Shown here piece after piece: positions 1 through 64,000 of a DNA stretch of 64,000 nucleotides. A program made the position numbers and the translations under genes. The notes under the pieces are model-generated. The model was not told the origin of the DNA. It saw nothing but the letters and a program-made list of their open reading frames with translations, and ran no database searches. Numbering within the stretch: the stretch's first letter is position 1; the number at the start of each line of letters is the position of its first letter. Where the stretch lies: NCBI GenBank assembly GCA_028101095.1, contig JAOHKG010000001.1:1332-65331 (forward strand), in the 5' to 3' direction. This DNA comes from Fidelibacterota bacterium (GTDB lineage: Bacteria; Fidelibacterota; Marinisomatia; Marinisomatales; UBA1611).

Positions 1-1
1 A

Positions 2-427
2 TTAGATGCTGAAAGTTATATAACCTCTTTATATGCACCTCTTGCTTATGGTCTACCATATCAATACGCGAAGGGAGGTGTTCAGGTGGAAGGTAATAAA
101 TATATATGGGATAGTAGAAGAAAGATTAAAGGTTTTGAACTCTCTGGCTTTAGCCAAAAATTAGGTTCTATAAAAACCTCACAAAAAGGATCAATAGAAG
201 AGTTTTTATTTGAACGTTATTGTTTATACACTAAGTATAAAAATAAGATATGCATTGGATATACTAGTCATAACCAGTGGACTTTTTATGAAGCTAAAGC
301 AAGCTTTACAATAAATAATCTGACTAAATCTTTTGACCTTGGTATCAATAATTTATTTGAACCAGATTATACTCATGTTTCAGATGGAGTTTATGTTAAT
401 GCTTGGTCTTTACAAAACGTATCATGA
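2..427 (+). CDS. DUF2071 (YqjF-like) family protein, C-terminal part; 5' end outside the window
   Basis: The frame is open from nt 2 to TGA 425-427. The C-terminal sequence (LPYQYA..., GSIEEFLFERYCLYT, H.QW) resembles DUF2071 proteins from memory. Confidence 0.55.
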   Translation, partial: LDAESYITSLYAPLAYGLPYQYAKGGVQVEGNKYIWDSRRKIKGFELSGFSQKLGSIKTSQKGSIEEFLFERYCLYTKYKNKICIGYTSHNQWTFYEAKASFTINNLTKSFDLGINNLFEPDYTHVSDGVYVNAWSLQNVS

Positions 428-822
428 AGCAAAGTATGAAAAATAAAAGGGATTTACTAATTTTAGATGGTGACTGTGGTCTATGCCACAGACTTGTTTT
501 TTTTATGGATAATCGACTTTCAACATTAAGTAATATAGGGTACAGGCCTAGAAATTCACAGGATGCCAAAAATATTTTAAAAGATTTACCGATAGAAGTA
601 CAAGGATTTGATACTGTATATTTAATAAGAAAAAGAAAATACTATATAAGATCTGCAGCTGCAATACGATGTCTTCTTTATTTGAATTGGTATTGGAAAA
701 TTTGGTTTCCTATATTATGGGTTATACCCAAACCATTAAGAGATTTTTTTTATAATTTAATAGCAAAATATCGACATAAATTTTTTGATCAGCCAAATAG
801 TTGTACATTTCGAATTGATTAA
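424..822 (+). CDS. DCC1-like thiol-disulfide oxidoreductase (DUF393 family)
   Basis: ATG 424 overlaps the upstream stop (ATGA). The N-terminal LILDGDCGLCHRLV motif matches the D-x-x-C-x-x-C signature of the DCC/DUF393 family. The ORF track offers an alternative start at 403. Confidence 0.75.
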   Translation: MKQSMKNKRDLLILDGDCGLCHRLVFFMDNRLSTLSNIGYRPRNSQDAKNILKDLPIEVQGFDTVYLIRKRKYYIRSAAAIRCLLYLNWYWKIWFPILWVIPKPLRDFFYNLIAKYRHKFFDQPNSCTFRID

Positions 823-864
823 TAACTTTTTAAAACTCTTTCTTTTGATTATTAATCAAGTTGG

Positions 865-2010
865 ATGAAAAAACTTTTTTTTAATTTATATTTTCTTTTA
901 TCTATAAATCTTTTTGCTGATTTTTCAGAAGTTGGACCATATGAAGTAGAGATAACAACATCTGTGATTACATTACCAAATGGTGACGAAACACAATATA
1001 GAATTTTTCTTCCTAATAACCTTATAGATGCTCCTCATGTTATTTTAGCACATGGTTTTGTAGGTTCTCAAGATTTTTTATTTGAATTATCAAAGCACTT
1101 TTCTAGTTGGGGATTAAAAGTTGCTACTATTGATTTAATAAATTCCAATCTTCTAAACAATAATCCTCTAAAAGATGCTGAGGACTTAGTCTATCTATCA
1201 AATGAAGTCTTTGGAGGTGGGGAAGTAATATATGCTGGCTATTCTTCTGGAGGGTTAAGGGCATTGATATCTACTTCTTTAGATTCAAATTCAATTGCAT
1301 ATTTAGGATTAGATATTGTAAATAGTGAGGGCTTAGCTGAATATTATATTCAAAATAATTTAATTCCTTTTTATGGCTTGGTTGGAGAACCCTCCGTATG
1401 TAATTCACAGGGTAATAGTGTAGATGTTTTTAGTCTCGCTTCTAACTCGCAGCTTTTGAGAATAACAGAAGCTGATCACTGCGACTTTCAAAACCCTGCA
1501 AGCTCTCTATGTGCTCTTTTATGTCAAATTGATAATATGGATTTTTCTTCAGATCAAATAAATATAGTTCTTAAAAATCTTTCGACCTCTTTTTTAGTTT
1601 GGCAGGCTAATCTAGATGCTGATGGATTAAATTTTTGGACCTCAGGATATGCAAGCTATGATAATATGATAAATAATGGTTCAATAAGTGATTTAGTCAA
1701 TTTAAGTGTTTTAAGCGATGAGTTAGCTCCAGATAATTTTGATTTATATAAAAATTACCCGAACCCTTTCAACCCAACTACTCAAATTAGATTTGATATT
1801 AAAAATAGATCTATGATAGATGTTAAAATATATGATTTAGAAGGGAGCGTAGTTAAAAATTTATTTTCAGGTATTAAAAATATTGGTAATCATACAATAA
1901 AATGGGATGCTAATAACAATATGAATAGTCCACTTCCTTCAGGTATTTATTTTTGTCTTATTAAATCTGGTAATCTTAAAAAAGTAAATAAAATGACTTT
2001 AATAAGATGA
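865..2010 (+). CDS. secreted alpha/beta hydrolase (dienelactone hydrolase/cutinase-like) with a T9SS C-terminal sorting domain
   Basis: The N-terminus is hydrophobic and signal-like. HVILAHGFVG...WGLKVATIDL and a GYSSGG nucleophile elbow (GxSxG) are present, with a possible His in EADHCDF. The last ~85 aa (NYPNPFNPTTQIRFDI...IYDLEGSVV...WDANN...SGIYFCLIKSG...KMTLIR) form a FlgD-Ig/T9SS type sorting domain. Confidence 0.7.
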   Translation: MKKLFFNLYFLLSINLFADFSEVGPYEVEITTSVITLPNGDETQYRIFLPNNLIDAPHVILAHGFVGSQDFLFELSKHFSSWGLKVATIDLINSNLLNNNPLKDAEDLVYLSNEVFGGGEVIYAGYSSGGLRALISTSLDSNSIAYLGLDIVNSEGLAEYYIQNNLIPFYGLVGEPSVCNSQGNSVDVFSLASNSQLLRITEADHCDFQNPASSLCALLCQIDNMDFSSDQINIVLKNLSTSFLVWQANLDADGLNFWTSGYASYDNMINNGSISDLVNLSVLSDELAPDNFDLYKNYPNPFNPTTQIRFDIKNRSMIDVKIYDLEGSVVKNLFSGIKNIGNHTIKWDANNNMNSPLPSGIYFCLIKSGNLKKVNKMTLIR

Positions 2011-2056
2011 AAAATTTAAATTAAATTAAATTAAATATTATTTATTTAGAGATTCA

Positions 2057-2254
2057 TATATAAGTATTGATATATATGATCTTAAAAGACTTAAGGTCAA
2101 GTCTTTAATAGGGGGGTTCTTCTCAGCAGGTTCTCATTCAGTTCAATGGGATGCAACTAATGATTTAGGTGAGATTGTTTCAACTGGAATGTACTTTTAT
2201 ACACTAAGAACTAAACAGTTTAGTGAAACAAATAAAATGCTGTTTCTTAATTGA
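2057..2254 (+). pseudogene. orphan fragment of a T9SS C-terminal sorting domain (no start codon, no upstream catalytic part)
   Basis: The frame is open only from the TAA at 2027-2029 to TGA 2252-2254. It translates to YISIDIYDLKRLKVKSLIGGFFSAGSHSVQWDATNDLGEIVSTGMYFYTLRTKQFSETNKMLFLN. This aligns with the sorting domain of the upstream gene (IYDL, V.K.L, G.H...WDA.N, SG.YF, NKM.L) but lacks the first PNPFNP strand and any ATG. Confidence 0.6.
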
Positions 2255-2332
2255 GATATAAAATTACAAAGATTTTAGAGAGCCTTATAATTATACAGCT
2301 CAGTTTGATTGGATCTTAATATTTTTTATTAA

Positions 2333-2361
2333 TTGACAAAAAAAAATAAAGCTTTTAATTT
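2333..2361 (+). promoter_or_regulatory. candidate sigma-70-type promoter for the ilv operon (TTGACA-N17-TAATTT)
   Basis: TTGACA lies at 2333-2338 and TAATTT at 2356-2361 with a 17-nt spacer, in the 645-bp intergenic region upstream of ilvD. This is sequence pattern only, and FCB-group promoters may follow a different consensus. Confidence 0.25.
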
Positions 2362-2478
2362 TTGTTAACGATTTTAATAATTATCGAATAAGATATTATA
2401 ATAAGTTTAAGATTGGTAAAAATATTGAGATATTTTAAAAATAAAACACTTCGAACCAAGACTCTAAAAATTACGCGA

Positions 2479-2547
2479 GTGGAAATAGCCAATATTCTTA
2501 CTATTATTTATTTGATTATTATTACAATCGCTATTTTAGCTGCCTGA
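2479..2547 (+). promoter_or_regulatory. candidate Ile/Leu-rich leader peptide ORF upstream of ilvD
   Basis: GTG 2479 to TGA 2545-2547 encodes MEIANILTIIYLIIITIAILAA (9 Ile and 3 Leu in 22 aa). Its 3' end forms the 5' arm of a hairpin at 2529-2572. There is no clear SD and no U-tract terminator. Confidence 0.25.
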
Positions 2548-2654
2548 AAATATAAAGGTGGAAAAAATAGCGAAAGTCACTCCTCTCTAAGTTTCCCACA
2601 TTATACAAGCCGCTAAAATAACTGTTTCAGAATAATCTTAGTTATTAGTGAGTT

Positions 2655-4331
2655 TTGATGAGATCAGACGAAATAAAAAAAGGATTTGAAAGAGCTCCCC
2701 ATAGGAGCCTTTTGAAGGCTACAGGTTTAATTGAATCAGATGATGATTTTCAAAAACCATTTATAGGTGTGGCCAATTCTTATATAGATCTAATACCAGG
2801 GCATGTGCATTTGCAAAAATTTGGAAAAATCGCAAAAGATGCAATTAGATCTGCAGGTGGTGTACCTTTCGAGTTTAATACCATCGGAGTTGATGATGGT
2901 ATTGCTATGGGCCATATTGGAATGAGATATTCACTTGCAAGTAGAGAACTCATTGCAGACAGTGTTGAAACCGTAGCTGAAGCACATAGGCTTGATGGAC
3001 TTATTTGTATATCAAATTGTGATAAGATTGTACCTGGGATGCTAATGGCTGCCCTAAGAGTAAACATACCTACTATCTTTATTTCTGGTGGTCCTATGAA
3101 AGCTGGCGTAGATAAAAAAGGTAATAAAATTGATCTTGTCTCCGTATTTGAAGGAGTGGGTAAGTATAAAGCGGGAACGATCAATGATGAAGAATTAAAC
3201 GACTTAGAAGATAATGGATGTCCAACTTGTGGTTCTTGCTCTGGAATGTTTACAGCTAACTCGATGAATTGTTTAATGGAAGCACTTGGCTTAGCTCTTC
3301 CTGGTAATGGAACAATCCTTGCTGTAGATCCTGAAAGGTTAGAATTGGTTAAAAAAGCAGGACTTGCTATTGTAAAATTGGTAGAAAAAGATTTAAAACC
3401 TCGCGATATTGTAAATAAAAACTCTCTTATAAATGCTTTTGTACTAGACATGGCAATGGGTGGAAGTACAAATACAGTTTTACACACTATCGCTGCATCA
3501 GTTGAAGCAGGTATTGAATTTGATTTAAAAGAATTAAATAATTTAAGTCGGAAGACTCCGTATCTATGTAAGGTGAGTCCAGCAGTTCCCGATGTTCATA
3601 TGGAAGATGTTTTTAATGCTGGAGGTATTTCTGTTATTTTAAGAGAGCTATCTTTTATTGATAATTTACTTGATTTAAATCGCCCAACTGTCACTATGAA
3701 TACACTTGGAGAAAATATAAGTAAGTCTTTTAATAAGAATAAAAATGTGATTCGCACTGTGGAAAATGCATTCTCTAACCAAGGAGGTTTAGCTGTATTA
3801 TTTGGAAATATAGCACCTGAAGGGTCCATAGTAAAAACTGCAGCGGTCAATTCAGTAATGCTTAACCATAGAGGACCTGCACGTATTTATGAATCTCAAG
3901 AAGATGCTGTTAAGGGAATTATGAATGGTGATATTCAAGCTGGAGATGTTGTCGTAATTCGGTATGAAGGACCAAAAGGTGGTCCTGGAATGCCGGAAAT
4001 GCTTTCTCCCACTAGTGCGATAATGGGTATGGGGCTTGGATCAAAAGTTGCGTTGATTACAGATGGTAGGTTTTCAGGTGGAACAAGAGGTGCTTGTATA
4101 GGTCATATTTCTCCAGAAGCTGCTTCTGGAGGTCCTATTGCAGTTATTCAAAATGGGGATTTTATTAAAATAGATATCAATGAAAGGTCTATAAATCTTG
4201 AAATTTCTAAAAAAGAATTAAATAATAGGCTTGCATGTTTATCAGAATTTGAATTAAAAATTAAAAAAGGGTATTTAGGTCGCTATGCTAGAATGGTGAC
4301 TTCTGCCAATAGAGGAGCAGTTCTTGAGTAA
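2655..4331 (+). CDS. ilvD: dihydroxy-acid dehydratase
   Basis: The 558-aa ORF carries IlvD motifs ([34 protein letters not shown]). It is the first gene of the ilv cluster. The start is TTG 2655 or ATG 2658. Confidence 0.95.
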
Positions 4332-6057
4332 GTTAAAAAATAAGGTACTTTTATCAGGAGCAGAAATCATTTGGGAATGTCTATTGAAAGAGGGTGTAGA
4401 CACAGTTTTTGGTTATCCTGGTGGAGCAATATTACCAGCTTATGATGCGTTAAATAATTATAGTGATAAGATTCATCATGTGCTAGTTAGACATGAACAA
4501 GGCGCTACGCACATGGCCGATGGATATGCGAGAGTTAGTGGTAAAGTGGGCGTTGCAATTGCAACCTCAGGACCAGGTGCAGCTAATATGGTGACTGGTA
4601 TTGCAACCGCAATGATGGATTCATCTCCAATAGTATGTATCACGGGTCAAGTTCCAAGTGCAGCCATAGGAAGTGATGCTTTCCAAGAAATGGATATATC
4701 TGGTGCGGTAATACCTGTTACAAAGCACAGTTATTTGGTTATGGATGCTAAAGATATAGCAAAAACTATTAAAGAAGCATTTGCCGTTGCAAGGTCAGGT
4801 AGACCAGGACCAGTTCTTGTAGACATACCAAAAGACATTCAATCTCAAATAATACATTTTAACTACCCTGAAGGTCCAGTTCGAGTGCCTGGTATGCCAC
4901 TGAGAAAATATCCTGAGGTATCTGATCTTAAAAATGCAGTTAAATTAATTATGGAATCAAAAAAGCCTGTTATTTTAGCTGGGCATGGAATTTTAATTTC
5001 GGGAGCATCAAAAGAGGTCGCTGAATTAGCAGAACTGGTGAATATTCCAATAGGATGGACTCTTCTTGGATCGGGAGCTATTCCATCAAGTCATCCTCTA
5101 AATATGGGTATGATGGGTATGCATGGCGAATTTTCAGTTAATAATGCTATTCAAGAGGCCGATTTATTAATAGCCTGTGGTATGAGGTTTGATGATCGAG
5201 TTACAGGTAATGCAACAACATACTCACCAAATTCAAAAAAAATACATATTGAAATTGATCCATCTGAAATAAATAAAAATATCAAAGTAGACCTTTCTAT
5301 CATAGGTGATTTAAAAACTGTACTACAACAATTAAATCCAATGTTGACTAAAAAAGTAGAAACTAATTGGATAGATACGTTAACGACTTGGCAAGAGCAG
5401 TCTTCAAAAAGAGATATTATCAACCTAAAAACAAAAACGCTTTATGCGGCCCAAGCGATCCATGATATATGGGCTGAAACGAATGGTGATGCTATAGTCG
5501 TTTCAGATGTTGGGCAACATCAAATGCTTGAAGCTCAGTATTATAAACATGATGAGCCAAATACATTATTAACATCAGGTGGTCTAGGCACAATGGGTTT
5601 TAGTTTACCAGCAGCAATTGGAGCTAGTTTTTTTAGAAGAGATAAGAGTATATGGGTTATAGTTGGTGATGGTAGTATTCAAATGACAATTACTGAGCTT
5701 GCAACTGCAGTTCAAGAAAATACAAATATTAACATTGCTATCATTAATAATGGATATTTAGGCATGGTACGTCAATGGCAACAATTATTTTATGATGAGA
5801 GGTACAAAGAAACACCTATAAGTAGCCCAGATTATGTGAAGTTATCTGAGGCTTATGGATTAAAAGGCTTAAGAGTAAAAAAGCGATCGGAGATTGCAGA
5901 CGCCATCAAATTAGCTGAGAGTATAAATGGACCAGTTTTAGTTGAATTTATAGTAGAGCAACATGATATGGTCTATCCAATGGTTGCGACGGGAGCAGAC
6001 TTAAATGATATGATAAGCAGGCCTGTGCATGATCAATTTCAAGAATCAGAGATGTAA
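4324..6057 (+). CDS. ilvB: acetolactate synthase (AHAS) large subunit
   Basis: The 577-aa ORF carries ThDP-enzyme motifs ([48 protein letters not shown]). Its TTG start overlaps the ilvD stop by 8 nt. Confidence 0.95.
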
Positions 6058-6069
6058 AGGAAAAAAGAG

Positions 6070-6621
6070 ATGAAACAAACTTTAATAGTATTTGTACAAG
6101 ATGAGCCGGGTGTCTTAAACAGGGTTGCAAGTATGATTCGTAGAAGGAACTTCAATATTGTTAGCATTGTTGCCGGAAGAACTGAACAAAAACAAATAAC
6201 AAGAATGACTCTTGTTCTAAATGAACCAGATAAGACAAAACAAAAGCAGGTTGTAAATAATTTAAAAGCTCTTATTGATGTTTATGATGTTGTTGATGTT
6301 ACTGAAGTCAAATGTCACGTTCGAGAATATGCACTTGTTAAAATTTCTGTTAATAAAACCTATATAGAAGACTTGGACTTACTGTTTTCAAAAGGACATT
6401 GTCGAGTTTTAGATCAAGATGAGAATGCAATGTTAATAGAATTATCGGGGAATGAGACTAATGTGGAATCAGCGATTGATATTTTAAATAAACATGATGT
6501 CTTAGAACTCATGAGGTCTGGAAAAATGGCGATGGTCTCTGGAAACAGTGATCAAAATAAACCAAAACTAGTTAAGTCAGATCCAAATTGGGCAACTCAA
6601 AGACTTCTTGAATCATATTAA
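6070..6621 (+). CDS. ilvN: acetolactate synthase small (regulatory) subunit
   Basis: The 183-aa ORF has an N-terminal ACT domain (LIVFVQDEPGVLNRVASMIRRRNFNI) and lies immediately downstream of ilvB. Confidence 0.9.
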   Translation: MKQTLIVFVQDEPGVLNRVASMIRRRNFNIVSIVAGRTEQKQITRMTLVLNEPDKTKQKQVVNNLKALIDVYDVVDVTEVKCHVREYALVKISVNKTYIEDLDLLFSKGHCRVLDQDENAMLIELSGNETNVESAIDILNKHDVLELMRSGKMAMVSGNSDQNKPKLVKSDPNWATQRLLESY

Positions 6622-6642
6622 TCTTTAAAAATAAAGGGAAAA

Positions 6643-7686
6643 ATGAGAGAGTTAGATATAAGTGGCTTTAAAGAATCAATAATTGAAAGATCAGATTATC
6701 CAATAGAACAGTGTAAGAAAATTCTCAAAGATGAAGTTACCGCAATCTTAGGATATGGACCTCAAGGAAGGGGTCAGAGCTTAAATATGAGAGACCAGGG
6801 TTTTGATGTTATCATAGGTTTGCGAAAAGGAAATAGTTGGGATAAAGCAATTTTAGATGGCTGGGAAGAAGGAAAAACACTCTTTCCAATTAATGAAGCA
6901 GTTGAAAAAGCAACTATTATTCAATTTTTATTATCAGATGCGGGGCAAATCCAAGCATGGCCAGAAGTCAAGTCAAGATTGAAAGAGGGTGATGCATTAT
7001 ATTTTTCTCATGGTTTTGGTGTAGTCTTTCATCAAGATACTCAAATCGTTCCTCCTGACAATATAGATGTTATTTTAGTTGCACCCAAAGGTAGTGGCCT
7101 GACAGTTCGTAATCACTTTAAAGAAGGAAGAGGTATTAATGCCTCATTTGCAATTCATCAAGATTTTACTAAAAAAGCAAAAAAAAGATGTATAGCTACG
7201 GCTTTTGCTATTGGTTCTGGCCATTTATTTGAGACATCTTTTAAGAAAGAGGTTCATAGCGATCTTACAGGTGAAAGGTGTGTTTTGATGGGGCTTTTAC
7301 AAGGTGCTTTTTTAGCTCAATATGAAGTGCTACGAGAAAATGGACATTCCCCATCTGAGGCATATAATGAGACAATTGAAGAAGCTTTGCAAAGTTTATA
7401 CCCTCTTATATCGGAGAAAGGAATGGATTGGATGTATAGTAATTGCTCGACTACTGCACAAAGAGGTGCTTTAGATTGGGCTCCAAAATTTAAAGAAGTA
7501 CTAAAACCAGTGATAGAAGATTGTTATGAAAAAGTAGTAAGCGGGGAAGAAGCCAGAATTTCAATTAAATCTAATTCAAAACCTAACTATAGAGAAGAAT
7601 TAGAAAAAGAACTTCAAATTATAAATAATCAGGAGATGTGGATTGCCGGAAGAAAGCTCAGGCCACTTAGGCCCGAGAATCTTTAA
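6643..7686 (+). CDS. ilvC: ketol-acid reductoisomerase (class I)
   Basis: The 347-aa ORF has the Rossmann motif GYGPQGRGQSLNMRDQG and conserved SHGF and LTGERCVLMG regions. An AAGGGA SD-like sequence lies upstream. Confidence 0.95.
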   Translation: MRELDISGFKESIIERSDYPIEQCKKILKDEVTAILGYGPQGRGQSLNMRDQGFDVIIGLRKGNSWDKAILDGWEEGKTLFPINEAVEKATIIQFLLSDAGQIQAWPEVKSRLKEGDALYFSHGFGVVFHQDTQIVPPDNIDVILVAPKGSGLTVRNHFKEGRGINASFAIHQDFTKKAKKRCIATAFAIGSGHLFETSFKKEVHSDLTGERCVLMGLLQGAFLAQYEVLRENGHSPSEAYNETIEEALQSLYPLISEKGMDWMYSNCSTTAQRGALDWAPKFKEVLKPVIEDCYEKVVSGEEARISIKSNSKPNYREELEKELQIINNQEMWIAGRKLRPLRPENL

Positions 7687-7748
7687 CAAAATAAGACATT
7701 TTATTGTGCTATTTTGTGCATATTTAGCAAAAATAGAGAATAACAAAA

Positions 7749-7770
7749 AGCCCGCTAAAAAAGCGGGTTT
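7749..7770. terminator. bidirectional intrinsic-terminator-like hairpin between ilvC (+) and the tRNA (-)
   Basis: In AGCCCGC-TAAAAAA-GCGGGTTT, the GC stem GCCCGC/GCGGGT is flanked by an A-run on the left and a T-run on the right. This gives a U-tract on either strand. Confidence 0.5.
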
Positions 7771-7788
7771 CTCGTCGGTAAATTTGCG

Positions 7789-7862
7789 TAGCGGAGGAGA
7801 GACTTGAACTCCCGACACCCGGATTATGATTCCGGTGCTCTAACCAGCTGAGCTACTCCGCC
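7789..7862 (-). tRNA. tRNA with anticodon CAT (elongator Met, or Ile2 if lysidine-modified); no encoded CCA
   Basis: The reverse complement GGCGGAGTAGCTCAGCTGGTTAGAGCACCGGAATCATAATCCGGGTGTCGGGAGTTCAAGTCTCTCCTCCGCTA folds as a cloverleaf. The anticodon arm is CCGGA-AT[CAT]AA-TCCGG and the T-loop is TTCAAGT. It is not initiator-like, because the anticodon stem lacks the 3 G-C pairs. Confidence 0.85.
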
Positions 7863-8180
7863 ATATTACTTTCACTCGTCGTGAAAATATGATTATTCCA
7901 AGATATATACTATTATAAATTAATGCTAAATATATATAAAAAAGTATAGAAATGAATGGTGATTGACACAATCTTTTAAAAAATACGTACTTGCAATGTA
8001 AACCATTTCAAATTTATTGCTATTCGAGTCCTTAATTATATTGATTCTTTAATCTGTATAAAAAGTTTGAATTAGTATTTTCTGGATGCTTTTAACCTCT
8101 TATCAAATAATATAGTTATTGAAAAAATTTATTAAATAAAATGAATCAATTTCTGTTTGAACTTGTAATGATCGATGTAG

Positions 8181-9554
<1,374 letters not shown>

Positions 9555-9602
9555 AAAAGTGCCTGTCCACTCAAACCTTTAATAATTAAACTTTTATAGC
9601 TA

Positions 9603-12581
9603 TCAAATACCAGAAGACTCTTCTTCGTCCATAAGCTCAATTTCAGGTTTAACTGGTTTTTGTATGATTCCTAAGCCAGACATTCCGTCTAGATTAATAG
9701 TAAAGTTTTCCTCAAATTTATACCAATCTACGTATTTACCTTTTTTGTATATTTTTTCTTCTGATAACCATCGATTATCCAAATAATCTTTTTGCTTCTT
9801 ACGATCAATTGTAAAATATGCAACATGTAAACTTGTGATATTCTGAAAAAAATGACTACCAAATGAAGGATCAATTGGCAGATCGTCTCTTCCAAGTTCA
9901 ATAATAGTTTTAGCTTGTGAAATTTGTTTCCAATTAACAGGAATACCAAGCCATGGGTCTGCTGAACCCCATCTTCCAGAGCCACAAAGGATATAATTAT
10001 CACTGATAGAAAATTGACTATTCATTATTCCTATTTCATTAGCTATTTGTTTTGTTTTTGCAATATCAAATGTTGAAGGTCTAACTATTATCAGGTCTCT
10101 AATATTATTTATTTTACCATCTCCAAGAGTAACATTGCTTTTGCAAAAAACATTTTCTTTTTTAATCGTAGTATTTGTTTGATTCTTTTGTAATCCAGTC
10201 AGAACTATAGGCTTAATTTGTAAAAGACAAAATTCATTTACCCCTTTATCTGAAAGGTTTACTGCAAATTCTATTTCAACTGGACAGCCTAAAGCTGTTT
10301 TTCCAATTTTCAGCATCTCATTAGAAATATTACTTAATTCTATAACATTCCATTTTAATATTGGTGCAAATGAAACTATTCTTGTACCTTTATTATTTAA
10401 GGAGTCTTTCAATGTATTATCTTCTTGGGAGATGGTACTTCCCACCCATTTTAGCGAACCATCAATTTCCGCAGTTTTTAAAGAATAAAGCTTCAGATCT
10501 TGATCCGAATTATCTTTTTTCTTAAGGGGAAGCCCATAAAAGTGATTTTGCGAATTTTCTTTTATGGACTTTATTGAAAAAAATTGAGGAAGTATTGATG
10601 GATATTTGGGGGAAATCCGTAAACATTTCTCTCCATCAACAATAGTTCTACCGAACCCAAGAGATAGATAAGCAATACCTTCGTCTCGTTCCATGTAAGA
10701 AACAGGATAATAGTTGATACTTTTTAAAACCCCACTAAAGGTTGGATAAAACCGGTTGTTATTATCATATTTTTGACCCGCTATTTCTTGAATGATAACT
10801 GCCATTTTTTCTTCTTCTATTCGATGAGCTGTGTTTTCAAGTAAGGATTTTGCTTCACCTTTAAAAGTTGATGCATATACTCTTTTTACTGCTCTAATAA
10901 GTTCATTAAATCTTTTTTTATTAGATCTTGAATTATTCGGTAACATAAAAGTTTCATAAGTTCCAGCTAATGGTTGATATTGCGAGTCTTCTAGCAAACT
11001 AGAGGATCTTACAGCTAATGGGTGTCTATTTTCCATAATGAATGATTCAAGCCTTAACATTAAATCAATAGACAATTTACTTTTTATGAATATTTTTTCG
11101 AGCTTTTGGTCATCTTTTAGAGTTATTGCTTTTTCCCAGAGTTTATTATCTTTCATAAAACGATCAAATTCATCTGTTGCAATTACTGCAGATTTAGGAA
11201 CTCTAATTGTTATATTTTTAAACTTATCATTAAGGTTCGAGTTCATGATTAATGATTTGGCGAACCCAAGTCCTCTTGCTTTTCCTCCCAGTGATCCTCC
11301 ACATAAACGATAAAAGTCTGATTTTTCAGATCGATTTTTGGCGGTTTTATAGTCATCAACGTAGTTAAGTGGAGTTTCAATACCGCTGGTAATTTGATTA
11401 AGTAAATGTTTGCGTAGTTTTTCTCCTGATTTAAAATCTTCTACAAAATTAGGTCTCAATTTTGAAGCAAATTCAAATTCAGTACGAGCGGCTAACCAGT
11501 TCGAAAAATGATGTTTTTTTGCATGATAATAAAGAGATTCTTCTGGTACGGTTTCAATCAATGTAATTAACTCTTTTATATTTTTTGCTCTTTTAATTTC
11601 TTTATTTTTATTGACCCGAAAAATAAAATCTCCAAAACCAAAGTTCTCAATTATGTATTTTCTTAAATCATTGAGAAGCGTAGGTGAGTTTTTATGTAAA
11701 AATTCGGCTGAAATATCATTTACAATATTCCTATTATTTTCATCAGTAGACTGAAGTAGAATTGGTATGGATGGATCATCTTTTCGAATCCATTTTGCAA
11801 GATCATGACCTGCATTTGCAGATTTGATTCCTTTTCTTGGAAACCTCACATCTGAAATAACCCCGATCATATTGTTTTTATACTTTTTATAAAAATTTTG
11901 AGCTGTTTCGTAATTAGGAGTAAGTAAGACTTTAGGCCTTGCTCTTAAATGAAGTAAACGACTTGATTGGCTTAAGCTTCTATTTATTAAATTCTTGGTA
12001 TGATACATTATCTCTTTATAAATAAGCGGCAATAAGATTGAATACATTCTTGGGGAGTCTTCAACTAATAAAATAGAACGAACATCTCCTCTAATAATGT
12101 CTTGTTTTGCATTTTTTCGATCTTCGACATATTTTATTATTGCTGGGAATACACTTGCATCCCCAGACCAAATAAATATTCGATCTATTGATTTTGGAGA
12201 GATAAGGTTTGGTAGTTGTTTTAGTTCTGTTTCATCAAAAACTAGTAAAACAACAGGTTTTTTTGGGTAAAGATTTTTTATGGCACTTCCTAGGGTAATT
12301 GGATCTTGATCTTCAATTCTTAACATTACTATAACAAGATCAAACTTTTTCTTTTTTATGACTTCTAAAGCCTCATGACCATTTGAAACTCGAGTTGCCC
12401 TTGGTGCATAGTTCAAGTTCATGCCTATATACTCAGTAAGAATTTGTTCAGTAAGATGACCATCCTCTTCCAAAATAAAAGCATCGTAAGGACTTGCAAC
12501 TAAAAGGATCTCATGTACTCGATTTGGCATGAGATCTTGAAAGTCTATTTTATTTTTATTACCTAAAAAAAAGTCTGCCAT
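9603..12581 (-). CDS. multidomain protein: two receiver-like domains, a PPDK-N (PEP/pyruvate-binding, ATP-grasp) domain and an uncharacterised C-terminal region
   Basis: The ORF is 992 aa. The N-terminal HEILLVASPYDAFILEEDG...DLVIVMLRI lacks the phospho-acceptor Asp. The second domain (ILLVEDSP...IGVISDVRFP) retains an Asp. GGSLGGKARGLGF, LAVRSSSLLEDS..LAGTYETF and MAVIIQE match the PEP synthase/PPDK nucleotide-binding domain. I see no GGxTSHAA phosphohistidine motif. Confidence 0.7.
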   Translation of the reverse strand: MADFFLGNKNKIDFQDLMPNRVHEILLVASPYDAFILEEDGHLTEQILTEYIGMNLNYAPRATRVSNGHEALEVIKKKKFDLVIVMLRIEDQDPITLGSAIKNLYPKKPVVLLVFDETELKQLPNLISPKSIDRIFIWSGDASVFPAIIKYVEDRKNAKQDIIRGDVRSILLVEDSPRMYSILLPLIYKEIMYHTKNLINRSLSQSSRLLHLRARPKVLLTPNYETAQNFYKKYKNNMIGVISDVRFPRKGIKSANAGHDLAKWIRKDDPSIPILLQSTDENNRNIVNDISAEFLHKNSPTLLNDLRKYIIENFGFGDFIFRVNKNKEIKRAKNIKELITLIETVPEESLYYHAKKHHFSNWLAARTEFEFASKLRPNFVEDFKSGEKLRKHLLNQITSGIETPLNYVDDYKTAKNRSEKSDFYRLCGGSLGGKARGLGFAKSLIMNSNLNDKFKNITIRVPKSAVIATDEFDRFMKDNKLWEKAITLKDDQKLEKIFIKSKLSIDLMLRLESFIMENRHPLAVRSSSLLEDSQYQPLAGTYETFMLPNNSRSNKKRFNELIRAVKRVYASTFKGEAKSLLENTAHRIEEEKMAVIIQEIAGQKYDNNNRFYPTFSGVLKSINYYPVSYMERDEGIAYLSLGFGRTIVDGEKCLRISPKYPSILPQFFSIKSIKENSQNHFYGLPLKKKDNSDQDLKLYSLKTAEIDGSLKWVGSTISQEDNTLKDSLNNKGTRIVSFAPILKWNVIELSNISNEMLKIGKTALGCPVEIEFAVNLSDKGVNEFCLLQIKPIVLTGLQKNQTNTTIKKENVFCKSNVTLGDGKINNIRDLIIVRPSTFDIAKTKQIANEIGIMNSQFSISDNYILCGSGRWGSADPWLGIPVNWKQISQAKTIIELGRDDLPIDPSFGSHFFQNITSLHVAYFTIDRKKQKDYLDNRWLSEEKIYKKGKYVDWYKFEENFTINLDGMSGLGIIQKPVKPEIELMDEEESSGI

Positions 12582-12723
12582 ATAAAAATATACAAATGAG
12601 TTAATTAATAAAGAATATTTACTTCTTGTTGATTAAAAATTGAATAAAAGACAAAATTATTCTTTAAATTTATAATCTATTTCAGTCTTTTTTTCGAAAT
12701 TAAATTAAGTACAAAAAAAATTA

Positions 12724-13912
12724 ATGATAAAAACATTAAAAGCATTTGACCTGGAAGGGAAAAATATACTCATAAGGGTAGATTTCAATGTTCCGATGGA
12801 CAATGAGAAGGTTACTAATAATTTCAGAATAAAAGCTGCTATACCAACAATATTAACCTGTCTAGATGCTGGAGCATCAGTTATTTTAATGTCTCACCTT
12901 GGACGTCCAAATGGTGTTAAGGATGAAAAATTAAGTTTAATCCCAGTAGGAGAAGAACTCGCGAGTTTAATGGAAATACCTATAAAATTTTCAGAAGACC
13001 CTATTTCAACCGATGCTATTGATACTTCATTAAGCCTTAAGCCTGGAGAAGTTCATCTATTAGAAAATTTAAGATTTAATGATGGTGAAAAATTAAATGA
13101 TCAATTTTTTGCATCTCAGTTGGCTAGACATGGACAATTATTTATAAATGATGCTTTTGGAACTGCTCATCGTAATCATGCATCTAATGTTGGCGTTGTA
13201 AAGTCATTCAAGCATTTTGGTATTGGGTGGTTAATGGATAAAGAATTGAATTTTTTACAAAGATTTATGATTAATCCAAAACCTCCATTAACTTTAATTT
13301 TAGGCGGTGCAAAAATTGATACAAAGCTAGGGCTTATAGATCAATTCCTTTCCAAAGCTGATTATATTTTAGTTGGAGGAGGAATGGCTTTTACTTTCTT
13401 AAAAGCTAAAGGTAAAGAAGTTGGAGCATCTCTCGTTGATGAAGAGATGTTGTCTATCGCAAAATCAATTATGAATAAAGCAAGAATTCAAAATGTAAGA
13501 CTAATTTTACCTGAGGACGTAATATGTGGCGGGTCAATAGATGATCAGAAACCAAAAGGTCCTTTTGATATTAATTCTGTTCCTAAAAATCTGATGGGTT
13601 TAGATATTGGACCTAAAACTCTTGCTCGTTATAATGGGATTTTGGGTGAATCTAAAACTGTTGTGTGGAATGGGCCAATGGGCGTTTTTGAGAAAAAAGG
13701 GTATGAGGTCGGTACGAGAGAAATGGGAATACATCTTGTTAGTTGTATTGCGAATGGAACAAAAGTAATTGTGGGGGGGGGGAGATACAGCTTCTGCACT
13801 TGATGATTTTGATTTATTGGAAGAAATGACACATGTTTCAACAGGAGGGGGTGCATCACTTGAACTTTTGAGTGGTAATCAACTTCCAGCATTAAAAGTA
13901 TTGGAGAATTAA
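12724..13912 (+). CDS. pgk: phosphoglycerate kinase, reading frame interrupted by one extra G in a G10 run (13773-13782)
   Basis: Frame 1 carries [14 protein letters not shown] and NDAFGTAHR and ends artificially at 13803. After the G10 tract, the Pgk C-terminus ([12 protein letters not shown]...[15 protein letters not shown]...) continues in the +1 frame to TAA 13910-13912. The total length is 3n+1. Confidence 0.9.
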
Positions 13913-13913
13913 A

Positions 13914-14666
13914 ATGAGTAGAAAACCAATTGTTGCAGGAAATTGGAAAATGCATAAAAACACGAATGAGGGTATTAATTTTGCCTCATCAGTACAAAAC
14001 AAGCTATTAAAAGTTGGCAACGTTACTGTTATTTATGCTCCTCCATTCACGGGTTTATTTCAACTTAAAGTTAGTCCGCCCTATCACAAATCCGCTCAGA
14101 ATTGTCATTGGGAAGAAAAGGGAGCATTCACGGGGGAGACATCTGTTTCTATGATAAAAGCCTGTGGCGCAGAATATGTAATCGTTGGGCATTCAGAAAG
14201 AAGACAGTATTTTGGTGAGACCGATGAGCTTGTTAATAAAAAAATTAGTGCAATCATCTCCAGCGATTTAGATCCGATCTTTTGTATTGGTGAAACATTA
14301 AGCCAAAGAGAGTCCGGGGAAACAGCGAGTGTACTAAAAAAGCAAATTTGCGATGGTCTCAATAATATTGAATCACTAAGTTCCATTATCATAGCATACG
14401 AGCCAGTCTGGGCTATTGGAACGGGTCTAACCGCAGATGCTGAGCAGATTGAAAAAGCTCACTCACATATCGTGAATGTAGTAAGCGAATTATATAAAAA
14501 AATAAATGTAAGAGTATTGTATGGTGGTTCTGTAAATTCAAATAATGCAGATCAGTTGATAAAAATACCGAAAGTAGATGGTTTTTTGATTGGAGGCGCG
14601 AGTCTAGACGTTGAATCGTTTTCATCCATAGTACAAATTGTCGAAGATAATGAGGAGAAAAAATAA
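13914..14666 (+). CDS. tpiA: triosephosphate isomerase
   Basis: The 250-aa ORF carries AGNWKMH, VGHSERR, AYEPVWAIGTG and YGGSV motifs. Confidence 0.95.
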   Translation: MSRKPIVAGNWKMHKNTNEGINFASSVQNKLLKVGNVTVIYAPPFTGLFQLKVSPPYHKSAQNCHWEEKGAFTGETSVSMIKACGAEYVIVGHSERRQYFGETDELVNKKISAIISSDLDPIFCIGETLSQRESGETASVLKKQICDGLNNIESLSSIIIAYEPVWAIGTGLTADAEQIEKAHSHIVNVVSELYKKINVRVLYGGSVNSNNADQLIKIPKVDGFLIGGASLDVESFSSIVQIVEDNEEKK

Positions 14667-14668
14667 TT

Positions 14669-15013
14669 ATGGTTAGTTTTTTAATTGTACTACATACTCT
14701 TGTTAGTATATTTCTTATTGGAATGATACTAATGCAAGCAAGTCAAGGAGGCGGGTTGTCTGGTACCTTTGGTGGTAACGCTGCAAGCTCTGTTCTTGGA
14801 GGAAATAATGCAGGAAATGTACTTAGTAAGATTACAACATGGCTTGCTACATTGTTTTTATCATTGGCTGTTATAATAAGTATTTTAACTGGTCCTAAAA
14901 GTACTTCTTCAGTGTCACTGATAAAGCAAGAAGCTGACAATAATCCACCACAACAGATAGAAGATCCTTTAAACTCTCCGTCGAATGAGGTGCTAGATTT
15001 AGGTGGTGAATAG
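14669..15013 (+). CDS. secG: preprotein translocase subunit SecG
   Basis: The 114-aa ORF has two hydrophobic segments flanking the Gly-rich MQASQGGGLSGTFGG. It occupies the conserved position just after tpiA. Confidence 0.8.
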   Translation: MVSFLIVLHTLVSIFLIGMILMQASQGGGLSGTFGGNAASSVLGGNNAGNVLSKITTWLATLFLSLAVIISILTGPKSTSSVSLIKQEADNNPPQQIEDPLNSPSNEVLDLGGE

Positions 15014-15073
15014 AGAACTGAATTACATCGAATATTCTGATAAATAGATTTTTACTTTAAAGATTAAAAAATA

Positions 15074-15307
15074 ATGAAAGATAGTATTACAGGCTCATCT
15101 GAAGTAATTAATTTAGAGAAACTTGATAAAGAAGCTTACAGTACTCTTGCTGATTGGGCTAAGTCTGCACCGCGCATTATTAAGCAATTAGAAGCGGAAG
15201 GTAAAAAAGACGAGCTCAAAAAGTTTAAACTTCAGATTAAACTTGTTGTAAATAAACTTCAAGATATCAAACAAATTTTAAAAAAAAACTCAGATGTAAT
15301 AGGTTGA
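15074..15307 (+). CDS. hypothetical small helical/charged protein
   Basis: The 77-aa ORF is Lys/Glu-rich. I recognise no family. Confidence 0.4.
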   Translation: MKDSITGSSEVINLEKLDKEAYSTLADWAKSAPRIIKQLEAEGKKDELKKFKLQIKLVVNKLQDIKQILKKNSDVIG

Positions 15308-15513
15308 TTTACGTTTATATATTTTCACTTTTAGTTGTTGGCCAAATTATAAATTATGTATATAAGTTTTTCAAACTAAATAAAGATCAAATTAAACTTA
15401 TTATTCAAAGATATCAGTATTTTGGAACAAACCCAATTATTAAACAAACTATTATTCTTTCCTCTATGAAATTTCTCTTGAAACTTGTGAGGAAATCTTT
15501 TTTTAAATTTTAA
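15304..15513 (+). CDS. hypothetical small protein (doubtful)
   Basis: The 69-aa ORF has a non-ATG start and low-complexity, AT-driven composition. It may be non-coding leader sequence in front of the tRNA. Confidence 0.2.
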   Translation: MIYVYIFSLLVVGQIINYVYKFFKLNKDQIKLIIQRYQYFGTNPIIKQTIILSSMKFLLKLVRKSFFKF

Positions 15514-15563
15514 ATAGATTATTTTGATATAAAAGATATTTATTTTTGAAACAATTAACAAAT

Positions 15564-15647
15564 GCCGAAGTGGCGGAATTGGTAGACGCGCTAGCTTGAG
15601 GGGCTAGTAAGGTTATCCTTGTGCCGGTTCGAGTCCGGCCTTCGGTA
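15564..15647 (+). tRNA. tRNA-Leu (anticodon GAG), class II with a long variable arm; no encoded CCA
   Basis: GCCGAAGTGGCGGAATTGGTAGACGCG-CTAGC-TT[GAG]GG-GCTAG-TAAGGTTATCCTTGT-GCCGG-TTCGAGT-CCGGC-CTTCGGT-A forms a canonical Leu cloverleaf. Confidence 0.9.
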
Positions 15648-15745
15648 CTATTAGATGATATTTTTTATTATATATTTTTTTTTCATTGGGTTGATCTAGT
15701 CCTAACATTAGTTTATATTTTGCGACTTTAAAGTATCCATGACTT

Positions 15746-16897
15746 ATGAATAAACTAACTATCATAATCCTCGTATTCAGTATGAAAATTTGCCTAGCGC
15801 AAAATGTGTCTATTTTTTTTTTAAAAGATGGATCAATTATTCAGGGAAAAGTAGTTAATGAAAACCAGCACCGTATTTTTTTAAAAACAGATCAAGGAAC
15901 AATAAAAATAATTCCATCAGACATCATTGGAAGAGAAGATTCAGCAAAAAAAGGTGACTTAACATTTATGTCAGAGCGTTTAGAATATCTTCAGGGAAAT
16001 GTTACACATCTAACAGGTAAAGTAAGCCACTGGAATGATTCATTAAAGACGGTTGTGGATGATTTACAAGTCTTATTTGAAAATCTTGAAGTTTTACAGA
16101 ATGAATTTGAAATAGATCTTTTAAGATTATATTCTGAGTCAAGAGAACAAAATAAGAAAATGGACTATGTCCAAGACGATTTAGTAAATCAACGAGTAGG
16201 TATTGCTGGTAATAAACAAGAAGTAGGTACCTTAGAAGATTCTTTAGTGATGTTAAATAAAAGCTATTCTCAAATTAAACAAAAGCTTGATATCACTTCG
16301 AACCAATCTTATTTATTGACAGGAAATTTATCGAGCTTTAAAAAAGATATAATAGCTTCAAAAGATAACCAAAAAATGCAACAGAACCAGATTGATATGA
16401 TGTCTGGTGCACTAGCGAATCAAATTCAAGAAGTTACCAGAGTTCAAAGTAGTTTTAATTCTATTGAAAATATGATTAAAAATAATGGATTAGAGATTAA
16501 AAATAACGCAAATAAAATTGAACTAAAAACAAGTGAACTTTCAATAGAAATTAATAATACCGTAACAGATCTTAATAAAAAATTAGATATAATAAATAAA
16601 ACCATAGAAAATTCTGATAAGAATAATATCAAAAATCATAAAGACCTTAAGGTCGAAGTTGGTAACTTGAAAAATGATTTTGATATTATGAGCAATAAGG
16701 TCTTAGATGTAACAAGAGATCTTAAAGCTTCTAATGAAAAAGTATCTAGACTTGATGATCTTATCAGTAAACTAGATAACGATATGATTAAAGTAGAAAG
16801 CTCGATTAAAGATATGAATATTAAAATCTCAAAAATAGATTCAAAAGTATTAAGCCTTGATAAAAAAATAGATTTACTTCCAACTGAAAGTAAGTAA
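15746..16897 (+). CDS. secreted coiled-coil protein, function unknown
   Basis: The 383-aa ORF has a signal-like N-terminus (IIILVFSMKICLAQN) and a short beta-rich domain. About 300 aa of heptad-like, Asn/Lys/Asp/Leu-rich sequence follow. Confidence 0.6.
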   Translation: MNKLTIIILVFSMKICLAQNVSIFFLKDGSIIQGKVVNENQHRIFLKTDQGTIKIIPSDIIGREDSAKKGDLTFMSERLEYLQGNVTHLTGKVSHWNDSLKTVVDDLQVLFENLEVLQNEFEIDLLRLYSESREQNKKMDYVQDDLVNQRVGIAGNKQEVGTLEDSLVMLNKSYSQIKQKLDITSNQSYLLTGNLSSFKKDIIASKDNQKMQQNQIDMMSGALANQIQEVTRVQSSFNSIENMIKNNGLEIKNNANKIELKTSELSIEINNTVTDLNKKLDIINKTIENSDKNNIKNHKDLKVEVGNLKNDFDIMSNKVLDVTRDLKASNEKVSRLDDLISKLDNDMIKVESSIKDMNIKISKIDSKVLSLDKKIDLLPTESK

Positions 16898-16963
16898 TTG
16901 ATAATAAATTTCTAAAAAATAAATAACCACACAAACTTTTAAATAAAACTTCAAGAGATAAAA

Positions 16964-18262
16964 ATGATAAACTCCATTAATTTTTTTTTAATATTAATTT
17001 TAACATCATCCGCATTTTCACAGGATCCTGAATCAAGCTATAATAAAGGCATAAAGCTCTTGGAAGAAAATCAATTATTGCAGGCGGAAGAGTCCTTAAA
17101 TAAATCTTTAAGTATTGATCCTAGTTTTGCGCCTGCAATTCAAGGTCTTTCTAAATTATATTTACATAAAGGAGATTTGAAAAAAGCTAATGAATATGCT
17201 ATAAAAGCAGTCCAAGCAGATGAAGATTTTAGAGACTGGTCAGGGAAAATCTCTAAAATATCAGAACATATCCAGAATGGTAATAGAAATGTCCAGCAAG
17301 GGTTATATGATGATGCAATTAAAGAATACGATGCTATTCTTAGCTCCCATCCATATTTTCCAGACGCTGAATTCTATAAAGGACTTACTAGATTTAGACA
17401 GAAAAATATTGATGGAGCAGCAGAACATTTTAGTAAAGCATTAAAAATCTACCCCGAGCACTCAAAAGCAAGAAAGGGCCTTGATAATGTAACTAAGCAG
17501 TTTCTAAATGCTGGAAATAAATCTTATAAACGAGGTGACTTATCAAAAGCTTCTGATTACTATGAAAAAGCACTTTCATTTGATCCCAACTTCTATTTAG
17601 CTTATTTCCAATTGGGAGTTTTACAAAAGAAACAAGGTAAATCTTCAATGGCGATAAACTCTTTGAGCAGGGTTCTTGAAATCAAGCCAGATCATGATAA
17701 AACTTGGTTTACTCTTGGAACCGCTCATGAATCAGATGGGAATTTGGATGAAGCAATATTACACTATTCAAAAGCAATTGAAATTAACCCTGGATATTCA
17801 AAGGCATATGGGAACTTAGGTAAGCTACTTACTGAGCAAAATGATTATAAAAGAGCAGAAGACATCCTTAAAACAATTATCCAAATAGATCCAAACTATG
17901 CAGATGCATTTATGCGTTTGGGATTACTTTATGCTCTTCAAGAAAATTTTGTTGAAGCAGTAGAAAACTTAAAGATTTCCACAAAAATAGATGAAAAAGA
18001 TTATAATAAGTTTTTCAACTTAGCCTCAGCATTTAATCATTTAGAAAAATATAAAGAAGCATCTGAAGCTGCCCAATCTTGTGTTGATTTAAAGAGCAAG
18101 TTTGGTGGAGGATGGCTTGAACTTGGAATTGCAGCGAGAGGTAATAGAAATAATACGAGAGCAAAAAAATATTTTGAAGAAGCGCGTAAGGATAGAGATT
18201 GGAGAAAAATGGCAGAACGAAAAATAGATGAAATAAATAATCCAGCAAAATATGAAAAATAA
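16964..18262 (+). CDS. tetratricopeptide (TPR) repeat protein, secreted
   Basis: The 432-aa ORF has a signal-like N-terminus and many 34-aa TPR units (A..Y..AL..DP....A...LG). Confidence 0.8.
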   Translation: MINSINFFLILILTSSAFSQDPESSYNKGIKLLEENQLLQAEESLNKSLSIDPSFAPAIQGLSKLYLHKGDLKKANEYAIKAVQADEDFRDWSGKISKISEHIQNGNRNVQQGLYDDAIKEYDAILSSHPYFPDAEFYKGLTRFRQKNIDGAAEHFSKALKIYPEHSKARKGLDNVTKQFLNAGNKSYKRGDLSKASDYYEKALSFDPNFYLAYFQLGVLQKKQGKSSMAINSLSRVLEIKPDHDKTWFTLGTAHESDGNLDEAILHYSKAIEINPGYSKAYGNLGKLLTEQNDYKRAEDILKTIIQIDPNYADAFMRLGLLYALQENFVEAVENLKISTKIDEKDYNKFFNLASAFNHLEKYKEASEAAQSCVDLKSKFGGGWLELGIAARGNRNNTRAKKYFEEARKDRDWRKMAERKIDEINNPAKYEK

Positions 18263-18265
18263 AAG

Positions 18266-18967
18266 ATGAGTGATTCAAAAACAAGAGGAGTTATCTTTGA
18301 TCTAGATAACACATTACTAGATTTTATGAAAATGAAAGAATTCGCTGTAAAAGCTGCAATCCGGGGTATGATTGAAGCGGGACTTCTTATTGATGAAAAA
18401 GAGTCTTATGACGAAATTATCGCTATCTACGGAGAATTTGGTTGGGAAAACCAACAGGTCTTTGATGTTTTCATTGAAAAGCAAATTGGAAGGGTTGAAC
18501 ATAAATATCTGGCGGCAGGTATTGTTGCTTACAGAAGGGCAAGAGAAGCTAATCTAATGGTATACCCAAATGTTAACAAAACTTTGATGTCACTTGCTAA
18601 GTCTGGTATCAAATTAGGGGTGGTCTCGGATGCTCCAAGTCGTGAAGCTTGGATGAGAATATATTATCTAAACTTATATCATTTTTTTGATGCTGTCATA
18701 ACCTTTGATGATACGGGTGAAAGAAAACCATCAGAAAAACCATTTAGAATGTGCTTAGAGAAACTTGATTTAGACCCTAATGAAACTATTATGGTTGGTG
18801 ATTGGCCTGACAGGGATGTAGTTGGAGCAAAAAAAATAGGTATGAAAACTGCTTTTGCACGCTATGGAGACACATTTGGTACAGTTAACTCGGGCGCTGA
18901 TTGGGACCTAAGTGATATTTATCAATTAGTAATGATTATTAATGAACATAATTCAAAATTCATCTAA
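18266..18967 (+). CDS. HAD-superfamily hydrolase (phosphatase)
   Basis: HAD motif I (VIFDLDNTLLDF), motif II (VVSDA) and motifs III/IV (K...GDWPDRDVVGAKKIGM) are all present. Confidence 0.8.
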   Translation: MSDSKTRGVIFDLDNTLLDFMKMKEFAVKAAIRGMIEAGLLIDEKESYDEIIAIYGEFGWENQQVFDVFIEKQIGRVEHKYLAAGIVAYRRAREANLMVYPNVNKTLMSLAKSGIKLGVVSDAPSREAWMRIYYLNLYHFFDAVITFDDTGERKPSEKPFRMCLEKLDLDPNETIMVGDWPDRDVVGAKKIGMKTAFARYGDTFGTVNSGADWDLSDIYQLVMIINEHNSKFI

Positions 18968-19322
18968 TTTTTTTATAGGAACAGATATTATTGAAGTTGA
19001 GAGAATTAAGAACTCAATAATAAAAAATGGACAAACATTTCTGAACCGATTATATACTCCCATTGAGCAAAAATATTGTACAAAAAATAAAAATTCTTAT
19101 ATTCACTTTGCGGGAAGATTCGCCGCAAAAGAAGCAATAATTAAATCTTTGAAATCTTCTGGTTATAAAAAACAAATTCCCTTTAAGTCAATTGAGATTA
19201 TATCTCTTGAAAATGGTGAACCAAAAGTTGAGTTACATTTTAAACAAAATGGTTTATGCAAAGTTTCAATCTCTCATATTAAAATGTATGCAATTGCCTT
19301 TTCAATTTATACGTTGAATTAA
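18942..19322 (+). CDS. acpS: holo-[acyl-carrier-protein] synthase
   Basis: The 126-aa ORF carries IGTDIIEVERI, FAGRFAAKEAIIKSL and a C-terminal ISHIKMYAIAF. Confidence 0.85.
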   Translation: MNIIQNSSNFFIGTDIIEVERIKNSIIKNGQTFLNRLYTPIEQKYCTKNKNSYIHFAGRFAAKEAIIKSLKSSGYKKQIPFKSIEIISLENGEPKVELHFKQNGLCKVSISHIKMYAIAFSIYTLN

Positions 19323-19331
19323 AACTTTATA

Positions 19332-19679
19332 ATGAGAAATAAAAGAGCTCACTTTTTTCTTTTTTCAGCACTTATTTTATTAGGTTCAAGTATACCAAGC
19401 TCATCGATACCAAGTAGTTTTATATTAGGTTTTGATAAAATAATACATTTCATAGAGTACACTGTTTTTGGAATTCTAGGTATCAGATCAAATTATAAAA
19501 TTTTTAACTCTGTAAATATATTTATCCTTTCCTTTGGTTTGGTTTTCTGTGTATTTGATGAACTTTGGCAATCTACTATTCCCGGAAGAGATTCAAGCTT
19601 TTATGATGTAATTGCAGATTATTCAGGCCTTATTTTTAGTCTTTTCCTCTATAAATATATAAGAAAGATTATTAAATGA
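19332..19679 (+). CDS. VanZ-like family membrane protein
   Basis: The 115-aa ORF has DKIIHFIEYTVFG and DELWQSTIPGRDSSFYDVIAD motifs and hydrophobic segments. Confidence 0.65.
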   Translation: MRNKRAHFFLFSALILLGSSIPSSSIPSSFILGFDKIIHFIEYTVFGILGIRSNYKIFNSVNIFILSFGLVFCVFDELWQSTIPGRDSSFYDVIADYSGLIFSLFLYKYIRKIIK

Positions 19680-21283
19680 TTAAAAAAATAAGTATTAAAA
19701 ACTATGCAATAATTAAGGAATTGGAAATCCCTTTTAAATCGGGCCTTACAGTTATTACAGGTGAAACAGGTTCTGGGAAATCCTTGATTTTAGAGGCTCT
19801 GGGTGTTTCGCTAGGAAAAAAAGCTCATAAAATGATGATCCGTAATGGTAAAGATAAGGCAATTATTGAAACCTCTTTTAATAACTCTAAAATAAAAAGA
19901 GTTATTTTAGAGAATGGACGGACAAAATCTTTTTATAAAAATCAGCCTATTACCCTAAATAATTTAAGAGACCACAAAAATATAAAAATTGACTTTCATG
20001 GTCAAAATGACCAACAATTTATTATGAATGCGGATACTCATATTGATTATCTTGATCATTACTGCGGACACATGGAAAAAATCAATTATTTAAAATCTAT
20101 TTTTGTAGAAATAAAAGGTTTAGAAGAAAAGCTTCTACTATTAGAAAAAATATTTGATGAGATAAATGAGAAGCGCGATTTATTAATTTTCCAAGCAAAA
20201 GAAATAGATGCGATAGCTTTAATCGAAAATGAAGATATATTTTTGCATGGTAAATTTAAAAAGCTCTCCAATCTAAGAGAAATTATTGATGCTTTAAATA
20301 CTTCAAATGATATTCTTTTTAATCAAGATAACACAATTATTTCACAGATCAATCATATCAAAAATATAATTATATCATTAGAAAAATATGACCCAACCCT
20401 AAATAGAATTTCTTCATTATTAGAAAATTCAATCATTAATATTCAAGAAACGCAAAGTGAGATCAGTAATCAACTTTCCATGCTAGACTTAGAACCTGAA
20501 GAAATTCAAATTATTGAAGAAAGGTTAACAGCTATTGAAAGTCTCAAAAGAAAATATGGTGGTTCAATAGAAGCTGTCTTAGAAAAAAGAGAAGAAATAA
20601 AAACAAGTTTAAAGGCGGCGGATAATCCAGAAAAAGAAAAAAAATTAATAATTAAAAATATTATTAAATTGAAAAATACTTTTAATATAATAGCTACTGA
20701 AATTCATGAGAAGCGTAAAAAAGTAAGCTCGAGCCTTTCTTTAGAAATTCAAAAAACTATGAGAAACCTTAACATGCCTGAGTCCTTATTTAATATCAAT
20801 TTATCAACTAAAGTTGATGAAAGTAGCTTTGTGAAACATAAAAATAATTTTTACCAATATAATTCAAAAGGTTTTGATTTAGTAGAGTTTTATTTATCAA
20901 CTAATCCAGGAGAGCCTCTTAAGCCATTATCACTTGTTGCATCAGGAGGAGAGGTTTCCAGAATTATGCTTGCTATAAAAACTGTTTTTGAAAAAATAGA
21001 TCCTGCCAAAACACTCGTTTTTGATGAGATTGACTCTGGGATTTCAGGATTAGCTGCTAGTAAAGTCGCTTCTCATTTGGTTGAGTTATCAAAACATAAA
21101 CAGGTTTTATGTATTACCCATTTAGCTCAAATCGCAAGTAAGGCTAATCATCATTTGCATATTGATAAATATACTGAGAATCAAAATACTTATGTAAATT
21201 TTAAATATTTAACTGGTAGAGACCGTATAGCAATTATGAATAAATTATTTTTAGGAACTTCAAACGGAGAAAATGATGGATAA
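19676..21283 (+). CDS. recN: DNA repair protein RecN
   Basis: The 535-aa ORF has Walker A (GETGSGKS), a long coiled-coil middle, an SMC-type signature (SGGEVSRIMLAIK) and Walker B (LVFDEIDSG). Confidence 0.9.
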   Translation: MIKKISIKNYAIIKELEIPFKSGLTVITGETGSGKSLILEALGVSLGKKAHKMMIRNGKDKAIIETSFNNSKIKRVILENGRTKSFYKNQPITLNNLRDHKNIKIDFHGQNDQQFIMNADTHIDYLDHYCGHMEKINYLKSIFVEIKGLEEKLLLLEKIFDEINEKRDLLIFQAKEIDAIALIENEDIFLHGKFKKLSNLREIIDALNTSNDILFNQDNTIISQINHIKNIIISLEKYDPTLNRISSLLENSIINIQETQSEISNQLSMLDLEPEEIQIIEERLTAIESLKRKYGGSIEAVLEKREEIKTSLKAADNPEKEKKLIIKNIIKLKNTFNIIATEIHEKRKKVSSSLSLEIQKTMRNLNMPESLFNINLSTKVDESSFVKHKNNFYQYNSKGFDLVEFYLSTNPGEPLKPLSLVASGGEVSRIMLAIKTVFEKIDPAKTLVFDEIDSGISGLAASKVASHLVELSKHKQVLCITHLAQIASKANHHLHIDKYTENQNTYVNFKYLTGRDRIAIMNKLFLGTSNGENDG

Positions 21284-22526
21284 AATTATAATTCAAGGAC
21301 AAGCTAAATTATCTGGTGAAGTAGAAATTAGTGGAGCAAAGAATGCAGTCTTACCAATAATGACAGCAACATTATTAGTTAATGGAGTTTCAAAGATAAG
21401 TCAAGTACCAGACTTAAAAGATACCCGAACAATGATAAAACTTTTGGAAATCATTGGAGCCAAATGCGACTTTATAAATGGTAATTTGAAAATTGATGCA
21501 ACTTCAGTAGATAATCCTGAAGCACCATATGATTTGGTGAAAACTATGAGAGCTTCTTTTTATGTTCTAGGGCCACTATTGGCTAGGTTTGGCTATGTAA
21601 AAGTTTCTCTTCCTGGAGGTTGTGCTTGGGGTCCAAGGCCAGTTGATTATCATTTAAATGCACTAAAGAAATTAGGAGCAAAGATCACCCTCAAGAGTGG
21701 ATATATTTTAGCTGAAGCTAAACGATTAAAAGGTGCAAATATTTCTTTTGACTTTCCATCTGTTGGTGCAACAGGTAATATTGTTATGGCTGCTGCAACT
21801 GCCTTAGGAATAACAAAAATATCAAATGCGGCAAAAGAACCTGAAATTGTACAACTATGCGATTATTTAAACTTAATGGGAGCAAATATTAAAGGTATCG
21901 GTACTAGTAAATTAGTAATTGAAGGTGTTGATTTACTGAAATCTGCGGATATCAAGGTTATCCCTGATAGGATTGAAGCGGGTACTTTTTTAGTAGCTGG
22001 TGCATTATTAGGAGAAATAACTCTTAAAAATGTAATTCCAAAACATTTGGATAGCATGCTTTCCAAACTCTCGGATTGTGGATGTGATATAGCATCGACA
22101 GAAACTAGTATTACTATTTCTCCTGCAAAGCTCTTAAATCCTGTAGATATGACTACTGATGTATATCCAGGTTTTGCAACAGACCTTCAGGCGCAATGGG
22201 TTGCTTTGATGACTCTAGCAGAAGGATCTTCAATCATCACTGATAACGTATATCATGATCGTTTTAGTCATGTTCCAGAACTCAACAGATTTGGGGCTAA
22301 CATTAAAATGAAAAAAAATGTAGCACTAATTAGAGGTGTAAAAGAATTGATTGGAGCTCCTGTGATGTCTACAGATATTCGTGCAAGCGCATCTCTGATT
22401 GTTGCGGGCCTTGCTGCAAAAGGTGAAACTTCTGTTAGTAGAATATACCATATTGATAGAGGTTATGAAAAAATCGAAGCAAAATTCAGATCCTTAGGCG
22501 CAAATATTATGCGAAAAAATACTTAA
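21273..22526 (+). CDS. murA: UDP-N-acetylglucosamine 1-carboxyvinyltransferase
   Basis: The 417-aa ORF carries ISGAKNAVLPIM, the catalytic Cys loop LPGGCAWGPRPVD, and HIDRGYE at the C-terminus. Confidence 0.95.
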   Translation: MMDKIIIQGQAKLSGEVEISGAKNAVLPIMTATLLVNGVSKISQVPDLKDTRTMIKLLEIIGAKCDFINGNLKIDATSVDNPEAPYDLVKTMRASFYVLGPLLARFGYVKVSLPGGCAWGPRPVDYHLNALKKLGAKITLKSGYILAEAKRLKGANISFDFPSVGATGNIVMAAATALGITKISNAAKEPEIVQLCDYLNLMGANIKGIGTSKLVIEGVDLLKSADIKVIPDRIEAGTFLVAGALLGEITLKNVIPKHLDSMLSKLSDCGCDIASTETSITISPAKLLNPVDMTTDVYPGFATDLQAQWVALMTLAEGSSIITDNVYHDRFSHVPELNRFGANIKMKKNVALIRGVKELIGAPVMSTDIRASASLIVAGLAAKGETSVSRIYHIDRGYEKIEAKFRSLGANIMRKNT

Positions 22527-22589
22527 GTATAATTTTTCTATAGTTTCAATAAATTAGTAATTTTAGTAAACAATAAGTTGGTAGCATAA

Positions 22590-23942
22590 ATGAAAGTAGT
22601 TATTATTGGTGGAGGGGAAGTTGGTTTTCATGTCGCTAAAGCACTCAGTGAGGAAGACTATGATATTACCGTAGTCGATATAGACCCTTTCAAATGTAGA
22701 AGAGCATCAGAAAATCTTGATGTGATTGTAGTAGAAGGCAATGGAGCAAGTCCTAATTGTTTAAATGAAGCAAGAGTTGGTGATGCAGATTATGTATTAT
22801 GTTTAACGAGAGTGGATGAAGTAAATCTAATAGCCAGTCAGCAAGCGCATAAATTAGGTGCCAATAAAATAATCGCACGTCTTAGAAATCAACAATATAC
22901 AACTCAAGATTCAATAATAAGACCTGAAAAATTTGGTGTAGATGTTGTAATCCATCCTGAAAAAGCAGCATGCGAAGAGATCATGAGACTTGTAAAACAT
23001 CCTTATGCCGTACAGGCTGTTGATTTTGAAGCTGGTAGATTGACAATGCTTGGATTATTAATAAATAAAGATTGTTCAAAGATTACAAATAAGCATTTGG
23101 GGAAAATTGCTAAAGATAATAGTCACTTTAGATTTGGAGTAATCGCAGTCTTAAGAGGGCAAGAAACAATTGTTCCTTGGGCTGAATTTGAATTTAATGA
23201 AGGCGATATAGGTTATTTTATCATTAAAACCGAAGACCTGGAAAACCTTATGGGACTTTTAAATAAAGAAATTACTCACACTCATAGGGTGATGATTATT
23301 GGTGGCTCTAAGATTGGTAGAACTTTAGCTAAACACTTACCAAATGATTCTTTGAATGTAAGACTCGTAGAGAAAAATAGACCAAAAGCTGGGCAAATAT
23401 CTCATATGATTGATGAATCAATGGTTATCTATGGAGATGGTACAGATATTGAATTTTTAAAATCTGAAAATATTCAAGATGTAGATAGTTTTATTGCTGT
23501 AACTGAAAATGAGCAGACAAATTTAATTGCGGGCTTATTAGCAAATCATTTAGGGGCAGCGCAGAGTATAATACATGTTTCAACTACAGAATATATACCT
23601 GCTATTCAAGAAATAGGAGCAGGGGCTGTTTTTAGTAAAAATTTATCAACAGTAAATGCAATCTTGAAGGAGTTACATACTGATATAACTGAAATTCCAG
23701 TTCTTACTTTCGATGAGATCGATGTCGATGTAATTGAGTTTCAACCTGAACCAGGAAGCCCCGTTACAGAGCGTCCATTAAAAGAATTAAATTTCCCTAA
23801 AGATTGTATAGTTGGTATGATAAATCATCATGGTAAAATTAGAATAGCACATGGAACTTCTATTTTAACTGAAGATGATACTGCATTAGTCTTTACAAAA
23901 CCAAAAGCAATCACAAAACTTAAGAAACTTTTTTCTTCATGA
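22590..23942 (+). CDS. trkA: Trk system potassium uptake protein TrkA
   Basis: The 450-aa ORF has two TrkA-N Rossmann domains (IIGGGEVG and IIGGSKIG), each followed by a TrkA-C region. Confidence 0.9.
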   Translation: MKVVIIGGGEVGFHVAKALSEEDYDITVVDIDPFKCRRASENLDVIVVEGNGASPNCLNEARVGDADYVLCLTRVDEVNLIASQQAHKLGANKIIARLRNQQYTTQDSIIRPEKFGVDVVIHPEKAACEEIMRLVKHPYAVQAVDFEAGRLTMLGLLINKDCSKITNKHLGKIAKDNSHFRFGVIAVLRGQETIVPWAEFEFNEGDIGYFIIKTEDLENLMGLLNKEITHTHRVMIIGGSKIGRTLAKHLPNDSLNVRLVEKNRPKAGQISHMIDESMVIYGDGTDIEFLKSENIQDVDSFIAVTENEQTNLIAGLLANHLGAAQSIIHVSTTEYIPAIQEIGAGAVFSKNLSTVNAILKELHTDITEIPVLTFDEIDVDVIEFQPEPGSPVTERPLKELNFPKDCIVGMINHHGKIRIAHGTSILTEDDTALVFTKPKAITKLKKLFSS

Positions 23943-25408
23943 GGTTGAAAATCCTTTTAAATATCTTAGGTGGGCTTCTATTGATATTGGGCCTAGCAAT
24001 GATATTCCCAATTTTAATATCGTATGGATACGGGGAGAGTGATTTAACTGGTTTTTTAATTTCTTTTTCTGGATGCATTATTTTTGGGTTTCCAACATGG
24101 TATTTCACTAGGCATAATAAAACTCTTACAAATCGAGATGGTTTTGCTATTGTAACTTTCTCTTGGATATTTACTGCGATTGTAGGCGCTTTACCTTTCT
24201 ATCTATCTGGAGCTATACCAAATATAACAGATGCATTTTTCGAATCAATGTCTGGTGTAACTACAACAGGATCAACAATCTTAGGAAACATAAATACACT
24301 ACCTCATTTAACAAATGGAATTGAAAGCTTACCTCACGGTATTCTATTTTGGAGATCATTCATCCAATGGATCGGAGGAATGGGAATTGTCGTATTTTAT
24401 ATTGCGATTCTTCCATTGTTAGGCGTTGGTGGAGTACAATTATTTAAAGCTGAAGTACCAGGACCTGTAGCGGATAAAATTAAACCCCGAGTAAGAGAAA
24501 CTGCAAAATTTTTGTGGATAGTATATGTTGGTATTACCTTTGCTCAAATTCTAGCTTTATCAGCAGCTGGAATGGGAATATTCGATTCTATATGCCACGC
24601 CTTCACAACAATGCCAACTGGTGGTTTTTCTACAAAAAACGCTAGCATAGGTCATTATGATAGTTCAGTTATTCATTTCATTATTATTTTTTTTATGTTT
24701 TTAGCAGGAGTCAACTTTTCACTTCATTTTAGAGCGATAAATGGTGATTTTAAAGCATATATTAAAGACAAAGAATTTTCAGTGTATTTTTCAGTTACTT
24801 TATTTATTACGGTATTAGTTTTTATTTTTGTATCTATTAATGGTTTAGGTTTTTCGTTTCTTAATTTTAGAGATTCTCTTTTTACTTCTATTTCAATTTT
24901 AACAACAACTGGTTTTGGATCTGCTGACTATGAGCTTTGGCCTGTAGCGGTGCAAGCAATTTTACTGATTTTAATGTTTATTGGTGGAATGGGTGGATCT
25001 ACAGCAGGGGGTATGAAAGTAATTAGATGTATGTTATTGGTGAAATATGCTGCTTTAGAAACTCGTAGAATGCTACACTCTAGAGCTTTAATACCTGTTA
25101 AAATAGGAAAACAACTTATTAATGAAGACGTAGTTAGAAATACATTAGGTTTCTTTTTATTTTTTATGTCAGCTTTTATTTTATCAACTATTCTTTTAAC
25201 AATATTGGGTCTTGATTTAGAATCTGCTATTGGTGCAGCAGCATCTTCTATGGGAAATATTGGTCCTGGCCTTAATGAATTTGGCCCCTCTGATAATTAT
25301 TCTATGCTTTCAAAACCGGGAAAATGGGTTTTGACTTTTTGTATGCTTTTAGGAAGGTTAGAAATATTTACAGTTATGGTTCTATTCAGTAAAACATTTT
25401 GGAAATAA
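23939..25408 (+). CDS. trkH: Trk system potassium uptake protein TrkH
   Basis: The 489-aa polytopic membrane protein has TrkH pore-loop motifs (MSGVTTTGST, TTTGFG, MPTGGFST). Its start overlaps the trkA stop (ATGA). Confidence 0.9.
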   Translation: MRLKILLNILGGLLLILGLAMIFPILISYGYGESDLTGFLISFSGCIIFGFPTWYFTRHNKTLTNRDGFAIVTFSWIFTAIVGALPFYLSGAIPNITDAFFESMSGVTTTGSTILGNINTLPHLTNGIESLPHGILFWRSFIQWIGGMGIVVFYIAILPLLGVGGVQLFKAEVPGPVADKIKPRVRETAKFLWIVYVGITFAQILALSAAGMGIFDSICHAFTTMPTGGFSTKNASIGHYDSSVIHFIIIFFMFLAGVNFSLHFRAINGDFKAYIKDKEFSVYFSVTLFITVLVFIFVSINGLGFSFLNFRDSLFTSISILTTTGFGSADYELWPVAVQAILLILMFIGGMGGSTAGGMKVIRCMLLVKYAALETRRMLHSRALIPVKIGKQLINEDVVRNTLGFFLFFMSAFILSTILLTILGLDLESAIGAAASSMGNIGPGLNEFGPSDNYSMLSKPGKWVLTFCMLLGRLEIFTVMVLFSKTFWK

Positions 25409-25415
25409 AAATATT

Positions 25416-26186
25416 ATGAAAATGATAAATTCTATTATTAAAAATAATATTTGCATTCTTACTATCGAAAGAGAAAAAGCTTTGAATGCAATGAATTATG
25501 AAACTCTCCATGAATTGAATGATGCATTGAAGACTTCAATAAAAGATGAAAGTATTAGAGCTATAATAATTACTGGATCTGGTGAAAAATCATTTATTGC
25601 AGGAGCAGACATTAAGATTATGCAAAATCTTGACAAAACTAAGGCATATGAATTTTCAAAACTTGGACAAAATTTAACAAATACGATTGAAAACTCTTCG
25701 AAACTGGTTATTGCAGCTGTAAATGGTTTTGCATTAGGTGGCGGATGTGAAATAAGCTTAGCTTGCCATTTAAGGTTTGCTAGTGAAAATGCAAAATTTT
25801 CTCAACCTGAAGTTAAGTTAGGTTTGATACCTGGATGGGGAGGTACCCAAAGGCTACCTAAAATAGTTGGAAAATCATTTGCATTAGAAATGATTTTAAG
25901 TGGTGAAATGATTGATTCAAAAAAAGCACTTAGTTTAGGTTTAGTAAATGGTATTTTCTCTAATGAAACTCTCTTGAATGAAGTCTTGTTATATACCGAT
26001 AAAATTCTAAAAAATGGTCCAAAAGCATTAGAATCTTCATTATTATGTATTCAAAAATCGATTAATTCTCAACAGGAGGAAGGAATGGAAACAGAGGCTA
26101 AATTATTTGCGAAAAGTTTTCAAAGTAAAGAAACTAATGAAGGGATCACTGCTTTTATCGAAAAAAGAACTCCTAAATTTGATTGA
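25416..26186 (+). CDS. enoyl-CoA hydratase (crotonase family)
   Basis: The 256-aa ORF carries FIAGADIK, AAVNGFALGGGCEISLACHLRFA and PEVKLGLIPGWGGTQRLP. Confidence 0.9.
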   Translation: MKMINSIIKNNICILTIEREKALNAMNYETLHELNDALKTSIKDESIRAIIITGSGEKSFIAGADIKIMQNLDKTKAYEFSKLGQNLTNTIENSSKLVIAAVNGFALGGGCEISLACHLRFASENAKFSQPEVKLGLIPGWGGTQRLPKIVGKSFALEMILSGEMIDSKKALSLGLVNGIFSNETLLNEVLLYTDKILKNGPKALESSLLCIQKSINSQQEEGMETEAKLFAKSFQSKETNEGITAFIEKRTPKFD

Positions 26187-26204
26187 AAATCATTTTTAAT
26201 ATAA

Positions 26205-27239
26205 ATGAAAGTCTATTTTAAGAAACATAGAGTTTATTTAAAATATAGTTTTGGTCTATCAAGAAGTAACAATAATTGGTATGATCGAATATATGTTTAT
26301 TTAAAAAGAAATAATATTACAGGAATAGGAGAGGCTGCTCCCTCCCCAAGATATAATGAATCAATACACCTTATTGAGAAAATACTTCAAAATGGAATTA
26401 AAATTCCTCAATCACATACATCGTATGAAAAAATTTGGAAATATTTAAAGCCTCAGTTAAGTGAAATAAAATCCTTGGAAGCTGCTTTTAGTATGGCTCT
26501 TTTAGATTATATGGCGAAAGTCGAGAAAAAAACAGTCTCTAAATTTTTAAAATTAAAGCAAAATAAAATACATAAAACTAGTTATACTATAGCAATTGGA
26601 AGAATAAGTCAAATCGAAGAAAAAGTTAAAGATGCTGAAGGATATAAAATATTAAAAGTTAAACTTGGTACCGTTGACAATGATAAAAATATAATAAAAG
26701 AAATCAGAAAATATACAGATAAAAAAATAAGGGTAGATGCTAATGAAGGTTGGAAACTCGATCAAGGTTTGGAAATATGTGATTGGCTCAATAAATATAA
26801 TATAGAATTAATTGAACAACCATTTCCATCTAATAAGATTGAGGATACAATAAAATTAAAAGAATACACTGATATAGATATATATGCAGATGAAAATAGT
26901 TGTACTTCTAGCGATATCTCTAAAATACATTCAGCTTTTGATGGAATAAATATTAAACTGATGAAATGTGGCTCAATTTTTGAAGCTATAAATATGATAC
27001 AGTTGGCGAAGAGATACAAACTAAAAGTAATGCTAGGGTGTATGATAGAGACATCTGTAGCAATATCAGCAGCAGCTCAACTCGCAGGTGAAGTTGATTT
27101 AATAGATTTAGATGGTAATCTTTTAATTAAAAATGATCCTTTTATAGGGGCAGAAATACATAAAGGATGTTTGAAAATCAGTTCGAACTATGGATTAGGC
27201 TTAAATCTTAAAAAAGAATTTATTAATTTGAAAGTATGA
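26205..27239 (+). CDS. dipeptide epimerase (L-Ala-D/L-Glu epimerase-like), enolase superfamily
   Basis: The 344-aa ORF has the KxK motif ILKVKLG, metal ligands in RVDANEGW, IEQP and ADE, and a second catalytic Lys in KLMKCGS. Confidence 0.75.
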   Translation: MKVYFKKHRVYLKYSFGLSRSNNNWYDRIYVYLKRNNITGIGEAAPSPRYNESIHLIEKILQNGIKIPQSHTSYEKIWKYLKPQLSEIKSLEAAFSMALLDYMAKVEKKTVSKFLKLKQNKIHKTSYTIAIGRISQIEEKVKDAEGYKILKVKLGTVDNDKNIIKEIRKYTDKKIRVDANEGWKLDQGLEICDWLNKYNIELIEQPFPSNKIEDTIKLKEYTDIDIYADENSCTSSDISKIHSAFDGINIKLMKCGSIFEAINMIQLAKRYKLKVMLGCMIETSVAISAAAQLAGEVDLIDLDGNLLIKNDPFIGAEIHKGCLKISSNYGLGLNLKKEFINLKV

Positions 27240-27640
27240 AGATTCTAGGAATAGAACATGTTGGAATAGCAGTTAATAATTTTGAGGAAAGCTCGTCTTT
27301 TTGGAGAGATATTATTGGCCTAGATCTGAAAGTAAGAGAAGAGGTTGACTCTCAAGGTGTAATAACTGATATCTATCCCACAGGAAATGGGAAAATTGAA
27401 TTATTAATGGAAACGTATCCCAATAGTCCAATTTCAAGATTTTTAAAAAAAAGAGGTCCGGGTATACACCATATATGTTTAGAAGTTGATGACATAAATA
27501 AAGCAATGGTTGAGTTGAAAGAGAAGAATATAAAAGTTATAGGGGATCACATAACCAAGGGAGCGGAGGGATACAAAATTATATTTATACATCCATCTTC
27601 AGCATCAGGTGTCCTTGTAGAATTAGCTCAAAAAATCTAA
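27236..27640 (+). CDS. methylmalonyl-CoA epimerase (VOC family)
   Basis: The 134-aa ORF carries LGIEHVGIAV, GPGIHHICLEVDDI and FIHPSSASGVLVEL. Confidence 0.8.
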   Translation: MKILGIEHVGIAVNNFEESSSFWRDIIGLDLKVREEVDSQGVITDIYPTGNGKIELLMETYPNSPISRFLKKRGPGIHHICLEVDDINKAMVELKEKNIKVIGDHITKGAEGYKIIFIHPSSASGVLVELAQKI

Positions 27641-27647
27641 TTGAACG

Positions 27648-29114
27648 TTAATTTTTTCTAAAACTAGGTAATTTGAATATACTGTTGGCTTTTTTTGATT
27701 TAGATTTATCTTTTTTCTTATCTTTTTTAACGGATTTTGAATCATCAGACATTGGATTCGAGTTTTCTTGATCACTTGTTACAATTAATTCGTCTTCAGT
27801 CATTCTACCCATATCGTATAGCGATTTCCTTAAGGGTAAACCTTTGAAATCATATTGAATCCACTCTCCATTCTTTTTAGAACCTTTCATGAGTCCTCGT
27901 TCTTTAACTCTACCATTTCGATGGTATTTTATGATGAGTTCATGGCCTGGAGGTGTTGTGTTAGCTATTACTTCTCTACGTTTGTTTACAACAGAAGTAT
28001 CATATTTTACATAGGTTTGTTTAACTAAATTTTTAATCGTGTCCTGTACTAAAGTTGTGTCAAAGGTTAAAATCTTTAAAGTATCGAACACGACAGACCG
28101 ATATTTAAGATCTGGACCGATAAAGTCATTATCTTTTGGTTCTCTTGTAATTGCTTGGACCATTGCCGTAGAATACATTTCTTGCAATTTTTTATATTCT
28201 GTTTCAGCTTTCACCCAATCTCCTCCCGCAGAGTTTAAGGCTTGATTAATCCATCCTTGTGCTGACTTATCTCCAGTATCTCGAGCACGAAGTGCATCTC
28301 CTAAAGTTTTATATTTAGGGAATGCACTTTGGTTTTCTCTGATCATATCTGGAGTGAAATTATTTGGAAACTTACTAGAATATGTGTGAATAGTTACGGT
28401 ATCGTTATTAGAAACAACTAGAGTATCGAACGACTTCACCGAATCAACTGCGAACAACCAAATTGAATCCCTTATAACGGTAGTGTCATGCGCATAAACC
28501 CATGTTGTATCATAAAGAACAGTAGTATCATACGCAAAAGCCCATATAGTATCTCTCATTATTGTTGTATCGTAATTAACAACAACAGTTGTATCTAAAA
28601 CATATACTGTATCATAGTTAGCTTGTACAATTGTAGTAGTATCATAATTGTTAATATAAATACTATCAATAACAACAGTAGTGTCATAGACAGTGGTAGT
28701 GGCATTAGTGTAAATAAATGTGGTATCTAAAGAAGTAGTTGTATCATATAGTGTCGTATAAACAAAAATTGTATCTGTTAATTTTTCTGTTAATTTTTGA
28801 TCATAATTTCTCTGAAGAATCTCGGACTGTTTTAAAAGTGCTGAAACAGTAGATTTCAGACTATCAAGTTCGTTTCTGTAGGTAGTTTCAACAATTTTAG
28901 TACGAGCTAAAGCATTAGATTTCTTTTTAACTTTTTTTGTTTTTTCTTTAGCTTTTTTAATAACCCTATTAAATAGTGGTTTTGGAGCTTCAATAATTGA
29001 TCCAGTTTGTGTTCTGTAAATTTTTCTTTTCTTTTCATTTACAGGTCCTTGCGCTAGTAAAATGGAACAAAAGATTAACAGAGTATTTGTTATTATAAAG
29101 TTGAATGATCGCAT
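27648..29114 (-). CDS. secreted repeat protein: coiled coil, ~17 short DT(T)-centred repeats, MORN-variant repeats and a Lys-rich tail
   Basis: The 488-aa ORF has a signal-like N-terminus. Residues ~113-245 read TDTIFVY/LYDTTTS/LDTTFIY/VYDTTVVI/DSIYINN/YDTTTIV/NYDTVYV/LDTTVVV/NYDTTIM/RDTIWAF/AYDTTVL/YDTTWVY/AHDTTVI/RDSIWLF/VDSVKSF/DTLVVSN/NDTVTIH. The C-terminus has HRNGRVKERGLMKGSKKNGEWIQYDFKG (MORN/YwqK-like) and a KKDKKKDKSKSKK tail. Confidence 0.7.
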   Translation of the reverse strand: MRSFNFIITNTLLIFCSILLAQGPVNEKKRKIYRTQTGSIIEAPKPLFNRVIKKAKEKTKKVKKKSNALARTKIVETTYRNELDSLKSTVSALLKQSEILQRNYDQKLTEKLTDTIFVYTTLYDTTTSLDTTFIYTNATTTVYDTTVVIDSIYINNYDTTTIVQANYDTVYVLDTTVVVNYDTTIMRDTIWAFAYDTTVLYDTTWVYAHDTTVIRDSIWLFAVDSVKSFDTLVVSNNDTVTIHTYSSKFPNNFTPDMIRENQSAFPKYKTLGDALRARDTGDKSAQGWINQALNSAGGDWVKAETEYKKLQEMYSTAMVQAITREPKDNDFIGPDLKYRSVVFDTLKILTFDTTLVQDTIKNLVKQTYVKYDTSVVNKRREVIANTTPPGHELIIKYHRNGRVKERGLMKGSKKNGEWIQYDFKGLPLRKSLYDMGRMTEDELIVTSDQENSNPMSDDSKSVKKDKKKDKSKSKKANSIFKLPSFRKN

Positions 29115-29345
29115 TTTTTAATTTTTTAGTTTAATTTTTAATATGATTTAAGTAATGTATTAATATTAGAATATTATGACATCTAATTTATATTTTAAAT
29201 TGCTTAGATAAAATAAAAAAGGAAGGGCTTGTTTACACGAAAAAAAGACATGAAATGTGGGGATCTATGCATCATATTTGGGCTAGTATCTTTGTTGATA
29301 CTGAAACTATGGGAAATTAGAAATATATAAAATGTTAGGGCTTAT

Positions 29346-31181
29346 ATGATAATACCAGAAAATATTAAAAATAAATTGAATCAACTCCCCAAAGACCCCG
29401 GGGTTTACCATTTTTATAATGACCAAAAAAATATTATTTATATCGGTAAGGCTAAAAATCTAAAAAACCGAGTAAAATCTTATTTTCAGAATAAAAACTC
29501 TTTATCCCCTAAAAATGCAACCATGTTAAAACATATTAAAAACATAGATTGGATAATTGTAAGAAACGAAGTTGAAGCATTAATGACAGAAGCAAATTTG
29601 ATCAAAATGCACCATCCAAAGTATAATATTGATCTGAGAGATGATAAGAGTTATCCTTTTATAAGGATTACAAATGAGCCATACCCACAAGTCTTTTTAA
29701 CTCGCAGTATTATTAAAGATGGATCAAAATACTTTGGACCATTTACTGATGTAAGGCATTTAAGAAGGACTCTCAAAGCATTACGTAAGGCTTTCCCGAT
29801 TAGAAGTTGCAATTATTTCATAGATAGCACGGTGATTAAAGAAAAAAAAATATCCATATGCTTGGATTATCATATTAAAAAATGCGAAGGTCCCTGCGAG
29901 GGCCTAGTTACACAAGAGAAATATTCAGATATGGTCACTAGGATTGAAGATTTTATGAAAGGGAAAACAAAACCAACGGAAGATCACATCAAAAAACTAA
30001 TGGCAACCGCTTCTGATAGCCAAAATTATGAAGAGGCTACAATTTATAGAGATCAATTAGAATCAATTTTTGAATTCAAAAAAAAACAAAGTTTAGTAGC
30101 AACAGATTTTATAGAAAGAGATGTTTTAGTATTATCAAAAGAAGAGGACTTTGGTGTTGCCGTCATTTTAAGAATTAGAAATGGACGGATTTTCAGCAGA
30201 GATAAGCTTTCTTTCAAAAAATTAGATTCCGATGATGGTTTAAATATAAGGACAATTATTACAAGATTTTATTTAGATAGTGATTTCATTCCGAGGGAAT
30301 TATCGTTACAAGTTAAGCCTCAGAATGAAAAAGGTCTTTTGGAATGGTTGAGGCAAAAACGAAAAGGGGCTGTACGTTTTATTTATCCGCAAAAAGGTGA
30401 AAAAGCCAAAGAAATTCGAATAACTCTTCAAAATGCTAAACTTTTACTTGGAGAATGGAAGCTAAATAAAGAAAAAAGAAAAGATCAAGTACCTAAAATT
30501 TTGGATCAGTTAAAAGAGGACCTAAACTTAACTGTTCCACCAAGAAGAATAGAGGCATTTGATATTTCCCACTTAGGTGGAACCAATACAGTTGCTTCAA
30601 TGGTCTGTTTTGTCGATGGAATTCCTAAGAAGAAAGAATATAGAAAATATAATATAAAGAGCGTACAAAATATTGATGATTTTGCATCTATTAAAGAAGT
30701 TGTTTATCGTAGATATAAAAGGTTAAAAAAAGAAAAAGTAAAATTACCTGATTTAATTTTAATTGATGGTGGAAAAGGTCAGCTTAGTATGGCTTTATCA
30801 GCTCTAAAAGAATTAAGATTTGATTATATTCCAATTATAGGTCTTGCTAAGCGTTTAGAAGAAGTCTTTATCCCAGGTAACTCAGATCCACAATCAATTC
30901 ATAAACAAAGTCCAGGGTTGATATTATTAAGAAGAATAAGGGATGAAGCTCACAGGTTTGCAATCTCTTTCCAAAGAAGTAAAAGAAAAAAGACTGTTTT
31001 AAGTTCTGTTTTTTCAAATATTCCAGGGCTAGGTACAAAAAGAATAAAGATTCTAATGAATGAATTTAATGGACCAAAAGATTTAGTCTCGAAAAATGAA
31101 AAAACAATCAATAAAAAGACTGGGATACCAATAAAGATTTGTTTGGAGATAATTAAGCTATCGAAAGAGATCCTAAAATAA
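29346..31181 (+). CDS. uvrC: excinuclease ABC subunit C
   Basis: The 611-aa ORF has a GIY-YIG domain (GVYHFYN...IIYIGKAKNLKNR), a UVR domain (YEEATIYRDQLESI), the UvrC endonuclease region and a C-terminal HhH. Confidence 0.95.
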   Translation: MIIPENIKNKLNQLPKDPGVYHFYNDQKNIIYIGKAKNLKNRVKSYFQNKNSLSPKNATMLKHIKNIDWIIVRNEVEALMTEANLIKMHHPKYNIDLRDDKSYPFIRITNEPYPQVFLTRSIIKDGSKYFGPFTDVRHLRRTLKALRKAFPIRSCNYFIDSTVIKEKKISICLDYHIKKCEGPCEGLVTQEKYSDMVTRIEDFMKGKTKPTEDHIKKLMATASDSQNYEEATIYRDQLESIFEFKKKQSLVATDFIERDVLVLSKEEDFGVAVILRIRNGRIFSRDKLSFKKLDSDDGLNIRTIITRFYLDSDFIPRELSLQVKPQNEKGLLEWLRQKRKGAVRFIYPQKGEKAKEIRITLQNAKLLLGEWKLNKEKRKDQVPKILDQLKEDLNLTVPPRRIEAFDISHLGGTNTVASMVCFVDGIPKKKEYRKYNIKSVQNIDDFASIKEVVYRRYKRLKKEKVKLPDLILIDGGKGQLSMALSALKELRFDYIPIIGLAKRLEEVFIPGNSDPQSIHKQSPGLILLRRIRDEAHRFAISFQRSKRKKTVLSSVFSNIPGLGTKRIKILMNEFNGPKDLVSKNEKTINKKTGIPIKICLEIIKLSKEILK

Positions 31182-31242
31182 TCGTACTTGGAGATAGTCT
31201 ACCATTGAAAAAAGTAGTTAAACTTTTGTAATTTTAGACAAT

Positions 31243-33240
31243 ATGGCAGATTTGAAAATAAACTCAAGATTCACACCTCAAGGCGATCAGCCATTAGCTA
31301 TAAAAGAACTAGTTAATGGCATTAATAGAAGAGAAAAATATCAAACGCTGATGGGCGTCACAGGTTCAGGAAAAACCTTTACAATGGCGAACGTGATTGA
31401 AAAAGTACAAAAACCTACTTTAATTATGTCACATAATAAAACGTTAGCTGCACAGCTATATGGTGAGTTCAAGCAGTTATTTCCTGATAATGCAGTTGAA
31501 TTTTTTATTTCATATTACGATTACTATCAACCCGAAGCCTACCTTCCTGTGACCGATACCTTTATAGAAAAAGATTCATCTGTTAATGAAGAAATTGATA
31601 AATTAAGATTGAAGGCAACTAGTTCTTTAATGGCTAGAAAAGATGTCATTGTTATTAGCTCTGTCTCATGTATATATGGTATTGGCTCTCCTGAAGAATA
31701 TAAAAAAGGAACAGTCTCTATTTCTTGTGGACAAAACTTTAATAGAAGATCTTTTATTTTAGGTCTAGTAAATATTCATTATTCAAGGAATGATAAAGTT
31801 CTAGAAAGAGGAAATATTAGAGTAAGAGGAGACATTATTGAAATTTACCCGGCTTATGAAGACTTTTGTATAAGAATCGATCTTTTTGGGACCGAGGTTG
31901 AAACTATTACCCGATTTGATCCAATTAGTGGAGAGGAAAAAGAAAAATTACAAACTATCGTTATCTTCCCAGCTAAGCATTTTGTGACAGATAAAGAGAC
32001 TACTTTAAAAGTTATTGAGAAAATTAAGGTCGAACTTTATCAAAGATTAGATTTTCTAAGGCAACACAATAAGCTTCTAGAGGCTCAGCGCCTCGAGCAA
32101 AGAACATTTTTTGATATTGAAATGATGATTGAACTTGGTTATTGCTCTGGAATAGAAAACTATTCACGTTTATTTTCTGGAAGAAACCCAGGCGAAAAGC
32201 CTCATACTTTAATAGATTTTTTCCCAAACGATTTTCTGACTATTTTGGATGAATCACATGTTACTCTCCCTCAAATACAAGGGATGTATAATGGAGATCG
32301 AGCTAGAAAAACTACATTAGTTGAACATGGATTTAGATTACCAAGTGCTCTAGATAATCGGCCCTTAAAATATGATGAGTTTCATGAATGCCAAAACCAA
32401 GTGATTTTTACTTCTGCGACACCATCTCAAAGAGAGCTGGAACTTTCTCATGGAGTAATAGTCGAACAAATTATTAGACCAACTGGTTTGTTGGACCCTG
32501 AAGTCGATATAAGAGAATCAAAGGGTCAAATTGATGATTTAGTGGGTGAAATAAGGTTTAGAGTTAGTAAGAAAGAACGTATTTTAATAACTACTCTAAC
32601 AAAAAAGATGTCTGAGGACCTTACGGAGTATTTATCTGGATTAAATATAAAAGTTAAATACCTCCATTCTGATATAGGAACTGTCGAACGAGTTCAAATA
32701 TTAAGAGAACTTAGGATTGGAGAGTTCGATGTATTAGTCGGCATTAATCTGCTAAGAGAAGGTTTAGATTTACCTGAAGTTAGTCTAGTTGCAATTCTTG
32801 ATGCAGATAAAGAAGGGTTTTTAAGATCTAAAAGTTCCTTGTTGCAGACAGCAGGAAGAGCAGCAAGGAATGTCGATGGCTTAGTAATACTTTATGCGGA
32901 TAAAAAAACTGACGCAATTACTAATTTAGTTAAAGTGACGACAGATAGAAGGGAAATTCAAAGACAATTTAATTTAAAAAATAATATCACTCCAAAAACT
33001 GTTGTAAAGTCTGTAGATGAAATACTAAACTCAACATCAGTTGCAGATTCATCAGATTTTTTAGAGGATAATGTAAAAGTCAATTATGATTTGAAAGACA
33101 TACCATTAGAAGAAAAAAAGAGCATTCTTATAGAATTAAGAAAAAATATGTTGAAAGCTGCCGACGAGATGAATTTTGAAAAAGCTGCAAATTTAAGAGA
33201 TGAGATTAAAAAATTTGAAACTGAATTAGGCTCTCAGTAA
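31243..33240 (+). CDS. uvrB: excinuclease ABC subunit B
   Basis: The 665-aa ORF has Walker A (GVTGSGKTFTMA), the beta-hairpin region YYDYYQPEAY, DESHVT, helicase motif VI (QTAGRAARN) and a C-terminal UVR domain (FEKAANLRDEIKK). Confidence 0.95.
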   Translation: MADLKINSRFTPQGDQPLAIKELVNGINRREKYQTLMGVTGSGKTFTMANVIEKVQKPTLIMSHNKTLAAQLYGEFKQLFPDNAVEFFISYYDYYQPEAYLPVTDTFIEKDSSVNEEIDKLRLKATSSLMARKDVIVISSVSCIYGIGSPEEYKKGTVSISCGQNFNRRSFILGLVNIHYSRNDKVLERGNIRVRGDIIEIYPAYEDFCIRIDLFGTEVETITRFDPISGEEKEKLQTIVIFPAKHFVTDKETTLKVIEKIKVELYQRLDFLRQHNKLLEAQRLEQRTFFDIEMMIELGYCSGIENYSRLFSGRNPGEKPHTLIDFFPNDFLTILDESHVTLPQIQGMYNGDRARKTTLVEHGFRLPSALDNRPLKYDEFHECQNQVIFTSATPSQRELELSHGVIVEQIIRPTGLLDPEVDIRESKGQIDDLVGEIRFRVSKKERILITTLTKKMSEDLTEYLSGLNIKVKYLHSDIGTVERVQILRELRIGEFDVLVGINLLREGLDLPEVSLVAILDADKEGFLRSKSSLLQTAGRAARNVDGLVILYADKKTDAITNLVKVTTDRREIQRQFNLKNNITPKTVVKSVDEILNSTSVADSSDFLEDNVKVNYDLKDIPLEEKKSILIELRKNMLKAADEMNFEKAANLRDEIKKFETELGSQ

Positions 33241-33326
33241 AAACAAATGAGATTCACAAAACTTTACTTTAAATCAAAATTAAAAACATTGAAAAACTGT
33301 AATATTTTTAAGGATCTAATTAGATA

Positions 33327-34544
33327 ATGAATTTAGATAGACTTCAAAAGAATTCAGGTGTAATTGGAACATCAAAAAAAATTAAGCAAGTTCTTGAAAT
33401 GGTTAATCAAGTCTCAGGTGTCGATATTTCTGTGTTGGTAACAGGTGAATCTGGTACCGGAAAAGAAGTAATAGCAAAAGCTATTCATAAAAATAGTAAA
33501 AGGTCTAATACGTCTTTTGTAATTGTGAATTGTGGTGCAATACCTGAAGGAATTATTGAATCAGAGTTATTTGGGCACAAAAAAGGCTCCTTCACTGGGG
33601 CAAACGAGGATAGAAAAGGATATTTCGAAGAAGCTAACCTAGGCACAATATTTCTAGATGAAATTGGAGAAACTCCACTGGAAACTCAAGTCAAATTACT
33701 TAGAGTTCTAGAAAATGGAGAATTTATAAGAGTTGGTGAAGCAAAAACTCGAAAAACTGATGTACGTATCATTGCGGCGACTAATAAAGATTTAAAGTCT
33801 CTGGTCCAAAAAAAAGAATTCAGAGAGGATTTATATTATAGACTTAATACTGTCAATATTAAGCTACCTGCATTACGTAATAGGTTAGAGGATATTGGAC
33901 CCTTTATTGAGCGGTTTTCATTAGAATTTACACGATCCAACGATTTGCGTTTTAGAGGTTTTATGCCAGATGCGATTAGAACAATGAAACAATATGATTG
34001 GCCTGGGAATATTAGAGAACTAAAACATTTTGTTGAAAAGATTTTAGTTCTTGAGAGAGGTGAGCGAATAACATCAGAAATGGTACATAATTCTATGGAT
34101 GGGATCGCTTCTAATATCACAAATAAAGAAGATCTCCCCGTAATAATCGGTAATGATTCAAATAAAGCCGAAGTTGATTTAATGTTACGACAATTATTCT
34201 TACTTAAACAAGATACAGAAATAATTCAAAAATTATTAATGTCCGGAACAATTTCTACAACGCATTCAGAAAATAATATTAGTAGCATGAATCCATTAGA
34301 GAAAAATTTACAATTTCCTCAGAAATCTATGGAGATAGTTGAAGAAGGCTTCAGGTTTATTCGTGATGATGCTATTGGAGATATATCTATAAAAGATTTA
34401 GAAAAAGAATTGATAACACGAACCCTTAGTTTTTTTAATAATAATAGAAGAAAGACAGCAAGGTCGTTAGGTTTAAGTGAGCGTACTTTGTACAGGAAAA
34501 TTGAAGAATATGGTCTTGAGCCCAAAATTAATAGAAATAAGTAA
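33327..34544 (+). CDS. sigma-54-dependent transcriptional activator (AAA+ plus Fis-type HTH) lacking any N-terminal receiver or sensor domain
   Basis: The 405-aa ORF has Walker A (GESGTGKE) from residue ~40, a GSFTGA loop (GAFTGA variant), Walker B (FLDEIGE), WPGNIREL, and a C-terminal HTH (ARSLGLSERTLYRKI). Confidence 0.9.
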   Translation: MNLDRLQKNSGVIGTSKKIKQVLEMVNQVSGVDISVLVTGESGTGKEVIAKAIHKNSKRSNTSFVIVNCGAIPEGIIESELFGHKKGSFTGANEDRKGYFEEANLGTIFLDEIGETPLETQVKLLRVLENGEFIRVGEAKTRKTDVRIIAATNKDLKSLVQKKEFREDLYYRLNTVNIKLPALRNRLEDIGPFIERFSLEFTRSNDLRFRGFMPDAIRTMKQYDWPGNIRELKHFVEKILVLERGERITSEMVHNSMDGIASNITNKEDLPVIIGNDSNKAEVDLMLRQLFLLKQDTEIIQKLLMSGTISTTHSENNISSMNPLEKNLQFPQKSMEIVEEGFRFIRDDAIGDISIKDLEKELITRTLSFFNNNRRKTARSLGLSERTLYRKIEEYGLEPKINRNK

Positions 34545-34545
34545 A

Positions 34546-35097
34546 ATGAAGTTCTTTATTTTACTGACTTCGTTCATTTATTTTTCTTCATGTTCTTATT
34601 ATTCATTAGCTGGTTCAATACCAACTCATATTAAATCAGTTTATATACCTTTATTTGAAAATCAAACTTCAGAATTTGATTTAGCTGAAAATATTACGGA
34701 TAGAATTATCGAACAATTTAATCAAACTGGTTTATTAAAAATTGAAGATAAAGCTAATTCAAGCTCTATTTTGAAAGGTACAATTAAAAATATTTCGAAT
34801 GGTCCTTACACATATAGTAAAAATGAATCCATTTCAGAGTATAGATATAAAATTGATATCCAAATTGAATGGTATGATATCAAATATGATAAAAATATAC
34901 TTAAATCAAATTATTCAGGATTTGGAGCATATGGTATGAGTGGAGATATAGGTTCAGATGGTATAGATAATGATTCTGATGGAAAAATAGATACTGACGA
35001 TGATGATGAATTTGGGGAGCCAAGAAGTTTTGCTACTAAAGTAGCTATGCAAAAAATAGCAGAAGATATTATAAATGATATTATGACAACATGGTAA
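34546..35097 (+). CDS. LptE-like outer-membrane lipoprotein with an acidic DxDxDG-type C-terminal extension
   Basis: ATG 34546 gives MKFFILLTSFIYFSSC (lipobox) then SYYSLAGSIP..IKSVYIPLFENQT, which resembles LptE N-termini of FCB bacteria. The C-terminus carries DGIDNDSDGKIDTDDDDE. The ORF-track start at 34477 would overlap the activator and is less likely. Confidence 0.5.
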   Translation: MKFFILLTSFIYFSSCSYYSLAGSIPTHIKSVYIPLFENQTSEFDLAENITDRIIEQFNQTGLLKIEDKANSSSILKGTIKNISNGPYTYSKNESISEYRYKIDIQIEWYDIKYDKNILKSNYSGFGAYGMSGDIGSDGIDNDSDGKIDTDDDDEFGEPRSFATKVAMQKIAEDIINDIMTTW

Positions 35098-35112
35098 AGG
35101 GATTACAAGATA

Positions 35113-36408
35113 ATGGATAAAGTTACAATAGAAAATCTTTCTGATTATGATGGGAAAGAGATAGAATTAAGAGGCTGGGTTTATAATACCAGGAGCATTG
35201 GAAAAATTTGGTTCATAATATTTAGAGATGGAACTGGTCTTGTGCAAGGTGTAGTCGTAAAAGGTGAGGCCAGTAATGAAGCTTTTGCTTTAAAACAAAA
35301 ATTGAATCAAGAAGATTCTGTCATTATAATTGGTACCGTAAAAAAAGAGCCTCGTTCAGTTGGAGGGTATGAACTCGGAATTAAGGATATTACCATAGTA
35401 AATCATGTAACTGAAGAATATCCTATTTCACCAAAAGAACACGGTGCAGACTTTCTAATGTCAAACAGGCACCTTTGGTTGAGATCTAAACGTCAAAATG
35501 CAATAATGAGAGTAAGGCATCAGGTGGTTAAAGCTATAAGAGATTTTTTTGATATAAATGGTTTTACTTTAATTGATTCCCCTATTTTTACTGGGAATGC
35601 AGTAGAAGGAACAACAACTTTATTTGAAGTAGATTATTTTGAACGCTCTGCTTATTTAACACAGAGCGGACAATTATACCAAGAAGCAGGTGCGACGGCT
35701 TTTGGTAAAACGTATTGCTTTGGACCAACGTTTCGTGCAGAGAAATCAAAAACTAGAAGGCATTTAACAGAGTTTTGGATGGTCGAGCCTGAAATGGCAT
35801 ATGTAGATATTGATGAAAATATGACTTGGGCAGAAAATTTAGTTAGTTACATTTTAGATAAAGTTCTAGCAAAATGTAAAAATGAATTGAACACTTTAGA
35901 AAGAGACATTAGCAAATTAGAAAATATGAAACCTCCTTTTCCTAGAATTACATATGATGAAGCATTTAAGCTTCTCAAGGAAAGAGGATCAACTTTTGAA
36001 TATGGAAATGATTTTGGTGCTCCAGATGAAACAATTTTAAGTAATCAATTTGATAAGCCAATTATGATACATCGATGGCCTGCAGAAATTAAAGCATTTT
36101 ATATGAAAAGAGATTCCGGTAATAATGATTTAGCTTTAGGTGTTGATATGATTGCACCCGAAGGGTATGGAGAAATAATTGGTGGTGGGCAGCGTGAAGA
36201 TAATATTGAAGTGCTCACAAAAAGAATCAGGCACCATGATTTACCACTAGAGCCATTTCAATGGTATCTGGATTTACGAAAATATGGTTCAGTTCCACAT
36301 TCAGGTTTTGGAATGGGTCTTGAGAGAACAGTAGCATGGATCTGTGGCACAAAACACATACGTGAAACTATTCCATTCCCTAGAACGATGACAAGATTAG
36401 AGCCATAA
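35113..36408 (+). CDS. asnS: asparagine--tRNA ligase
   Basis: The 431-aa ORF has an N-terminal OB fold, class II motif 2 ([21 protein letters not shown], AsnRS-type) and motif 3 ([10 protein letters not shown]). Confidence 0.9.
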
Positions 36409-36456
36409 TATTTTACTATTTTAGTCAAAACTCAATTAGAACAAAGAAAAAAATAA

Positions 36457-38067
36457 ATGAAAATAGCAGTATGTCAAATTAACTCAACGGTTGGAGGTTG
36501 TAATAGAAATACTGAGAATATATTAAAGCACTACAAGACCTCAATTGGGTTAAAAGTTGATATTGTTGTTTTTCCAGAACTTTCAATCATTGGTTATCCA
36601 CCATTAGATCTTCTATTTGAGAGTGAGATCATTGATCTGAATATTTTATGTCTAAATCAAATTGCAACGGAGTCTTCTGTTCCAATAATCGTAGGTTATG
36701 TAAGAAAAGACTCAAATAATTTTCTGTATAATTCTGCAGCAGTTTGTTTTGATGGTAAAATTCAGGCTTCATATGATAAAGTATTATTGCCTAAATATGA
36801 TGTTTTTGACGAAACCAGATACTTCAAGAGTGGTAAAAATACTAAAGTAGTAGAAATACCGGTTGAAAATTCAGTCCGCAAGATTGGTTTACAAATTTGT
36901 GAAGATCTTTGGGATGATAATTACGATTACAAAGTAACAGAAGAGCAATGGAAGCATGGCGCTGAATTCTTCATAAATATATCTTCTTCACCTTTTTCTG
37001 TAGGAAGAATAAATGAAAGAATCAAAGCTATCGAACAAAAGGTGAAAAAGTTTAACAAACCGTTTATTTATTGTAATACAGTCGGAGGCCAAGATGAATT
37101 AATATTCGATGGATCCTCTTTAGCTTTTAATAGAGATGGTCAAATAATTGCAGCTGCGAGACCATTTATTGAGGAAACAATTATTGTAGACTATTCAAAA
37201 AATATTAAGAAAATTTCATTAAAAAAATATTCTGATGAAGAACAATTATATGAAGCCCTATGTTTAGGAGTAAAAGATTATTTTCTAAAAACTGGTCATG
37301 ATGATGCTCTTTTGGGCTTGTCTGGTGGCATTGATAGTGCATTAGTGTCCTGTATTGCAGCGGATGCCTTGGGATCCTCGAAAGTTCATACAATTTCACT
37401 ACCATCAAAATATTCATCCGATCATAGTATTGATGATGCTGAGCTCCTTGCACGGAACCTAAACATCGATCATAAAGTTATTAAAATTAATGAAGTAGTT
37501 AATGTTATGGAGGATACTTTAGACCCCTACTTTAATAATACAAAAAGTGGTATAGCCGAAGAAAATATCCAAGCTAGAGTTAGAGGAAATATCTTAATGG
37601 CTTTATCAAATAAATTCAATTGGTTATTATTATCTACTGGAAATAAAACTGAAATGGCACTTGGATATTGTACTCTATACGGAGATATGTGTGGAGGGCT
37701 ATCGGTTATATCTGATGTAAATAAATTGAGCGTCTATAGATTAGCCAATTGGATAAACAAAGTATCTCCAAATCGAATACCCCAAAATATAATTTCAAAA
37801 CCTCCTTCAGCAGAACTTGCACCTGGTCAAGTTGACCCATTTGATTATAATATTGTAAGTCCAATGGTAGATGCTTTTGTAGAAAATCAAAGTTCGATAA
37901 CAGATGTAATAAAAACTGATGCAGATAAAACACTGTCTAAGTTTATTTATAATAGAATTAAAATGATGGAATACAAACGAAGGCAATCACCTATAGGTTT
38001 TAGAGTCTCTAATAAAGCATTTGGATTGGGTCGCAGAGTCCCAATTGTAAACCATTTTGAGGGCTAA
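36457..38067 (+). CDS. nadE: glutamine-dependent NAD+ synthetase
   Basis: The 536-aa ORF has an N-terminal CN-hydrolase domain (VVFPELSIIGYPP, LQICEDLW). The C-terminal NAD synthetase domain has the PP-loop GLSGGIDSAL. Confidence 0.9.
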   Translation: MKIAVCQINSTVGGCNRNTENILKHYKTSIGLKVDIVVFPELSIIGYPPLDLLFESEIIDLNILCLNQIATESSVPIIVGYVRKDSNNFLYNSAAVCFDGKIQASYDKVLLPKYDVFDETRYFKSGKNTKVVEIPVENSVRKIGLQICEDLWDDNYDYKVTEEQWKHGAEFFINISSSPFSVGRINERIKAIEQKVKKFNKPFIYCNTVGGQDELIFDGSSLAFNRDGQIIAAARPFIEETIIVDYSKNIKKISLKKYSDEEQLYEALCLGVKDYFLKTGHDDALLGLSGGIDSALVSCIAADALGSSKVHTISLPSKYSSDHSIDDAELLARNLNIDHKVIKINEVVNVMEDTLDPYFNNTKSGIAEENIQARVRGNILMALSNKFNWLLLSTGNKTEMALGYCTLYGDMCGGLSVISDVNKLSVYRLANWINKVSPNRIPQNIISKPPSAELAPGQVDPFDYNIVSPMVDAFVENQSSITDVIKTDADKTLSKFIYNRIKMMEYKRRQSPIGFRVSNKAFGLGRRVPIVNHFEG

Positions 38068-38070
38068 AAT

Positions 38071-38502
38071 ATGATACTAAAGATATTAGTTTTATTTTTT
38101 CTTACAAATCTTTCTGCTGGAGAAACTACACCAGCAGATTTTTGGTCCAGTTATAATAAAATTGAAAAAATTGCTTTTGTTAATGGTTCGTTTGGTGCGT
38201 TTGCTAAAATAAAATCTCATCATAAATCAGAAGTGAAAAAACAATACATGCATGATGATAATTGGAGAGAACCATATTTTATTGAAAGATTTTATGGCAT
38301 TATTGATGAATATATTGCTAGCGAGGTTGGCTATAATTTAGAAATAATAGTAATGCACCTAGATGCTTTTTATACTAATTCAGATAATATTAAAATTCCT
38401 ATACTAGAAGCTTTAAGGATAGTCGCACTTATTCAAGATGGTGAGAAAAAAACAGCAAATACAAGGCTCCTAAAATCTCAACAGAAATACAGAACATATT
38501 AA
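38071..38502 (+). CDS. hypothetical secreted protein
   Basis: The 143-aa ORF has a signal-like N-terminus. I recognise no family. Confidence 0.45.
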   Translation: MILKILVLFFLTNLSAGETTPADFWSSYNKIEKIAFVNGSFGAFAKIKSHHKSEVKKQYMHDDNWREPYFIERFYGIIDEYIASEVGYNLEIIVMHLDAFYTNSDNIKIPILEALRIVALIQDGEKKTANTRLLKSQQKYRTY

Positions 38503-38557
38503 ACTATCCTTCAATTATTCTAAGTTTAATTTATATTTATAACTTGTAAGAAAAACA

Positions 38558-40360
38558 ATGAAAACAGATAAAATCAGAAATTTTTGTATAATAGCTCACA
38601 TAGATCACGGAAAGTCAACTTTAGCCGATAGGTTATTAGAGGAAACAAAAACTCTCTCAAAAAAAGAAATGAAAAATCAAGTATTAGACAGTATGGATTT
38701 AGAAAGAGAGAGAGGGATTACAATTAAAAGTCATCCAATAAGAATGGAGTACGAGCATGTAAACGGAGAGAAATACATACTTAATTTAATCGATACTCCT
38801 GGACACGTTGATTTTAGCTACGAAGTATCAAGATCTTTAGCTGCTTGTGAAGGTGCTCTCTTGTTAGTTGATGCGGCACAGGGAGTTGAAGCACAAACTG
38901 TTTCAAATACATATCTAGCCATAGAAAATGACCTAACAATAATTCCTATTATAAATAAAGTTGATTTACCATCTGCAATGGTTGAAGAAGTAAAAGATCA
39001 AATAGTAGAACTCCTTGGTTGTGATCAAGAGGATATTATTGGTGCAAGTGCCAAAAGTGGTTTAGGAATAGACAAGATCTTCACCTCTATTATTAACCGT
39101 ATTGAACCACCAAGTGATAATTCTAAAAATAATACTAGAGCCTTGATATTTGATTCAATGTATGATAACTACAAAGGTGCAATCCCATATGTAAGAGTTT
39201 TTGATGGAGTTTTAAAACCTGGAATGACCATACAGTTTTTTTCTCATGGTCGAGAATATGATATTACCGAAACTGGTCATTTCGTCTTAGAAAAGGTGAA
39301 AACAGAAGAATTAAAATCCGGTGAAGTCGGCTATATTGTTGCAAGCATCAGAGATATGAGCCACATTGAACCCGGGGATACTATAACCACTAAAGAGGAT
39401 GCCGCTACCAAACGTTTACCTGGATATAAAAAAATAAAACCTATGGTATTTTCAGGTTTATATCCTGCTGACGCAGATGATTATGATCAACTTCGTCAAG
39501 CATTAGAAAAACTTAAATTAAATGATGCTTCATTGGACTTTACGCCTGAAACAAGTGAGGCCTTGGGCTTTGGTTTTAGATGTGGCTTTTTAGGTCTTCT
39601 TCATATGGAGATAATTCAAGAAAGATTAGAACGTGAATTCAATTTAGACCTAGTTACAACTACACCAAACGTAATTTATCAGGTTAAAACAAGAGAAGAA
39701 GTTTTATTAACTGTTGATACACCCGCAAAAATGCCAGGTTCAGGAGATATCGATAATATAATGGAGCCAATTGTAAGAGCTGAAATAATTACACCCAAAA
39801 AGTATATTGGAAGTATTATGACTCTTTGCCAGAAAAAAAGAGGTATATATAAAACAACTCAATATTTATCAAAAGATAAAGCGCAGTTACTTTATGATCT
39901 ACCTCTGGGTGAAATTATTTTCGATTTTTATGATAAGTTAAAATCTATATCAAGTGGTTATGCTTCATTTGACTATGAGTTAAAAGAATTTAAAAAAGCA
40001 AGTCTTCAAAAATTGGATATATTAATCCATGGAGAGTCGGTAGATGCTTTATCTGTTATTTGTCATTCTGATGATGCTTATCATAGAGGAGTAGCTCTTT
40101 GTTCTAAGTTAAAGGAATTAATTCCAAGGCAAATGTTTGAGGTAGCGATACAAGCTTCTCTTAATAATAGAATAATTGCACGATCGACAGTAAAAGCTTT
40201 GAAAAAAAATGTTACAGCTAAATGTTATGGTGGAGATATATCGCGGAAACGAAAACTATGGGAGAAACAAAAAAAAGGTAAAAAGCGTATGAAAATGATT
40301 GGTAGAGTTGAAGTTCCCCAAGAAGCACTTTTAGCTGTTCTTCAGATGGATAACGATTGA
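38558..40360 (+). CDS. lepA: translation elongation factor 4 (LepA)
   Basis: The 600-aa ORF has the GTPase motifs [17 protein letters not shown] and NKVD, and a LepA-specific C-terminal domain. Confidence 0.95.
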
Positions 40361-41076
40361 GTTTTGTAACAAAATACTGGAACTACACTAAATCACCAAT
40401 ATATAGCTTATTATTCACATTACCTTTTTTTCTAATTTATGAAATAGGTATTTTTTTTACAACAAATGATGATATCTTAGTGCTTCGCAATGGTGCAGAT
40501 GCGTTAATGCGCCAAATATTATCAATTTTTGGTTTAGTAGGATTATATTGGCTGGGATTATTATTTTTGCTAATTATAATTATTACTTTATATGCACAAC
40601 GAAATTTTTGGTCAAATACAGAAATTATTGGAAATTATTTTTTCTTTATGATGTTTGAAAGTTTATTTTGGTCCGGAGTTTTATTCTTATTTATGTCAAA
40701 TATTTATCTTTTTCTAATGAATCCTAATGGGCAATATCTAATCCAACAAATAACTTTAGCTATAGGCGCGGGTATTTATGAGGAATTTCTATTTAGAGTT
40801 ATTTTAATTTCAGTAATTGCTTCACTATTTTCATTAATATTTAAATGGAATAAAAAGACTAATTATATCTTAGGAATGTTTATGTCAGCTGGTATTTTTT
40901 CAGTTTTTCACTTTATTGGTGACTATGGTGATTACTTCTCATTTAGAATTTTCATGGTTCGTTTTCTAGCGGGTATTTTTTTAGGCATGTTATTTATCCT
41001 GAGAGGTTTTGGAATTACAGCGTGGTCACACTCAATTTATGATTTAATTGTTTTAACTAAAATAACTACAGAATGA
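40357..41076 (+). CDS. CPBP (CAAX) family intramembrane glutamic endopeptidase
   Basis: The 239-aa polytopic protein has motif 1 ([10 protein letters not shown]), motif 2 (FHFIGD) and motif 3 (WSHSIYD). Confidence 0.7.
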
Positions 41077-41147
41077 TTCTTTTTTTTTTATAAATAACGT
41101 AATTTTATTCAATTCAACAAAACTGAAAAATAAGGAAGGTTTTAATA

Positions 41148-41993
41148 ATGTACCCTGTAATATTTGATTTTGGAATAATAAATATTTTTGGTTTTAAATT
41201 TCAACTTGCTATATATTCATTTGGTTTGATGCTAGTTGTTGCATTTTATACTTGTTATTTTCTTCTAAATCATGATTTTAAAAGATTTGGATATGAAGAA
41301 AAGTTAGCATCAGATATTATATTTTGGTCTGCCTTAGGTGGTATCTTAGGTGCTAAGGTTTACTATATCCTTGAAAACTTAGATGATGTCCTCGCATCAA
41401 ACGATCCATTTGGAATGATTTTTAGCGGTGCAGGATTAGTGTTTATAGGTGGACTAATTGGTGCTGTTACTGCTGTATCAGTCGTTATTAGAAAAAATAA
41501 CTTACCTTGGTTTGTTCTCGCTGATATTTTAGCTCCTCTTATAATTCTTGGTTACGCAATAGGAAGAATTGGATGTTTTCTAGTTGGAGATGATTATGGA
41601 ATCCCTTCAAAACTACCTTGGGCGATTGCTTTCCCTGATGGACTTCCTCCTACAACATATGAGTCTTTTCAATATAGATACCCATGGATTGATATTTCTG
41701 GTTTTGAACCGGGTTTACTTTCTGTCCATCCCACACAAATATATGAATTTTTGATTTGTTTATTATTATTTTTCTATTTGTGGAACAAAAGAAAAAATAT
41801 TACGGTTCATGGCTCTTTATTTTTCACTTATTTAATTTGTGCTGGAACTGAACGTTTTCTAATAGAATTCTTAAGAACTAACGAAAAGTATTTATTCGAT
41901 ATCTTTTCTGGAGCACAAGTGTTATCTCTAACAATGGTCTTCATAGGCTCATATTTTTTATTCAAACCAATGCAAAATGAAACTGCTAAATAA
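41148..41993 (+). CDS. lgt: prolipoprotein diacylglyceryl transferase
   Basis: The 281-aa membrane protein carries GGLIGA, GRIGCFLVGDDYG and HPTQIYE. Confidence 0.9.
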   Translation: MYPVIFDFGIINIFGFKFQLAIYSFGLMLVVAFYTCYFLLNHDFKRFGYEEKLASDIIFWSALGGILGAKVYYILENLDDVLASNDPFGMIFSGAGLVFIGGLIGAVTAVSVVIRKNNLPWFVLADILAPLIILGYAIGRIGCFLVGDDYGIPSKLPWAIAFPDGLPPTTYESFQYRYPWIDISGFEPGLLSVHPTQIYEFLICLLLFFYLWNKRKNITVHGSLFFTYLICAGTERFLIEFLRTNEKYLFDIFSGAQVLSLTMVFIGSYFLFKPMQNETAK

Positions 41994-42822
41994 ATTCAGA
42001 AAAATATTAAAAATAATTTTTATGACTAGTTTGGTTTTATCTCAAAATAAACTTAATATTATTGAACATTTAGATTTTTCTGAAAACTTAAAACAGAACG
42101 AGATACAACCGAATATTTTAAGTAGTTCATACTATGATAGCTATCTAATGCTTGATTTTTATAAACAAGTTATAATTAAAATTGATTTATCAGGAGAAAC
42201 CACTTTTTCAAGTGCTATAGGTGATAATTCATTTCAATATGGTGATTTTGTATGGCTTGATGTTATGCCTGATGGAATAAAAGTTTTAGATAAATTAGAT
42301 AATAAAATTCTTCACCTTGATCATAACCTAAATAAAATACAAACGATAAGCTTAAGTAAAGATATTTACCCGGTTAAAGCATCCTCTTTTCCTTGGGGTG
42401 ATATCTTATTATATTCAAAAACTTTTAATTCCATCTACATTTTTATAAACGGAAAATTAGATGAGAAAGCTTTTATCAATTTTTATAAAGAGTTTAATTC
42501 AAAAATTTGTGTAGAAGACATAGAAATTAATCAAGATGGTGAAATAGGGTTGCTACATTGTAGTGGTGAGCTTACTTTGTTTTCTCAAAACGGTAAAAAG
42601 AAAATCACCTACCCAAATTTATTAAAAGATGCAAAATTTTTAGTTTCGATTAACTTTGAATGGCTTTATTTCGATAATAATGGAAATGGTCGTTTTGTGG
42701 AAGATAAATTGATTAATGAGTTGATAGTTCCAGCAAATCCTATTATTGATGTAATATCCAATAATGGATTTTTATCCTTTCTTACAAAAGATCATATTCT
42801 GACGATGGATGTTCAACAATAA
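41977..42822 (+). CDS. hypothetical secreted protein (first gene of an uncharacterised envelope cluster)
   Basis: The 281-aa ORF has a signal-like N-terminus and beta-rich composition. Its start overlaps the lgt 3' end by 17 nt. Confidence 0.5.
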   Translation: MKLLNKFRKILKIIFMTSLVLSQNKLNIIEHLDFSENLKQNEIQPNILSSSYYDSYLMLDFYKQVIIKIDLSGETTFSSAIGDNSFQYGDFVWLDVMPDGIKVLDKLDNKILHLDHNLNKIQTISLSKDIYPVKASSFPWGDILLYSKTFNSIYIFINGKLDEKAFINFYKEFNSKICVEDIEINQDGEIGLLHCSGELTLFSQNGKKKITYPNLLKDAKFLVSINFEWLYFDNNGNGRFVEDKLINELIVPANPIIDVISNNGFLSFLTKDHILTMDVQQ

Positions 42823-45800
42823 ATGTCTAAATATTAGTTTTTGCTGTATAGTTTTTTTTAAATTATCAGGACAAACTATATCAAGTAAGGTAGATACTTT
42901 CAAGTTAAATGACACTTTATCTACAATTTCACTTTCAAAAAATTTTTTGATAGAATCATCACTGACAACTACTTTAAATGGGAAATTAGAAGAAGTAACT
43001 GTAATTAATATTAAAAATTCAATTATATCCCTTCCTAGTGTAAAAAAAAATGATGAAGTAATTATAAAGTATCAATATTTAAATAATGGTTTACCAATTA
43101 AAATTGGTCCTAAGTGGAAAGATCTACCTAAAATAAATAATTCTGATAGTTTAGTTGTAGAAAAATCATTGTTGAAAAAAAATAAAATAAAAGAAGATCA
43201 AGATCTCTTTTCATCGGGGTCTGTTTTTCGGAAAATTAATTTTTCCCCCTTTGGTTCATCTGACTTAACAGGGGGACTTCAAATGCAAATTAATGGAAAA
43301 TTAGGGAATGATATAATACTTAGTGGAGTTCTTTCAGACCAAGATATACCTATTCAACCTGAAGGAGTGACAAAAGAGCTGGAAGAAATTGATAAAGTAT
43401 TCATAGCAATACGCCATCCAATATTTACTTTGGATGCAGGAGATATAGTTTATAAAGATTCGATTCCTTTGATAGATATTGAAAAAAAATTAACAGGTCT
43501 TCAAAATTCATTTTCATCTAATAAAATCTCTGCTTCTTCAGTTTATGGTGGATCTAAAGGTACTTTCCATTCTAAAGAAATTTATGGTAGAGATGGAGAT
43601 CAAGGTCCATATCAATTAAAAAGTAAAACAGGTAATAAAGAAATAATTATTCTTTCTGGAACAGAAAAAATATGGTTAGATGGTAAGAAATTGGTAAGAG
43701 GGGAGATGTTTGATTATACCATAAATTATTCATCAGGGAGAGTCTTTTTTACACCTAAAAATTTGATTCACAATGATATGAGAATATTATTTGAATATCA
43801 ATATTCAGACTTCAGTTATGAAAAAAGTTTTATTGGAGGTAGTTTCCAGAAAAAAGGTATAAGAAATAAAAGTTTAATAGGTTTTGGTGTTTATAAAGAG
43901 TCTGATATCTATAAAAAAATAATTTTAGAGGATCAATTAAATGAATCCTTATCTGAAGATGATTCTGGAGTCATTAAAAGAAGCACGGTTATAAAAGATG
44001 AAAATGGAGATTACTTTCTGCAAGACTCAATATATGTCTTTGATTATATGAAAAGTGATAATTTATTACCGAGGTATTCCATTGTTTTTAATTATAATCC
44101 AAAGGGTAACTATAAAAAAAGGATATCAAATAAGGGAAAAGTTTTTTATGAATACATTACAGAGATGGATAGAAATACAAACACGGACTATTATAGCCCT
44201 TTTGATGTTTCTTATGCACCTAGAAATATTCAGTTTGGTTATCTAAATGGGAAATACTCCATAAATAAATATTTTCATATAAATTCACAACTAAAGTCAT
44301 CGACAAAAAACCTTAATCTCCTGAAAAGTGGTTTGAAAAAAACAGGCCAAGCTTATAATCTTGAAATGAGAATTGATTCAATTGAAGTTCTGGATAATAT
44401 TTTAAAATTTAAATTTAATCAACAAATAAGAGATGATAATTACTATTCTCTTGGAAGAGAAAATGATGTAAACAAATCTAAATTATGGAATTTAGATTCC
44501 TTAATTAATCAAGGTGTGAAAGAACAAAATTTTATATCATCTCTTGAAAATTCTTCAATTGGAAAAATAACACTAGACCTATCTAGCCTTGAAAGTAAGT
44601 CTTCTTATTTATCTAGATTTAAAATAAGTTCATATTTTAACCAAAAAAAAATTGAAGGTTCATATATAGACTATTTTAAAATCAATTCTAATAAAGTTCA
44701 TTTTTACAGGTTTAATAGTTATTTACAAATAAAAAGTAAATATTTGACTCCATATATTTCATTTATAAAAGAGTTAGAAGCTCTAAACGAAAAGTATTTT
44801 AGAGTTGAAGGCGGATTTAAAATATTATCAAATAAATGGGAATTTGAATCTGGAATTGAAAAAAGAGTGGATGAAAAATATTACAATAATACTTTTGAGA
44901 ATAGTTCGAATGATTTAATTGGAATGATTGATTATAAATATAAACCTGTTAATGGATGGAGTAATCATCTTCTGTATAAAAAAAGAATAAAAGATGTAGC
45001 TGGTGGTATTGATTATAACTATTCATTATCTGATATAAATATAGTATACAAAAAACCTGATCAATTAATTAACTTTAAAATACAGGGGCGTAAAGAAGAA
45101 ACTTTTACCGAAGCACGAGCAATAATATATGATTCAGTAGGGGTAGGGTTTGGAAATTTTCGCTACGATAAAAATTTCAATATTTTTATACCAGATCAAA
45201 ATGGATCTTTTATCTCATATAATATTTACACCGGTGAGAAAAAACAAAGCACTCTATTTCAAGGAATGCAAGATCTAAGAATAAATTTTCAAAATATAAA
45301 AGAAATATCTGATTTCTCTTTTCATATTAATTCAAGACAAAATATTTCAGGAAATCTTAATAATCTTAAACAGTTATATAAATATAATATTGATAATAAG
45401 AAAATTTATTTTTCAACATTTCAGTTAAGGTCTGAATTAATATATTCTAAAAAGAATAATTTTTTAATCTGGAATGAAGTTAACTATAGTTTCTTTGGTG
45501 AGGACCCAAGAGGAAATGAATTGAATAAAAAGATATCAAACGGAATTACATTTAATAGAAAAATATACAAAATGCTTTCGGTTAAAAATGAATTTTTATT
45601 TTCTCATCAATTAATAGAGACGAATATAAGCACACAACTTGAAAGAAAATTGAACAGCTGGTGGGAAGATTTTGAATTGCAATTTAGGGTGAATAGAAGT
45701 TTAGATTTTGATTTGAGTCTCTTTGGAGGTTTTGATGATGGAAATATTAAAACTGAAAAAATCAAAGTATTATCACATGGATTATCGCTGAAAGCTAAAT

Positions 45801-46051
45801 ATCTCTTTGATAGAATGGGTAGCATTAATTTGCAGTTTAAATTCATAAATACAGATGAAAAAAGTAATAGAACTTATATCCCACCAGAGTTTGGACAGGG
45901 ATATGCCTTAGGTAAAAGTTTAATATTGCAATCAAGATTCCAGTATTTTTTCACAAATTCTATTTCATCAATTATAACAATTTATGGTATAGATGATAGT
46001 CGATATAGTCGTTCTTTAAATTTTCAAGGCGAGTTACGTGCTTATTTTTAG
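42809..46051 (+). CDS. large hypothetical outer-membrane protein (putative beta-barrel)
   Basis: The 1080-aa ORF has a signal-like N-terminus and alternating aromatic/polar beta-strand patterning throughout. The C-terminus ends ...GELRAYF, with a terminal Phe like an OMP beta-signal. It overlaps both neighbouring genes by 14 nt. Confidence 0.6.
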   Translation: MFNNKCLNISFCCIVFFKLSGQTISSKVDTFKLNDTLSTISLSKNFLIESSLTTTLNGKLEEVTVINIKNSIISLPSVKKNDEVIIKYQYLNNGLPIKIGPKWKDLPKINNSDSLVVEKSLLKKNKIKEDQDLFSSGSVFRKINFSPFGSSDLTGGLQMQINGKLGNDIILSGVLSDQDIPIQPEGVTKELEEIDKVFIAIRHPIFTLDAGDIVYKDSIPLIDIEKKLTGLQNSFSSNKISASSVYGGSKGTFHSKEIYGRDGDQGPYQLKSKTGNKEIIILSGTEKIWLDGKKLVRGEMFDYTINYSSGRVFFTPKNLIHNDMRILFEYQYSDFSYEKSFIGGSFQKKGIRNKSLIGFGVYKESDIYKKIILEDQLNESLSEDDSGVIKRSTVIKDENGDYFLQDSIYVFDYMKSDNLLPRYSIVFNYNPKGNYKKRISNKGKVFYEYITEMDRNTNTDYYSPFDVSYAPRNIQFGYLNGKYSINKYFHINSQLKSSTKNLNLLKSGLKKTGQAYNLEMRIDSIEVLDNILKFKFNQQIRDDNYYSLGRENDVNKSKLWNLDSLINQGVKEQNFISSLENSSIGKITLDLSSLESKSSYLSRFKISSYFNQKKIEGSYIDYFKINSNKVHFYRFNSYLQIKSKYLTPYISFIKELEALNEKYFRVEGGFKILSNKWEFESGIEKRVDEKYYNNTFENSSNDLIGMIDYKYKPVNGWSNHLLYKKRIKDVAGGIDYNYSLSDINIVYKKPDQLINFKIQGRKEETFTEARAIIYDSVGVGFGNFRYDKNFNIFIPDQNGSFISYNIYTGEKKQSTLFQGMQDLRINFQNIKEISDFSFHINSRQNISGNLNNLKQLYKYNIDNKKIYFSTFQLRSELIYSKKNNFLIWNEVNYSFFGEDPRGNELNKKISNGITFNRKIYKMLSVKNEFLFSHQLIETNISTQLERKLNSWWEDFELQFRVNRSLDFDLSLFGGFDDGNIKTEKIKVLSHGLSLKAKYLFDRMGSINLQFKFINTDEKSNRTYIPPEFGQGYALGKSLILQSRFQYFFTNSISSIITIYGIDDSRYSRSLNFQGELRAYF

Positions 46052-47366
46052 ATTTTTATTATTGATTGGGTTTATTTTATGTCAAGAAGGAAAAATAATA
46101 ATTAAATCCTTAGAAAAACAGTTAATAAAAGATTCCTTAAGAATTCTTTATAATGATTTAAATAATTATGAATCATATTATGAATTAGAGAGTTTTACTT
46201 ATAATCCCAATGCTTCTTACTACAATATTAAAAATAAATCAAAATCTATTGATTCCTTGATAGTAAAGATTAAATCAATAAAAAATAAATCTATTATTGA
46301 TCAAATTATTTCCCCATATCTAAATCTTCAAATTAATGATGATTTTAATGATATTGGAATGAATGTAATATCGAGATATTATTTTTTCACCGAACCTCCT
46401 TACCATGATTTGAAATTGATAGACTCATCTAAAGTTGGTTTGGAAATTTATTTGAATTCTATTTTTGAAAATTATGCTTCCGCAATTATTGGTCTGAGTG
46501 AAAATTCTAATAAATGGGACCTTACGGGTGAATTTACTGTTCATATTGAAAATTATCTTAACCAGGCTGAATTTTTGGATGTTTACTGGAGGAAAACGGA
46601 CTCTCTTTCTCACTTATTTAAGTTTGATGTTTTATTTCCACATCCTTTGGGAAATAAAATTGGTGTAAATTGGAAATATAATTTTGAATCTATAAATAAG
46701 CTATACACCAAAGTAGAAAATAGATATATTTTAAAAACTTTCTCTAATTTATTTGATAATATGGAATTAGGTTATATTAAAGGAGAGACAAAGCCTACTT
46801 TAGTAGGTAAAAATAATAATTACGTTAAAAACTCATTTAGAGGTTTTTTATTTACTTCAGCTAAAGATTCGAGAAATAATAGGTTTTTACCAACTAAGGG
46901 TTCGTTTTTTAAAAATGAAATTGATATAGGCCTTCAAAATCAATCTACTTTTGTTCAAATTATAAATAACTTGAGCATGCATCGTATATTGAAAAATAAA
47001 ATTTTATTAAATGTGAAATACTTATTCAAAGGTTTATTTGATTCAAATGGTAATATACCTAAAAGCCTTTATCATAATTATGGAGGTGCATCTACCCTTA
47101 GAGGATTTAAAGAAAATCAATTTTCAAGTTCTTCTTTTCAGATTTTGACATTAGAACCAGGTATTAGTATAAACTCCACCTCTCAGATAAGGTTATTTGT
47201 TGATTTTGCATCTAAAACAGTTGATTTTTTTGATAAATATCAAGCTGGTTATGGGTTTGGCTTTTATCAATCAAATAAAAATTCTTTAATCCATATTGAA
47301 TATGCTATGAATAATTTGAGTTCAAATAATGCTAAAATTCATTTTAAATTCGTCTCAAAATTTTGA
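46038..47366 (+). CDS. Omp85 (BamA/TamA-like surface antigen) family outer-membrane protein
   Basis: The 442-aa ORF carries YGGASTLRGFKENQF (the Omp85 loop-6 RGF-type motif). The C-terminus ends HFKFVSKF with a terminal Phe. Any POTRA region at the N-terminus is at most short. Confidence 0.6.
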   Translation: MLIFRFLLLIGFILCQEGKIIIKSLEKQLIKDSLRILYNDLNNYESYYELESFTYNPNASYYNIKNKSKSIDSLIVKIKSIKNKSIIDQIISPYLNLQINDDFNDIGMNVISRYYFFTEPPYHDLKLIDSSKVGLEIYLNSIFENYASAIIGLSENSNKWDLTGEFTVHIENYLNQAEFLDVYWRKTDSLSHLFKFDVLFPHPLGNKIGVNWKYNFESINKLYTKVENRYILKTFSNLFDNMELGYIKGETKPTLVGKNNNYVKNSFRGFLFTSAKDSRNNRFLPTKGSFFKNEIDIGLQNQSTFVQIINNLSMHRILKNKILLNVKYLFKGLFDSNGNIPKSLYHNYGGASTLRGFKENQFSSSSFQILTLEPGISINSTSQIRLFVDFASKTVDFFDKYQAGYGFGFYQSNKNSLIHIEYAMNNLSSNNAKIHFKFVSKF

Positions 47367-47385
47367 AATTTTCAATTTATATATA

Positions 47386-48402
47386 ATGAATAAAACCATA
47401 ACATTTTTTTTTATCGGTATAATTTTTTTCTCTATCAATTGTGATACAAAGAGAGAAGCTCTTGGTGCAGATAATGAAATACGTGTTATTTGCTCTAATA
47501 TTGACGAAAAAATAATAAAGTCTTATTTAAGTCAAATATTTTCAGACACACTTTTTTCTCCTGAACCTGAACCTTATTATCAATTAAAATTTTCTACTCC
47601 AGAGACTTATAACCAATTAAAAAAGCAATCTAAAGTTATTGTCGCAGCAGTAAATAGAGATAGAGGGAATCCTGGATTAAAATTAGTAGAGCGTATTTTA
47701 CCTAATGAAAACCTTAAAAAAACACTAACTGAAGACCCAGTGATTCTTATGAGAAATGTCTATGCTAAGAATCAACTATTCATGGTAATAAATGCTATTT
47801 CAGAAACAATATTAAATGGAACAATACAGTCAAAAAAAAATGCTTTTAGAAAAGAATACAATGATCAATTTATTTCTAGACAAAACAACTATCTTGGTGA
47901 AAGAGATAGAAACATAAGCCTTGAAGATTCAATTTTTAACGATCACGGTTGGGAAATGAATATTCCATGGGGTTGGATAAGTATAAAAAACATAAAAGAC
48001 TCGAATTTTGTATGGTTAGGAAAAGAAATGCCATTTCAATGGATAGGAGTAAATTGGATAAATGGCGATTACGTATCAACTATGGATAAGTTAGAGGTAG
48101 GGAGATATATATGGGATTGGCCAAAAAAATTTTACGGTAATATCCAATTTAATGATTATAAATTCAACTTAGATGAAACTTCATTTAATGGTTCCACAGC
48201 ATGGAGAAGTAAAGGTGTTTGGGAGACTATTGATAAGTTAGATCCAAAAGGAGGCCCTTTTTGTTCATATTTATTCTATGATAATATTACAGATAGAACC
48301 TTTTACATAAATTATCTCATACATCACCCTGGGAATGATAAATCCATCTATATGAGGAAATTAGATCAAGTAGTTAGATCAATAAATACGAACATAAAAT
48401 GA
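47386..48402 (+). CDS. hypothetical lipoprotein (possibly DUF4837-like, unverified)
   Basis: ATG 47386 gives MNKTITFFFIGIIFFSINC (lipobox-like). The ORF-track start at 47329 overlaps the upstream gene and lacks signal features. Confidence 0.5.
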   Translation: MNKTITFFFIGIIFFSINCDTKREALGADNEIRVICSNIDEKIIKSYLSQIFSDTLFSPEPEPYYQLKFSTPETYNQLKKQSKVIVAAVNRDRGNPGLKLVERILPNENLKKTLTEDPVILMRNVYAKNQLFMVINAISETILNGTIQSKKNAFRKEYNDQFISRQNNYLGERDRNISLEDSIFNDHGWEMNIPWGWISIKNIKDSNFVWLGKEMPFQWIGVNWINGDYVSTMDKLEVGRYIWDWPKKFYGNIQFNDYKFNLDETSFNGSTAWRSKGVWETIDKLDPKGGPFCSYLFYDNITDRTFYINYLIHHPGNDKSIYMRKLDQVVRSINTNIK

Positions 48403-49262
48403 AAATTCTTATAACCGGAGCATATGGCCAGCTTGGATATTCTTTAAGTAAATTTCGTAGCACTAAAGATAAAGTCTACAGAACAGGAGTGAAAATTCCT
48501 TTAGGTGAAAAAGGTCTTCGGCTAAATATTATCGATAATATTATGCTTAAAGACATAATTTTATCACTTTCTCCAGACATTATTATAAATCTAGCAGCGA
48601 TAACTAATGTGGATTTTTGTGAATCAAATCCGAAAATTGCAAAAGAGATTAATACTAATGGGGTTCAAAATTTAGTTGATGTTTTTCCAGGGAAAATTAT
48701 TCATCTATCTACTGATTATGTATTTGATGGTTTAAATGGACCGTATAAAGAAGAAGATCAAATAAATCCAATTTCAGTTTATGGTAAGACGAAATATGAC
48801 GCTGAAAAAATAGTCTTAGAAAAAGAAAATAATTTAGTACTTAGAGCAAACGTATTATATGATGGCTTGAAATATAATAATGCGAGTTTTCTAAATTGGG
48901 TTGTAAATAATTTAAAAAATAAAAATTCAATTAAAGTTGTTGATGACCAGTATAATAATCCGACTTGGACAGAATCTATAGCTAAAGTTCTAATGCTTTG
49001 TTTAAATAATAATATAAGTGGTTTGTATCATTGGGGAGATGAAGACTATCTAAGTCGATATGATTTTGCAATTAAAATAGCAAAGGCATATGGCTTAGAA
49101 AGTAGTTTGATTAAAAAGATTCCAACTTCTGAATTAAATCAATTAGCACCTAGACCTTTGAATGGGGGATTAGATCAAAATAAATTAAAAAATATTTTAA
49201 AAATAATTCCACCTAAAATTAATGACTGTTTAAATGCAATATTAATCAAGGAAGCAGAATGA
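48399..49262 (+). CDS. rfbD: dTDP-4-dehydrorhamnose reductase-like NAD(P)-dependent reductase
   Basis: The 287-aa ORF carries ILITGAYGQLG, STDYVFDG and YGKTKYDAE (YxxxK). Its start overlaps the upstream stop (ATGA). Confidence 0.8.
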   Translation: MKILITGAYGQLGYSLSKFRSTKDKVYRTGVKIPLGEKGLRLNIIDNIMLKDIILSLSPDIIINLAAITNVDFCESNPKIAKEINTNGVQNLVDVFPGKIIHLSTDYVFDGLNGPYKEEDQINPISVYGKTKYDAEKIVLEKENNLVLRANVLYDGLKYNNASFLNWVVNNLKNKNSIKVVDDQYNNPTWTESIAKVLMLCLNNNISGLYHWGDEDYLSRYDFAIKIAKAYGLESSLIKKIPTSELNQLAPRPLNGGLDQNKLKNILKIIPPKINDCLNAILIKEAE

Positions 49263-49972
49263 AGAATTTGATTATAACCCCTACTTATAATGAAGTCAAA
49301 AATATTGAAACATTGATAGAGCAGATAAATAAAAATACTCAAAACTGCGATATATTAGTTATTGATGACAATTCACCTGATGAAACATCATTAAAAGTTG
49401 AAAGTTTACAAAAACAGTATAAAAATATATTCCTTGAAAAGCGACCTGGAAAAGCTGGCTTAGGTACAGCATATATTCATGGTTTTAAATGGGCCATTAA
49501 AAATAATTATGATTCGGTTGTTCAAATGGATGCTGATTTATCTCATGATCCAAAAGAAATATCTAACCTTTTAACGGAACTTGGTACAAATGATTTAGTA
49601 ATTGGAAGTAGGTATGTTCAAGGCGTAAGCGTAGTAAATTGGCCGATTAGAAGATTAATGCTGAGCTATGGAGCAAACGTATACTCAAGAATAATTACAG
49701 GTATGCCTATAAATGATGGTACGGGAGGTTTTAAAGCTTGGAAAACTGATCTTTTAAGGAAAATAAATTTTAAAAATATTAGATCTCAAGGATATTCTTT
49801 TCAAATTGAAATGAATTTTAAGGCTTGGTTATTAAAAGCAAAAATAAAAGAATTTCCAATAATATTTGTAGATAGAACAATTGGTGAATCAAAAATGTCA
49901 AAAGCTATAATGTTCGAAGCTATTTGGGTTGTTTGGAGATTGCGTTTATTGAAAATTTTTAAAGGTTTATAG
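49259..49972 (+). CDS. polyprenol-phosphate glycosyltransferase (GT2, Dpm1-like)
   Basis: The 237-aa ORF carries ITPTYNE, VIDDNSPD, MDADLSHDP and GSRY. Confidence 0.85.
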   Translation: MKNLIITPTYNEVKNIETLIEQINKNTQNCDILVIDDNSPDETSLKVESLQKQYKNIFLEKRPGKAGLGTAYIHGFKWAIKNNYDSVVQMDADLSHDPKEISNLLTELGTNDLVIGSRYVQGVSVVNWPIRRLMLSYGANVYSRIITGMPINDGTGGFKAWKTDLLRKINFKNIRSQGYSFQIEMNFKAWLLKAKIKEFPIIFVDRTIGESKMSKAIMFEAIWVVWRLRLLKIFKGL

Positions 49973-49974
49973 AC

Positions 49975-50841
49975 TTGATTAAAATTTCATTTTGTATTGT
50001 CAATTTAAATGCCAAAAAAGTTCTAAAAGAGTGTTTGAATTCCATTAAGAATTCGATTAAAGATGAGGAATATGAGATCATTATCACGGATAATAATTCA
50101 ACAGACGGATCTCAAAAAATGATAAATACTTTTAAAAAAAAAATCTGTATAATCCAAAATAATAGAAATGAAGGTTATACATCAGCTTTAAATAAAGGAA
50201 TAATCAAAAGTACAGGTAAATACATTATTGTACTAAATCCGGATACAATTTTAGAAAATATGTCAATAACTAATTTAATATCTTCTTTGAAAAAAAATAG
50301 TGCTATTGGAATTGTGGGTCCCAAAGTTATAAATGAAGATGGCACTTTTCAAAAATCTTGCAGAAGAGGATTAGCTAAGCCAAAAGCAGTGTTTTCTTAT
50401 TTTCTTGGATTGTCCAGTAAGTTTTCAAATAATGAAAATTTTACCGGATATCACCTAAATCATCTTGATGAAAATAAAACTAATGAGGTCTTTGGTGTCT
50501 CTGGTTCTTGTATGGCTATAAGAAGAGAAGTAGTTAACGATATTGGATACTTTGATGAAAGATATTTCGCATATCAAGAAGATTCAGATTATTGTTTAAT
50601 GGCAATCAATAAAGGATGGAAAGTACTATATAATCCTAATGTTAAAGTGCTTCACAAAGGGGGGAGGGGTGGCTCTAATACTGTCCCAATGAAAGCAATT
50701 TTTGAATGGCATAGATCTTATTACAAATATTATTTTAAGCACTTTTCAAAAGACTATTCATTTGTATTCAATATATTTTACTCATTAGTTATGCTCCTAA
50801 AATTACTTTTCAGTCAAATATTTTTTATAATTAAATCTTGA
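49975..50841 (+). CDS. family 2 glycosyltransferase
   Basis: The 288-aa ORF has a TTG start, with ITDNNSTDGS and LNPDT (DxD-like) motifs. The C-terminus is hydrophobic. Confidence 0.8.
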   Translation: MIKISFCIVNLNAKKVLKECLNSIKNSIKDEEYEIIITDNNSTDGSQKMINTFKKKICIIQNNRNEGYTSALNKGIIKSTGKYIIVLNPDTILENMSITNLISSLKKNSAIGIVGPKVINEDGTFQKSCRRGLAKPKAVFSYFLGLSSKFSNNENFTGYHLNHLDENKTNEVFGVSGSCMAIRREVVNDIGYFDERYFAYQEDSDYCLMAINKGWKVLYNPNVKVLHKGGRGGSNTVPMKAIFEWHRSYYKYYFKHFSKDYSFVFNIFYSLVMLLKLLFSQIFFIIKS

Positions 50842-50842
50842 G

Positions 50843-51892
50843 ATGAAACTTATAGAGAACCTAGATAGTGGAATATTAATTCTTGTTGCAAGTATATTAA
50901 TCTCCACTATTTTATCTTGGATAAGTTTATTTATTGCACCCAAAATAAATTTAATGGATGATCCAAGATCTGCCGATCACAAAAAACATAAAAAGAAAAT
51001 ACCCATTACAGGTGGTTTAATCCTCTTCAGTACGGTTTTTGTACTTATCATACTCACAAACTTATGGGATAACTCTAATATATGGGCAATCCTTACTTCC
51101 AGTTCAATTATTTTTTTCTTAGGCCTTTTAGACGATTACATTCAATTAAAACCTTTACAAAAACTTTTCGGACAATTTCTTGGTGCTTTGGTCTTGATTT
51201 TAAATGGTGTTCAGATAAATATATTTAATTCGCCTGAATTTATTAATTCATCTGAAACTATTATAAATAATTGGCTAAATATAGGCTTTACTATTTTTTG
51301 GATGTTAGCTCTAGCTAATGCATTCAATTTTATAGACAGTATAGATGGATTAGTGGTTGGGCTTAGTGGTGTTTCAACTTTATTTTTTTTTATTATATCA
51401 TTAACAACAGGACAAGAAGAACTCTTTTTATTTTGTTCGATTCTACTTGGAGTTTGCATTGGGCTTTATTTCTTCAACTCACATCCAGCAAAGTTATTTC
51501 TAGGTGATTCAGGTGCACAAACTTTAGGATTTATTTTAGCATCAATTGCTATTATTTATAATCCATTAAGAGGAGGGCAATCCTCTACATGGTTTGTACC
51601 AATTCTAATATTCTACATGCCTCTTTTTGACCTTATACTTGTAGTCTTATCAAGATTTAAAAGAAATAAAAAAATTTATAAAGCATCTAGAGATCATACA
51701 TACCATAGATTATCAGATAAAGGTGTTTCTATTCACCATTCTGTATTAATTATTCATGGAGTGTCACTTGTGATGAGTATGATTGGTTATTTATGTTTAA
51801 ATTTGTCAACTATCAATGCTAACTTAATTTTCTCCAGTTCAATATTGATCGGTATAGCAGCATTTATTAAACTTGATAAGAACTATTTATAA
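50843..51892 (+). CDS. MraY/WecA-family polyprenol-phosphate sugar-1-phosphate transferase (GT4)
   Basis: The 349-aa polytopic protein carries LLDDY, NAFNFIDSIDGL and LGDSGAQTLGF. Confidence 0.8.
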   Translation: MKLIENLDSGILILVASILISTILSWISLFIAPKINLMDDPRSADHKKHKKKIPITGGLILFSTVFVLIILTNLWDNSNIWAILTSSSIIFFLGLLDDYIQLKPLQKLFGQFLGALVLILNGVQINIFNSPEFINSSETIINNWLNIGFTIFWMLALANAFNFIDSIDGLVVGLSGVSTLFFFIISLTTGQEELFLFCSILLGVCIGLYFFNSHPAKLFLGDSGAQTLGFILASIAIIYNPLRGGQSSTWFVPILIFYMPLFDLILVVLSRFKRNKKIYKASRDHTYHRLSDKGVSIHHSVLIIHGVSLVMSMIGYLCLNLSTINANLIFSSSILIGIAAFIKLDKNYL

Positions 51893-51894
51893 TT

Positions 51895-52848
51895 ATGATT
51901 CAAAAATATTATTTAGAATTTGAAAAACCATTTAAATCGCTCGATGAAGAGATTTTAGAGCTTGAAAGTAATCATAACCCAGACCAAAAATTATTAACTA
52001 AGCAATATAATAAAAGATCTGAGTTAATAAAAAAAATATATTCAAGACTTAGTAGATGGGAAAGAGTCCAATTAGCAAGGCATCCAAATCGTCCATATTC
52101 AAAAGATTATATAGAGTTTTTCTCACCAGATTTCATTGAATTACATGGAGACAGATACTTTAGAGATGATCCAGCTGTTGTTTCTGGTATAGGACACTTC
52201 GATGATTTTAAAGTTGCATGGATTGGTCAACAAAAAGGTAGAAACACAAAAGAAAACTTATATCGGAATTTTGGGATGATGAGACCTGAAGGTTATAGAA
52301 AAGCAATAAGGGTAATGAAGATAGCTGAAAAGTTTAATCTACCAATCATCTCTCTTTTGGATACTATTGGAGCTTATCCTGGTATTGGTGCAGAGGAGAG
52401 AGGGCAAGGCGAAGCAATAGCTAAAAATTTAATTACAATGTCAGGAATAGAAGTACCAATAATATCAGTTGTTATTGGGGAAGGAGCAAGTGGAGGAGCT
52501 CTAGGAATTGGGGTCTGTGATAGAATGTTAATGATGGAAAATACATGGTATTCTGTAATCAGTCCTGAGGGTTGCGCATCAATTCTTTTTCGAGATGCGA
52601 AAAGAGCTGAAGATGCAGCAGAGGCATTAAAGCCAACACCAAAAGATTTGTTAGAGATAGGTATATGTGATAGGATTATTGAAGAGCCAAATGGAGGAGC
52701 ACATCGTGATTTTGAAGCATCATGTAATTCCTTGAAAAATGTTTTGCTTGATGAGATAAAAAAGCTCTCCTCTGTTGATAAAAAAGATTTTCTCCAAAAT
52801 AGAATAGAAAAATATGCTGCACTAGGTTTCTTTGAAGAAATTTCCTAG
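51895..52848 (+). CDS. accA: acetyl-CoA carboxylase carboxyltransferase subunit alpha
   Basis: The 317-aa ORF carries ARHPNRPY, DTIGAYPGIGAEERGQGEAIA and VIGEGASGGALG. Confidence 0.95.
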   Translation: MIQKYYLEFEKPFKSLDEEILELESNHNPDQKLLTKQYNKRSELIKKIYSRLSRWERVQLARHPNRPYSKDYIEFFSPDFIELHGDRYFRDDPAVVSGIGHFDDFKVAWIGQQKGRNTKENLYRNFGMMRPEGYRKAIRVMKIAEKFNLPIISLLDTIGAYPGIGAEERGQGEAIAKNLITMSGIEVPIISVVIGEGASGGALGIGVCDRMLMMENTWYSVISPEGCASILFRDAKRAEDAAEALKPTPKDLLEIGICDRIIEEPNGGAHRDFEASCNSLKNVLLDEIKKLSSVDKKDFLQNRIEKYAALGFFEEIS

Positions 52849-53255
52849 TGCAGCATAAATTCCAAACAAAAGTTTATTATAAAGATATTGACCAAATGGG
52901 AGTTGTCTACTACTCACGATATTTTGAATATTTTGAGCAAGGAAGAACTGAGCTTCTAAATTCAATCGGACTCAATGTTTCAGAAATAGAAAACCAAGGT
53001 ATCTTTTTGCCCGTTGTCCTAGCCCATTGTGAATATAATAAGGGAGCAAGGTTTGAAGATAAAATCACAATAATATCAAAGATTAATGAACTTCCAAAGT
53101 CTAGATTAAAAATTAATTATTTAATAACAAAATATGATCCCATTGAAAAAATTGCTTTTGGCTTTACTGAGCACGCATTTATGAAAAAAAATGGTAAACC
53201 GACAAGGCCACCTAAAATAATTTTTGATTCAATTAAACACAATCTGGAAGCATGA
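52848..53255 (+). CDS. acyl-CoA thioesterase (4HBT/YbgC hotdog family)
   Basis: The 135-aa ORF has a GTG start overlapping the accA stop. VYYKDIDQMGVVYYSRYFEYFEQGRTE carries the catalytic Asp region. Confidence 0.8.
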   Translation: MQHKFQTKVYYKDIDQMGVVYYSRYFEYFEQGRTELLNSIGLNVSEIENQGIFLPVVLAHCEYNKGARFEDKITIISKINELPKSRLKINYLITKYDPIEKIAFGFTEHAFMKKNGKPTRPPKIIFDSIKHNLEA

Positions 53256-54283
53256 AGTTTAAGTTTTTATTATTTTCTTTTTTCTGCTTTCTTTTAAGCT
53301 GTGATTCAAAGCTTGCTTATCCATGGATTACTGTTTCAGACTTAGATCAAGTATTTAAAATAGCTGGTGATAAATTGGTATTAATTGATTTTGAGACTGA
53401 ATGGTGAACATGGTGTGATCGACTGGATGTTGATACTTTCAATGATGATAAAATCAAAAAATTTGCCAATGATTATTTATTAAGCATAAAAATTGATGCT
53501 GAAAAAGGAATTGGTCCAGAAATTGCAAAACGTTTTAATATTCGAGGTTATCCAACCATAGTTATTGCTAATAATAAGGGATATGAAGTTGATAGAATTG
53601 TTGGGTATTTAAGCCCTGATAGTTTTTTAAAAGGACTTCATCGAATTAGAAAAGGAAAAAATACAATATCCTCACTTTTAAATAAATTTCAATCAAATCC
53701 AAATAATTTCAACACACTTTTTAATCTAGCAAAAAAGTATGAAGGGAAAGGAGATATTGCCTCTGCAAACAGAATGATTAATGCAATTCTAGCTGCAAAT
53801 ATAGACTCATCCGGGGTTGCTTACTTTTTTTCAATTTTATATGAAGCACGTGAAAAAGAAGATTCTGAAAAACTCTTAAAATATGTAGAAAACAATCCAG
53901 AAAGTAAAAATATAAAAAGAGCAATCTCGGAGGCTATGTTTTATGTTCGTAAAAAAGGAGTAAATAAAAAACTTGAATCTGAACTTTTTTTAAAATTAAT
54001 TAATCTAGATGACAAAGTATCTCTGAATCTGATTAATAGTTTTTCTTGGAGAATGAGCGAGTTAGAGTTAAATCTTGAAATCGCGTTGCAAAAAATTAAC
54101 TATGCAATTGAAAATGTTAAAGATATGGAACAAAAACATATGTTTATTGATACTAAGGCTGAACTATTTTATAAAATGAAGAAATTTGAATCTGCATTGA
54201 AAGAAATAAAAAAATGTATTAAATATGATTCTGATAATGAATACTATAATAGCCAGTTTAAAAAAATAAATAATCATATATAA
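53252..54283 (+). CDS. thioredoxin-fold lipoprotein with a C-terminal helical/TPR-like domain; contains one in-frame TGA (53405-53407) at the first Cys of WCxxC, making it a candidate selenoprotein (or a very recent pseudogene)
   Basis: ATG 53252 overlaps the upstream stop (ATGA). The lipoprotein signal is MKFKFLLFSFFCFLLSC. The Trx fold reads LVLIDFETEW-[TGA]-TWCDRLD...IKIDAEKG...RGYPTIVI...RIVGY. The same frame stays open for 292 more codons to TAA 54281-54283. The ORF track reports only 53774-54283. Confidence 0.55.
53418..53434 (+). promoter_or_regulatory. candidate bacterial SECIS-like hairpin downstream of the in-frame UGA
   Basis: AUCGAC-UGGAU-GUUGAU forms a 6-bp stem (one G-U pair) with a 5-nt loop containing GG. 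The stem starts 11 nt after the UGA and the loop starts 17 nt after it. The structure is short and AU-rich, so it is weak evidence on its own. Confidence 0.3.
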
Positions 54284-54291
54284 CTAGAAAG

Positions 54292-55191
54292 TTAATTTAG
54301 GTTTCTATTCGTTTTTTTATTTATAATTAAAATAGCTATAAGACTCAAAGATCCCCCAAGTATTGTAAAATAATTAATTGATTCTCCTAGTAAAATGATG
54401 GCAAAAAATACTGCTGTAATGGGTACCATCAAGATATAAGAGCTTGCTTTTTGAGGACCTAAAATCGAAGTAGCTTTAAAATAAATACTTTGTCCGAATG
54501 CCATAGCACCAATTGATATTATAATTAGATTTGTCCAAAATATCCAATCATAATTAAAAACTATAAAAATATTTTTATTTGAAGCAAATAAAAATGAAAT
54601 TAAAAATCCAAAGAAAAAACTCCAGAAAGTATATGTCATGTAGTTAATATATTTTTTAGAAATCGATGTATTTATAGTAACACAAACCCATGAAAGAGAT
54701 GCGCCTAAAAAATATATATTTCCCGTTTTTATAATTAAACTTTGATTAATGTTCCATATTTGTGTTATCAGAGAACTTCCAATCACAGCTAGTATCAATG
54801 CAAACCAATCTTTTTTAGGAATTCTTTTCTTAAATAATAATCCTAGGATTATTGTAGTTAGAATAGGATTTAATGTTGTTACTAAGACGCCTCCAGTAGA
54901 AGCATAACCATATTTTGTACCAGCAAAGTAAAATATATTGTAAAAGGTTATTAAAGAAGCATTAAGGGTAATACTTGGAATACTTATCAATGGAGGAAGG
55001 ATTGATACTTTCGAGATGATTAAGATCGGGAAAAAAAATAAAGCAGCAAAAAAAAATCTCCACAAAATTATAATTTCAACACTGTTATAATTTCCAAGGA
55101 TTTTTCCATTAGTCCATGATAGACCCCAAGTCATCATAGCTAATACAAGAAGCATTTGAAATTTAAAATCTACATCTTTTTGCAGAGGCAT
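54292..55191 (-). CDS. EamA/DMT-superfamily transporter
   Basis: The 299-aa ORF has about 10 hydrophobic segments arranged as two EamA-like halves. Confidence 0.8.
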   Translation of the reverse strand: MPLQKDVDFKFQMLLVLAMMTWGLSWTNGKILGNYNSVEIIILWRFFFAALFFFPILIISKVSILPPLISIPSITLNASLITFYNIFYFAGTKYGYASTGGVLVTTLNPILTTIILGLLFKKRIPKKDWFALILAVIGSSLITQIWNINQSLIIKTGNIYFLGASLSWVCVTINTSISKKYINYMTYTFWSFFFGFLISFLFASNKNIFIVFNYDWIFWTNLIIISIGAMAFGQSIYFKATSILGPQKASSYILMVPITAVFFAIILLGESINYFTILGGSLSLIAILIINKKTNRNLN

Positions 55192-55194
55192 GAA

Positions 55195-56790
55195 TTACAT
55201 TCTGAAAACGGGAGCTTTGTATTCAGAATTTGTATTATTCGTAGCTTCTAATGCCTGTTTTAATACTTCTCTAGTATCTAGCGGGTCAATAATACCATCA
55301 TCCCACAGCCTTGAACTAGCGTAATAAGGGCTACCTTCTTTTTCATATTTCTCCTCAATAGGTTTTTTTAATTCTAAAATTTCTTGTTCTGAAATTTCTT
55401 CATTAATCTTAGCTAATTGATCCTTTTTTACGGATACCATTACACTAGCTGCTTGCATACCACCCATTACAGAAATCCTAGCATTTGGCCACATCCATAG
55501 AAACCTAGGTTGATATGCTCTGCCACACATTGCATAATTCCCGGCACCAAAACTTCCGCCAATAATTACTGTTAGTTTAGGAACATTCGCGGTGGCAACA
55601 GCTTGTACCATTTTTGCGCCATCTTTGGCTATTCCACCAGCTTCTGCTTTTTTTCCAACCATGAATCCCGTAATATTTTGAAGAAATAAAAGTGGTATCT
55701 TTCTCTGACCGCATATTTCAATAAAATGAGCACCTTTTAATGCAGTTTGACTTATCAAAACTCCATTGTTAGCAATAATTCCAATAGGGTTACCACCGAT
55801 TTTTGCAAAACCTGTGACTAATGTTTTTCCATAATTCATTTTAAACTCTTCAAAATTTGAATCATCAACTATTCGAGCAATTATTTCATGTACATCAAAT
55901 GGTTTTTGGTAACTTTTTGATAATATTCCATATATTTCTTCGACTTTTAATCGTGGCCCTGAATATTTATTTTTAATAATTTCTTTTTTAGGTAAATGAT
56001 CAATAATACCACGCAATATCTTTAAAGCATCGTTATCATCTTTTGCGAAATGATCTGCAACCCCACTAATCCTAGTATGAAGCGTTGCTCCTCCTAATTC
56101 TTCAGCGCTAGCAACTTCACCAATAGCTGCTTTTACGAGTGGTGGTCCGCCTAAAAATATTGTACCTGTTTTATCAACTATAATAGCCTCATCACTCATT
56201 GCTGGTACGTATGCACCACCAGCAGTGCAAGAACCCATAACAGCAGAAAGTTGAGGTATTCCTTCGGCACTCATTTTAGCCTGATTAAAAAATATTCTTC
56301 CAAAATGGTTTTTGTCTGGAAAGACTTCATCTTGTTTGGGTAAAAATGCACCTCCACTATCTACTAAGTAAATACATGGAAGTTTATTCTCAAAAGCAAT
56401 TTCTTGCGCTCTTAAATGTTTTTTTACCGTAATTGGATAATATGTTCCTCCTTTTACGGTTGCATCATTTGCAACTATAACACAAATTCTTCCATGAACA
56501 TAAATGATGCCAGTAATTATTCCTCCTGCAGGAACAGAATCCTCATATAATTCATAACCAGCCAGAGGTGAAAACTCCAAAAATTTTGTATCTTTATCTT
56601 TTAGTAAATTTATTCGCTCACGAGCGGTGATCTTCCCTCGTTTAGTATGTTTTTCGATATACTTTAAAGGACCCATCTTTTCAATCTTTTCTAGAATTTT
56701 AAATAATTTACCTGATAATTTTTTATTATGATCATAATTAGTTACGTAATCTTCAGAAGATGTATTGACTTTGGTCTCTATGATTGGCAT
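55195..56790 (-). CDS. acyl-CoA carboxylase carboxyltransferase (beta) subunit, methylcrotonyl-CoA carboxylase-like
   Basis: The 531-aa ORF carries [25 protein letters not shown] and [16 protein letters not shown]. The N-terminus (KVNTSSEDY...N) resembles MccB. Confidence 0.85.
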
Positions 56791-56855
56791 TTTTTCGTCT
56801 AAAATTTCGTTGCAATTATAGTAAAAATTACAATTCCCTAATTTTTACTTAAGAA

Positions 56856-58688
56856 TTAGAAGTAATATTTTCTATTATCGACTATATCGGCATTATCTTT
56901 TAAATCATTAAGCCAATTTTGAAAATATTGATTTTGTTTTCTATTAAATAATGTACTTCGAATGAGATCCTTTTGCACTGTGTATTCCGTAGAGTCAAAA
57001 CTTGATAATGCTTTAATTTGAATGATTGCATAACCTCTGTTTGTTTCTAAAGGTCCCAATATTTCACCTATCTCAGAGCTGAGGAGTGCTCCGGTAATTC
57101 TGCTATTTTTACCTATTGATGTGAAGCTTTGAGAAAGTGTCTTAACATCTTCTTTTATTATTTCAATTCCATCTTCAGGAGTTAGCATTTTTTCTAAAGT
57201 TAGCTTAGTTCCAGTTAAATCGATCAATATATCATTAGCTTTATCTAAAGAAAGAGCATCAATGTTCTCTTTTTCTAAGTTTAGTTCAACTTCTTTTTTT
57301 ACTTGTTCTAATGATTTAAATCCTGGTGGTGTTATAGAACTCAACTGACAAATAATATAATAATCATCATTTTCTAGTATATCAGATATGTCACCCTTTT
57401 CATTTCTAAATGCGAACGTTATTGCAGAACGGATTCCACCAATTCCTGGGATTGAGTAATCTTCAGAATCAATATTAAGGTGCTCTTTTTCTTTTAGAAT
57501 ATGTTCTTCTAAAGCATTTTTGAATCCATTATCTTGCGCATCATAACTAAAAAGTGTTGCATCTCTTTTTAAATTTGAAAGAGATGTAGAACTAATTTCA
57601 GTTTTTAATAAAATATGAGAAGCTAAAACTTCTTTTTCACCATCTTCATTTGTTCTTATATCTCGAACTTGTATTATGTGAAAACCAAAATTGGATTCAA
57701 CTGGTTTTATAATTTGATCTTTTTTTGATGCAAATGCTGCTTCTTCAAATTGCTTCACCATTTGACCTTTCTTGAACCATCCTAGGTCTCCTCCTTTTGT
57801 TCCTTGGTTACCTGGGTCCATTGAATATTCATTTGCTAGAGAAGAAAAACTTTCACCTGAATTTGCACGCGCGTATAGGTTTTCAGCAAGGTTTTTAGTA
57901 TCTGCAGAATCTTGTTTCGACGGATCTTTTTTCCATGATACATATTGAATAGACCGAAGTTCTTCATGTCTATATTTGTCTTTTTCTTTTTTATATTTAT
58001 TCTCTATCTCTTCTTCAGAAGGCTTTATATTCTGTTTGGATGTTTTTGATGCTGTAATATGTGCAGCGCTGATTGTATACTTAATATTTCGTTTAATAAA
58101 TTCATTTTTTATATCAGTTTCTGTTATAACAATACTTTCATCAACTATTTTCTGTAGTTTGAAATTAGGAATGTATGTTTCTTTCATAAATGATTCAATT
58201 GGAGCCCATTCATCACCCTGAGGGTTATTTAATGCTTGTCGATACTTATTTAAGTCGAATTTATTATCTGTTTGAAAATTGGGATTCTGTTGAAGGAAAG
58301 GAGGTGGATTATTTTTCAAATGAAATATTACTTCCTCATTTGAAGCTGAAATTTCTAGGCGCTGAACTTCTTGGGTCACAAGAACATCCTGGACCAAGTT
58401 GTCCCATGCAGTACTTCTTGCTCTCTGTAATATGAGATCATTAATTGGTCTTCCAGATGCTCGTGCATTTTCGACTTGTTGATTTACTAAATTGTTAAAT
58501 CTATCAGGAGAGATATTCACCTTATTGATTTGAGCAATAGTTGTTTGAGGGTTTACCCTTCCAATTAGTTGGTCCAGGATATTTGCTCCTCCAACTAGTC
58601 CTCCAATTGTCATGCTCAATAAGAACATCGCTAAAAGTGCCCAGAGAACAACATGCATCCTTTCTCTCATCGAAGTCATTAACGCCAT
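56856..58688 (-). CDS. ppiD: periplasmic chaperone/peptidyl-prolyl isomerase PpiD-like
   Basis: The 610-aa ORF has an N-terminal membrane anchor (VVLWALLAMFLLSMTIGGLVG). The parvulin domain carries ASHILLK and FGFHIIQV. Confidence 0.8.
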   Translation of the reverse strand: MALMTSMRERMHVVLWALLAMFLLSMTIGGLVGGANILDQLIGRVNPQTTIAQINKVNISPDRFNNLVNQQVENARASGRPINDLILQRARSTAWDNLVQDVLVTQEVQRLEISASNEEVIFHLKNNPPPFLQQNPNFQTDNKFDLNKYRQALNNPQGDEWAPIESFMKETYIPNFKLQKIVDESIVITETDIKNEFIKRNIKYTISAAHITASKTSKQNIKPSEEEIENKYKKEKDKYRHEELRSIQYVSWKKDPSKQDSADTKNLAENLYARANSGESFSSLANEYSMDPGNQGTKGGDLGWFKKGQMVKQFEEAAFASKKDQIIKPVESNFGFHIIQVRDIRTNEDGEKEVLASHILLKTEISSTSLSNLKRDATLFSYDAQDNGFKNALEEHILKEKEHLNIDSEDYSIPGIGGIRSAITFAFRNEKGDISDILENDDYYIICQLSSITPPGFKSLEQVKKEVELNLEKENIDALSLDKANDILIDLTGTKLTLEKMLTPEDGIEIIKEDVKTLSQSFTSIGKNSRITGALLSSEIGEILGPLETNRGYAIIQIKALSSFDSTEYTVQKDLIRSTLFNRKQNQYFQNWLNDLKDNADIVDNRKYYF

Positions 58689-58874
58689 AAAATAGCCTTT
58701 ATATTTAAATTTATTGTTAAATGTTTTTAATTATCAAAATATAGACTTCAAATCTATAACACGGTAATTAATGAAACAATGAGCAAGAATAATTTAAAAT
58801 TCTACCCAATATGATTTATTTGAGATATTACCTAATTTTAAATCTATTTAATCAACATAAAATATTTTTAAAAG

Positions 58875-59546
58875 ATGAATATCCAAAATTTAGAAAAAAA
58901 AATTATAGAATGTCGTAAATGTAATAGGTTAGTCAGTTTTAGGGAGAAAATAGCTTTTGAAAAACGAAAGTCTTTCATGAAATGGGATTATTGGGGAAAA
59001 CCAGTCCCTGGTTATGGTGATATTAATGAGCGTATTATGATTTTAGGTTTAGCACCTGCAGCTCATGGAGGCAATAGGACAGGGAGAGTGTTCACAGGCG
59101 ATAAATCTGCAGATTTTCTATTTAAATGTTTACATCATGTTGGACTCGCAAATCAATCAAACTCTGATTACAGGCAAGATGGACTTAAACTGAAAGGCTA
59201 TATGACTGTTGCTGTAAAATGTGTTCCTCCCGGAGATAAGCCAACACCTGACGAAAAAATAAACTGTGAACCTTTTCTTGCGCAAGAATTTAAAATTATG
59301 CCTCATTTAAAAGTTATTGTTGGTTTGGGAAAAATTGGATTTGATTCGTGTCTTAAATTCATAAAAAAATCGTATCCAATTAAAATGAAAGATTTCAAAT
59401 TTGGCCATGGTGTTAGGTATGAACTTCCGAATGGTCTAATCTTGTTTGGTTCATTTCACCCTAGTCCTAGAAATGTAAACACGAGAAAGTTAACTTTTGA
59501 AATGATGGTCAAGTTTTTTGAAACTTTAAAAAAGGATATTTCATAA
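58875..59546 (+). CDS. uracil-DNA glycosylase superfamily protein (family 4/5-like, Fe-S type)
   Basis: The 223-aa ORF carries CRKCNRL, GLAPAAHGGNRTGRVFTGD and SFHPSPRN. Confidence 0.8.
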   Translation: MNIQNLEKKIIECRKCNRLVSFREKIAFEKRKSFMKWDYWGKPVPGYGDINERIMILGLAPAAHGGNRTGRVFTGDKSADFLFKCLHHVGLANQSNSDYRQDGLKLKGYMTVAVKCVPPGDKPTPDEKINCEPFLAQEFKIMPHLKVIVGLGKIGFDSCLKFIKKSYPIKMKDFKFGHGVRYELPNGLILFGSFHPSPRNVNTRKLTFEMMVKFFETLKKDIS

Positions 59547-61696
59547 TGAGATTGATAATTTTAAACCTAGTTCTTTTATCCTCATTGTTTGGCATATGGC
59601 TAACTCAAGAACAAGCTGTCTTAAGCCCTCCTTTCAAAACAGCTTCTTTAGGATGGAAAATTAACTATCCATTTGATGACTCCTACATAATAAGAGGGGA
59701 TGGCGATAAATGGAAGTCTTGGTTTCGAGTAGATTTATTAACAGATGATACAACACTATTTCTTGATGACTCTACTTTTAACTATAAAGGTGATGATTTA
59801 TATGTGAGTGATTTTATTTTTTCTAAAAATGGTAACAAAATATTAATAAAGACAGATTCAAAGCAGATTTGGCGACATTCAACTGAGGGTACATACTATG
59901 TTTATGATAGAATATCAGAACATCTGATGCCTCTAACGGAAGATAATTCTAAATTAAGAAATGTAAAGTTTTCTCCAGATGAAAAGAACATAGCTTTTAT
60001 AAAGAGTGACAATAACATTTATGTTTTTAATATTCAAACAAAAAGGCAAAAAAAGCTAACAACAAGTGGATCAGAAACAATTTCAAACGGACACTTTGGA
60101 TGGTTGTATGAAGAAGAATTAACTGGTTTCGATGGCTACAGGTGGTCGCCTGATAGTGAAAATATAGCATATTGGGAAGAAGATGAATCTAAGGTCCCCG
60201 AATATTCACTCATAAATGATTTAGGTTTATATCCGAAAGTTACAAAAATAAGATATCCTAAGGTTGGGCAAACTAATCCATCATTACGAATAGGGGTAAT
60301 CAGGGTTAAAGGGGCTGGGAAAAAATGGATTTCAGGAGCTTTTACTAATGATGATTACTTACCATGGATGGAATGGGTGAATAATGATAGATTAGGTTTT
60401 ACTAAAATGGGTAGAAGGCAAAAAAAATGGGATTTATTTATTTCTAACAAAGCAAATGGAAGTTCTCATAAAATACTATCAGAATCAGACCCTAACGGCT
60501 GGGTAGATAACCATGGGGAAATATATTTTTTAAAAGATGGAAAGGTATTATGGATATCGGAAAATTCGAAGTTTAAGCATATTTGGATCTCGAAGCATTC
60601 AGGCTCTAAAAAATGGGCTTTAACTGAGGGAGAATGGGAAGTATCAAAAGTTGTTTATATCAATGAGAAAGAAAATGTAGTTTATTTTATTGGAAATAAG
60701 GAATCTGTTTTTGACCAGAATTTGTATTCTATCAGACTAGATGGCACTGATTTAAAGCTCCTTACAAGGGAAGCTGGATTTCATAATGTTGAGGTTACAA
60801 ATAGCGGGAAATATTTTATTGACTCTTATTCAAGCTCAAAAAATCCAATGAAGATAGCTCTCAGAGAACTAAAAACTGGTAAAACTATAAGAGTATTAAA
60901 AGAAACAGACGTTCAACAATACGTTAAATACGAATGGTCATATCCTAATATTACTAGCTTTAAAAGTTTAGATAAAAGTGTTGATTTATATGCTAGTATT
61001 ATTTTTCCACCCGATTTTTCAAAAAATAAACCATATCCTGTTATTATTCATGGTTATGGTATGCCTGGAACGCAATTAGTTTGGAATAAATGGGGAAAAA
61101 CTTTTGACCAATATCTTGCGCAGCAGGGTTATATAGTTTTTTCAATGGATACAAGAGGGATGAGTGGTCGTGGAGAAGATTTTAAAAACTATAGTTACGG
61201 AGACATGGCAAAATACTTAGCAGGAGACCAAATAGCTGGTATAAAATATCTAACAAGTAAAAAATATGTTGATAAAAGTCGTATCGGCGCTTGGGGTTGG
61301 AGCGGAGGTGGTTATTTTACATGTTTAATGCTAACAAAAAATGCAGAATATTTCAAAGCAGGTGTCGCAATTGCTCCGTGTACAGATTTTAGACTTTATG
61401 ACACGGCTTATACGGAGAGATCAATGGGGCTACTTTCTGAAAATAAAAAAGGATATGATTCAACGAATACTCTAAATTGGATAAATAAGATGAAAGGTAA
61501 GCTACTAATAATGCATGGATCTGAAGACGATAATGTTCACTCACAACATACAACTCATTTCATTAATAAGGCCCTAAGAGCTAATAAGAATGTTGTTTGG
61601 CATCAATACCCAGGTAGAAACCATGGTATCTACGGAGGTGGAGCAAGAAAAGATCTCTATAATAAGATGATAGAGTTTTTCAGAGAAAACCTGTAA
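59546..61696 (+). CDS. dipeptidyl-peptidase IV family serine peptidase (S9B)
   Basis: The 716-aa ORF has a signal-like N-terminus and a DPP-IV beta-propeller region (WSPD, YPKVG). The catalytic domain carries GWSGGGY, DDNVH and NHG. Confidence 0.85.
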   Translation: MRLIILNLVLLSSLFGIWLTQEQAVLSPPFKTASLGWKINYPFDDSYIIRGDGDKWKSWFRVDLLTDDTTLFLDDSTFNYKGDDLYVSDFIFSKNGNKILIKTDSKQIWRHSTEGTYYVYDRISEHLMPLTEDNSKLRNVKFSPDEKNIAFIKSDNNIYVFNIQTKRQKKLTTSGSETISNGHFGWLYEEELTGFDGYRWSPDSENIAYWEEDESKVPEYSLINDLGLYPKVTKIRYPKVGQTNPSLRIGVIRVKGAGKKWISGAFTNDDYLPWMEWVNNDRLGFTKMGRRQKKWDLFISNKANGSSHKILSESDPNGWVDNHGEIYFLKDGKVLWISENSKFKHIWISKHSGSKKWALTEGEWEVSKVVYINEKENVVYFIGNKESVFDQNLYSIRLDGTDLKLLTREAGFHNVEVTNSGKYFIDSYSSSKNPMKIALRELKTGKTIRVLKETDVQQYVKYEWSYPNITSFKSLDKSVDLYASIIFPPDFSKNKPYPVIIHGYGMPGTQLVWNKWGKTFDQYLAQQGYIVFSMDTRGMSGRGEDFKNYSYGDMAKYLAGDQIAGIKYLTSKKYVDKSRIGAWGWSGGGYFTCLMLTKNAEYFKAGVAIAPCTDFRLYDTAYTERSMGLLSENKKGYDSTNTLNWINKMKGKLLIMHGSEDDNVHSQHTTHFINKALRANKNVVWHQYPGRNHGIYGGGARKDLYNKMIEFFRENL

Positions 61697-61796
61697 AATC
61701 ATTTATATATATATGTTTCTATTTTAATTCATTTAAACTGTAAATTTCACTATGTTTAAGGAATATAATTAAAAACAAAAAATAGTGTTAATAAAT

Positions 61797-62756
61797 ATGA
61801 AAAATTCATTTATCGCTTCTTTCTTTTTTACCTTGGCTATTCTAGGTGCACAAAACTATAAAAATGTTGAAGCTTATCAAGATGGCCTAAGTATCACAGT
61901 AAAATATGATATGTCAGGAGAACTATTTAGAGGAGACCAGGTCGCTCTTACATTTTCCATTGATGGAGGAAAGTCATACTCCTTTATTAAAGATGCAGAA
62001 GGTGATTTGGGGGCTAAAGTTTTACCTGGTAAAAATAACGAGATTAACTGGTTATTAATTGATAAAGATTTTATTGTAGGTAAAATTCTAAATTTTAGGA
62101 TTGTAACAATTCCAGAAGGGATGGCTTATGTTGATGGTGGTCAATATACTCGTGTTAATATAAACGCCAAGAAAAATGAAAAGTCCGAACATACAGTTGC
62201 TCTTGGTAGTTACTTAATTGATAAAACTGAAGTAACTCAAAGAGAATATCGGCATGTAATGGGTAAATTTGCTTCTGATTATTCAGGATGTATGGAATGT
62301 CCAGTAGAAAATGTTTCTTGGTATGATGCGATGGACTATGCAAAAAAAATAGGCAAACGGCTTCCTACTGAAGCAGAATGGGAATTTGCAGCTAGAGGTG
62401 GTAAGAATTACAACAAATCTAATTCCTATTCAGGTTCAAATAAGATTAATGATGTTGCATGGTTTTTAGCTAACACTGACAGTAAGCAGCCAGTTGGTAA
62501 AAAGAAGCCAAATGAACTTGGTATTTACGATATGAGTGGTAATGTTTGGGAATGGTGTTCCGATTGGTATCATGACGACTATTTTCAAATTGCCAGCAAA
62601 ACTAATCCTACAGGACCAGATTATGGGACTGAAAGAGTTGTTCGAGGAGGTTCTTGGTTTAGTAATGATGTTTTTTGTGATGTCACAAGGCGTTACAAAT
62701 TAAAACCAGATTATAGAGATACAAATTTTGGATTTAGGTGTGTCAAAGATTTATAA
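61797..62756 (+). CDS. formylglycine-generating enzyme (SUMF1/EgtB/PvdO) family protein
   Basis: The ORF has a signal-like N-terminus. It carries VSWYDAMDYAKKIGKRLPTEAEWEFAARGG, GNVWEWCSDWY, RVVRGGSW and GFRCV. The ORF track offers an alternative GTG start at 61785. Confidence 0.85.
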   Translation: MKNSFIASFFFTLAILGAQNYKNVEAYQDGLSITVKYDMSGELFRGDQVALTFSIDGGKSYSFIKDAEGDLGAKVLPGKNNEINWLLIDKDFIVGKILNFRIVTIPEGMAYVDGGQYTRVNINAKKNEKSEHTVALGSYLIDKTEVTQREYRHVMGKFASDYSGCMECPVENVSWYDAMDYAKKIGKRLPTEAEWEFAARGGKNYNKSNSYSGSNKINDVAWFLANTDSKQPVGKKKPNELGIYDMSGNVWEWCSDWYHDDYFQIASKTNPTGPDYGTERVVRGGSWFSNDVFCDVTRRYKLKPDYRDTNFGFRCVKDL

Positions 62757-62775
62757 AATAAGCGGATAAAATACT

Positions 62776-63933
62776 ATGTATTACATAAAAAAAATTGTTC
62801 CAATCGTACTAATTACCATTTTTTATAGTTGTAGTTCTTCAAAGCCGAAAGCTACGATACAATTATCGAAAAATAGTAAAAAGATGAATACTCGTCCTTC
62901 TGAGATCAAAAAAAATATTTATCCTTCTTCTCAAAAAGCTAATGTACAAAAAGATAATAAGTTGAAAAATTGGCAGAAAGTGGATTTCGATAAATTAGAA
63001 TCTGACTACTTTTCGAACTCGGTCAAAACAGATACAAATAAAAATAAAATTGAGATTAGTCAAAATAAAATAAAAAACTTAGAGACTTTACCCGAAAAAG
63101 TAAGTACAAAAACGAAGATTGAAACTATCCCCCAATTAAACACTAATCTTAAAAATGGTTATAGTAACTCATTGCGCGTCAAAACAGTTTATGAAATTGC
63201 TACAGAGACACAACCAAATCTTTTTCTTCCTCATGATGAATTTGAAACAGCCAGAGAATATAAGACAAGAGTAACTGAACAAGTCAAGTTGATGAAAGAA
63301 ATTGTCCTAATGACATCACAAAAAATGGACATCAGAAATGCACAGAGAATTAAAATTGCTAAAGAAAAAGAACTTAAAAAAGTTTCTCTAATCCAATCAT
63401 TAATGGCAGAATCTTCTTCAAATCTTGAGTTCTCACCCAATGATATCGGAAGATATAACCCAGAAAAAGAGACTTTCCCCGTAGTTCTTCATGATGTTCA
63501 ATATCAAATATCGGTTCCAAGAGAAGAGGCTAGAACATTTAAAGAAAATTTTGAGTTGATAAAAATTAGAGGAATAAAACAATTAAAGCCTAGATATGAC
63601 ATATCCATTACGGCAAAAAAAGCACATATAAGAAGTCGTCCAAATGGATCTATAATTGGAATAGCTAGTAATGGTGATATATTTGAACATGTCCAAGATG
63701 AAGATGAATGGCATAAGATCAACTTTAAAGGGCAATTTGGATTTACCCATCAAAATAATGCTGATTTGAAGTTAGTGGATATTGCAAATGAATATGAATA
63801 TCTTGATTTAGTGGCAATACATCCGACTACCGGTTCACTTTTCACAATGATATCTGTCGACGAATTAGTAAAAGCTCCTCTAAACCTAGCTTCAAGAAAA
63901 ATATCTGAGTCAGGCTTAGTTGATGGACCTTAG
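62776..63933 (+). CDS. hypothetical lipoprotein with a C-terminal SH3b-like domain
   Basis: The 385-aa ORF has a lipobox-like IFYSCSS and a Lys/Asn-rich linker. The C-terminal AHIRSRPNGSIIGIASNGDIFEHVQDEDEWHKINFKGQFGFTH looks like a bacterial SH3 domain. Confidence 0.5.
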   Translation: MYYIKKIVPIVLITIFYSCSSSKPKATIQLSKNSKKMNTRPSEIKKNIYPSSQKANVQKDNKLKNWQKVDFDKLESDYFSNSVKTDTNKNKIEISQNKIKNLETLPEKVSTKTKIETIPQLNTNLKNGYSNSLRVKTVYEIATETQPNLFLPHDEFETAREYKTRVTEQVKLMKEIVLMTSQKMDIRNAQRIKIAKEKELKKVSLIQSLMAESSSNLEFSPNDIGRYNPEKETFPVVLHDVQYQISVPREEARTFKENFELIKIRGIKQLKPRYDISITAKKAHIRSRPNGSIIGIASNGDIFEHVQDEDEWHKINFKGQFGFTHQNNADLKLVDIANEYEYLDLVAIHPTTGSLFTMISVDELVKAPLNLASRKISESGLVDGP

Positions 63934-63950
63934 AAAAACTTAGAAAATAT

Positions 63951-64000
63951 GGGGCTGTAGCTCAGTTGGGAGAGCGCTTCAATGGCATTGAAGAGGTCAT
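63951..64000 (+). tRNA. tRNA-Ala (anticodon GGC), 5' portion; truncated by the window end
   Basis: GGGGCTGTAGCTCAGTTGGGAGAGCG-CTTCA-AT[GGC]AT-TGAAG-AGGTCAT shows a typical Ala acceptor and D-arm. The 3' part lies outside the window. Confidence 0.8.

Follow-up and report, generated by a model that had tools for sequence, protein, structure and literature searches.

Very large single-chain beta-barrels are rare, and to our knowledge those characterized so far (LptD, the ushers, SprA and SlpA) have each turned out to define a major envelope machine. SprA, with its 36 strands, is named as the largest single-chain barrel known (bioRxiv 10.64898/2026.03.07.710327), and its pore is described as controlled by partner proteins (PMC10994853). 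SlpA of Deinococcus is a 30-strand barrel, and 38-strand barrels have been predicted in D. radiodurans (PMC9388160). Among Omp85 proteins, TamL, which occurs in Bacteroidota and Chlorobi, is an FCB-specific lipoprotein that has three POTRA domains (PMC4104836; PMC12045153).

In the window, i.e., the whole 64,000-nt stretch of DNA analyzed, lgt (positions 41148-41993, + strand; PF01790, E 4e-53) is followed by ORF1 (41977-42822, +; 281 aa), ORF2 (42809-46051, +; 1080 aa), ORF3 (46038-47366, +; 442 aa) and ORF4 (47386-48402, +; 338 aa from a signal-peptide-bearing start). The initial annotation had described four tightly packed genes after lgt, and the coordinates and junction sequences agree: the 3' end of lgt overlaps ORF1 by 17 nt, ORF1 overlaps ORF2 by 14 nt, ORF2 overlaps ORF3 by 14 nt, ORF4 starts after a gap of 19 nt, and its stop codon overlaps the next start as ATGA at 48399-48402. 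The genes that follow (48399-51892, +) encode, by their Pfam matches, an rmlD-like reductase, two GT2 glycosyltransferases and a GT4 (MraY/WecA-type) transferase, i.e., a lipid-linked glycan module. The longest reading frame for ORF4 begins at 47329 and would give 357 aa. For ORF3, GTG is simply the first start in the frame, taken mechanically, and is putative. Signal peptides were assigned by visual inspection and from the N-terminal helices of AlphaFold models; a lipobox-like Cys (FSINC) is found in ORF4 only among the four ORFs. ORF1 to ORF4 are genuine genes and not chance ORFs; full-length relatives of ORF2, 1000-1200 aa each, number in the hundreds.

All names found for members of the ORF2 family are "hypothetical protein," and no domain model, family name or paper was found for it. 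Its relatives comprise 3206 representatives (~3200 clusters at 50% identity), and the family is confirmed in at least 587 GTDB stretches (>580 GTDB species) that were retrieved with the motif PIQPEG(N/V)T as the search pattern, ranging over Marinimicrobia, Calditrichota, KSB1, Ignavibacteriota, Kryptoniota and some Bacteroidota. Searches of Pfam, NCBIfam and PDB sequences gave no match for ORF2 or for 40+ relatives. Separately, one relative weakly matches TIGR02217 (E 3e-4), a family of phage distal tail proteins. According to DSSP and the pLDDT of the model, residues 24-91 (42878-43081, +) form a small N-terminal beta-sandwich domain, a region that in Bacteroidota relatives carries a DYxIDYxxGxIxL motif, and a low-confidence linker (residues 98-129 of the AlphaFold2 model) follows it. 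PIQPEG(N/V)T itself (residues 181-188; 43349-43372, +) shows the strongest conservation of all motifs in the family; it lies in a low-confidence loop (pLDDT <50 at residues 179-187), and its Q183, P184, G186 and T188 are invariant in 26 of 26 sequences from several phyla. A small-strand domain is inserted at residues 260-324 (43586-43780, +), in which the motifs QGPYxL, GTEKVWxDG and RGENxDYxIDYSxGEIxFTP are found and the columns Q265, G266, P267, Y268, L270, G284, E286, G292, R297, G298, D302, Y307 and F314 are invariant; the coevolving pair 252-334 flanks this insert on both sides. The terminal Phe residues that had been pointed out in ORF2 (GELRAYF) and ORF3 (HFKFVSKF) are both present. In ORF2, GELRAYF (46028-46048, +) is a conserved beta-signal-like end, with E1075, R1077, A1078 and F1080 invariant or almost invariant among family members and the terminal Phe itself nearly invariant.

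The AlphaFold2 model of ORF2 is all-beta (pLDDT 82.6, pTM 0.69) with ~30-40 membrane-length strands, and at least 27 strands with the alternating hydrophobic/polar pattern of membrane barrels are found in residues 473-1079. Covariation between adjacent DSSP strands is far over background (Mann-Whitney p 1e-17), and no coevolution signal was found between the first and the last strand. Judged from this model, ORF2 is predicted to be a very large outer-membrane beta-barrel, a prediction supported by its strand meander, its amphipathicity and its C-terminal motif.

All 50 best Foldseek matches listed for the ORF2 model are outer-membrane barrels, with SprA first (E 5e-8). The highest query-normalized TM-score (TMq) is 0.30, to SprA, and all known barrels score 0.30 or lower; the TMq of SprA chains ranges from 0.22 to 0.30, and TM-scores for the SprA match overall from 0.13 to 0.30. 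SprA_N (PF14349) and the SprA NCBIfam model are unmatched in 35 + 7 members, and the family profile matched no PDB sequence, not even SprA, with E allowed up to 10. For LptD, PF04453 and the OstA/LptD N-terminal jellyroll are unmatched, and its chains rank 18th or lower (TMq 0.11-0.13). For TamB and AsmA-like proteins, neither a DUF490/AsmA match nor a chain among the 50 best matches listed was found, and the conserved C-terminal aromatic beta-signal of ORF2 counts against such an identity. For TonB-dependent receptors, Plug (PF07715) and PF00593 are unmatched in any member, and TMq values of 0.12-0.20 represent generic barrel similarity. The earlier failure to fit the 1080-aa protein to LptD, TamB, SprA or TonB-dependent receptors by motif is thus borne out by the Pfam, NCBIfam and PDB searches, and profile and structure searches together place ORF2 in no well-characterized family, SprA being the top match at a weak level.

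ORF1 carries a putative signal peptide and is devoid of a lipobox Cys. No Pfam match was found for the window copy itself, whose sequence is too diverged for direct detection. An iterative profile seeded with it, however, picks up the gene immediately before ORF2 (position -1) in 30 loci, and the positional orthologues in KSB1 and Calditrichota match the NHL repeat PF01436 (E 1e-34, 1e-25, 1e-26, 1e-11 and 6e-9) as well as DUF5128, "6-bladed beta-propeller." By sequence, and through the PF01436 matches of these orthologues, ORF1 is a diverged member of the NHL-repeat six-bladed propeller family, which sharpens its earlier description as a periplasmic protein.

ORF3 had been described as a POTRA-poor Omp85 homologue, and its relatives confirm this. 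The window copy alone falls under Pfam detection, but PF01103 (Omp85 barrel) is found in seven close relatives and one 36%-identical relative, and orthologues from L001, KSB1 and Calditrichota match it at E 4e-7 to 1e-22. The KSB1 and Calditrichota orthologues match POTRA at E 8e-27 and Omp85 at E 5e-22, with three POTRA stretches in two of four; relatives of 580-630 aa have up to three POTRA matches, and window ORF3 has none. The family profile also matches BamA structures in PDB at E 3e-36. Two motifs described for Omp85 proteins (PMC11358297) are recognized. The first is the loop-6 motif (V/L)RG(Y/F), which the initial annotation had already seen in STLRGF; it is found in GGASTLRGF at residues 349-357 (47082-47108, +), where G349, G350, R355 and G356 are invariant in 23 sequences. 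The second is the strand-13 FxDxG lid-lock motif, with an invariant D389 and an almost invariant F387 in those 23 sequences; the window copy reads LFVDFA, with the last Gly replaced by Ala. With the barrel domain recognized through its relatives and both motifs in its own sequence, ORF3 is assigned to the Omp85 superfamily and, within it, to a BamA-like subfamily with three POTRA domains, of which it is an N-terminally shortened member; the AlphaFold2 model of the window copy has a pLDDT of 33. It is probably not a lipoprotein, because its Cys15 is not conserved among relatives.

ORF3 could be assigned to none of the named Omp85 families tried. Its relatives score 145-193 bits (best E 9e-57) against the BamA model TIGR03303, vs. 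a cut-off of 297, and align only from model position ~147-273 on, so that the first POTRA domains are unmatched; window ORF3 itself has no TIGR03303 match, and BamA proper has five POTRA domains, compared with at most three POTRA stretches matched here by Pfam. Scores are 36-48 bits vs. 625 for TamA (NF047950) and 16-24 bits vs. 400 for TamL (NF052279), and no DUF490 (TamB) protein was found in any neighborhood examined. Matches to TpsB/ShlB (PF03865) at E 6e-4 to 3e-3 are under the cut-off, and the neighbors of ORF3 are a predicted barrel and a propeller, not TpsA.

ORF4 matches DUF4837 (PF16125) at E 1e-24 (87.5 bits vs. a cut-off of 25; profile positions 2-294 of 295) and, with its lipobox-like FSINC, is by sequence a DUF4837 lipoprotein.

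At least three phyla, i.e., Marinimicrobia, KSB1 and Calditrichota, preserve the order NHL propeller, predicted giant barrel and Omp85, and neighboring genes of this trio overlap or sit a few nucleotides apart in the window and in other loci of all three, while the flanking genes differ completely between phyla. ORF1 is at -1 in 30 and ORF3 at +1 in 29 of 84 ORF2 loci. In the reverse test with the 80 metagenomic genes closest to KSB1 ORF3, ORF2 lies directly upstream in 24, including 17 of 17 genes with upstream sequence among the 20 closest. The DUF4837, lgt, rmlD and GT2 genes adjoin the trio in Marinimicrobia only, where the whole lepA-to-accA region is syntenic; lgt is near ORF2 in 12 of the 84 loci, all Marinimicrobia-type, and these four kinds of genes were absent from the KSB1 and Calditrichota trio loci examined. 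ORF4, lgt and the glycan genes are consequently lineage-specific neighbors outside the conserved core. Conservation of the four-gene order, proposed earlier as a check, holds for ORF1-ORF2-ORF3 in the three phyla and fails for ORF4, which joins them in Marinimicrobia only; the suggested four-gene machine tied to lgt and the glycan module is not upheld, as only the trio stays together elsewhere. Since the core order is conserved and ORF2 is unassigned, neither of the two outcomes named in advance as speaking against the initial annotation, i.e., a well-characterized family for ORF2 or a gene order conserved in no relatives, was found.

We tentatively propose, with a little less than even confidence, that the trio is an outer-membrane module of the FCB group, conserved and so far undescribed, in which a barrel channel is joined by a propeller and, for assembly or docking, by a BamA-family protein. 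ORF2 would most likely form a very wide outer-membrane channel, possibly open, with the small N-terminal domain held in the periplasm on its flexible linker, and its conserved loop and insert region may bind a partner or substrate. ORF1, as a soluble periplasmic propeller, could be a dedicated partner of ORF2, i.e., an adaptor, chaperone or plug. ORF3 would most likely insert ORF2 or dock to it, as BamA/TamA do with difficult barrels. The analysis shows the families and folds, the conserved gene order and the taxonomic spread, while joint action of the three proteins, action of ORF3 on ORF2 and an open ORF2 channel are inferred. A bolder version, to which we give only a low probability, is that the trio is an unrecognized FCB translocon, in which a propeller-gated barrel at least as wide as SprA (up to ~38-40 strands), with its own BamA-like Omp85, would move large cargo such as proteins, lipoproteins or polymers by a route apart from the numbered secretion systems.

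It is also conceivable, although we consider it unlikely, that the three genes are neighbors without a shared mechanism, ORF3 being a general BamA/TamA insertase, possibly the main BamA, and ORF2 an independent porin or structural protein. Ignavibacteriota possess both ORF2 and an ORF3-like Omp85 at separate loci, and thus the two co-occur even when unlinked, which speaks for the module. In Ignavibacteriota, the ORF3-like genes, annotated in their sources as BamA or BamA/TamA family, sit without ORF2 in a conserved housekeeping order (Rce1-like, Zn-ribbon, CdsA, MiaB-like, GWxTD, PfkB, Omp85, UbiA, RNase HII), whose CdsA and RNase HII flanks recall the E. coli bamA region with cdsA upstream and rnhB downstream. 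One Calditrichaceae ORF3-like gene is likewise away from ORF2 in a housekeeping neighborhood (CdsA, MiaB-like, RNase HII); the Omp85 may hence be a general factor. ORF2 also stands alone in Ignavibacteriota and Bacteroidota, with neither ORF1 nor ORF3 within 8 kb. However, mere neighbors would hardly keep an overlapping or near-abutting adjacency in at least three phyla with otherwise different flanks, and the sub-cut-off BamA scores and unmatched first POTRA domains of the ORF3 relatives argue against a general BamA. Identity to window ORF3 is 22-36% for the Marinimicrobia copies, vs. 28-49% for ORF2 among relatives beyond ~80% identity; Marinimicrobia ORF3 thus evolves about as fast as ORF2 and has lost recognizable POTRA domains, which would be unexpected for an essential sole BamA.

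We regard as rather improbable that ORF2 is a compact SprA-like translocon whose periplasmic mouth is gated by the propeller as by the Plug protein, with ORF3 as outer-membrane partner. The leading Foldseek rank and TMq of SprA, a predicted strand count in the range of its 36 and an FCB-restricted spread equal to that of T9SS are consistent with this, but the scores of TonB-dependent receptors, maltoporin and LptD come close to that of SprA, which makes the structural match generic. ORF2 is moreover less than half as long as the PDB SprA chains (1988-2290 residues), no SprA profile or PDB sequence match was obtained, and no T9SS genes were found near ORF2. Crocinitomicaceae genomes with ORF2 also encode T9SS cargo (Por_Secre_tail), and ORF2 is therefore no SprA replacement there.

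A mainly structural role appears quite doubtful; in it, ORF2 would be an abundant barrel that, as Deinococcus SlpA does, uses its N-terminal domain to tether the outer membrane to the periplasm or cell wall. SlpA and SDBC chains rank 3, 11 and 14 in Foldseek, the architecture of N-terminal domain, flexible linker and large barrel is similar, and in KSB1 and Crocinitomicaceae a divergently oriented gene for an NlpC/P60 peptidoglycan hydrolase lies upstream of ORF2. This arrangement is nevertheless found in about five loci only, no SLH, OmpA_C or other peptidoglycan-binding domain was detected in the ORF2 family, and such a role would not account for the conservation of the propeller and Omp85 partners.

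A four-gene machine tied to lgt and the glycan module, e.g., for export of surface lipoproteins or glycans, is very unlikely: the overlap of lgt with ORF1, the DUF4837 lipoprotein and glycan genes that follow, the LolC/E-like permeases (MacB_PCD + FtsX, ~410 aa) that precede ORF2 in 14 Ignavibacteriota loci and the precedent of a large barrel, a Borrelia LptD homologue, reported to flip surface lipoproteins (bioRxiv 10.1101/2022.12.21.521298) are outweighed by an adjacency restricted to Marinimicrobia inside the lepA-accA synteny, by trios without those genes in KSB1 and Calditrichota, by an RNase R gene that separates ORF3 from DUF4837 in some Marinimicrobia genomes, e.g., L003, and by the best Bacteroidota matches to ORF2, which are Crocinitomicaceae and uncultured genomes with no surface-lipoprotein-rich model organism among them.

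The ORF2 family has thousands of sequence clusters in abundant marine and sediment phyla, including SAR406/Marinimicrobia, and several phyla encode it side by side with a propeller and a BamA paralogue that looks dedicated. Should the trio work together, it would represent a new way to assemble barrels too large for the standard BAM or a new outer-membrane transport route, and testable genes of the module exist in cultured Melioribacter and Ignavibacterium. A Pfam/NCBIfam model is warranted for the ORF2 family, as is a separate name for the BamA-like subfamily with three POTRA domains.

Compared with the BAM and TAM systems, ORF3 shares the Omp85 barrel, the loop-6 LRG(Y/F) and FxDxG lid-lock motifs, the POTRA domains of its relatives and a best sequence match to BamA structures, and ORF1 loosely parallels the beta-propeller accessory BamB of E. 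coli. BamB, however, is an eight-bladed lipoprotein, whereas ORF1 is of the six-bladed NHL type without a lipid anchor. ORF3 differs in having relatives with at most three POTRA domains and a window copy with none, in scores under the BamA/TamA equivalog cut-offs and in the lack of a TamB/DUF490 gene nearby, and BAM/TAM operons have no counterpart to the predicted giant barrel as a conserved neighbor. Like TamL, the ORF3 relatives are FCB-specific Omp85 paralogues with three POTRA domains, but they score far under the TamL cut-off, have no conserved lipobox Cys and are not beside tamB. Window ORF3 resembles the noNterm Omp85 proteins of Leptospira and Cytophagales in its POTRA-less appearance and a weak NF047779 match; because orthologues in other phyla have POTRA domains, however, the Marinimicrobia ORF3 is a BamA-like protein that was reduced secondarily and stands outside the DUF5982 noNterm group (PMC11358297). 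SlpA differs from ORF2, which has no SLH domain, coiled coil or sequence match; SlpA and the predicted 38-strand Deinococcus barrels are likewise very large single chains (30-38 strands) with N-terminal periplasmic parts and are among the Foldseek matches. SprA/Sov is about twice as long, without sequence or profile similarity and with TM-scores to ORF2 of 0.30 or lower, and no T9SS genes lie in the neighborhood of ORF2; it is nevertheless the top structural match to ORF2 and, like the predicted ORF2 barrel, a very large single chain restricted to the FCB group, with a pore gated by partners.

In the window, lgt (41148-41993, + strand, Pfam match) is followed on the same strand by ORF1 (281 aa, 41977-42822), ORF2 (1080 aa, 42809-46051) and ORF3 (442 aa, GTG start, 46038-47366), all three gene calls, and by ORF4 (47386-48402), a DUF4837 protein (Pfam E 1e-24) of 338 aa when read from the start with a predicted signal peptide, the longest possible frame starting at 47329. 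The junction sequences agree with the initial annotation, which had put the first three overlaps at 17, 14 and 14 nt and had reported 19 nt between ORF3 and ORF4 and an ATGA overlap from ORF4 into the next gene, and the C-termini that it gave for ORF2 and ORF3, as well as the STLRGF motif of ORF3, are also borne out by the sequence. Pfam matches are found in lgt, in ORF4 and, 3' of ORF4, in an RmlD-like reductase, two GT2 and one GT4 transferase genes, and ORF1, ORF2 and ORF3 of the window have none. The window is AT-rich (G+C 26-33%), and close relatives of the encoded proteins carry Marinimicrobia, Neomarinimicrobiota or Fidelibacterota labels. A promoter and terminator scan of 38000-54500 yielded counts at or below chance and is uninformative. 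Elsewhere in the window, a 992-aa protein (9603-12581, - strand) combines response-regulator receiver and PPDK_N (phosphoenolpyruvate-utilising, ATP-binding) domains in an unusual fusion. Between the NAD synthase gene and lepA there is a conserved reading frame of about 140 aa (38071-38502, + strand; 2590-3012 in the Marinimicrobia locus L001) that has a signal-like N-terminus, matches no Pfam family and is also present in distant Marinimicrobia.

We tentatively read ORF1-ORF2-ORF3 as a three-protein outer-membrane module, a reading that has more support than its alternatives and to which we give slightly less than even confidence. The folds and families of the three proteins, their adjacency across phyla with near-zero intergenic distances and their taxonomic spread are observed. 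In the proposed module, ORF2 would be a very wide outer-membrane barrel, ORF1, an NHL propeller, would be its periplasmic partner, and ORF3, a BamA-family protein, would insert or dock ORF2. Physical and functional coupling of the three proteins is what we infer, and the same holds for an open channel formed by ORF2 and for any cargo. That the trio constitutes a distinct translocon is a further step that we regard as doubtful.

The propeller assignment comes from relatives. A profile seeded with ORF1 of the window picks up the gene immediately 5' of ORF2 in 30 loci, and relatives in this position are unmistakably six-bladed propellers of the NHL-repeat type (PF01436, E as low as 1e-34).

PF01103 is present in close relatives of ORF3, and the only NCBIfam match to ORF3 is a sub-threshold one to Omp85. 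Positional orthologues from KSB1 and Calditrichota, of 580-630 aa, combine an Omp85 barrel with at most three POTRA matches. Against the BamA equivalog model they give E 9e-57 with a score short of the cut-off, the alignment beginning only at about POTRA 3, and their scores against the TamA, TamL and ShlB models are far below that for BamA. The ORF3 family profile matches BamA structures with E 3e-36, and the family keeps the loop-6 LRG(Y/F) and FxDxG motifs known from Omp85 proteins (PMC11358297). The N-terminal third of the alignment is absent from Marinimicrobia ORF3 proteins; the POTRA-poor Omp85 homologue of the initial annotation, which has no POTRA match in the window, is therefore better described as a secondarily reduced BamA-like protein. 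Since Cys15 of the window ORF3 is unconserved among relatives, lipoprotein status is unlikely, and ORF3 is probably not a TamL-type lipoprotein. An AlphaFold2 model of ORF3 from an 8-sequence alignment was unusable (pLDDT 33).

The association was also approached from the ORF3 side by inspecting the genes upstream of the best 80 metagenome relatives of KSB1 ORF3. ORF2 is immediately 5' in all 17 of the top 20 relatives that have upstream sequence and in 24 of the 80 overall. The distant relatives (33-37% identity), whose length and POTRA architecture are unchanged, mostly lack ORF2 upstream and are found in a conserved housekeeping block comprising genes for Rce1-like, Zn-ribbon, CdsA, MiaB-like, GWxTD, PfkB, Omp85, UbiA, RNase HII and UPF0102 proteins. 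These relatives, named 'BamA/TamA family' at source, come from Ignavibacteriota and one Bacteroidota-labelled genome; in Ignavibacteriota the protein is 588 aa long (loci L116-L166; e.g., 3638-7704 of L149 and 879-9394 of L159). No TamB-like or other large partner was found beside these Ignavibacteriota genes, the large neighbours being CarB, CstA and LRR proteins. Because distant relatives occupy the housekeeping block, the ORF3-type Omp85 subfamily is FCB-wide and not confined to the barrel locus. The main alternative to the module holds that ORF3 is a general factor whose adjacency to ORF2 is non-mechanistic; we consider it unlikely, if the most serious of the alternatives. ORF3-type Omp85 and the ORF2 barrel co-occur in Ignavibacteriota, and the 64-kb window has no canonical BamA. 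The placement of cdsA 5' and rnhB 3' of the Ignavibacteriota Omp85 gene resembles the arrangement around bamA of E. coli. The Rce1-like and Zn-ribbon genes of this Ignavibacteriota block are found ahead of the Marinimicrobia trio too, which hints at an ancestral arrangement that the barrel may since have left.

ORF2 belongs to a large family. A word index returned 251 relatives, all without Pfam domains, and a profile run against 1.84 billion cluster representatives returned 3206, of which 1999 have E <= 1e-30; the relatives are mostly 1000-1200 aa long and align end to end. Scanning one genome per GTDB species with a 12-sequence alignment as query, a 26-sequence alignment having no sufficiently conserved stretch, confirmed at least 587 relatives with labels that include Marinimicrobia, Calditrichota, KSB1, Melioribacter, Ignavibacterium, Chlorobiota-labelled genomes and Bacteroidota, and Kryptoniota and Crocinitomicaceae are represented among named clusters. 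All of the more than 30 source names looked up read 'hypothetical protein'. A member is encoded by the cultured Melioribacter strain Ez-97 (WP_437356807.1). Neither Pfam nor NCBIfam gave a meaningful match to 35 family members and seven relatives from other phyla, and sequence searches of the PDB with ORF2 or its family profile found none; a profile of the conserved region (residues 128-350) returned only a non-significant PAAR-like stretch (E 1.6). In hhalign the probability of a relationship to the ORF3 family was 2.5%, and ORF2 is therefore unrelated to the Omp85 family. Literature searches on Omp85 with NHL, Marinimicrobia barrels and large strand counts found no mention of the ORF2 family, DUF4837 or an NHL-barrel-Omp85 operon. 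The most conserved motifs of ORF2 are PIQPEG(N/V)T (residues 181-188), QGPYxL, GTEKVWxDG, RGENxDYxIDYSxGEIxFTP and the C-terminal GExRA(Y/F)F. There are two copies of DYxIDYxxGxIxF/L (residues 302-314 of ORF2, window 43712-43750) in Bacteroidota members, one in the N-terminal domain and the other in the insert, and one KSB1 member weakly matches the phage distal tail protein family TIGR02217 (E 3e-4); together they suggest a small repeated beta-sandwich module.

AlphaFold2 predicts ORF2 confidently as an all-beta protein (35-sequence alignment, pLDDT 82.6, pTM 0.69), in which a signal-peptide helix, a small beta-sandwich (residues 24-91) and a disordered linker (98-129) are followed by about 39-40 long strands, the series being broken by two short-strand inserts (260-324 and 368-472). 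Of the 29 strands in residues 473-1079, at least 27 alternate between hydrophobic and polar residues as membrane strands do, and the eleven N-terminal strands have a mixed pattern. Mean-field DCA of 452 sequences (effective number about 276) confirms hairpin pairing, as covariation is much stronger between DSSP-adjacent strands (median z 2.1, p 1e-17) than between strands that are not adjacent. The same analysis did not find a pairing partner for the last strand, and consequently the predicted barrel may have from about 28 to 40 strands. Foldseek against the PDB returned outer-membrane barrels only, led by SprA (E 5e-8) and followed by SlpA, TonB-dependent receptors, maltoporin, MtrB and LptD, with TM-scores of at most 0.35 on either normalisation and 0.30 when query-normalised, so the structural match points to a class of folds and to no particular family. 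A SprA-like secretion pore, a reading based on generic structural similarity, is quite unlikely, and a structural tether like SlpA is a little less likely again.

Within Marinimicrobia the gene order is lepA, Rce1-like, (Zn-ribbon), lgt, NHL, barrel, Omp85, DUF4837, rmlD, GT2 ... accA; the whole stretch is shared there, which by itself says little. More telling is the picture outside Marinimicrobia: in KSB1, Calditrichota and several unclassified genomes, only the NHL, barrel and Omp85 genes remain linked, between entirely different flanks, with rnpA-yidC at one end and spoU and peptidase M1 at the other. Of the four genes in the initial annotation, ORF1-ORF2-ORF3 are kept together across phyla and DUF4837 falls outside the block; the observation made in that annotation is confirmed and its interpretation is partly supported. 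Its four-gene envelope machine tied to lgt and the lipid-linked glycan genes is contradicted by this cross-phylum synteny and is highly improbable.

In the Marinimicrobia locus L003 an RNase R gene (13074-15191) separates the Omp85 and DUF4837 genes, and L013, L016 and L055 show comparable gaps there, of about 2 kb. Other Marinimicrobia carry a Zn-ribbon gene (273 aa; 5550-6371 of L001) between the Rce1-like gene and lgt; it is absent from the window, where only 71 nt (41077-41147) separate these two neighbours. In the window, GT2 (288 aa) and the GT4 MraY/WecA-type transferase (349 aa) are encoded by two distinct genes at 49975-51892, and several other Marinimicrobia encode instead a single 682-aa GT2, CoA_binding_3 and Bac_transf fusion (14945-16993 of L001), indicating that the type of initiating phosphoglycosyl transferase was swapped between lineages. 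In Ignavibacteriota, Melioribacter and Bacteroidota, ORF2 has neither ORF1 nor ORF3 inside 8 kb and neighbours a NUDIX gene, in Ignavibacteriota additionally PfkB, IF-2B-like and LolC/E-like permease genes. Immediately 5' of ORF2 in Melioribacter and Ignavibacteriota (L027, 5275-7739, and 14 Ignavibacteriota loci) are two to five such permease genes in tandem (MacB_PCD and FtsX, about 410 aa), a second, independent lipoprotein-pathway neighbour of ORF2 besides lgt in Marinimicrobia. A conserved 126-aa ORF precedes the NHL gene in KSB1-type loci, and a divergent NlpC/P60 peptidoglycan hydrolase gene is 5' of the barrel locus in KSB1-type genomes and Crocinitomicaceae (7848-8345 of L086 and 9403-9876 of L085, both - strand). 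NlpC/P60 and TonB_C were rejected as conserved ORF2 neighbours, the loci being too few.

The ORF2 family is thus unnamed and widespread, and the arrangement is conserved and uncharacterised, with members of known families. Among barrels, SprA with 36 strands is cited as the largest known (bioRxiv 10.64898/2026.03.07.710327), and three unnamed 38-strand barrels are predicted in Deinococcus (D. radiodurans) (PMC9388160, SI Table S3). Membership tests place ORF2 outside SprA, LptD, TamB and TonB-dependent receptors, the same four to which the initial annotation could not match it by motif. ORF3 belongs to the Omp85 superfamily and by such tests falls outside BamA proper, TamA, TamL and TpsB. The kind of system to which we assign the trio is an Omp85-partnered outer-membrane barrel system.

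Follow-up and report, generated by a model that had tools for sequence, protein, structure and literature searches.

The stretch at 53252-54283 on the + strand of the window (the whole 64-kb stretch of DNA that was analyzed) is almost certainly a genuine selenoprotein gene, and it has been systematically mis-annotated. In the explanation that we favor with high confidence, this is one intact gene of a low-GC Marinimicrobia (Fidelibacterota, SAR406) bacterium, which would encode an exported, probably lipid-anchored thiol/selenol-disulfide oxidoreductase whose in-frame UGA is decoded as selenocysteine (Sec) via a SECIS element. Translation from ATG 53252 to TAA 54281-54283 on the + strand gives a single frame of 344 codons in which the sole internal stop is a TGA at codon 52, and the ATG overlaps the preceding stop (TGA 53253-53255) as ATGA. 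This frame and its overlap had been proposed in a preliminary description of the same DNA, and the peptides quoted there were all found verbatim in our translation. Its count of 292 codons after the TGA stood in part: the frame is indeed stop-free to the TAA, but 291 of these are sense codons, and 292 is reached only if the stop itself is counted. The features of the gene and its surroundings are as follows.

51895-52848: accA, upstream of the thioesterase gene.
52848-53255, + strand: 4HBT-type thioesterase gene (Pfam), whose TGA stop overlaps the ATG of the selenoprotein gene.
53252-54283, + strand: complete predicted selenoprotein gene, 343 residues, Sec at position 52, ending in TAA.
53252-53302, + strand: signal peptide with lipobox (MKFK, a hydrophobic run, then L-L-S-C17), identified by regular expression and by eye.
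53372-53632, + strand: thioredoxin-fold domain, DsbD-gamma/DsbH-like, residues 41-127, with U52-T-W-C55 and cis-Pro101 (YPT).
53405-53407, + strand: in-frame TGA, predicted selenocysteine codon, at the attacking (N-terminal) position of CxxC.
53414-53416, + strand: TGT encoding the resolving Cys55 of UxxC, found in every relative displayed.
53418-53434, + strand: SECIS-like hairpin core AUCGAC[UGGAU]GUUGAU, conserved and with compensatory changes in Sec forms; 5′ arm 53418-53423, loop 53424-53428, 3′ arm 53429-53434.
53413-53416 with 53435-53438, + strand: possible lower stem of the hairpin.
53660-54280, + strand: all-helical TPR-like C-terminal domain, residues about 137-343, as predicted from the model of the homologue P0006.

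Gene callers routinely split the gene, cut off its N-terminus or translate it under the wrong code. The ORF list of the window presents it as two fragments, 53252-53407 (51 aa) and 53774-54283 (169 aa), and many database entries of the family are N-truncated proteins of 267-285 aa, among them an NCBI-sourced cluster (P0025) with 326 member sequences that are truncated calls of 267 residues. Six further database proteins (P0001-P0003, P0005, P0007 and P0020) read E-W-W-T-W-C at the site, which is the table-4 translation, and the table-4 call of P0002 runs past the true TGA stop of the gene to give ...HIWP. The Cys homologues are called at full length (343-349 aa) and align end to end with the window protein. 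Since the public calls are split, N-truncated or made with the wrong code, the catalytic half is absent from protein databases. The gene is present in at least 403 species-level genomes, two closed Fidelibacterota chromosomes (CP070656.1 and CP070638.1) have it in the TGA form, and a curated model that permits Sec would correct hundreds of records.

The predicted protein begins with the signal MKFK-FLLFSFFCFLL-S-C17, in which Cys17 is the predicted lipidated first mature residue. A strict lipobox expression matched 51 of 71 full-length predicted relatives; inspected by eye, the others mostly have an h-region ending in Cys, and about seven carry a Cys-less signal. The pattern of charged n-region, h-region and lipobox thus predicts the window protein to be a bacterial lipoprotein. 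When the window protein was searched against Pfam with a Cys placed at the TGA, Thioredoxin_2 (PF13098) matched residues 41-127 with E=1.2e-12 (48.5 bits versus a cut-off of 27) and Thioredoxin (PF00085) matched with 3.6e-9 (37 bits versus 23.5), while all TPR matches were sub-threshold, including a weak match to TPR_20 (E=0.08). For structure we used the AF2 model of the Cys homologue P0006, which is 60% identical to the window protein and has a pLDDT of 92.3. The CxxC-type motif is predicted in this model to open the helix 53-62, 12 modeled helices follow residue 139, and consensus-TPR superhelices match the model with a TM-score, normalized to the query, of 0.43-0.45. Across 27 sequences, neither the cis-Pro nor the residue after it (P101 and T102) varies. 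Each part of the architecture given in the preliminary description is therefore recovered: a lipoprotein signal, by the lipobox pattern in the window and in most relatives; a thioredoxin fold, by the PF13098 match above cut-off and by superposition of the P0006 model on solved members; a retained cis-Pro, by the invariance of P101; and a helical TPR-like C-terminal domain, by the helices of the P0006 model and its consensus-TPR superhelix matches.

The TGA falls on the first Cys of the W-C-x-W-C motif. Relatives of the gene were collected from 79 species-representative Marinimicrobia (Fidelibacterota) genomes, with the TGA column extracted by tblastn and the window counted separately. Across protein identities of 29-62%, 60 of them have TGA at this codon, 11 have TGC and eight have TGT, and no other codon is seen. 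The preliminary description had proposed testing whether relatives have Cys or Sec in the TGA column, and the 79 relatives and the window show Cys codons or TGA there and nothing else. Both flanks of the codon are conserved as protein (DFETEW-U-xWC), and in sixteen TGA-form genes (15 relatives plus L081, a locus at 84% identity) the real stop at the end of the gene is also TGA. A few of the TGA-form relatives have short predicted N-termini. On a neighbor-joining tree, the root state of the family is Sec by Fitch parsimony, which counts at least 13 Sec/Cys switches. The TGA at 53405-53407 is almost certainly a selenocysteine codon, and we infer from the sequence comparisons that Sec is actually inserted there; UGA elsewhere in the genome would signal termination of translation.

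Starting 11 nt after the UGA, the window RNA can form a hairpin with a 6-bp stem and a UGGAU loop, at a UGA-to-loop spacing of 16 nt. Across 59 distinct Sec forms, each of the four upper pairs is formed in 58-59 sequences, with compensatory changes in every pair, and RNAalifold likewise finds a 4-bp upper stem in which all four pairs show compensatory changes. The loop bases UGGA are invariant in Sec forms, including the synonymous third base of a Leu codon. Measured across a 10-bp structure, 87% of cells are paired in the Sec forms versus 21-47% for slid controls, and none of 500 shuffles reached the observed pairing values. In contrast, 57% of cells are paired in the Cys forms, each of the four upper pairs is formed in 32-63% of them and their Leu codons vary. 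In ∼36-41% of Sec forms, the lower two pairs of the 6-bp stem (alignment columns 20-36 and 21-35) do not form. Where the preliminary description called for a SECIS search, there is thus a conserved, covarying hairpin at the expected site in Sec forms that is mostly absent from Cys forms. The hairpin visibly dictates the encoded residues, as the encoded R-L-D-[A/V/S/N] tracks stem pairing, and the window copy includes two rare codons, CGA (9.5% of Arg) and CTG (3.2% of Leu).

The published bacterial SECIS (bSECIS) model has a loop of 3-9 nt, an upper stem of 4-16 bp, a G in the first two loop positions and a UGA-to-loop distance of 16-37 nt (PMC13188914), and the window hairpin agrees with it in loop, stem, G position and spacing. 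The model also has an energy threshold of −7.5 kcal/mol or lower, and the −6.6 kcal/mol of the window lies above it; the hairpin fits most of the published model, with the window copy being thermodynamically weak. It does belong to the minimum-free-energy fold of its segment, a 42-nt segment with an MFE of −6.6 kcal/mol (ensemble −8.3) and a z of −0.11 versus shuffles, a value that depends on the segment chosen. The corresponding segments of relatives, with the same dependence, range from −7.0 to −12.7 kcal/mol, the last value being that of L001, the closest genome relative (z = −3.06). Since the energy of the window hairpin is indistinguishable from that of shuffled sequence, the case for the hairpin rests on comparative data. 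In the mechanism that we propose, the hairpin with its UGGAU loop would be the bacterial SECIS that recruits SelB and Sec-tRNASec to a ribosome paused at the UGA. The 59 distinct sequences provide a clean, covariation-supported bacterial SECIS inside a coding sequence.

Several other explanations could account for an in-frame TGA. If a recent nonsense mutation had struck a Cys-type thioredoxin-TPR gene, gene callers would split the resulting pseudogene as they do here, and in a genome of 31% GC the post-stop frame could stay open briefly by chance. Against this, the TGA is shared by 60 of 79 species-level relatives at 29-62% identity, parsimony puts it at the family root, and the hairpin specific to the TGA form is conserved with compensatory changes. 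Moreover, no related locus carries a second in-frame stop, and the TGA relatives therefore give no sign of decay, making a pseudogene very improbable. A sequencing or assembly error is more improbable still. TGA is one base away from TGT, TGC and TGG, any of which could be the true codon under this explanation, but the same TGA is common to six independent ENA metagenome assemblies of the same population from different samples (L082-L087), which have 1-4 SNPs at other sites of the gene but no further stop, and it recurs in L081 and in 60 genomes. We rate just as low an alternative code (table 4 or 25), in which UGA would be read as Trp or Gly genome-wide. The W that P0001-P0003, P0005, P0007 and P0020 show at the Sec position would agree with such a code, but TGA is the stop of 14 of the 44 long ORFs in the window, which is densely coded, and a scan of both strands of the 64 kb found no other pair of ORFs joined by a single in-frame TGA, leaving the target as the one candidate. 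In addition, relatives have Cys in the homologous column and in no case TGG or Gly, and the table-4 call of P0002 overruns the true TGA stop of the gene. Sequencing error and decay, which the preliminary description had raised as possible refutations, and genome-wide reassignment of UGA, which it had already discounted, are all excluded.

The locus could also be two genes, a 51-residue lipopeptide and an independent protein translated from an internal downstream start, which is how ORF callers and many of the 267-285-aa database entries present it. However, the TGA lies inside the thioredoxin fold (strand β1, the CxxC helix and the cis-Pro loop), and therefore neither fragment would fold alone; the Cys-form homologues are single proteins of 343-349 aa that are colinear across the site; and two genes would leave ∼370 nt of conserved in-frame sequence, from the TGA to the downstream start that was called, outside any gene. 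We consider two genes to be as improbable as a pseudogene. Somewhat more weight, though still little, goes to selenium-free read-through, in which the hairpin would stimulate decoding by a near-cognate tRNA (Cys/Trp) or competition with the release factor, and the full-length product would contain Cys or Trp. Loss of the Sec machinery in a lineage would be one setting for such read-through. It would accord with the weak hairpin of the window, with the lack of Sec machinery in the window and in the flanks of relatives, and with three SAR406 single-cell genomes that were reported to have SelD only. Opposing it, UGA swaps only with Cys codons at the catalytic nucleophile, which is the signature of a Sec/Cys pair, and the hairpin agrees in geometry and in its G-containing loop with the SelB-dependent bSECIS model. 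Other SAR406 genomes have SelA, SelB and SelD together with selenoproteins, and a classical SelW-like Sec gene co-occurs with the target gene on one related contig (L075).

The machinery itself was searched for with ARAGORN, with Rfam at gathering thresholds and with regular expressions that targeted the N-terminus of SelD, the PLP site of SelA and the G1 motif of SelB. Neither the 64-kb window nor ∼1.2 Mb of flanks of 80 related loci yielded selA, selB, selD or tRNA-Sec. This absence is uninformative because sel genes need not be linked to the target. According to Peng et al. 2016, two SAR406 single-cell genomes were Sec-utilizing (SelD, SelA and SelB), with 1 and 5 selenoproteins, and three others had an orphan SelD only, which is weak evidence of absence because single-cell genomes are incomplete. 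The two Sec-utilizing genomes and the SelW-like gene on L075 are what supports a Sec trait in this lineage.

The target is a further UxxC thioredoxin-fold selenoprotein, a class already known, and as such it is a well-supported and unsurprising addition. The GOS selenoproteome (PMC2398784) and Table 1 of a 2026 review (PMC13188914) both list ‘Trx-like 2, cd02953 (DsbD-gamma), UxxC’, a family with the same best Pfam domain (PF13098) and DsbD-gamma-like subtype, the same UxxC motif with Sec attacking, abundant Cys homologues and a SECIS within the coding sequence; GOS reads of the target gene may already have been counted under this heading. The window protein differs in adding a lipoprotein signal and a TPR-like fusion of ∼200 residues, and, in a comparison by description only, neither the fusion nor the lipobox is mentioned for the listed family (representative WP_011366075.1). 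The papers that we found, with reviews, a database paper and a tool paper among them, describe no Trx+TPR selenoprotein, nor one from Marinimicrobia, SAR406, Marinisomatota or Fidelibacter.

Among the NCBIfam selenoprotein models, none claims the window protein at its curated cut-off. The best NCBIfam match, to TsoB (NF045694, E=4.6e-16), arises via the C-terminal DsbD-like thioredoxin domain of that protein. Membership in TsoB was rejected, as the match reaches 58 bits versus a cut-off of 805 and covers only the last 98 of 572 profile positions; the architectures also differ, and the Sec motif of TsoB is UxxxxU. PDO_seleno_TRX (TIGR02187) was likewise rejected at 13.3 bits versus 185, and the matches to DsbD (50 bits versus 330) and DsbH (28.5 versus 190) are far under their cut-offs.

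The closest solved thioredoxin domains are those of DsbD gamma, Chlamydia DsbH (2ju5) and a putative disulphide isomerase of Bacteroides thetaiotaomicron (2kuc). A PDB profile search gave E=2e-26 for 2kuc and E=6e-17 to about 1e-16 for DsbD-gamma, and the P0006 model superposes on these domains with TM-scores, normalized to the target, of 0.81 for 2kuc and 0.73-0.76 for DsbD-gamma, and with a TM-score of 0.68 for DsbH. All three are envelope thiol-disulfide oxidoreductases, with DsbD-gamma attached to a membrane electron transporter. Unlike the window protein, they use Cys and have no TPR domain. The x-W dipeptide of the window motif presumably resembles the DsbH active site. By the proposed mechanism, Sec52 would substitute for the attacking Cys of W-C-x-W-C and Cys55 would resolve the selenenylsulfide. 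By analogy, the activity would be reducing rather than oxidizing, and electrons would probably be supplied by a DsbD/CcdA-type transporter.

The order of the two domains, with an N-terminal thioredoxin followed by a C-terminal TPR, is that of YbbN/CnoX from E. coli (PDB 3qou; Salmonella 3qdn). With the P0006 model as query, 3qou is the top Foldseek match by E-value (6e-7, over 281 aligned columns). At 16% sequence identity, however, the TM-score is 0.23-0.29 and the rmsd 21 Å, so that the YbbN domains match and their arrangement does not. The 60 chains that the PDB profile search listed do not include YbbN, which is cytoplasmic, whereas the window protein has an export signal and a lipobox; E. 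coli YbbN is not known to have a CxxC motif. The likeness to YbbN/CnoX is one of analogy, not of membership, as homology over the whole protein failed. This analogy suggests that the TPR-like domain presumably acts as a client binder, and in our mechanism it presumably binds client proteins or a partner.

In the window, Pfam identified no DsbD/CcdA, Msr or peroxiredoxin gene adjoining the target as a redox partner. At least 35 related loci keep the order accA, thioesterase, target on the same strand and with the same spacing, and this conserved order suggests no redox partner.

The gene would extend selenium use in Marinimicrobia to the cell envelope, while leaving the understanding of recoding mechanisms unchanged. 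Sec appears to be ancestral, with repeated Sec-to-Cys replacement, so that the family can serve as a natural system for studying when the benefit of Sec outweighs its cost. More tentatively, and just short of a reading that we would favor, the sequences could represent an undescribed, phylum-wide selenoprotein family of envelope thioredoxin-TPR proteins, in which Sec is ancestral and predominant (∼3/4 of species) and has been replaced by Cys at least 13 times. If so, one of the most abundant bacterial phyla of the dark ocean would have a recurrent selenoprotein that public annotation hides as N-truncated proteins or table-4 Trp translations, and the distribution of Sec and Cys in this protein could reflect how selenium availability or the oxidative regime differs between ocean habitats.

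Further selenoprotein genes were also sought near the related loci. The flanks of the relatives yielded 43 raw in-frame-TGA candidates that are mostly noise, with one on L075 that looks real and possibly another on L062. The L075 contig, which carries the TGA form of the target gene, also encodes a SelW-like protein (Rdx, E=7e-19), whose motif is C-V-V-TGA and whose gene has a downstream hairpin of its own.

Read from an ATG at position 53252, which shares the sequence ATGA with the stop codon of the upstream thioesterase gene, the forward-strand frame at 53252-54283 contains one internal stop, the TGA at 53405-53407 (codon 52), and ends at a TAA (54281-54283). The preliminary description had proposed this frame for a thioredoxin-fold lipoprotein with selenocysteine (Sec) at codon 52, and its overall observation is confirmed, with codon-column, stop-codon, hairpin and fold data supporting the Sec interpretation; we consider it very likely that the gene is functional and encodes Sec. 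A lipoprotein signal, as had been claimed, can be read in the N-terminal sequence MKFKFLLFSFFCFLLSC, and, with Cys placed at the TGA, residues 41-127 score 48.5 bits (cut-off 27, E=1.2e-12) with the Pfam family Thioredoxin_2 (PF13098). The product also matches Thioredoxin (PF00085) when Cys is placed at the TGA, and matches TPR families only under their cut-offs. Mechanical ORF calling on the gene results in pieces of 51 and 169 aa. The window is coding dense with a GC content of 31.2%, and a scan of both its strands for ORF pairs joined by a single in-frame TGA returned this gene alone.

To follow codon 52 across relatives, we scanned one genome per bacterial species, in which 403 genomes encode a relative, and kept the best 80 of the 403. 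These are mostly labelled Candidatus Neomarinimicrobiota, Marinimicrobia or Fidelibacterota, names for one phylum (taxid 62680, FCB group), with about half called only ‘uncultured bacterium’ and a few others. Extraction by tblastn from these best 80, at protein identities to the window of 62% down to 29%, gave TGA 60 times, TGC 11 times and TGT 8 times at the codon column, and nothing else. On a neighbour-joining tree, Fitch parsimony places Sec at the root, with at least 13 Sec/Cys switches.

These data bear on four other explanations of the internal TGA. A TGT or TGC misread as TGA would be a sequencing error, yet codon 52 is TGA in all six independent ENA assemblies (L082-L087) of the same population, in which the gene differs from the window by 1-4 bases and has no other stops; the codon column in relatives likewise speaks against an error. 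An identical copy of the protein encoded by the window's accA gene (51895-52848) occurs in 76 blocks of the assembly collection, whose contigs reach ∼82 kb. It follows that the source population is abundant and was assembled repeatedly from different samples. Recent decay, which the preliminary description considered would bring further stops, is ruled out by the TGA column across relatives and by the absence of a second in-frame stop from every related locus among the best 80. As for reassignment of the code, TGA had been described as an ordinary stop here, and indeed it terminates 14 of the 44 long ORFs in the window and is also the terminal stop of 16 of the TGA-form genes themselves (15 relatives and L081, a related contig). 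Taken together, these results exclude a split gene as well as error, recent decay and reassignment.

An alignment of the 61 TGA forms has no gaps around the site, and they share the element AUCGGC[UGGAU]GCCGAU, a SECIS-like hairpin, whose copy in the window is:

53418-53434, + strand, hairpin AUCGAC[UGGAU]GUUGAU

With a stem of 6 bp, a 5-nt loop carrying G at its second and third positions and a UGA-to-loop distance of 16 nt, its geometry agrees in most respects with the published model for bacterial SECIS elements (PMC13188914). The window copy folds weakly (-6.6 kcal/mol, z = -0.11) and narrowly misses the -7.5 threshold of that model, and the hairpins of relatives fold better, as at the related locus L001 (-12.7, z = -3.06). 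In the TGA forms, RNAalifold predicted the four upper pairs, every one of which has double-sided changes that keep the pairing (C-G to U-A; G-C to U-A; G-C to A-U, U-A or U-G). A 10-bp structure that we specified ourselves pairs in 87.3% of cells in the TGA forms versus 21-47% for slid controls, with double changes at seven pairs, and the observed values were reached by none of 500 shuffles. The UGGA loop bases are invariant in the TGA forms, including the third base of a Leu codon that varies freely in the Cys forms. Across the 19 Cys forms, 57% of cells of the same structure pair, each of the four upper pairs being formed in just 32-63% of these forms. One exception among them, L060:10133-10183, has TGT together with an intact Sec-type hairpin (CGGC UGGAU GCCG), which suggests a recent Sec-to-Cys replacement whose SECIS is still undecayed. 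The stem dictates protein sequence, as pairing with the Arg codon decides whether the x of R-L-D-x is Ala, Val, Ser or Asn. In this AT-rich window the hairpin uses the scarce codons CGA and CTG, which make up 9.5% of Arg and 3.2% of Leu codons, respectively. No Rfam family matching the hairpin was found. The gene family is a good natural data set for Sec/Cys exchange and SECIS elements.

A protein search with the target returned 42 homologues in three groups:

Group 1, Cys forms of full length (343-349 aa) with W-C-x-W/P-C
Group 2, full-length entries with W at the site (E-W-W-T-W-C), namely P0001-P0003, P0005, P0007 and P0020
Group 3, many entries of 262-285 aa, beginning just past the thioredoxin motif

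The group 2 entries are genetic code 4 translations of TGA that show Sec as Trp. The DNA of P0002 (L081:330-1367) has TGA at the site, and its entry also runs through the gene's true TGA stop, ending ...HIWP. Entries sourced from NCBI and JGI are N-truncated, such as P0025 with its 326 member sequences, and the gene is a clean, widespread annotation gap. The database entry P0008 (270 aa) has ∼200 residues at 99% identity to the target followed by unrelated sequence, and is probably from a chimeric or frameshifted short contig.

Among bacterial selenoproteins, thioredoxin-fold UxxC proteins are the most common kind. The domain and motif of the target protein place it under this heading, and marine reads of its gene may already have been counted there. 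What appear to be undescribed are its architecture, a lipobox followed by thioredoxin and TPR domains, and its phylum-wide distribution with Sec predominant; neither is mentioned in any paper found in our literature search. None of the NCBIfam selenoprotein models reaches its cut-off with the target, the best being TsoB (58 bits versus 805).

Neither tRNA-Sec nor selA, selB or selD was found in the window or the flanks of the 80 related loci. The machinery has indirect support from the literature and from a SelW-like gene on the related contig L075. Peng et al. 2016 (PMC5029168), who take homologues of SelD, SelA and SelB as the mark of the Sec trait, list among Sec-utilising organisms the SAR406 bacteria JGI 0000039-D08 and SCGC AAA003-L08, with 1 and 5 known selenoproteins, and include three further SAR406 single-cell genomes only as orphan-SelD organisms. 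Two related contigs carry other frames with an in-frame TGA, the first of them alongside the target gene in its TGA form:

L075:1527-1757, + strand, SelW-like gene of 76 codons with motif C-V-V-TGA (Pfam Rdx, PF10262, E=6.8e-19)
L062:2236-3300, - strand, frame of 354 codons encoding a signal peptide, its single in-frame TGA lying within N-A-S-W-TGA-P-A-C (UxxC-like)

The SelW-like gene has its own hairpin (G-first loop 22 nt past the TGA, -7.6 kcal/mol) and is predicted to be a second, classical (C-x-x-U) selenoprotein gene in the lineage. The L062 frame has no Pfam match at E<=0.01 and an unremarkable fold 3′ of its TGA (-7.5 kcal/mol, z +0.3). Either a further secreted selenoprotein or a gene that has decayed could account for this frame.

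In at least 35 related loci from divergent Marinimicrobia, as in the window (upstream part at 51895-53255), accA is followed by the 4HBT-type thioesterase gene and then the target gene, on the same strand and with the same spacing. The ATGA overlap of thioesterase stop and target start in the window suggests co-transcription. The conserved neighbourhood suggests no redox partner, and no functional link is evident.

Among solved structures, the family profile matched 2kuc, a putative disulphide isomerase from Bacteroides (E=2e-26), and the DsbD gamma domain (E ∼1e-16). We modelled P0006, a Cys homologue 60% identical to the window protein, as a stand-in, and obtained a thioredoxin fold at residues 24-134 followed by 12 helices (mean pLDDT 92.3). 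In Foldseek searches with this model, DsbD-gamma, 2kuc and DsbH match the thioredoxin domain (TM normalised to target 0.68-0.81), and consensus-TPR superhelices match the C-domain (TM normalised to query 0.43-0.45), in agreement with the TPR-like helical domain proposed earlier. The top PDB match by E-value, E. coli YbbN (3qou), spans both domains, although with a TM of only 0.23-0.29 and 16% identity. These results establish the fold. Most relatives have a predicted signal peptide that ends in Cys and a few have a Cys-less one, so export is predicted in all cases; a few predictions have short N-termini. The protein would probably act as an envelope-facing selenol/thiol-disulfide reductase, with the TPR domain presumably binding clients and a DsbD/CcdA-type system presumably keeping it reduced.

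Elsewhere in the window, the C-terminal part (...YKNYPNPFNPTTQIRFDI...GIYFCLIKSG...) of a 381-aa ORF at 865-2010 (+) resembles by eye a type IX secretion sorting domain, which would fit an FCB-group organism.
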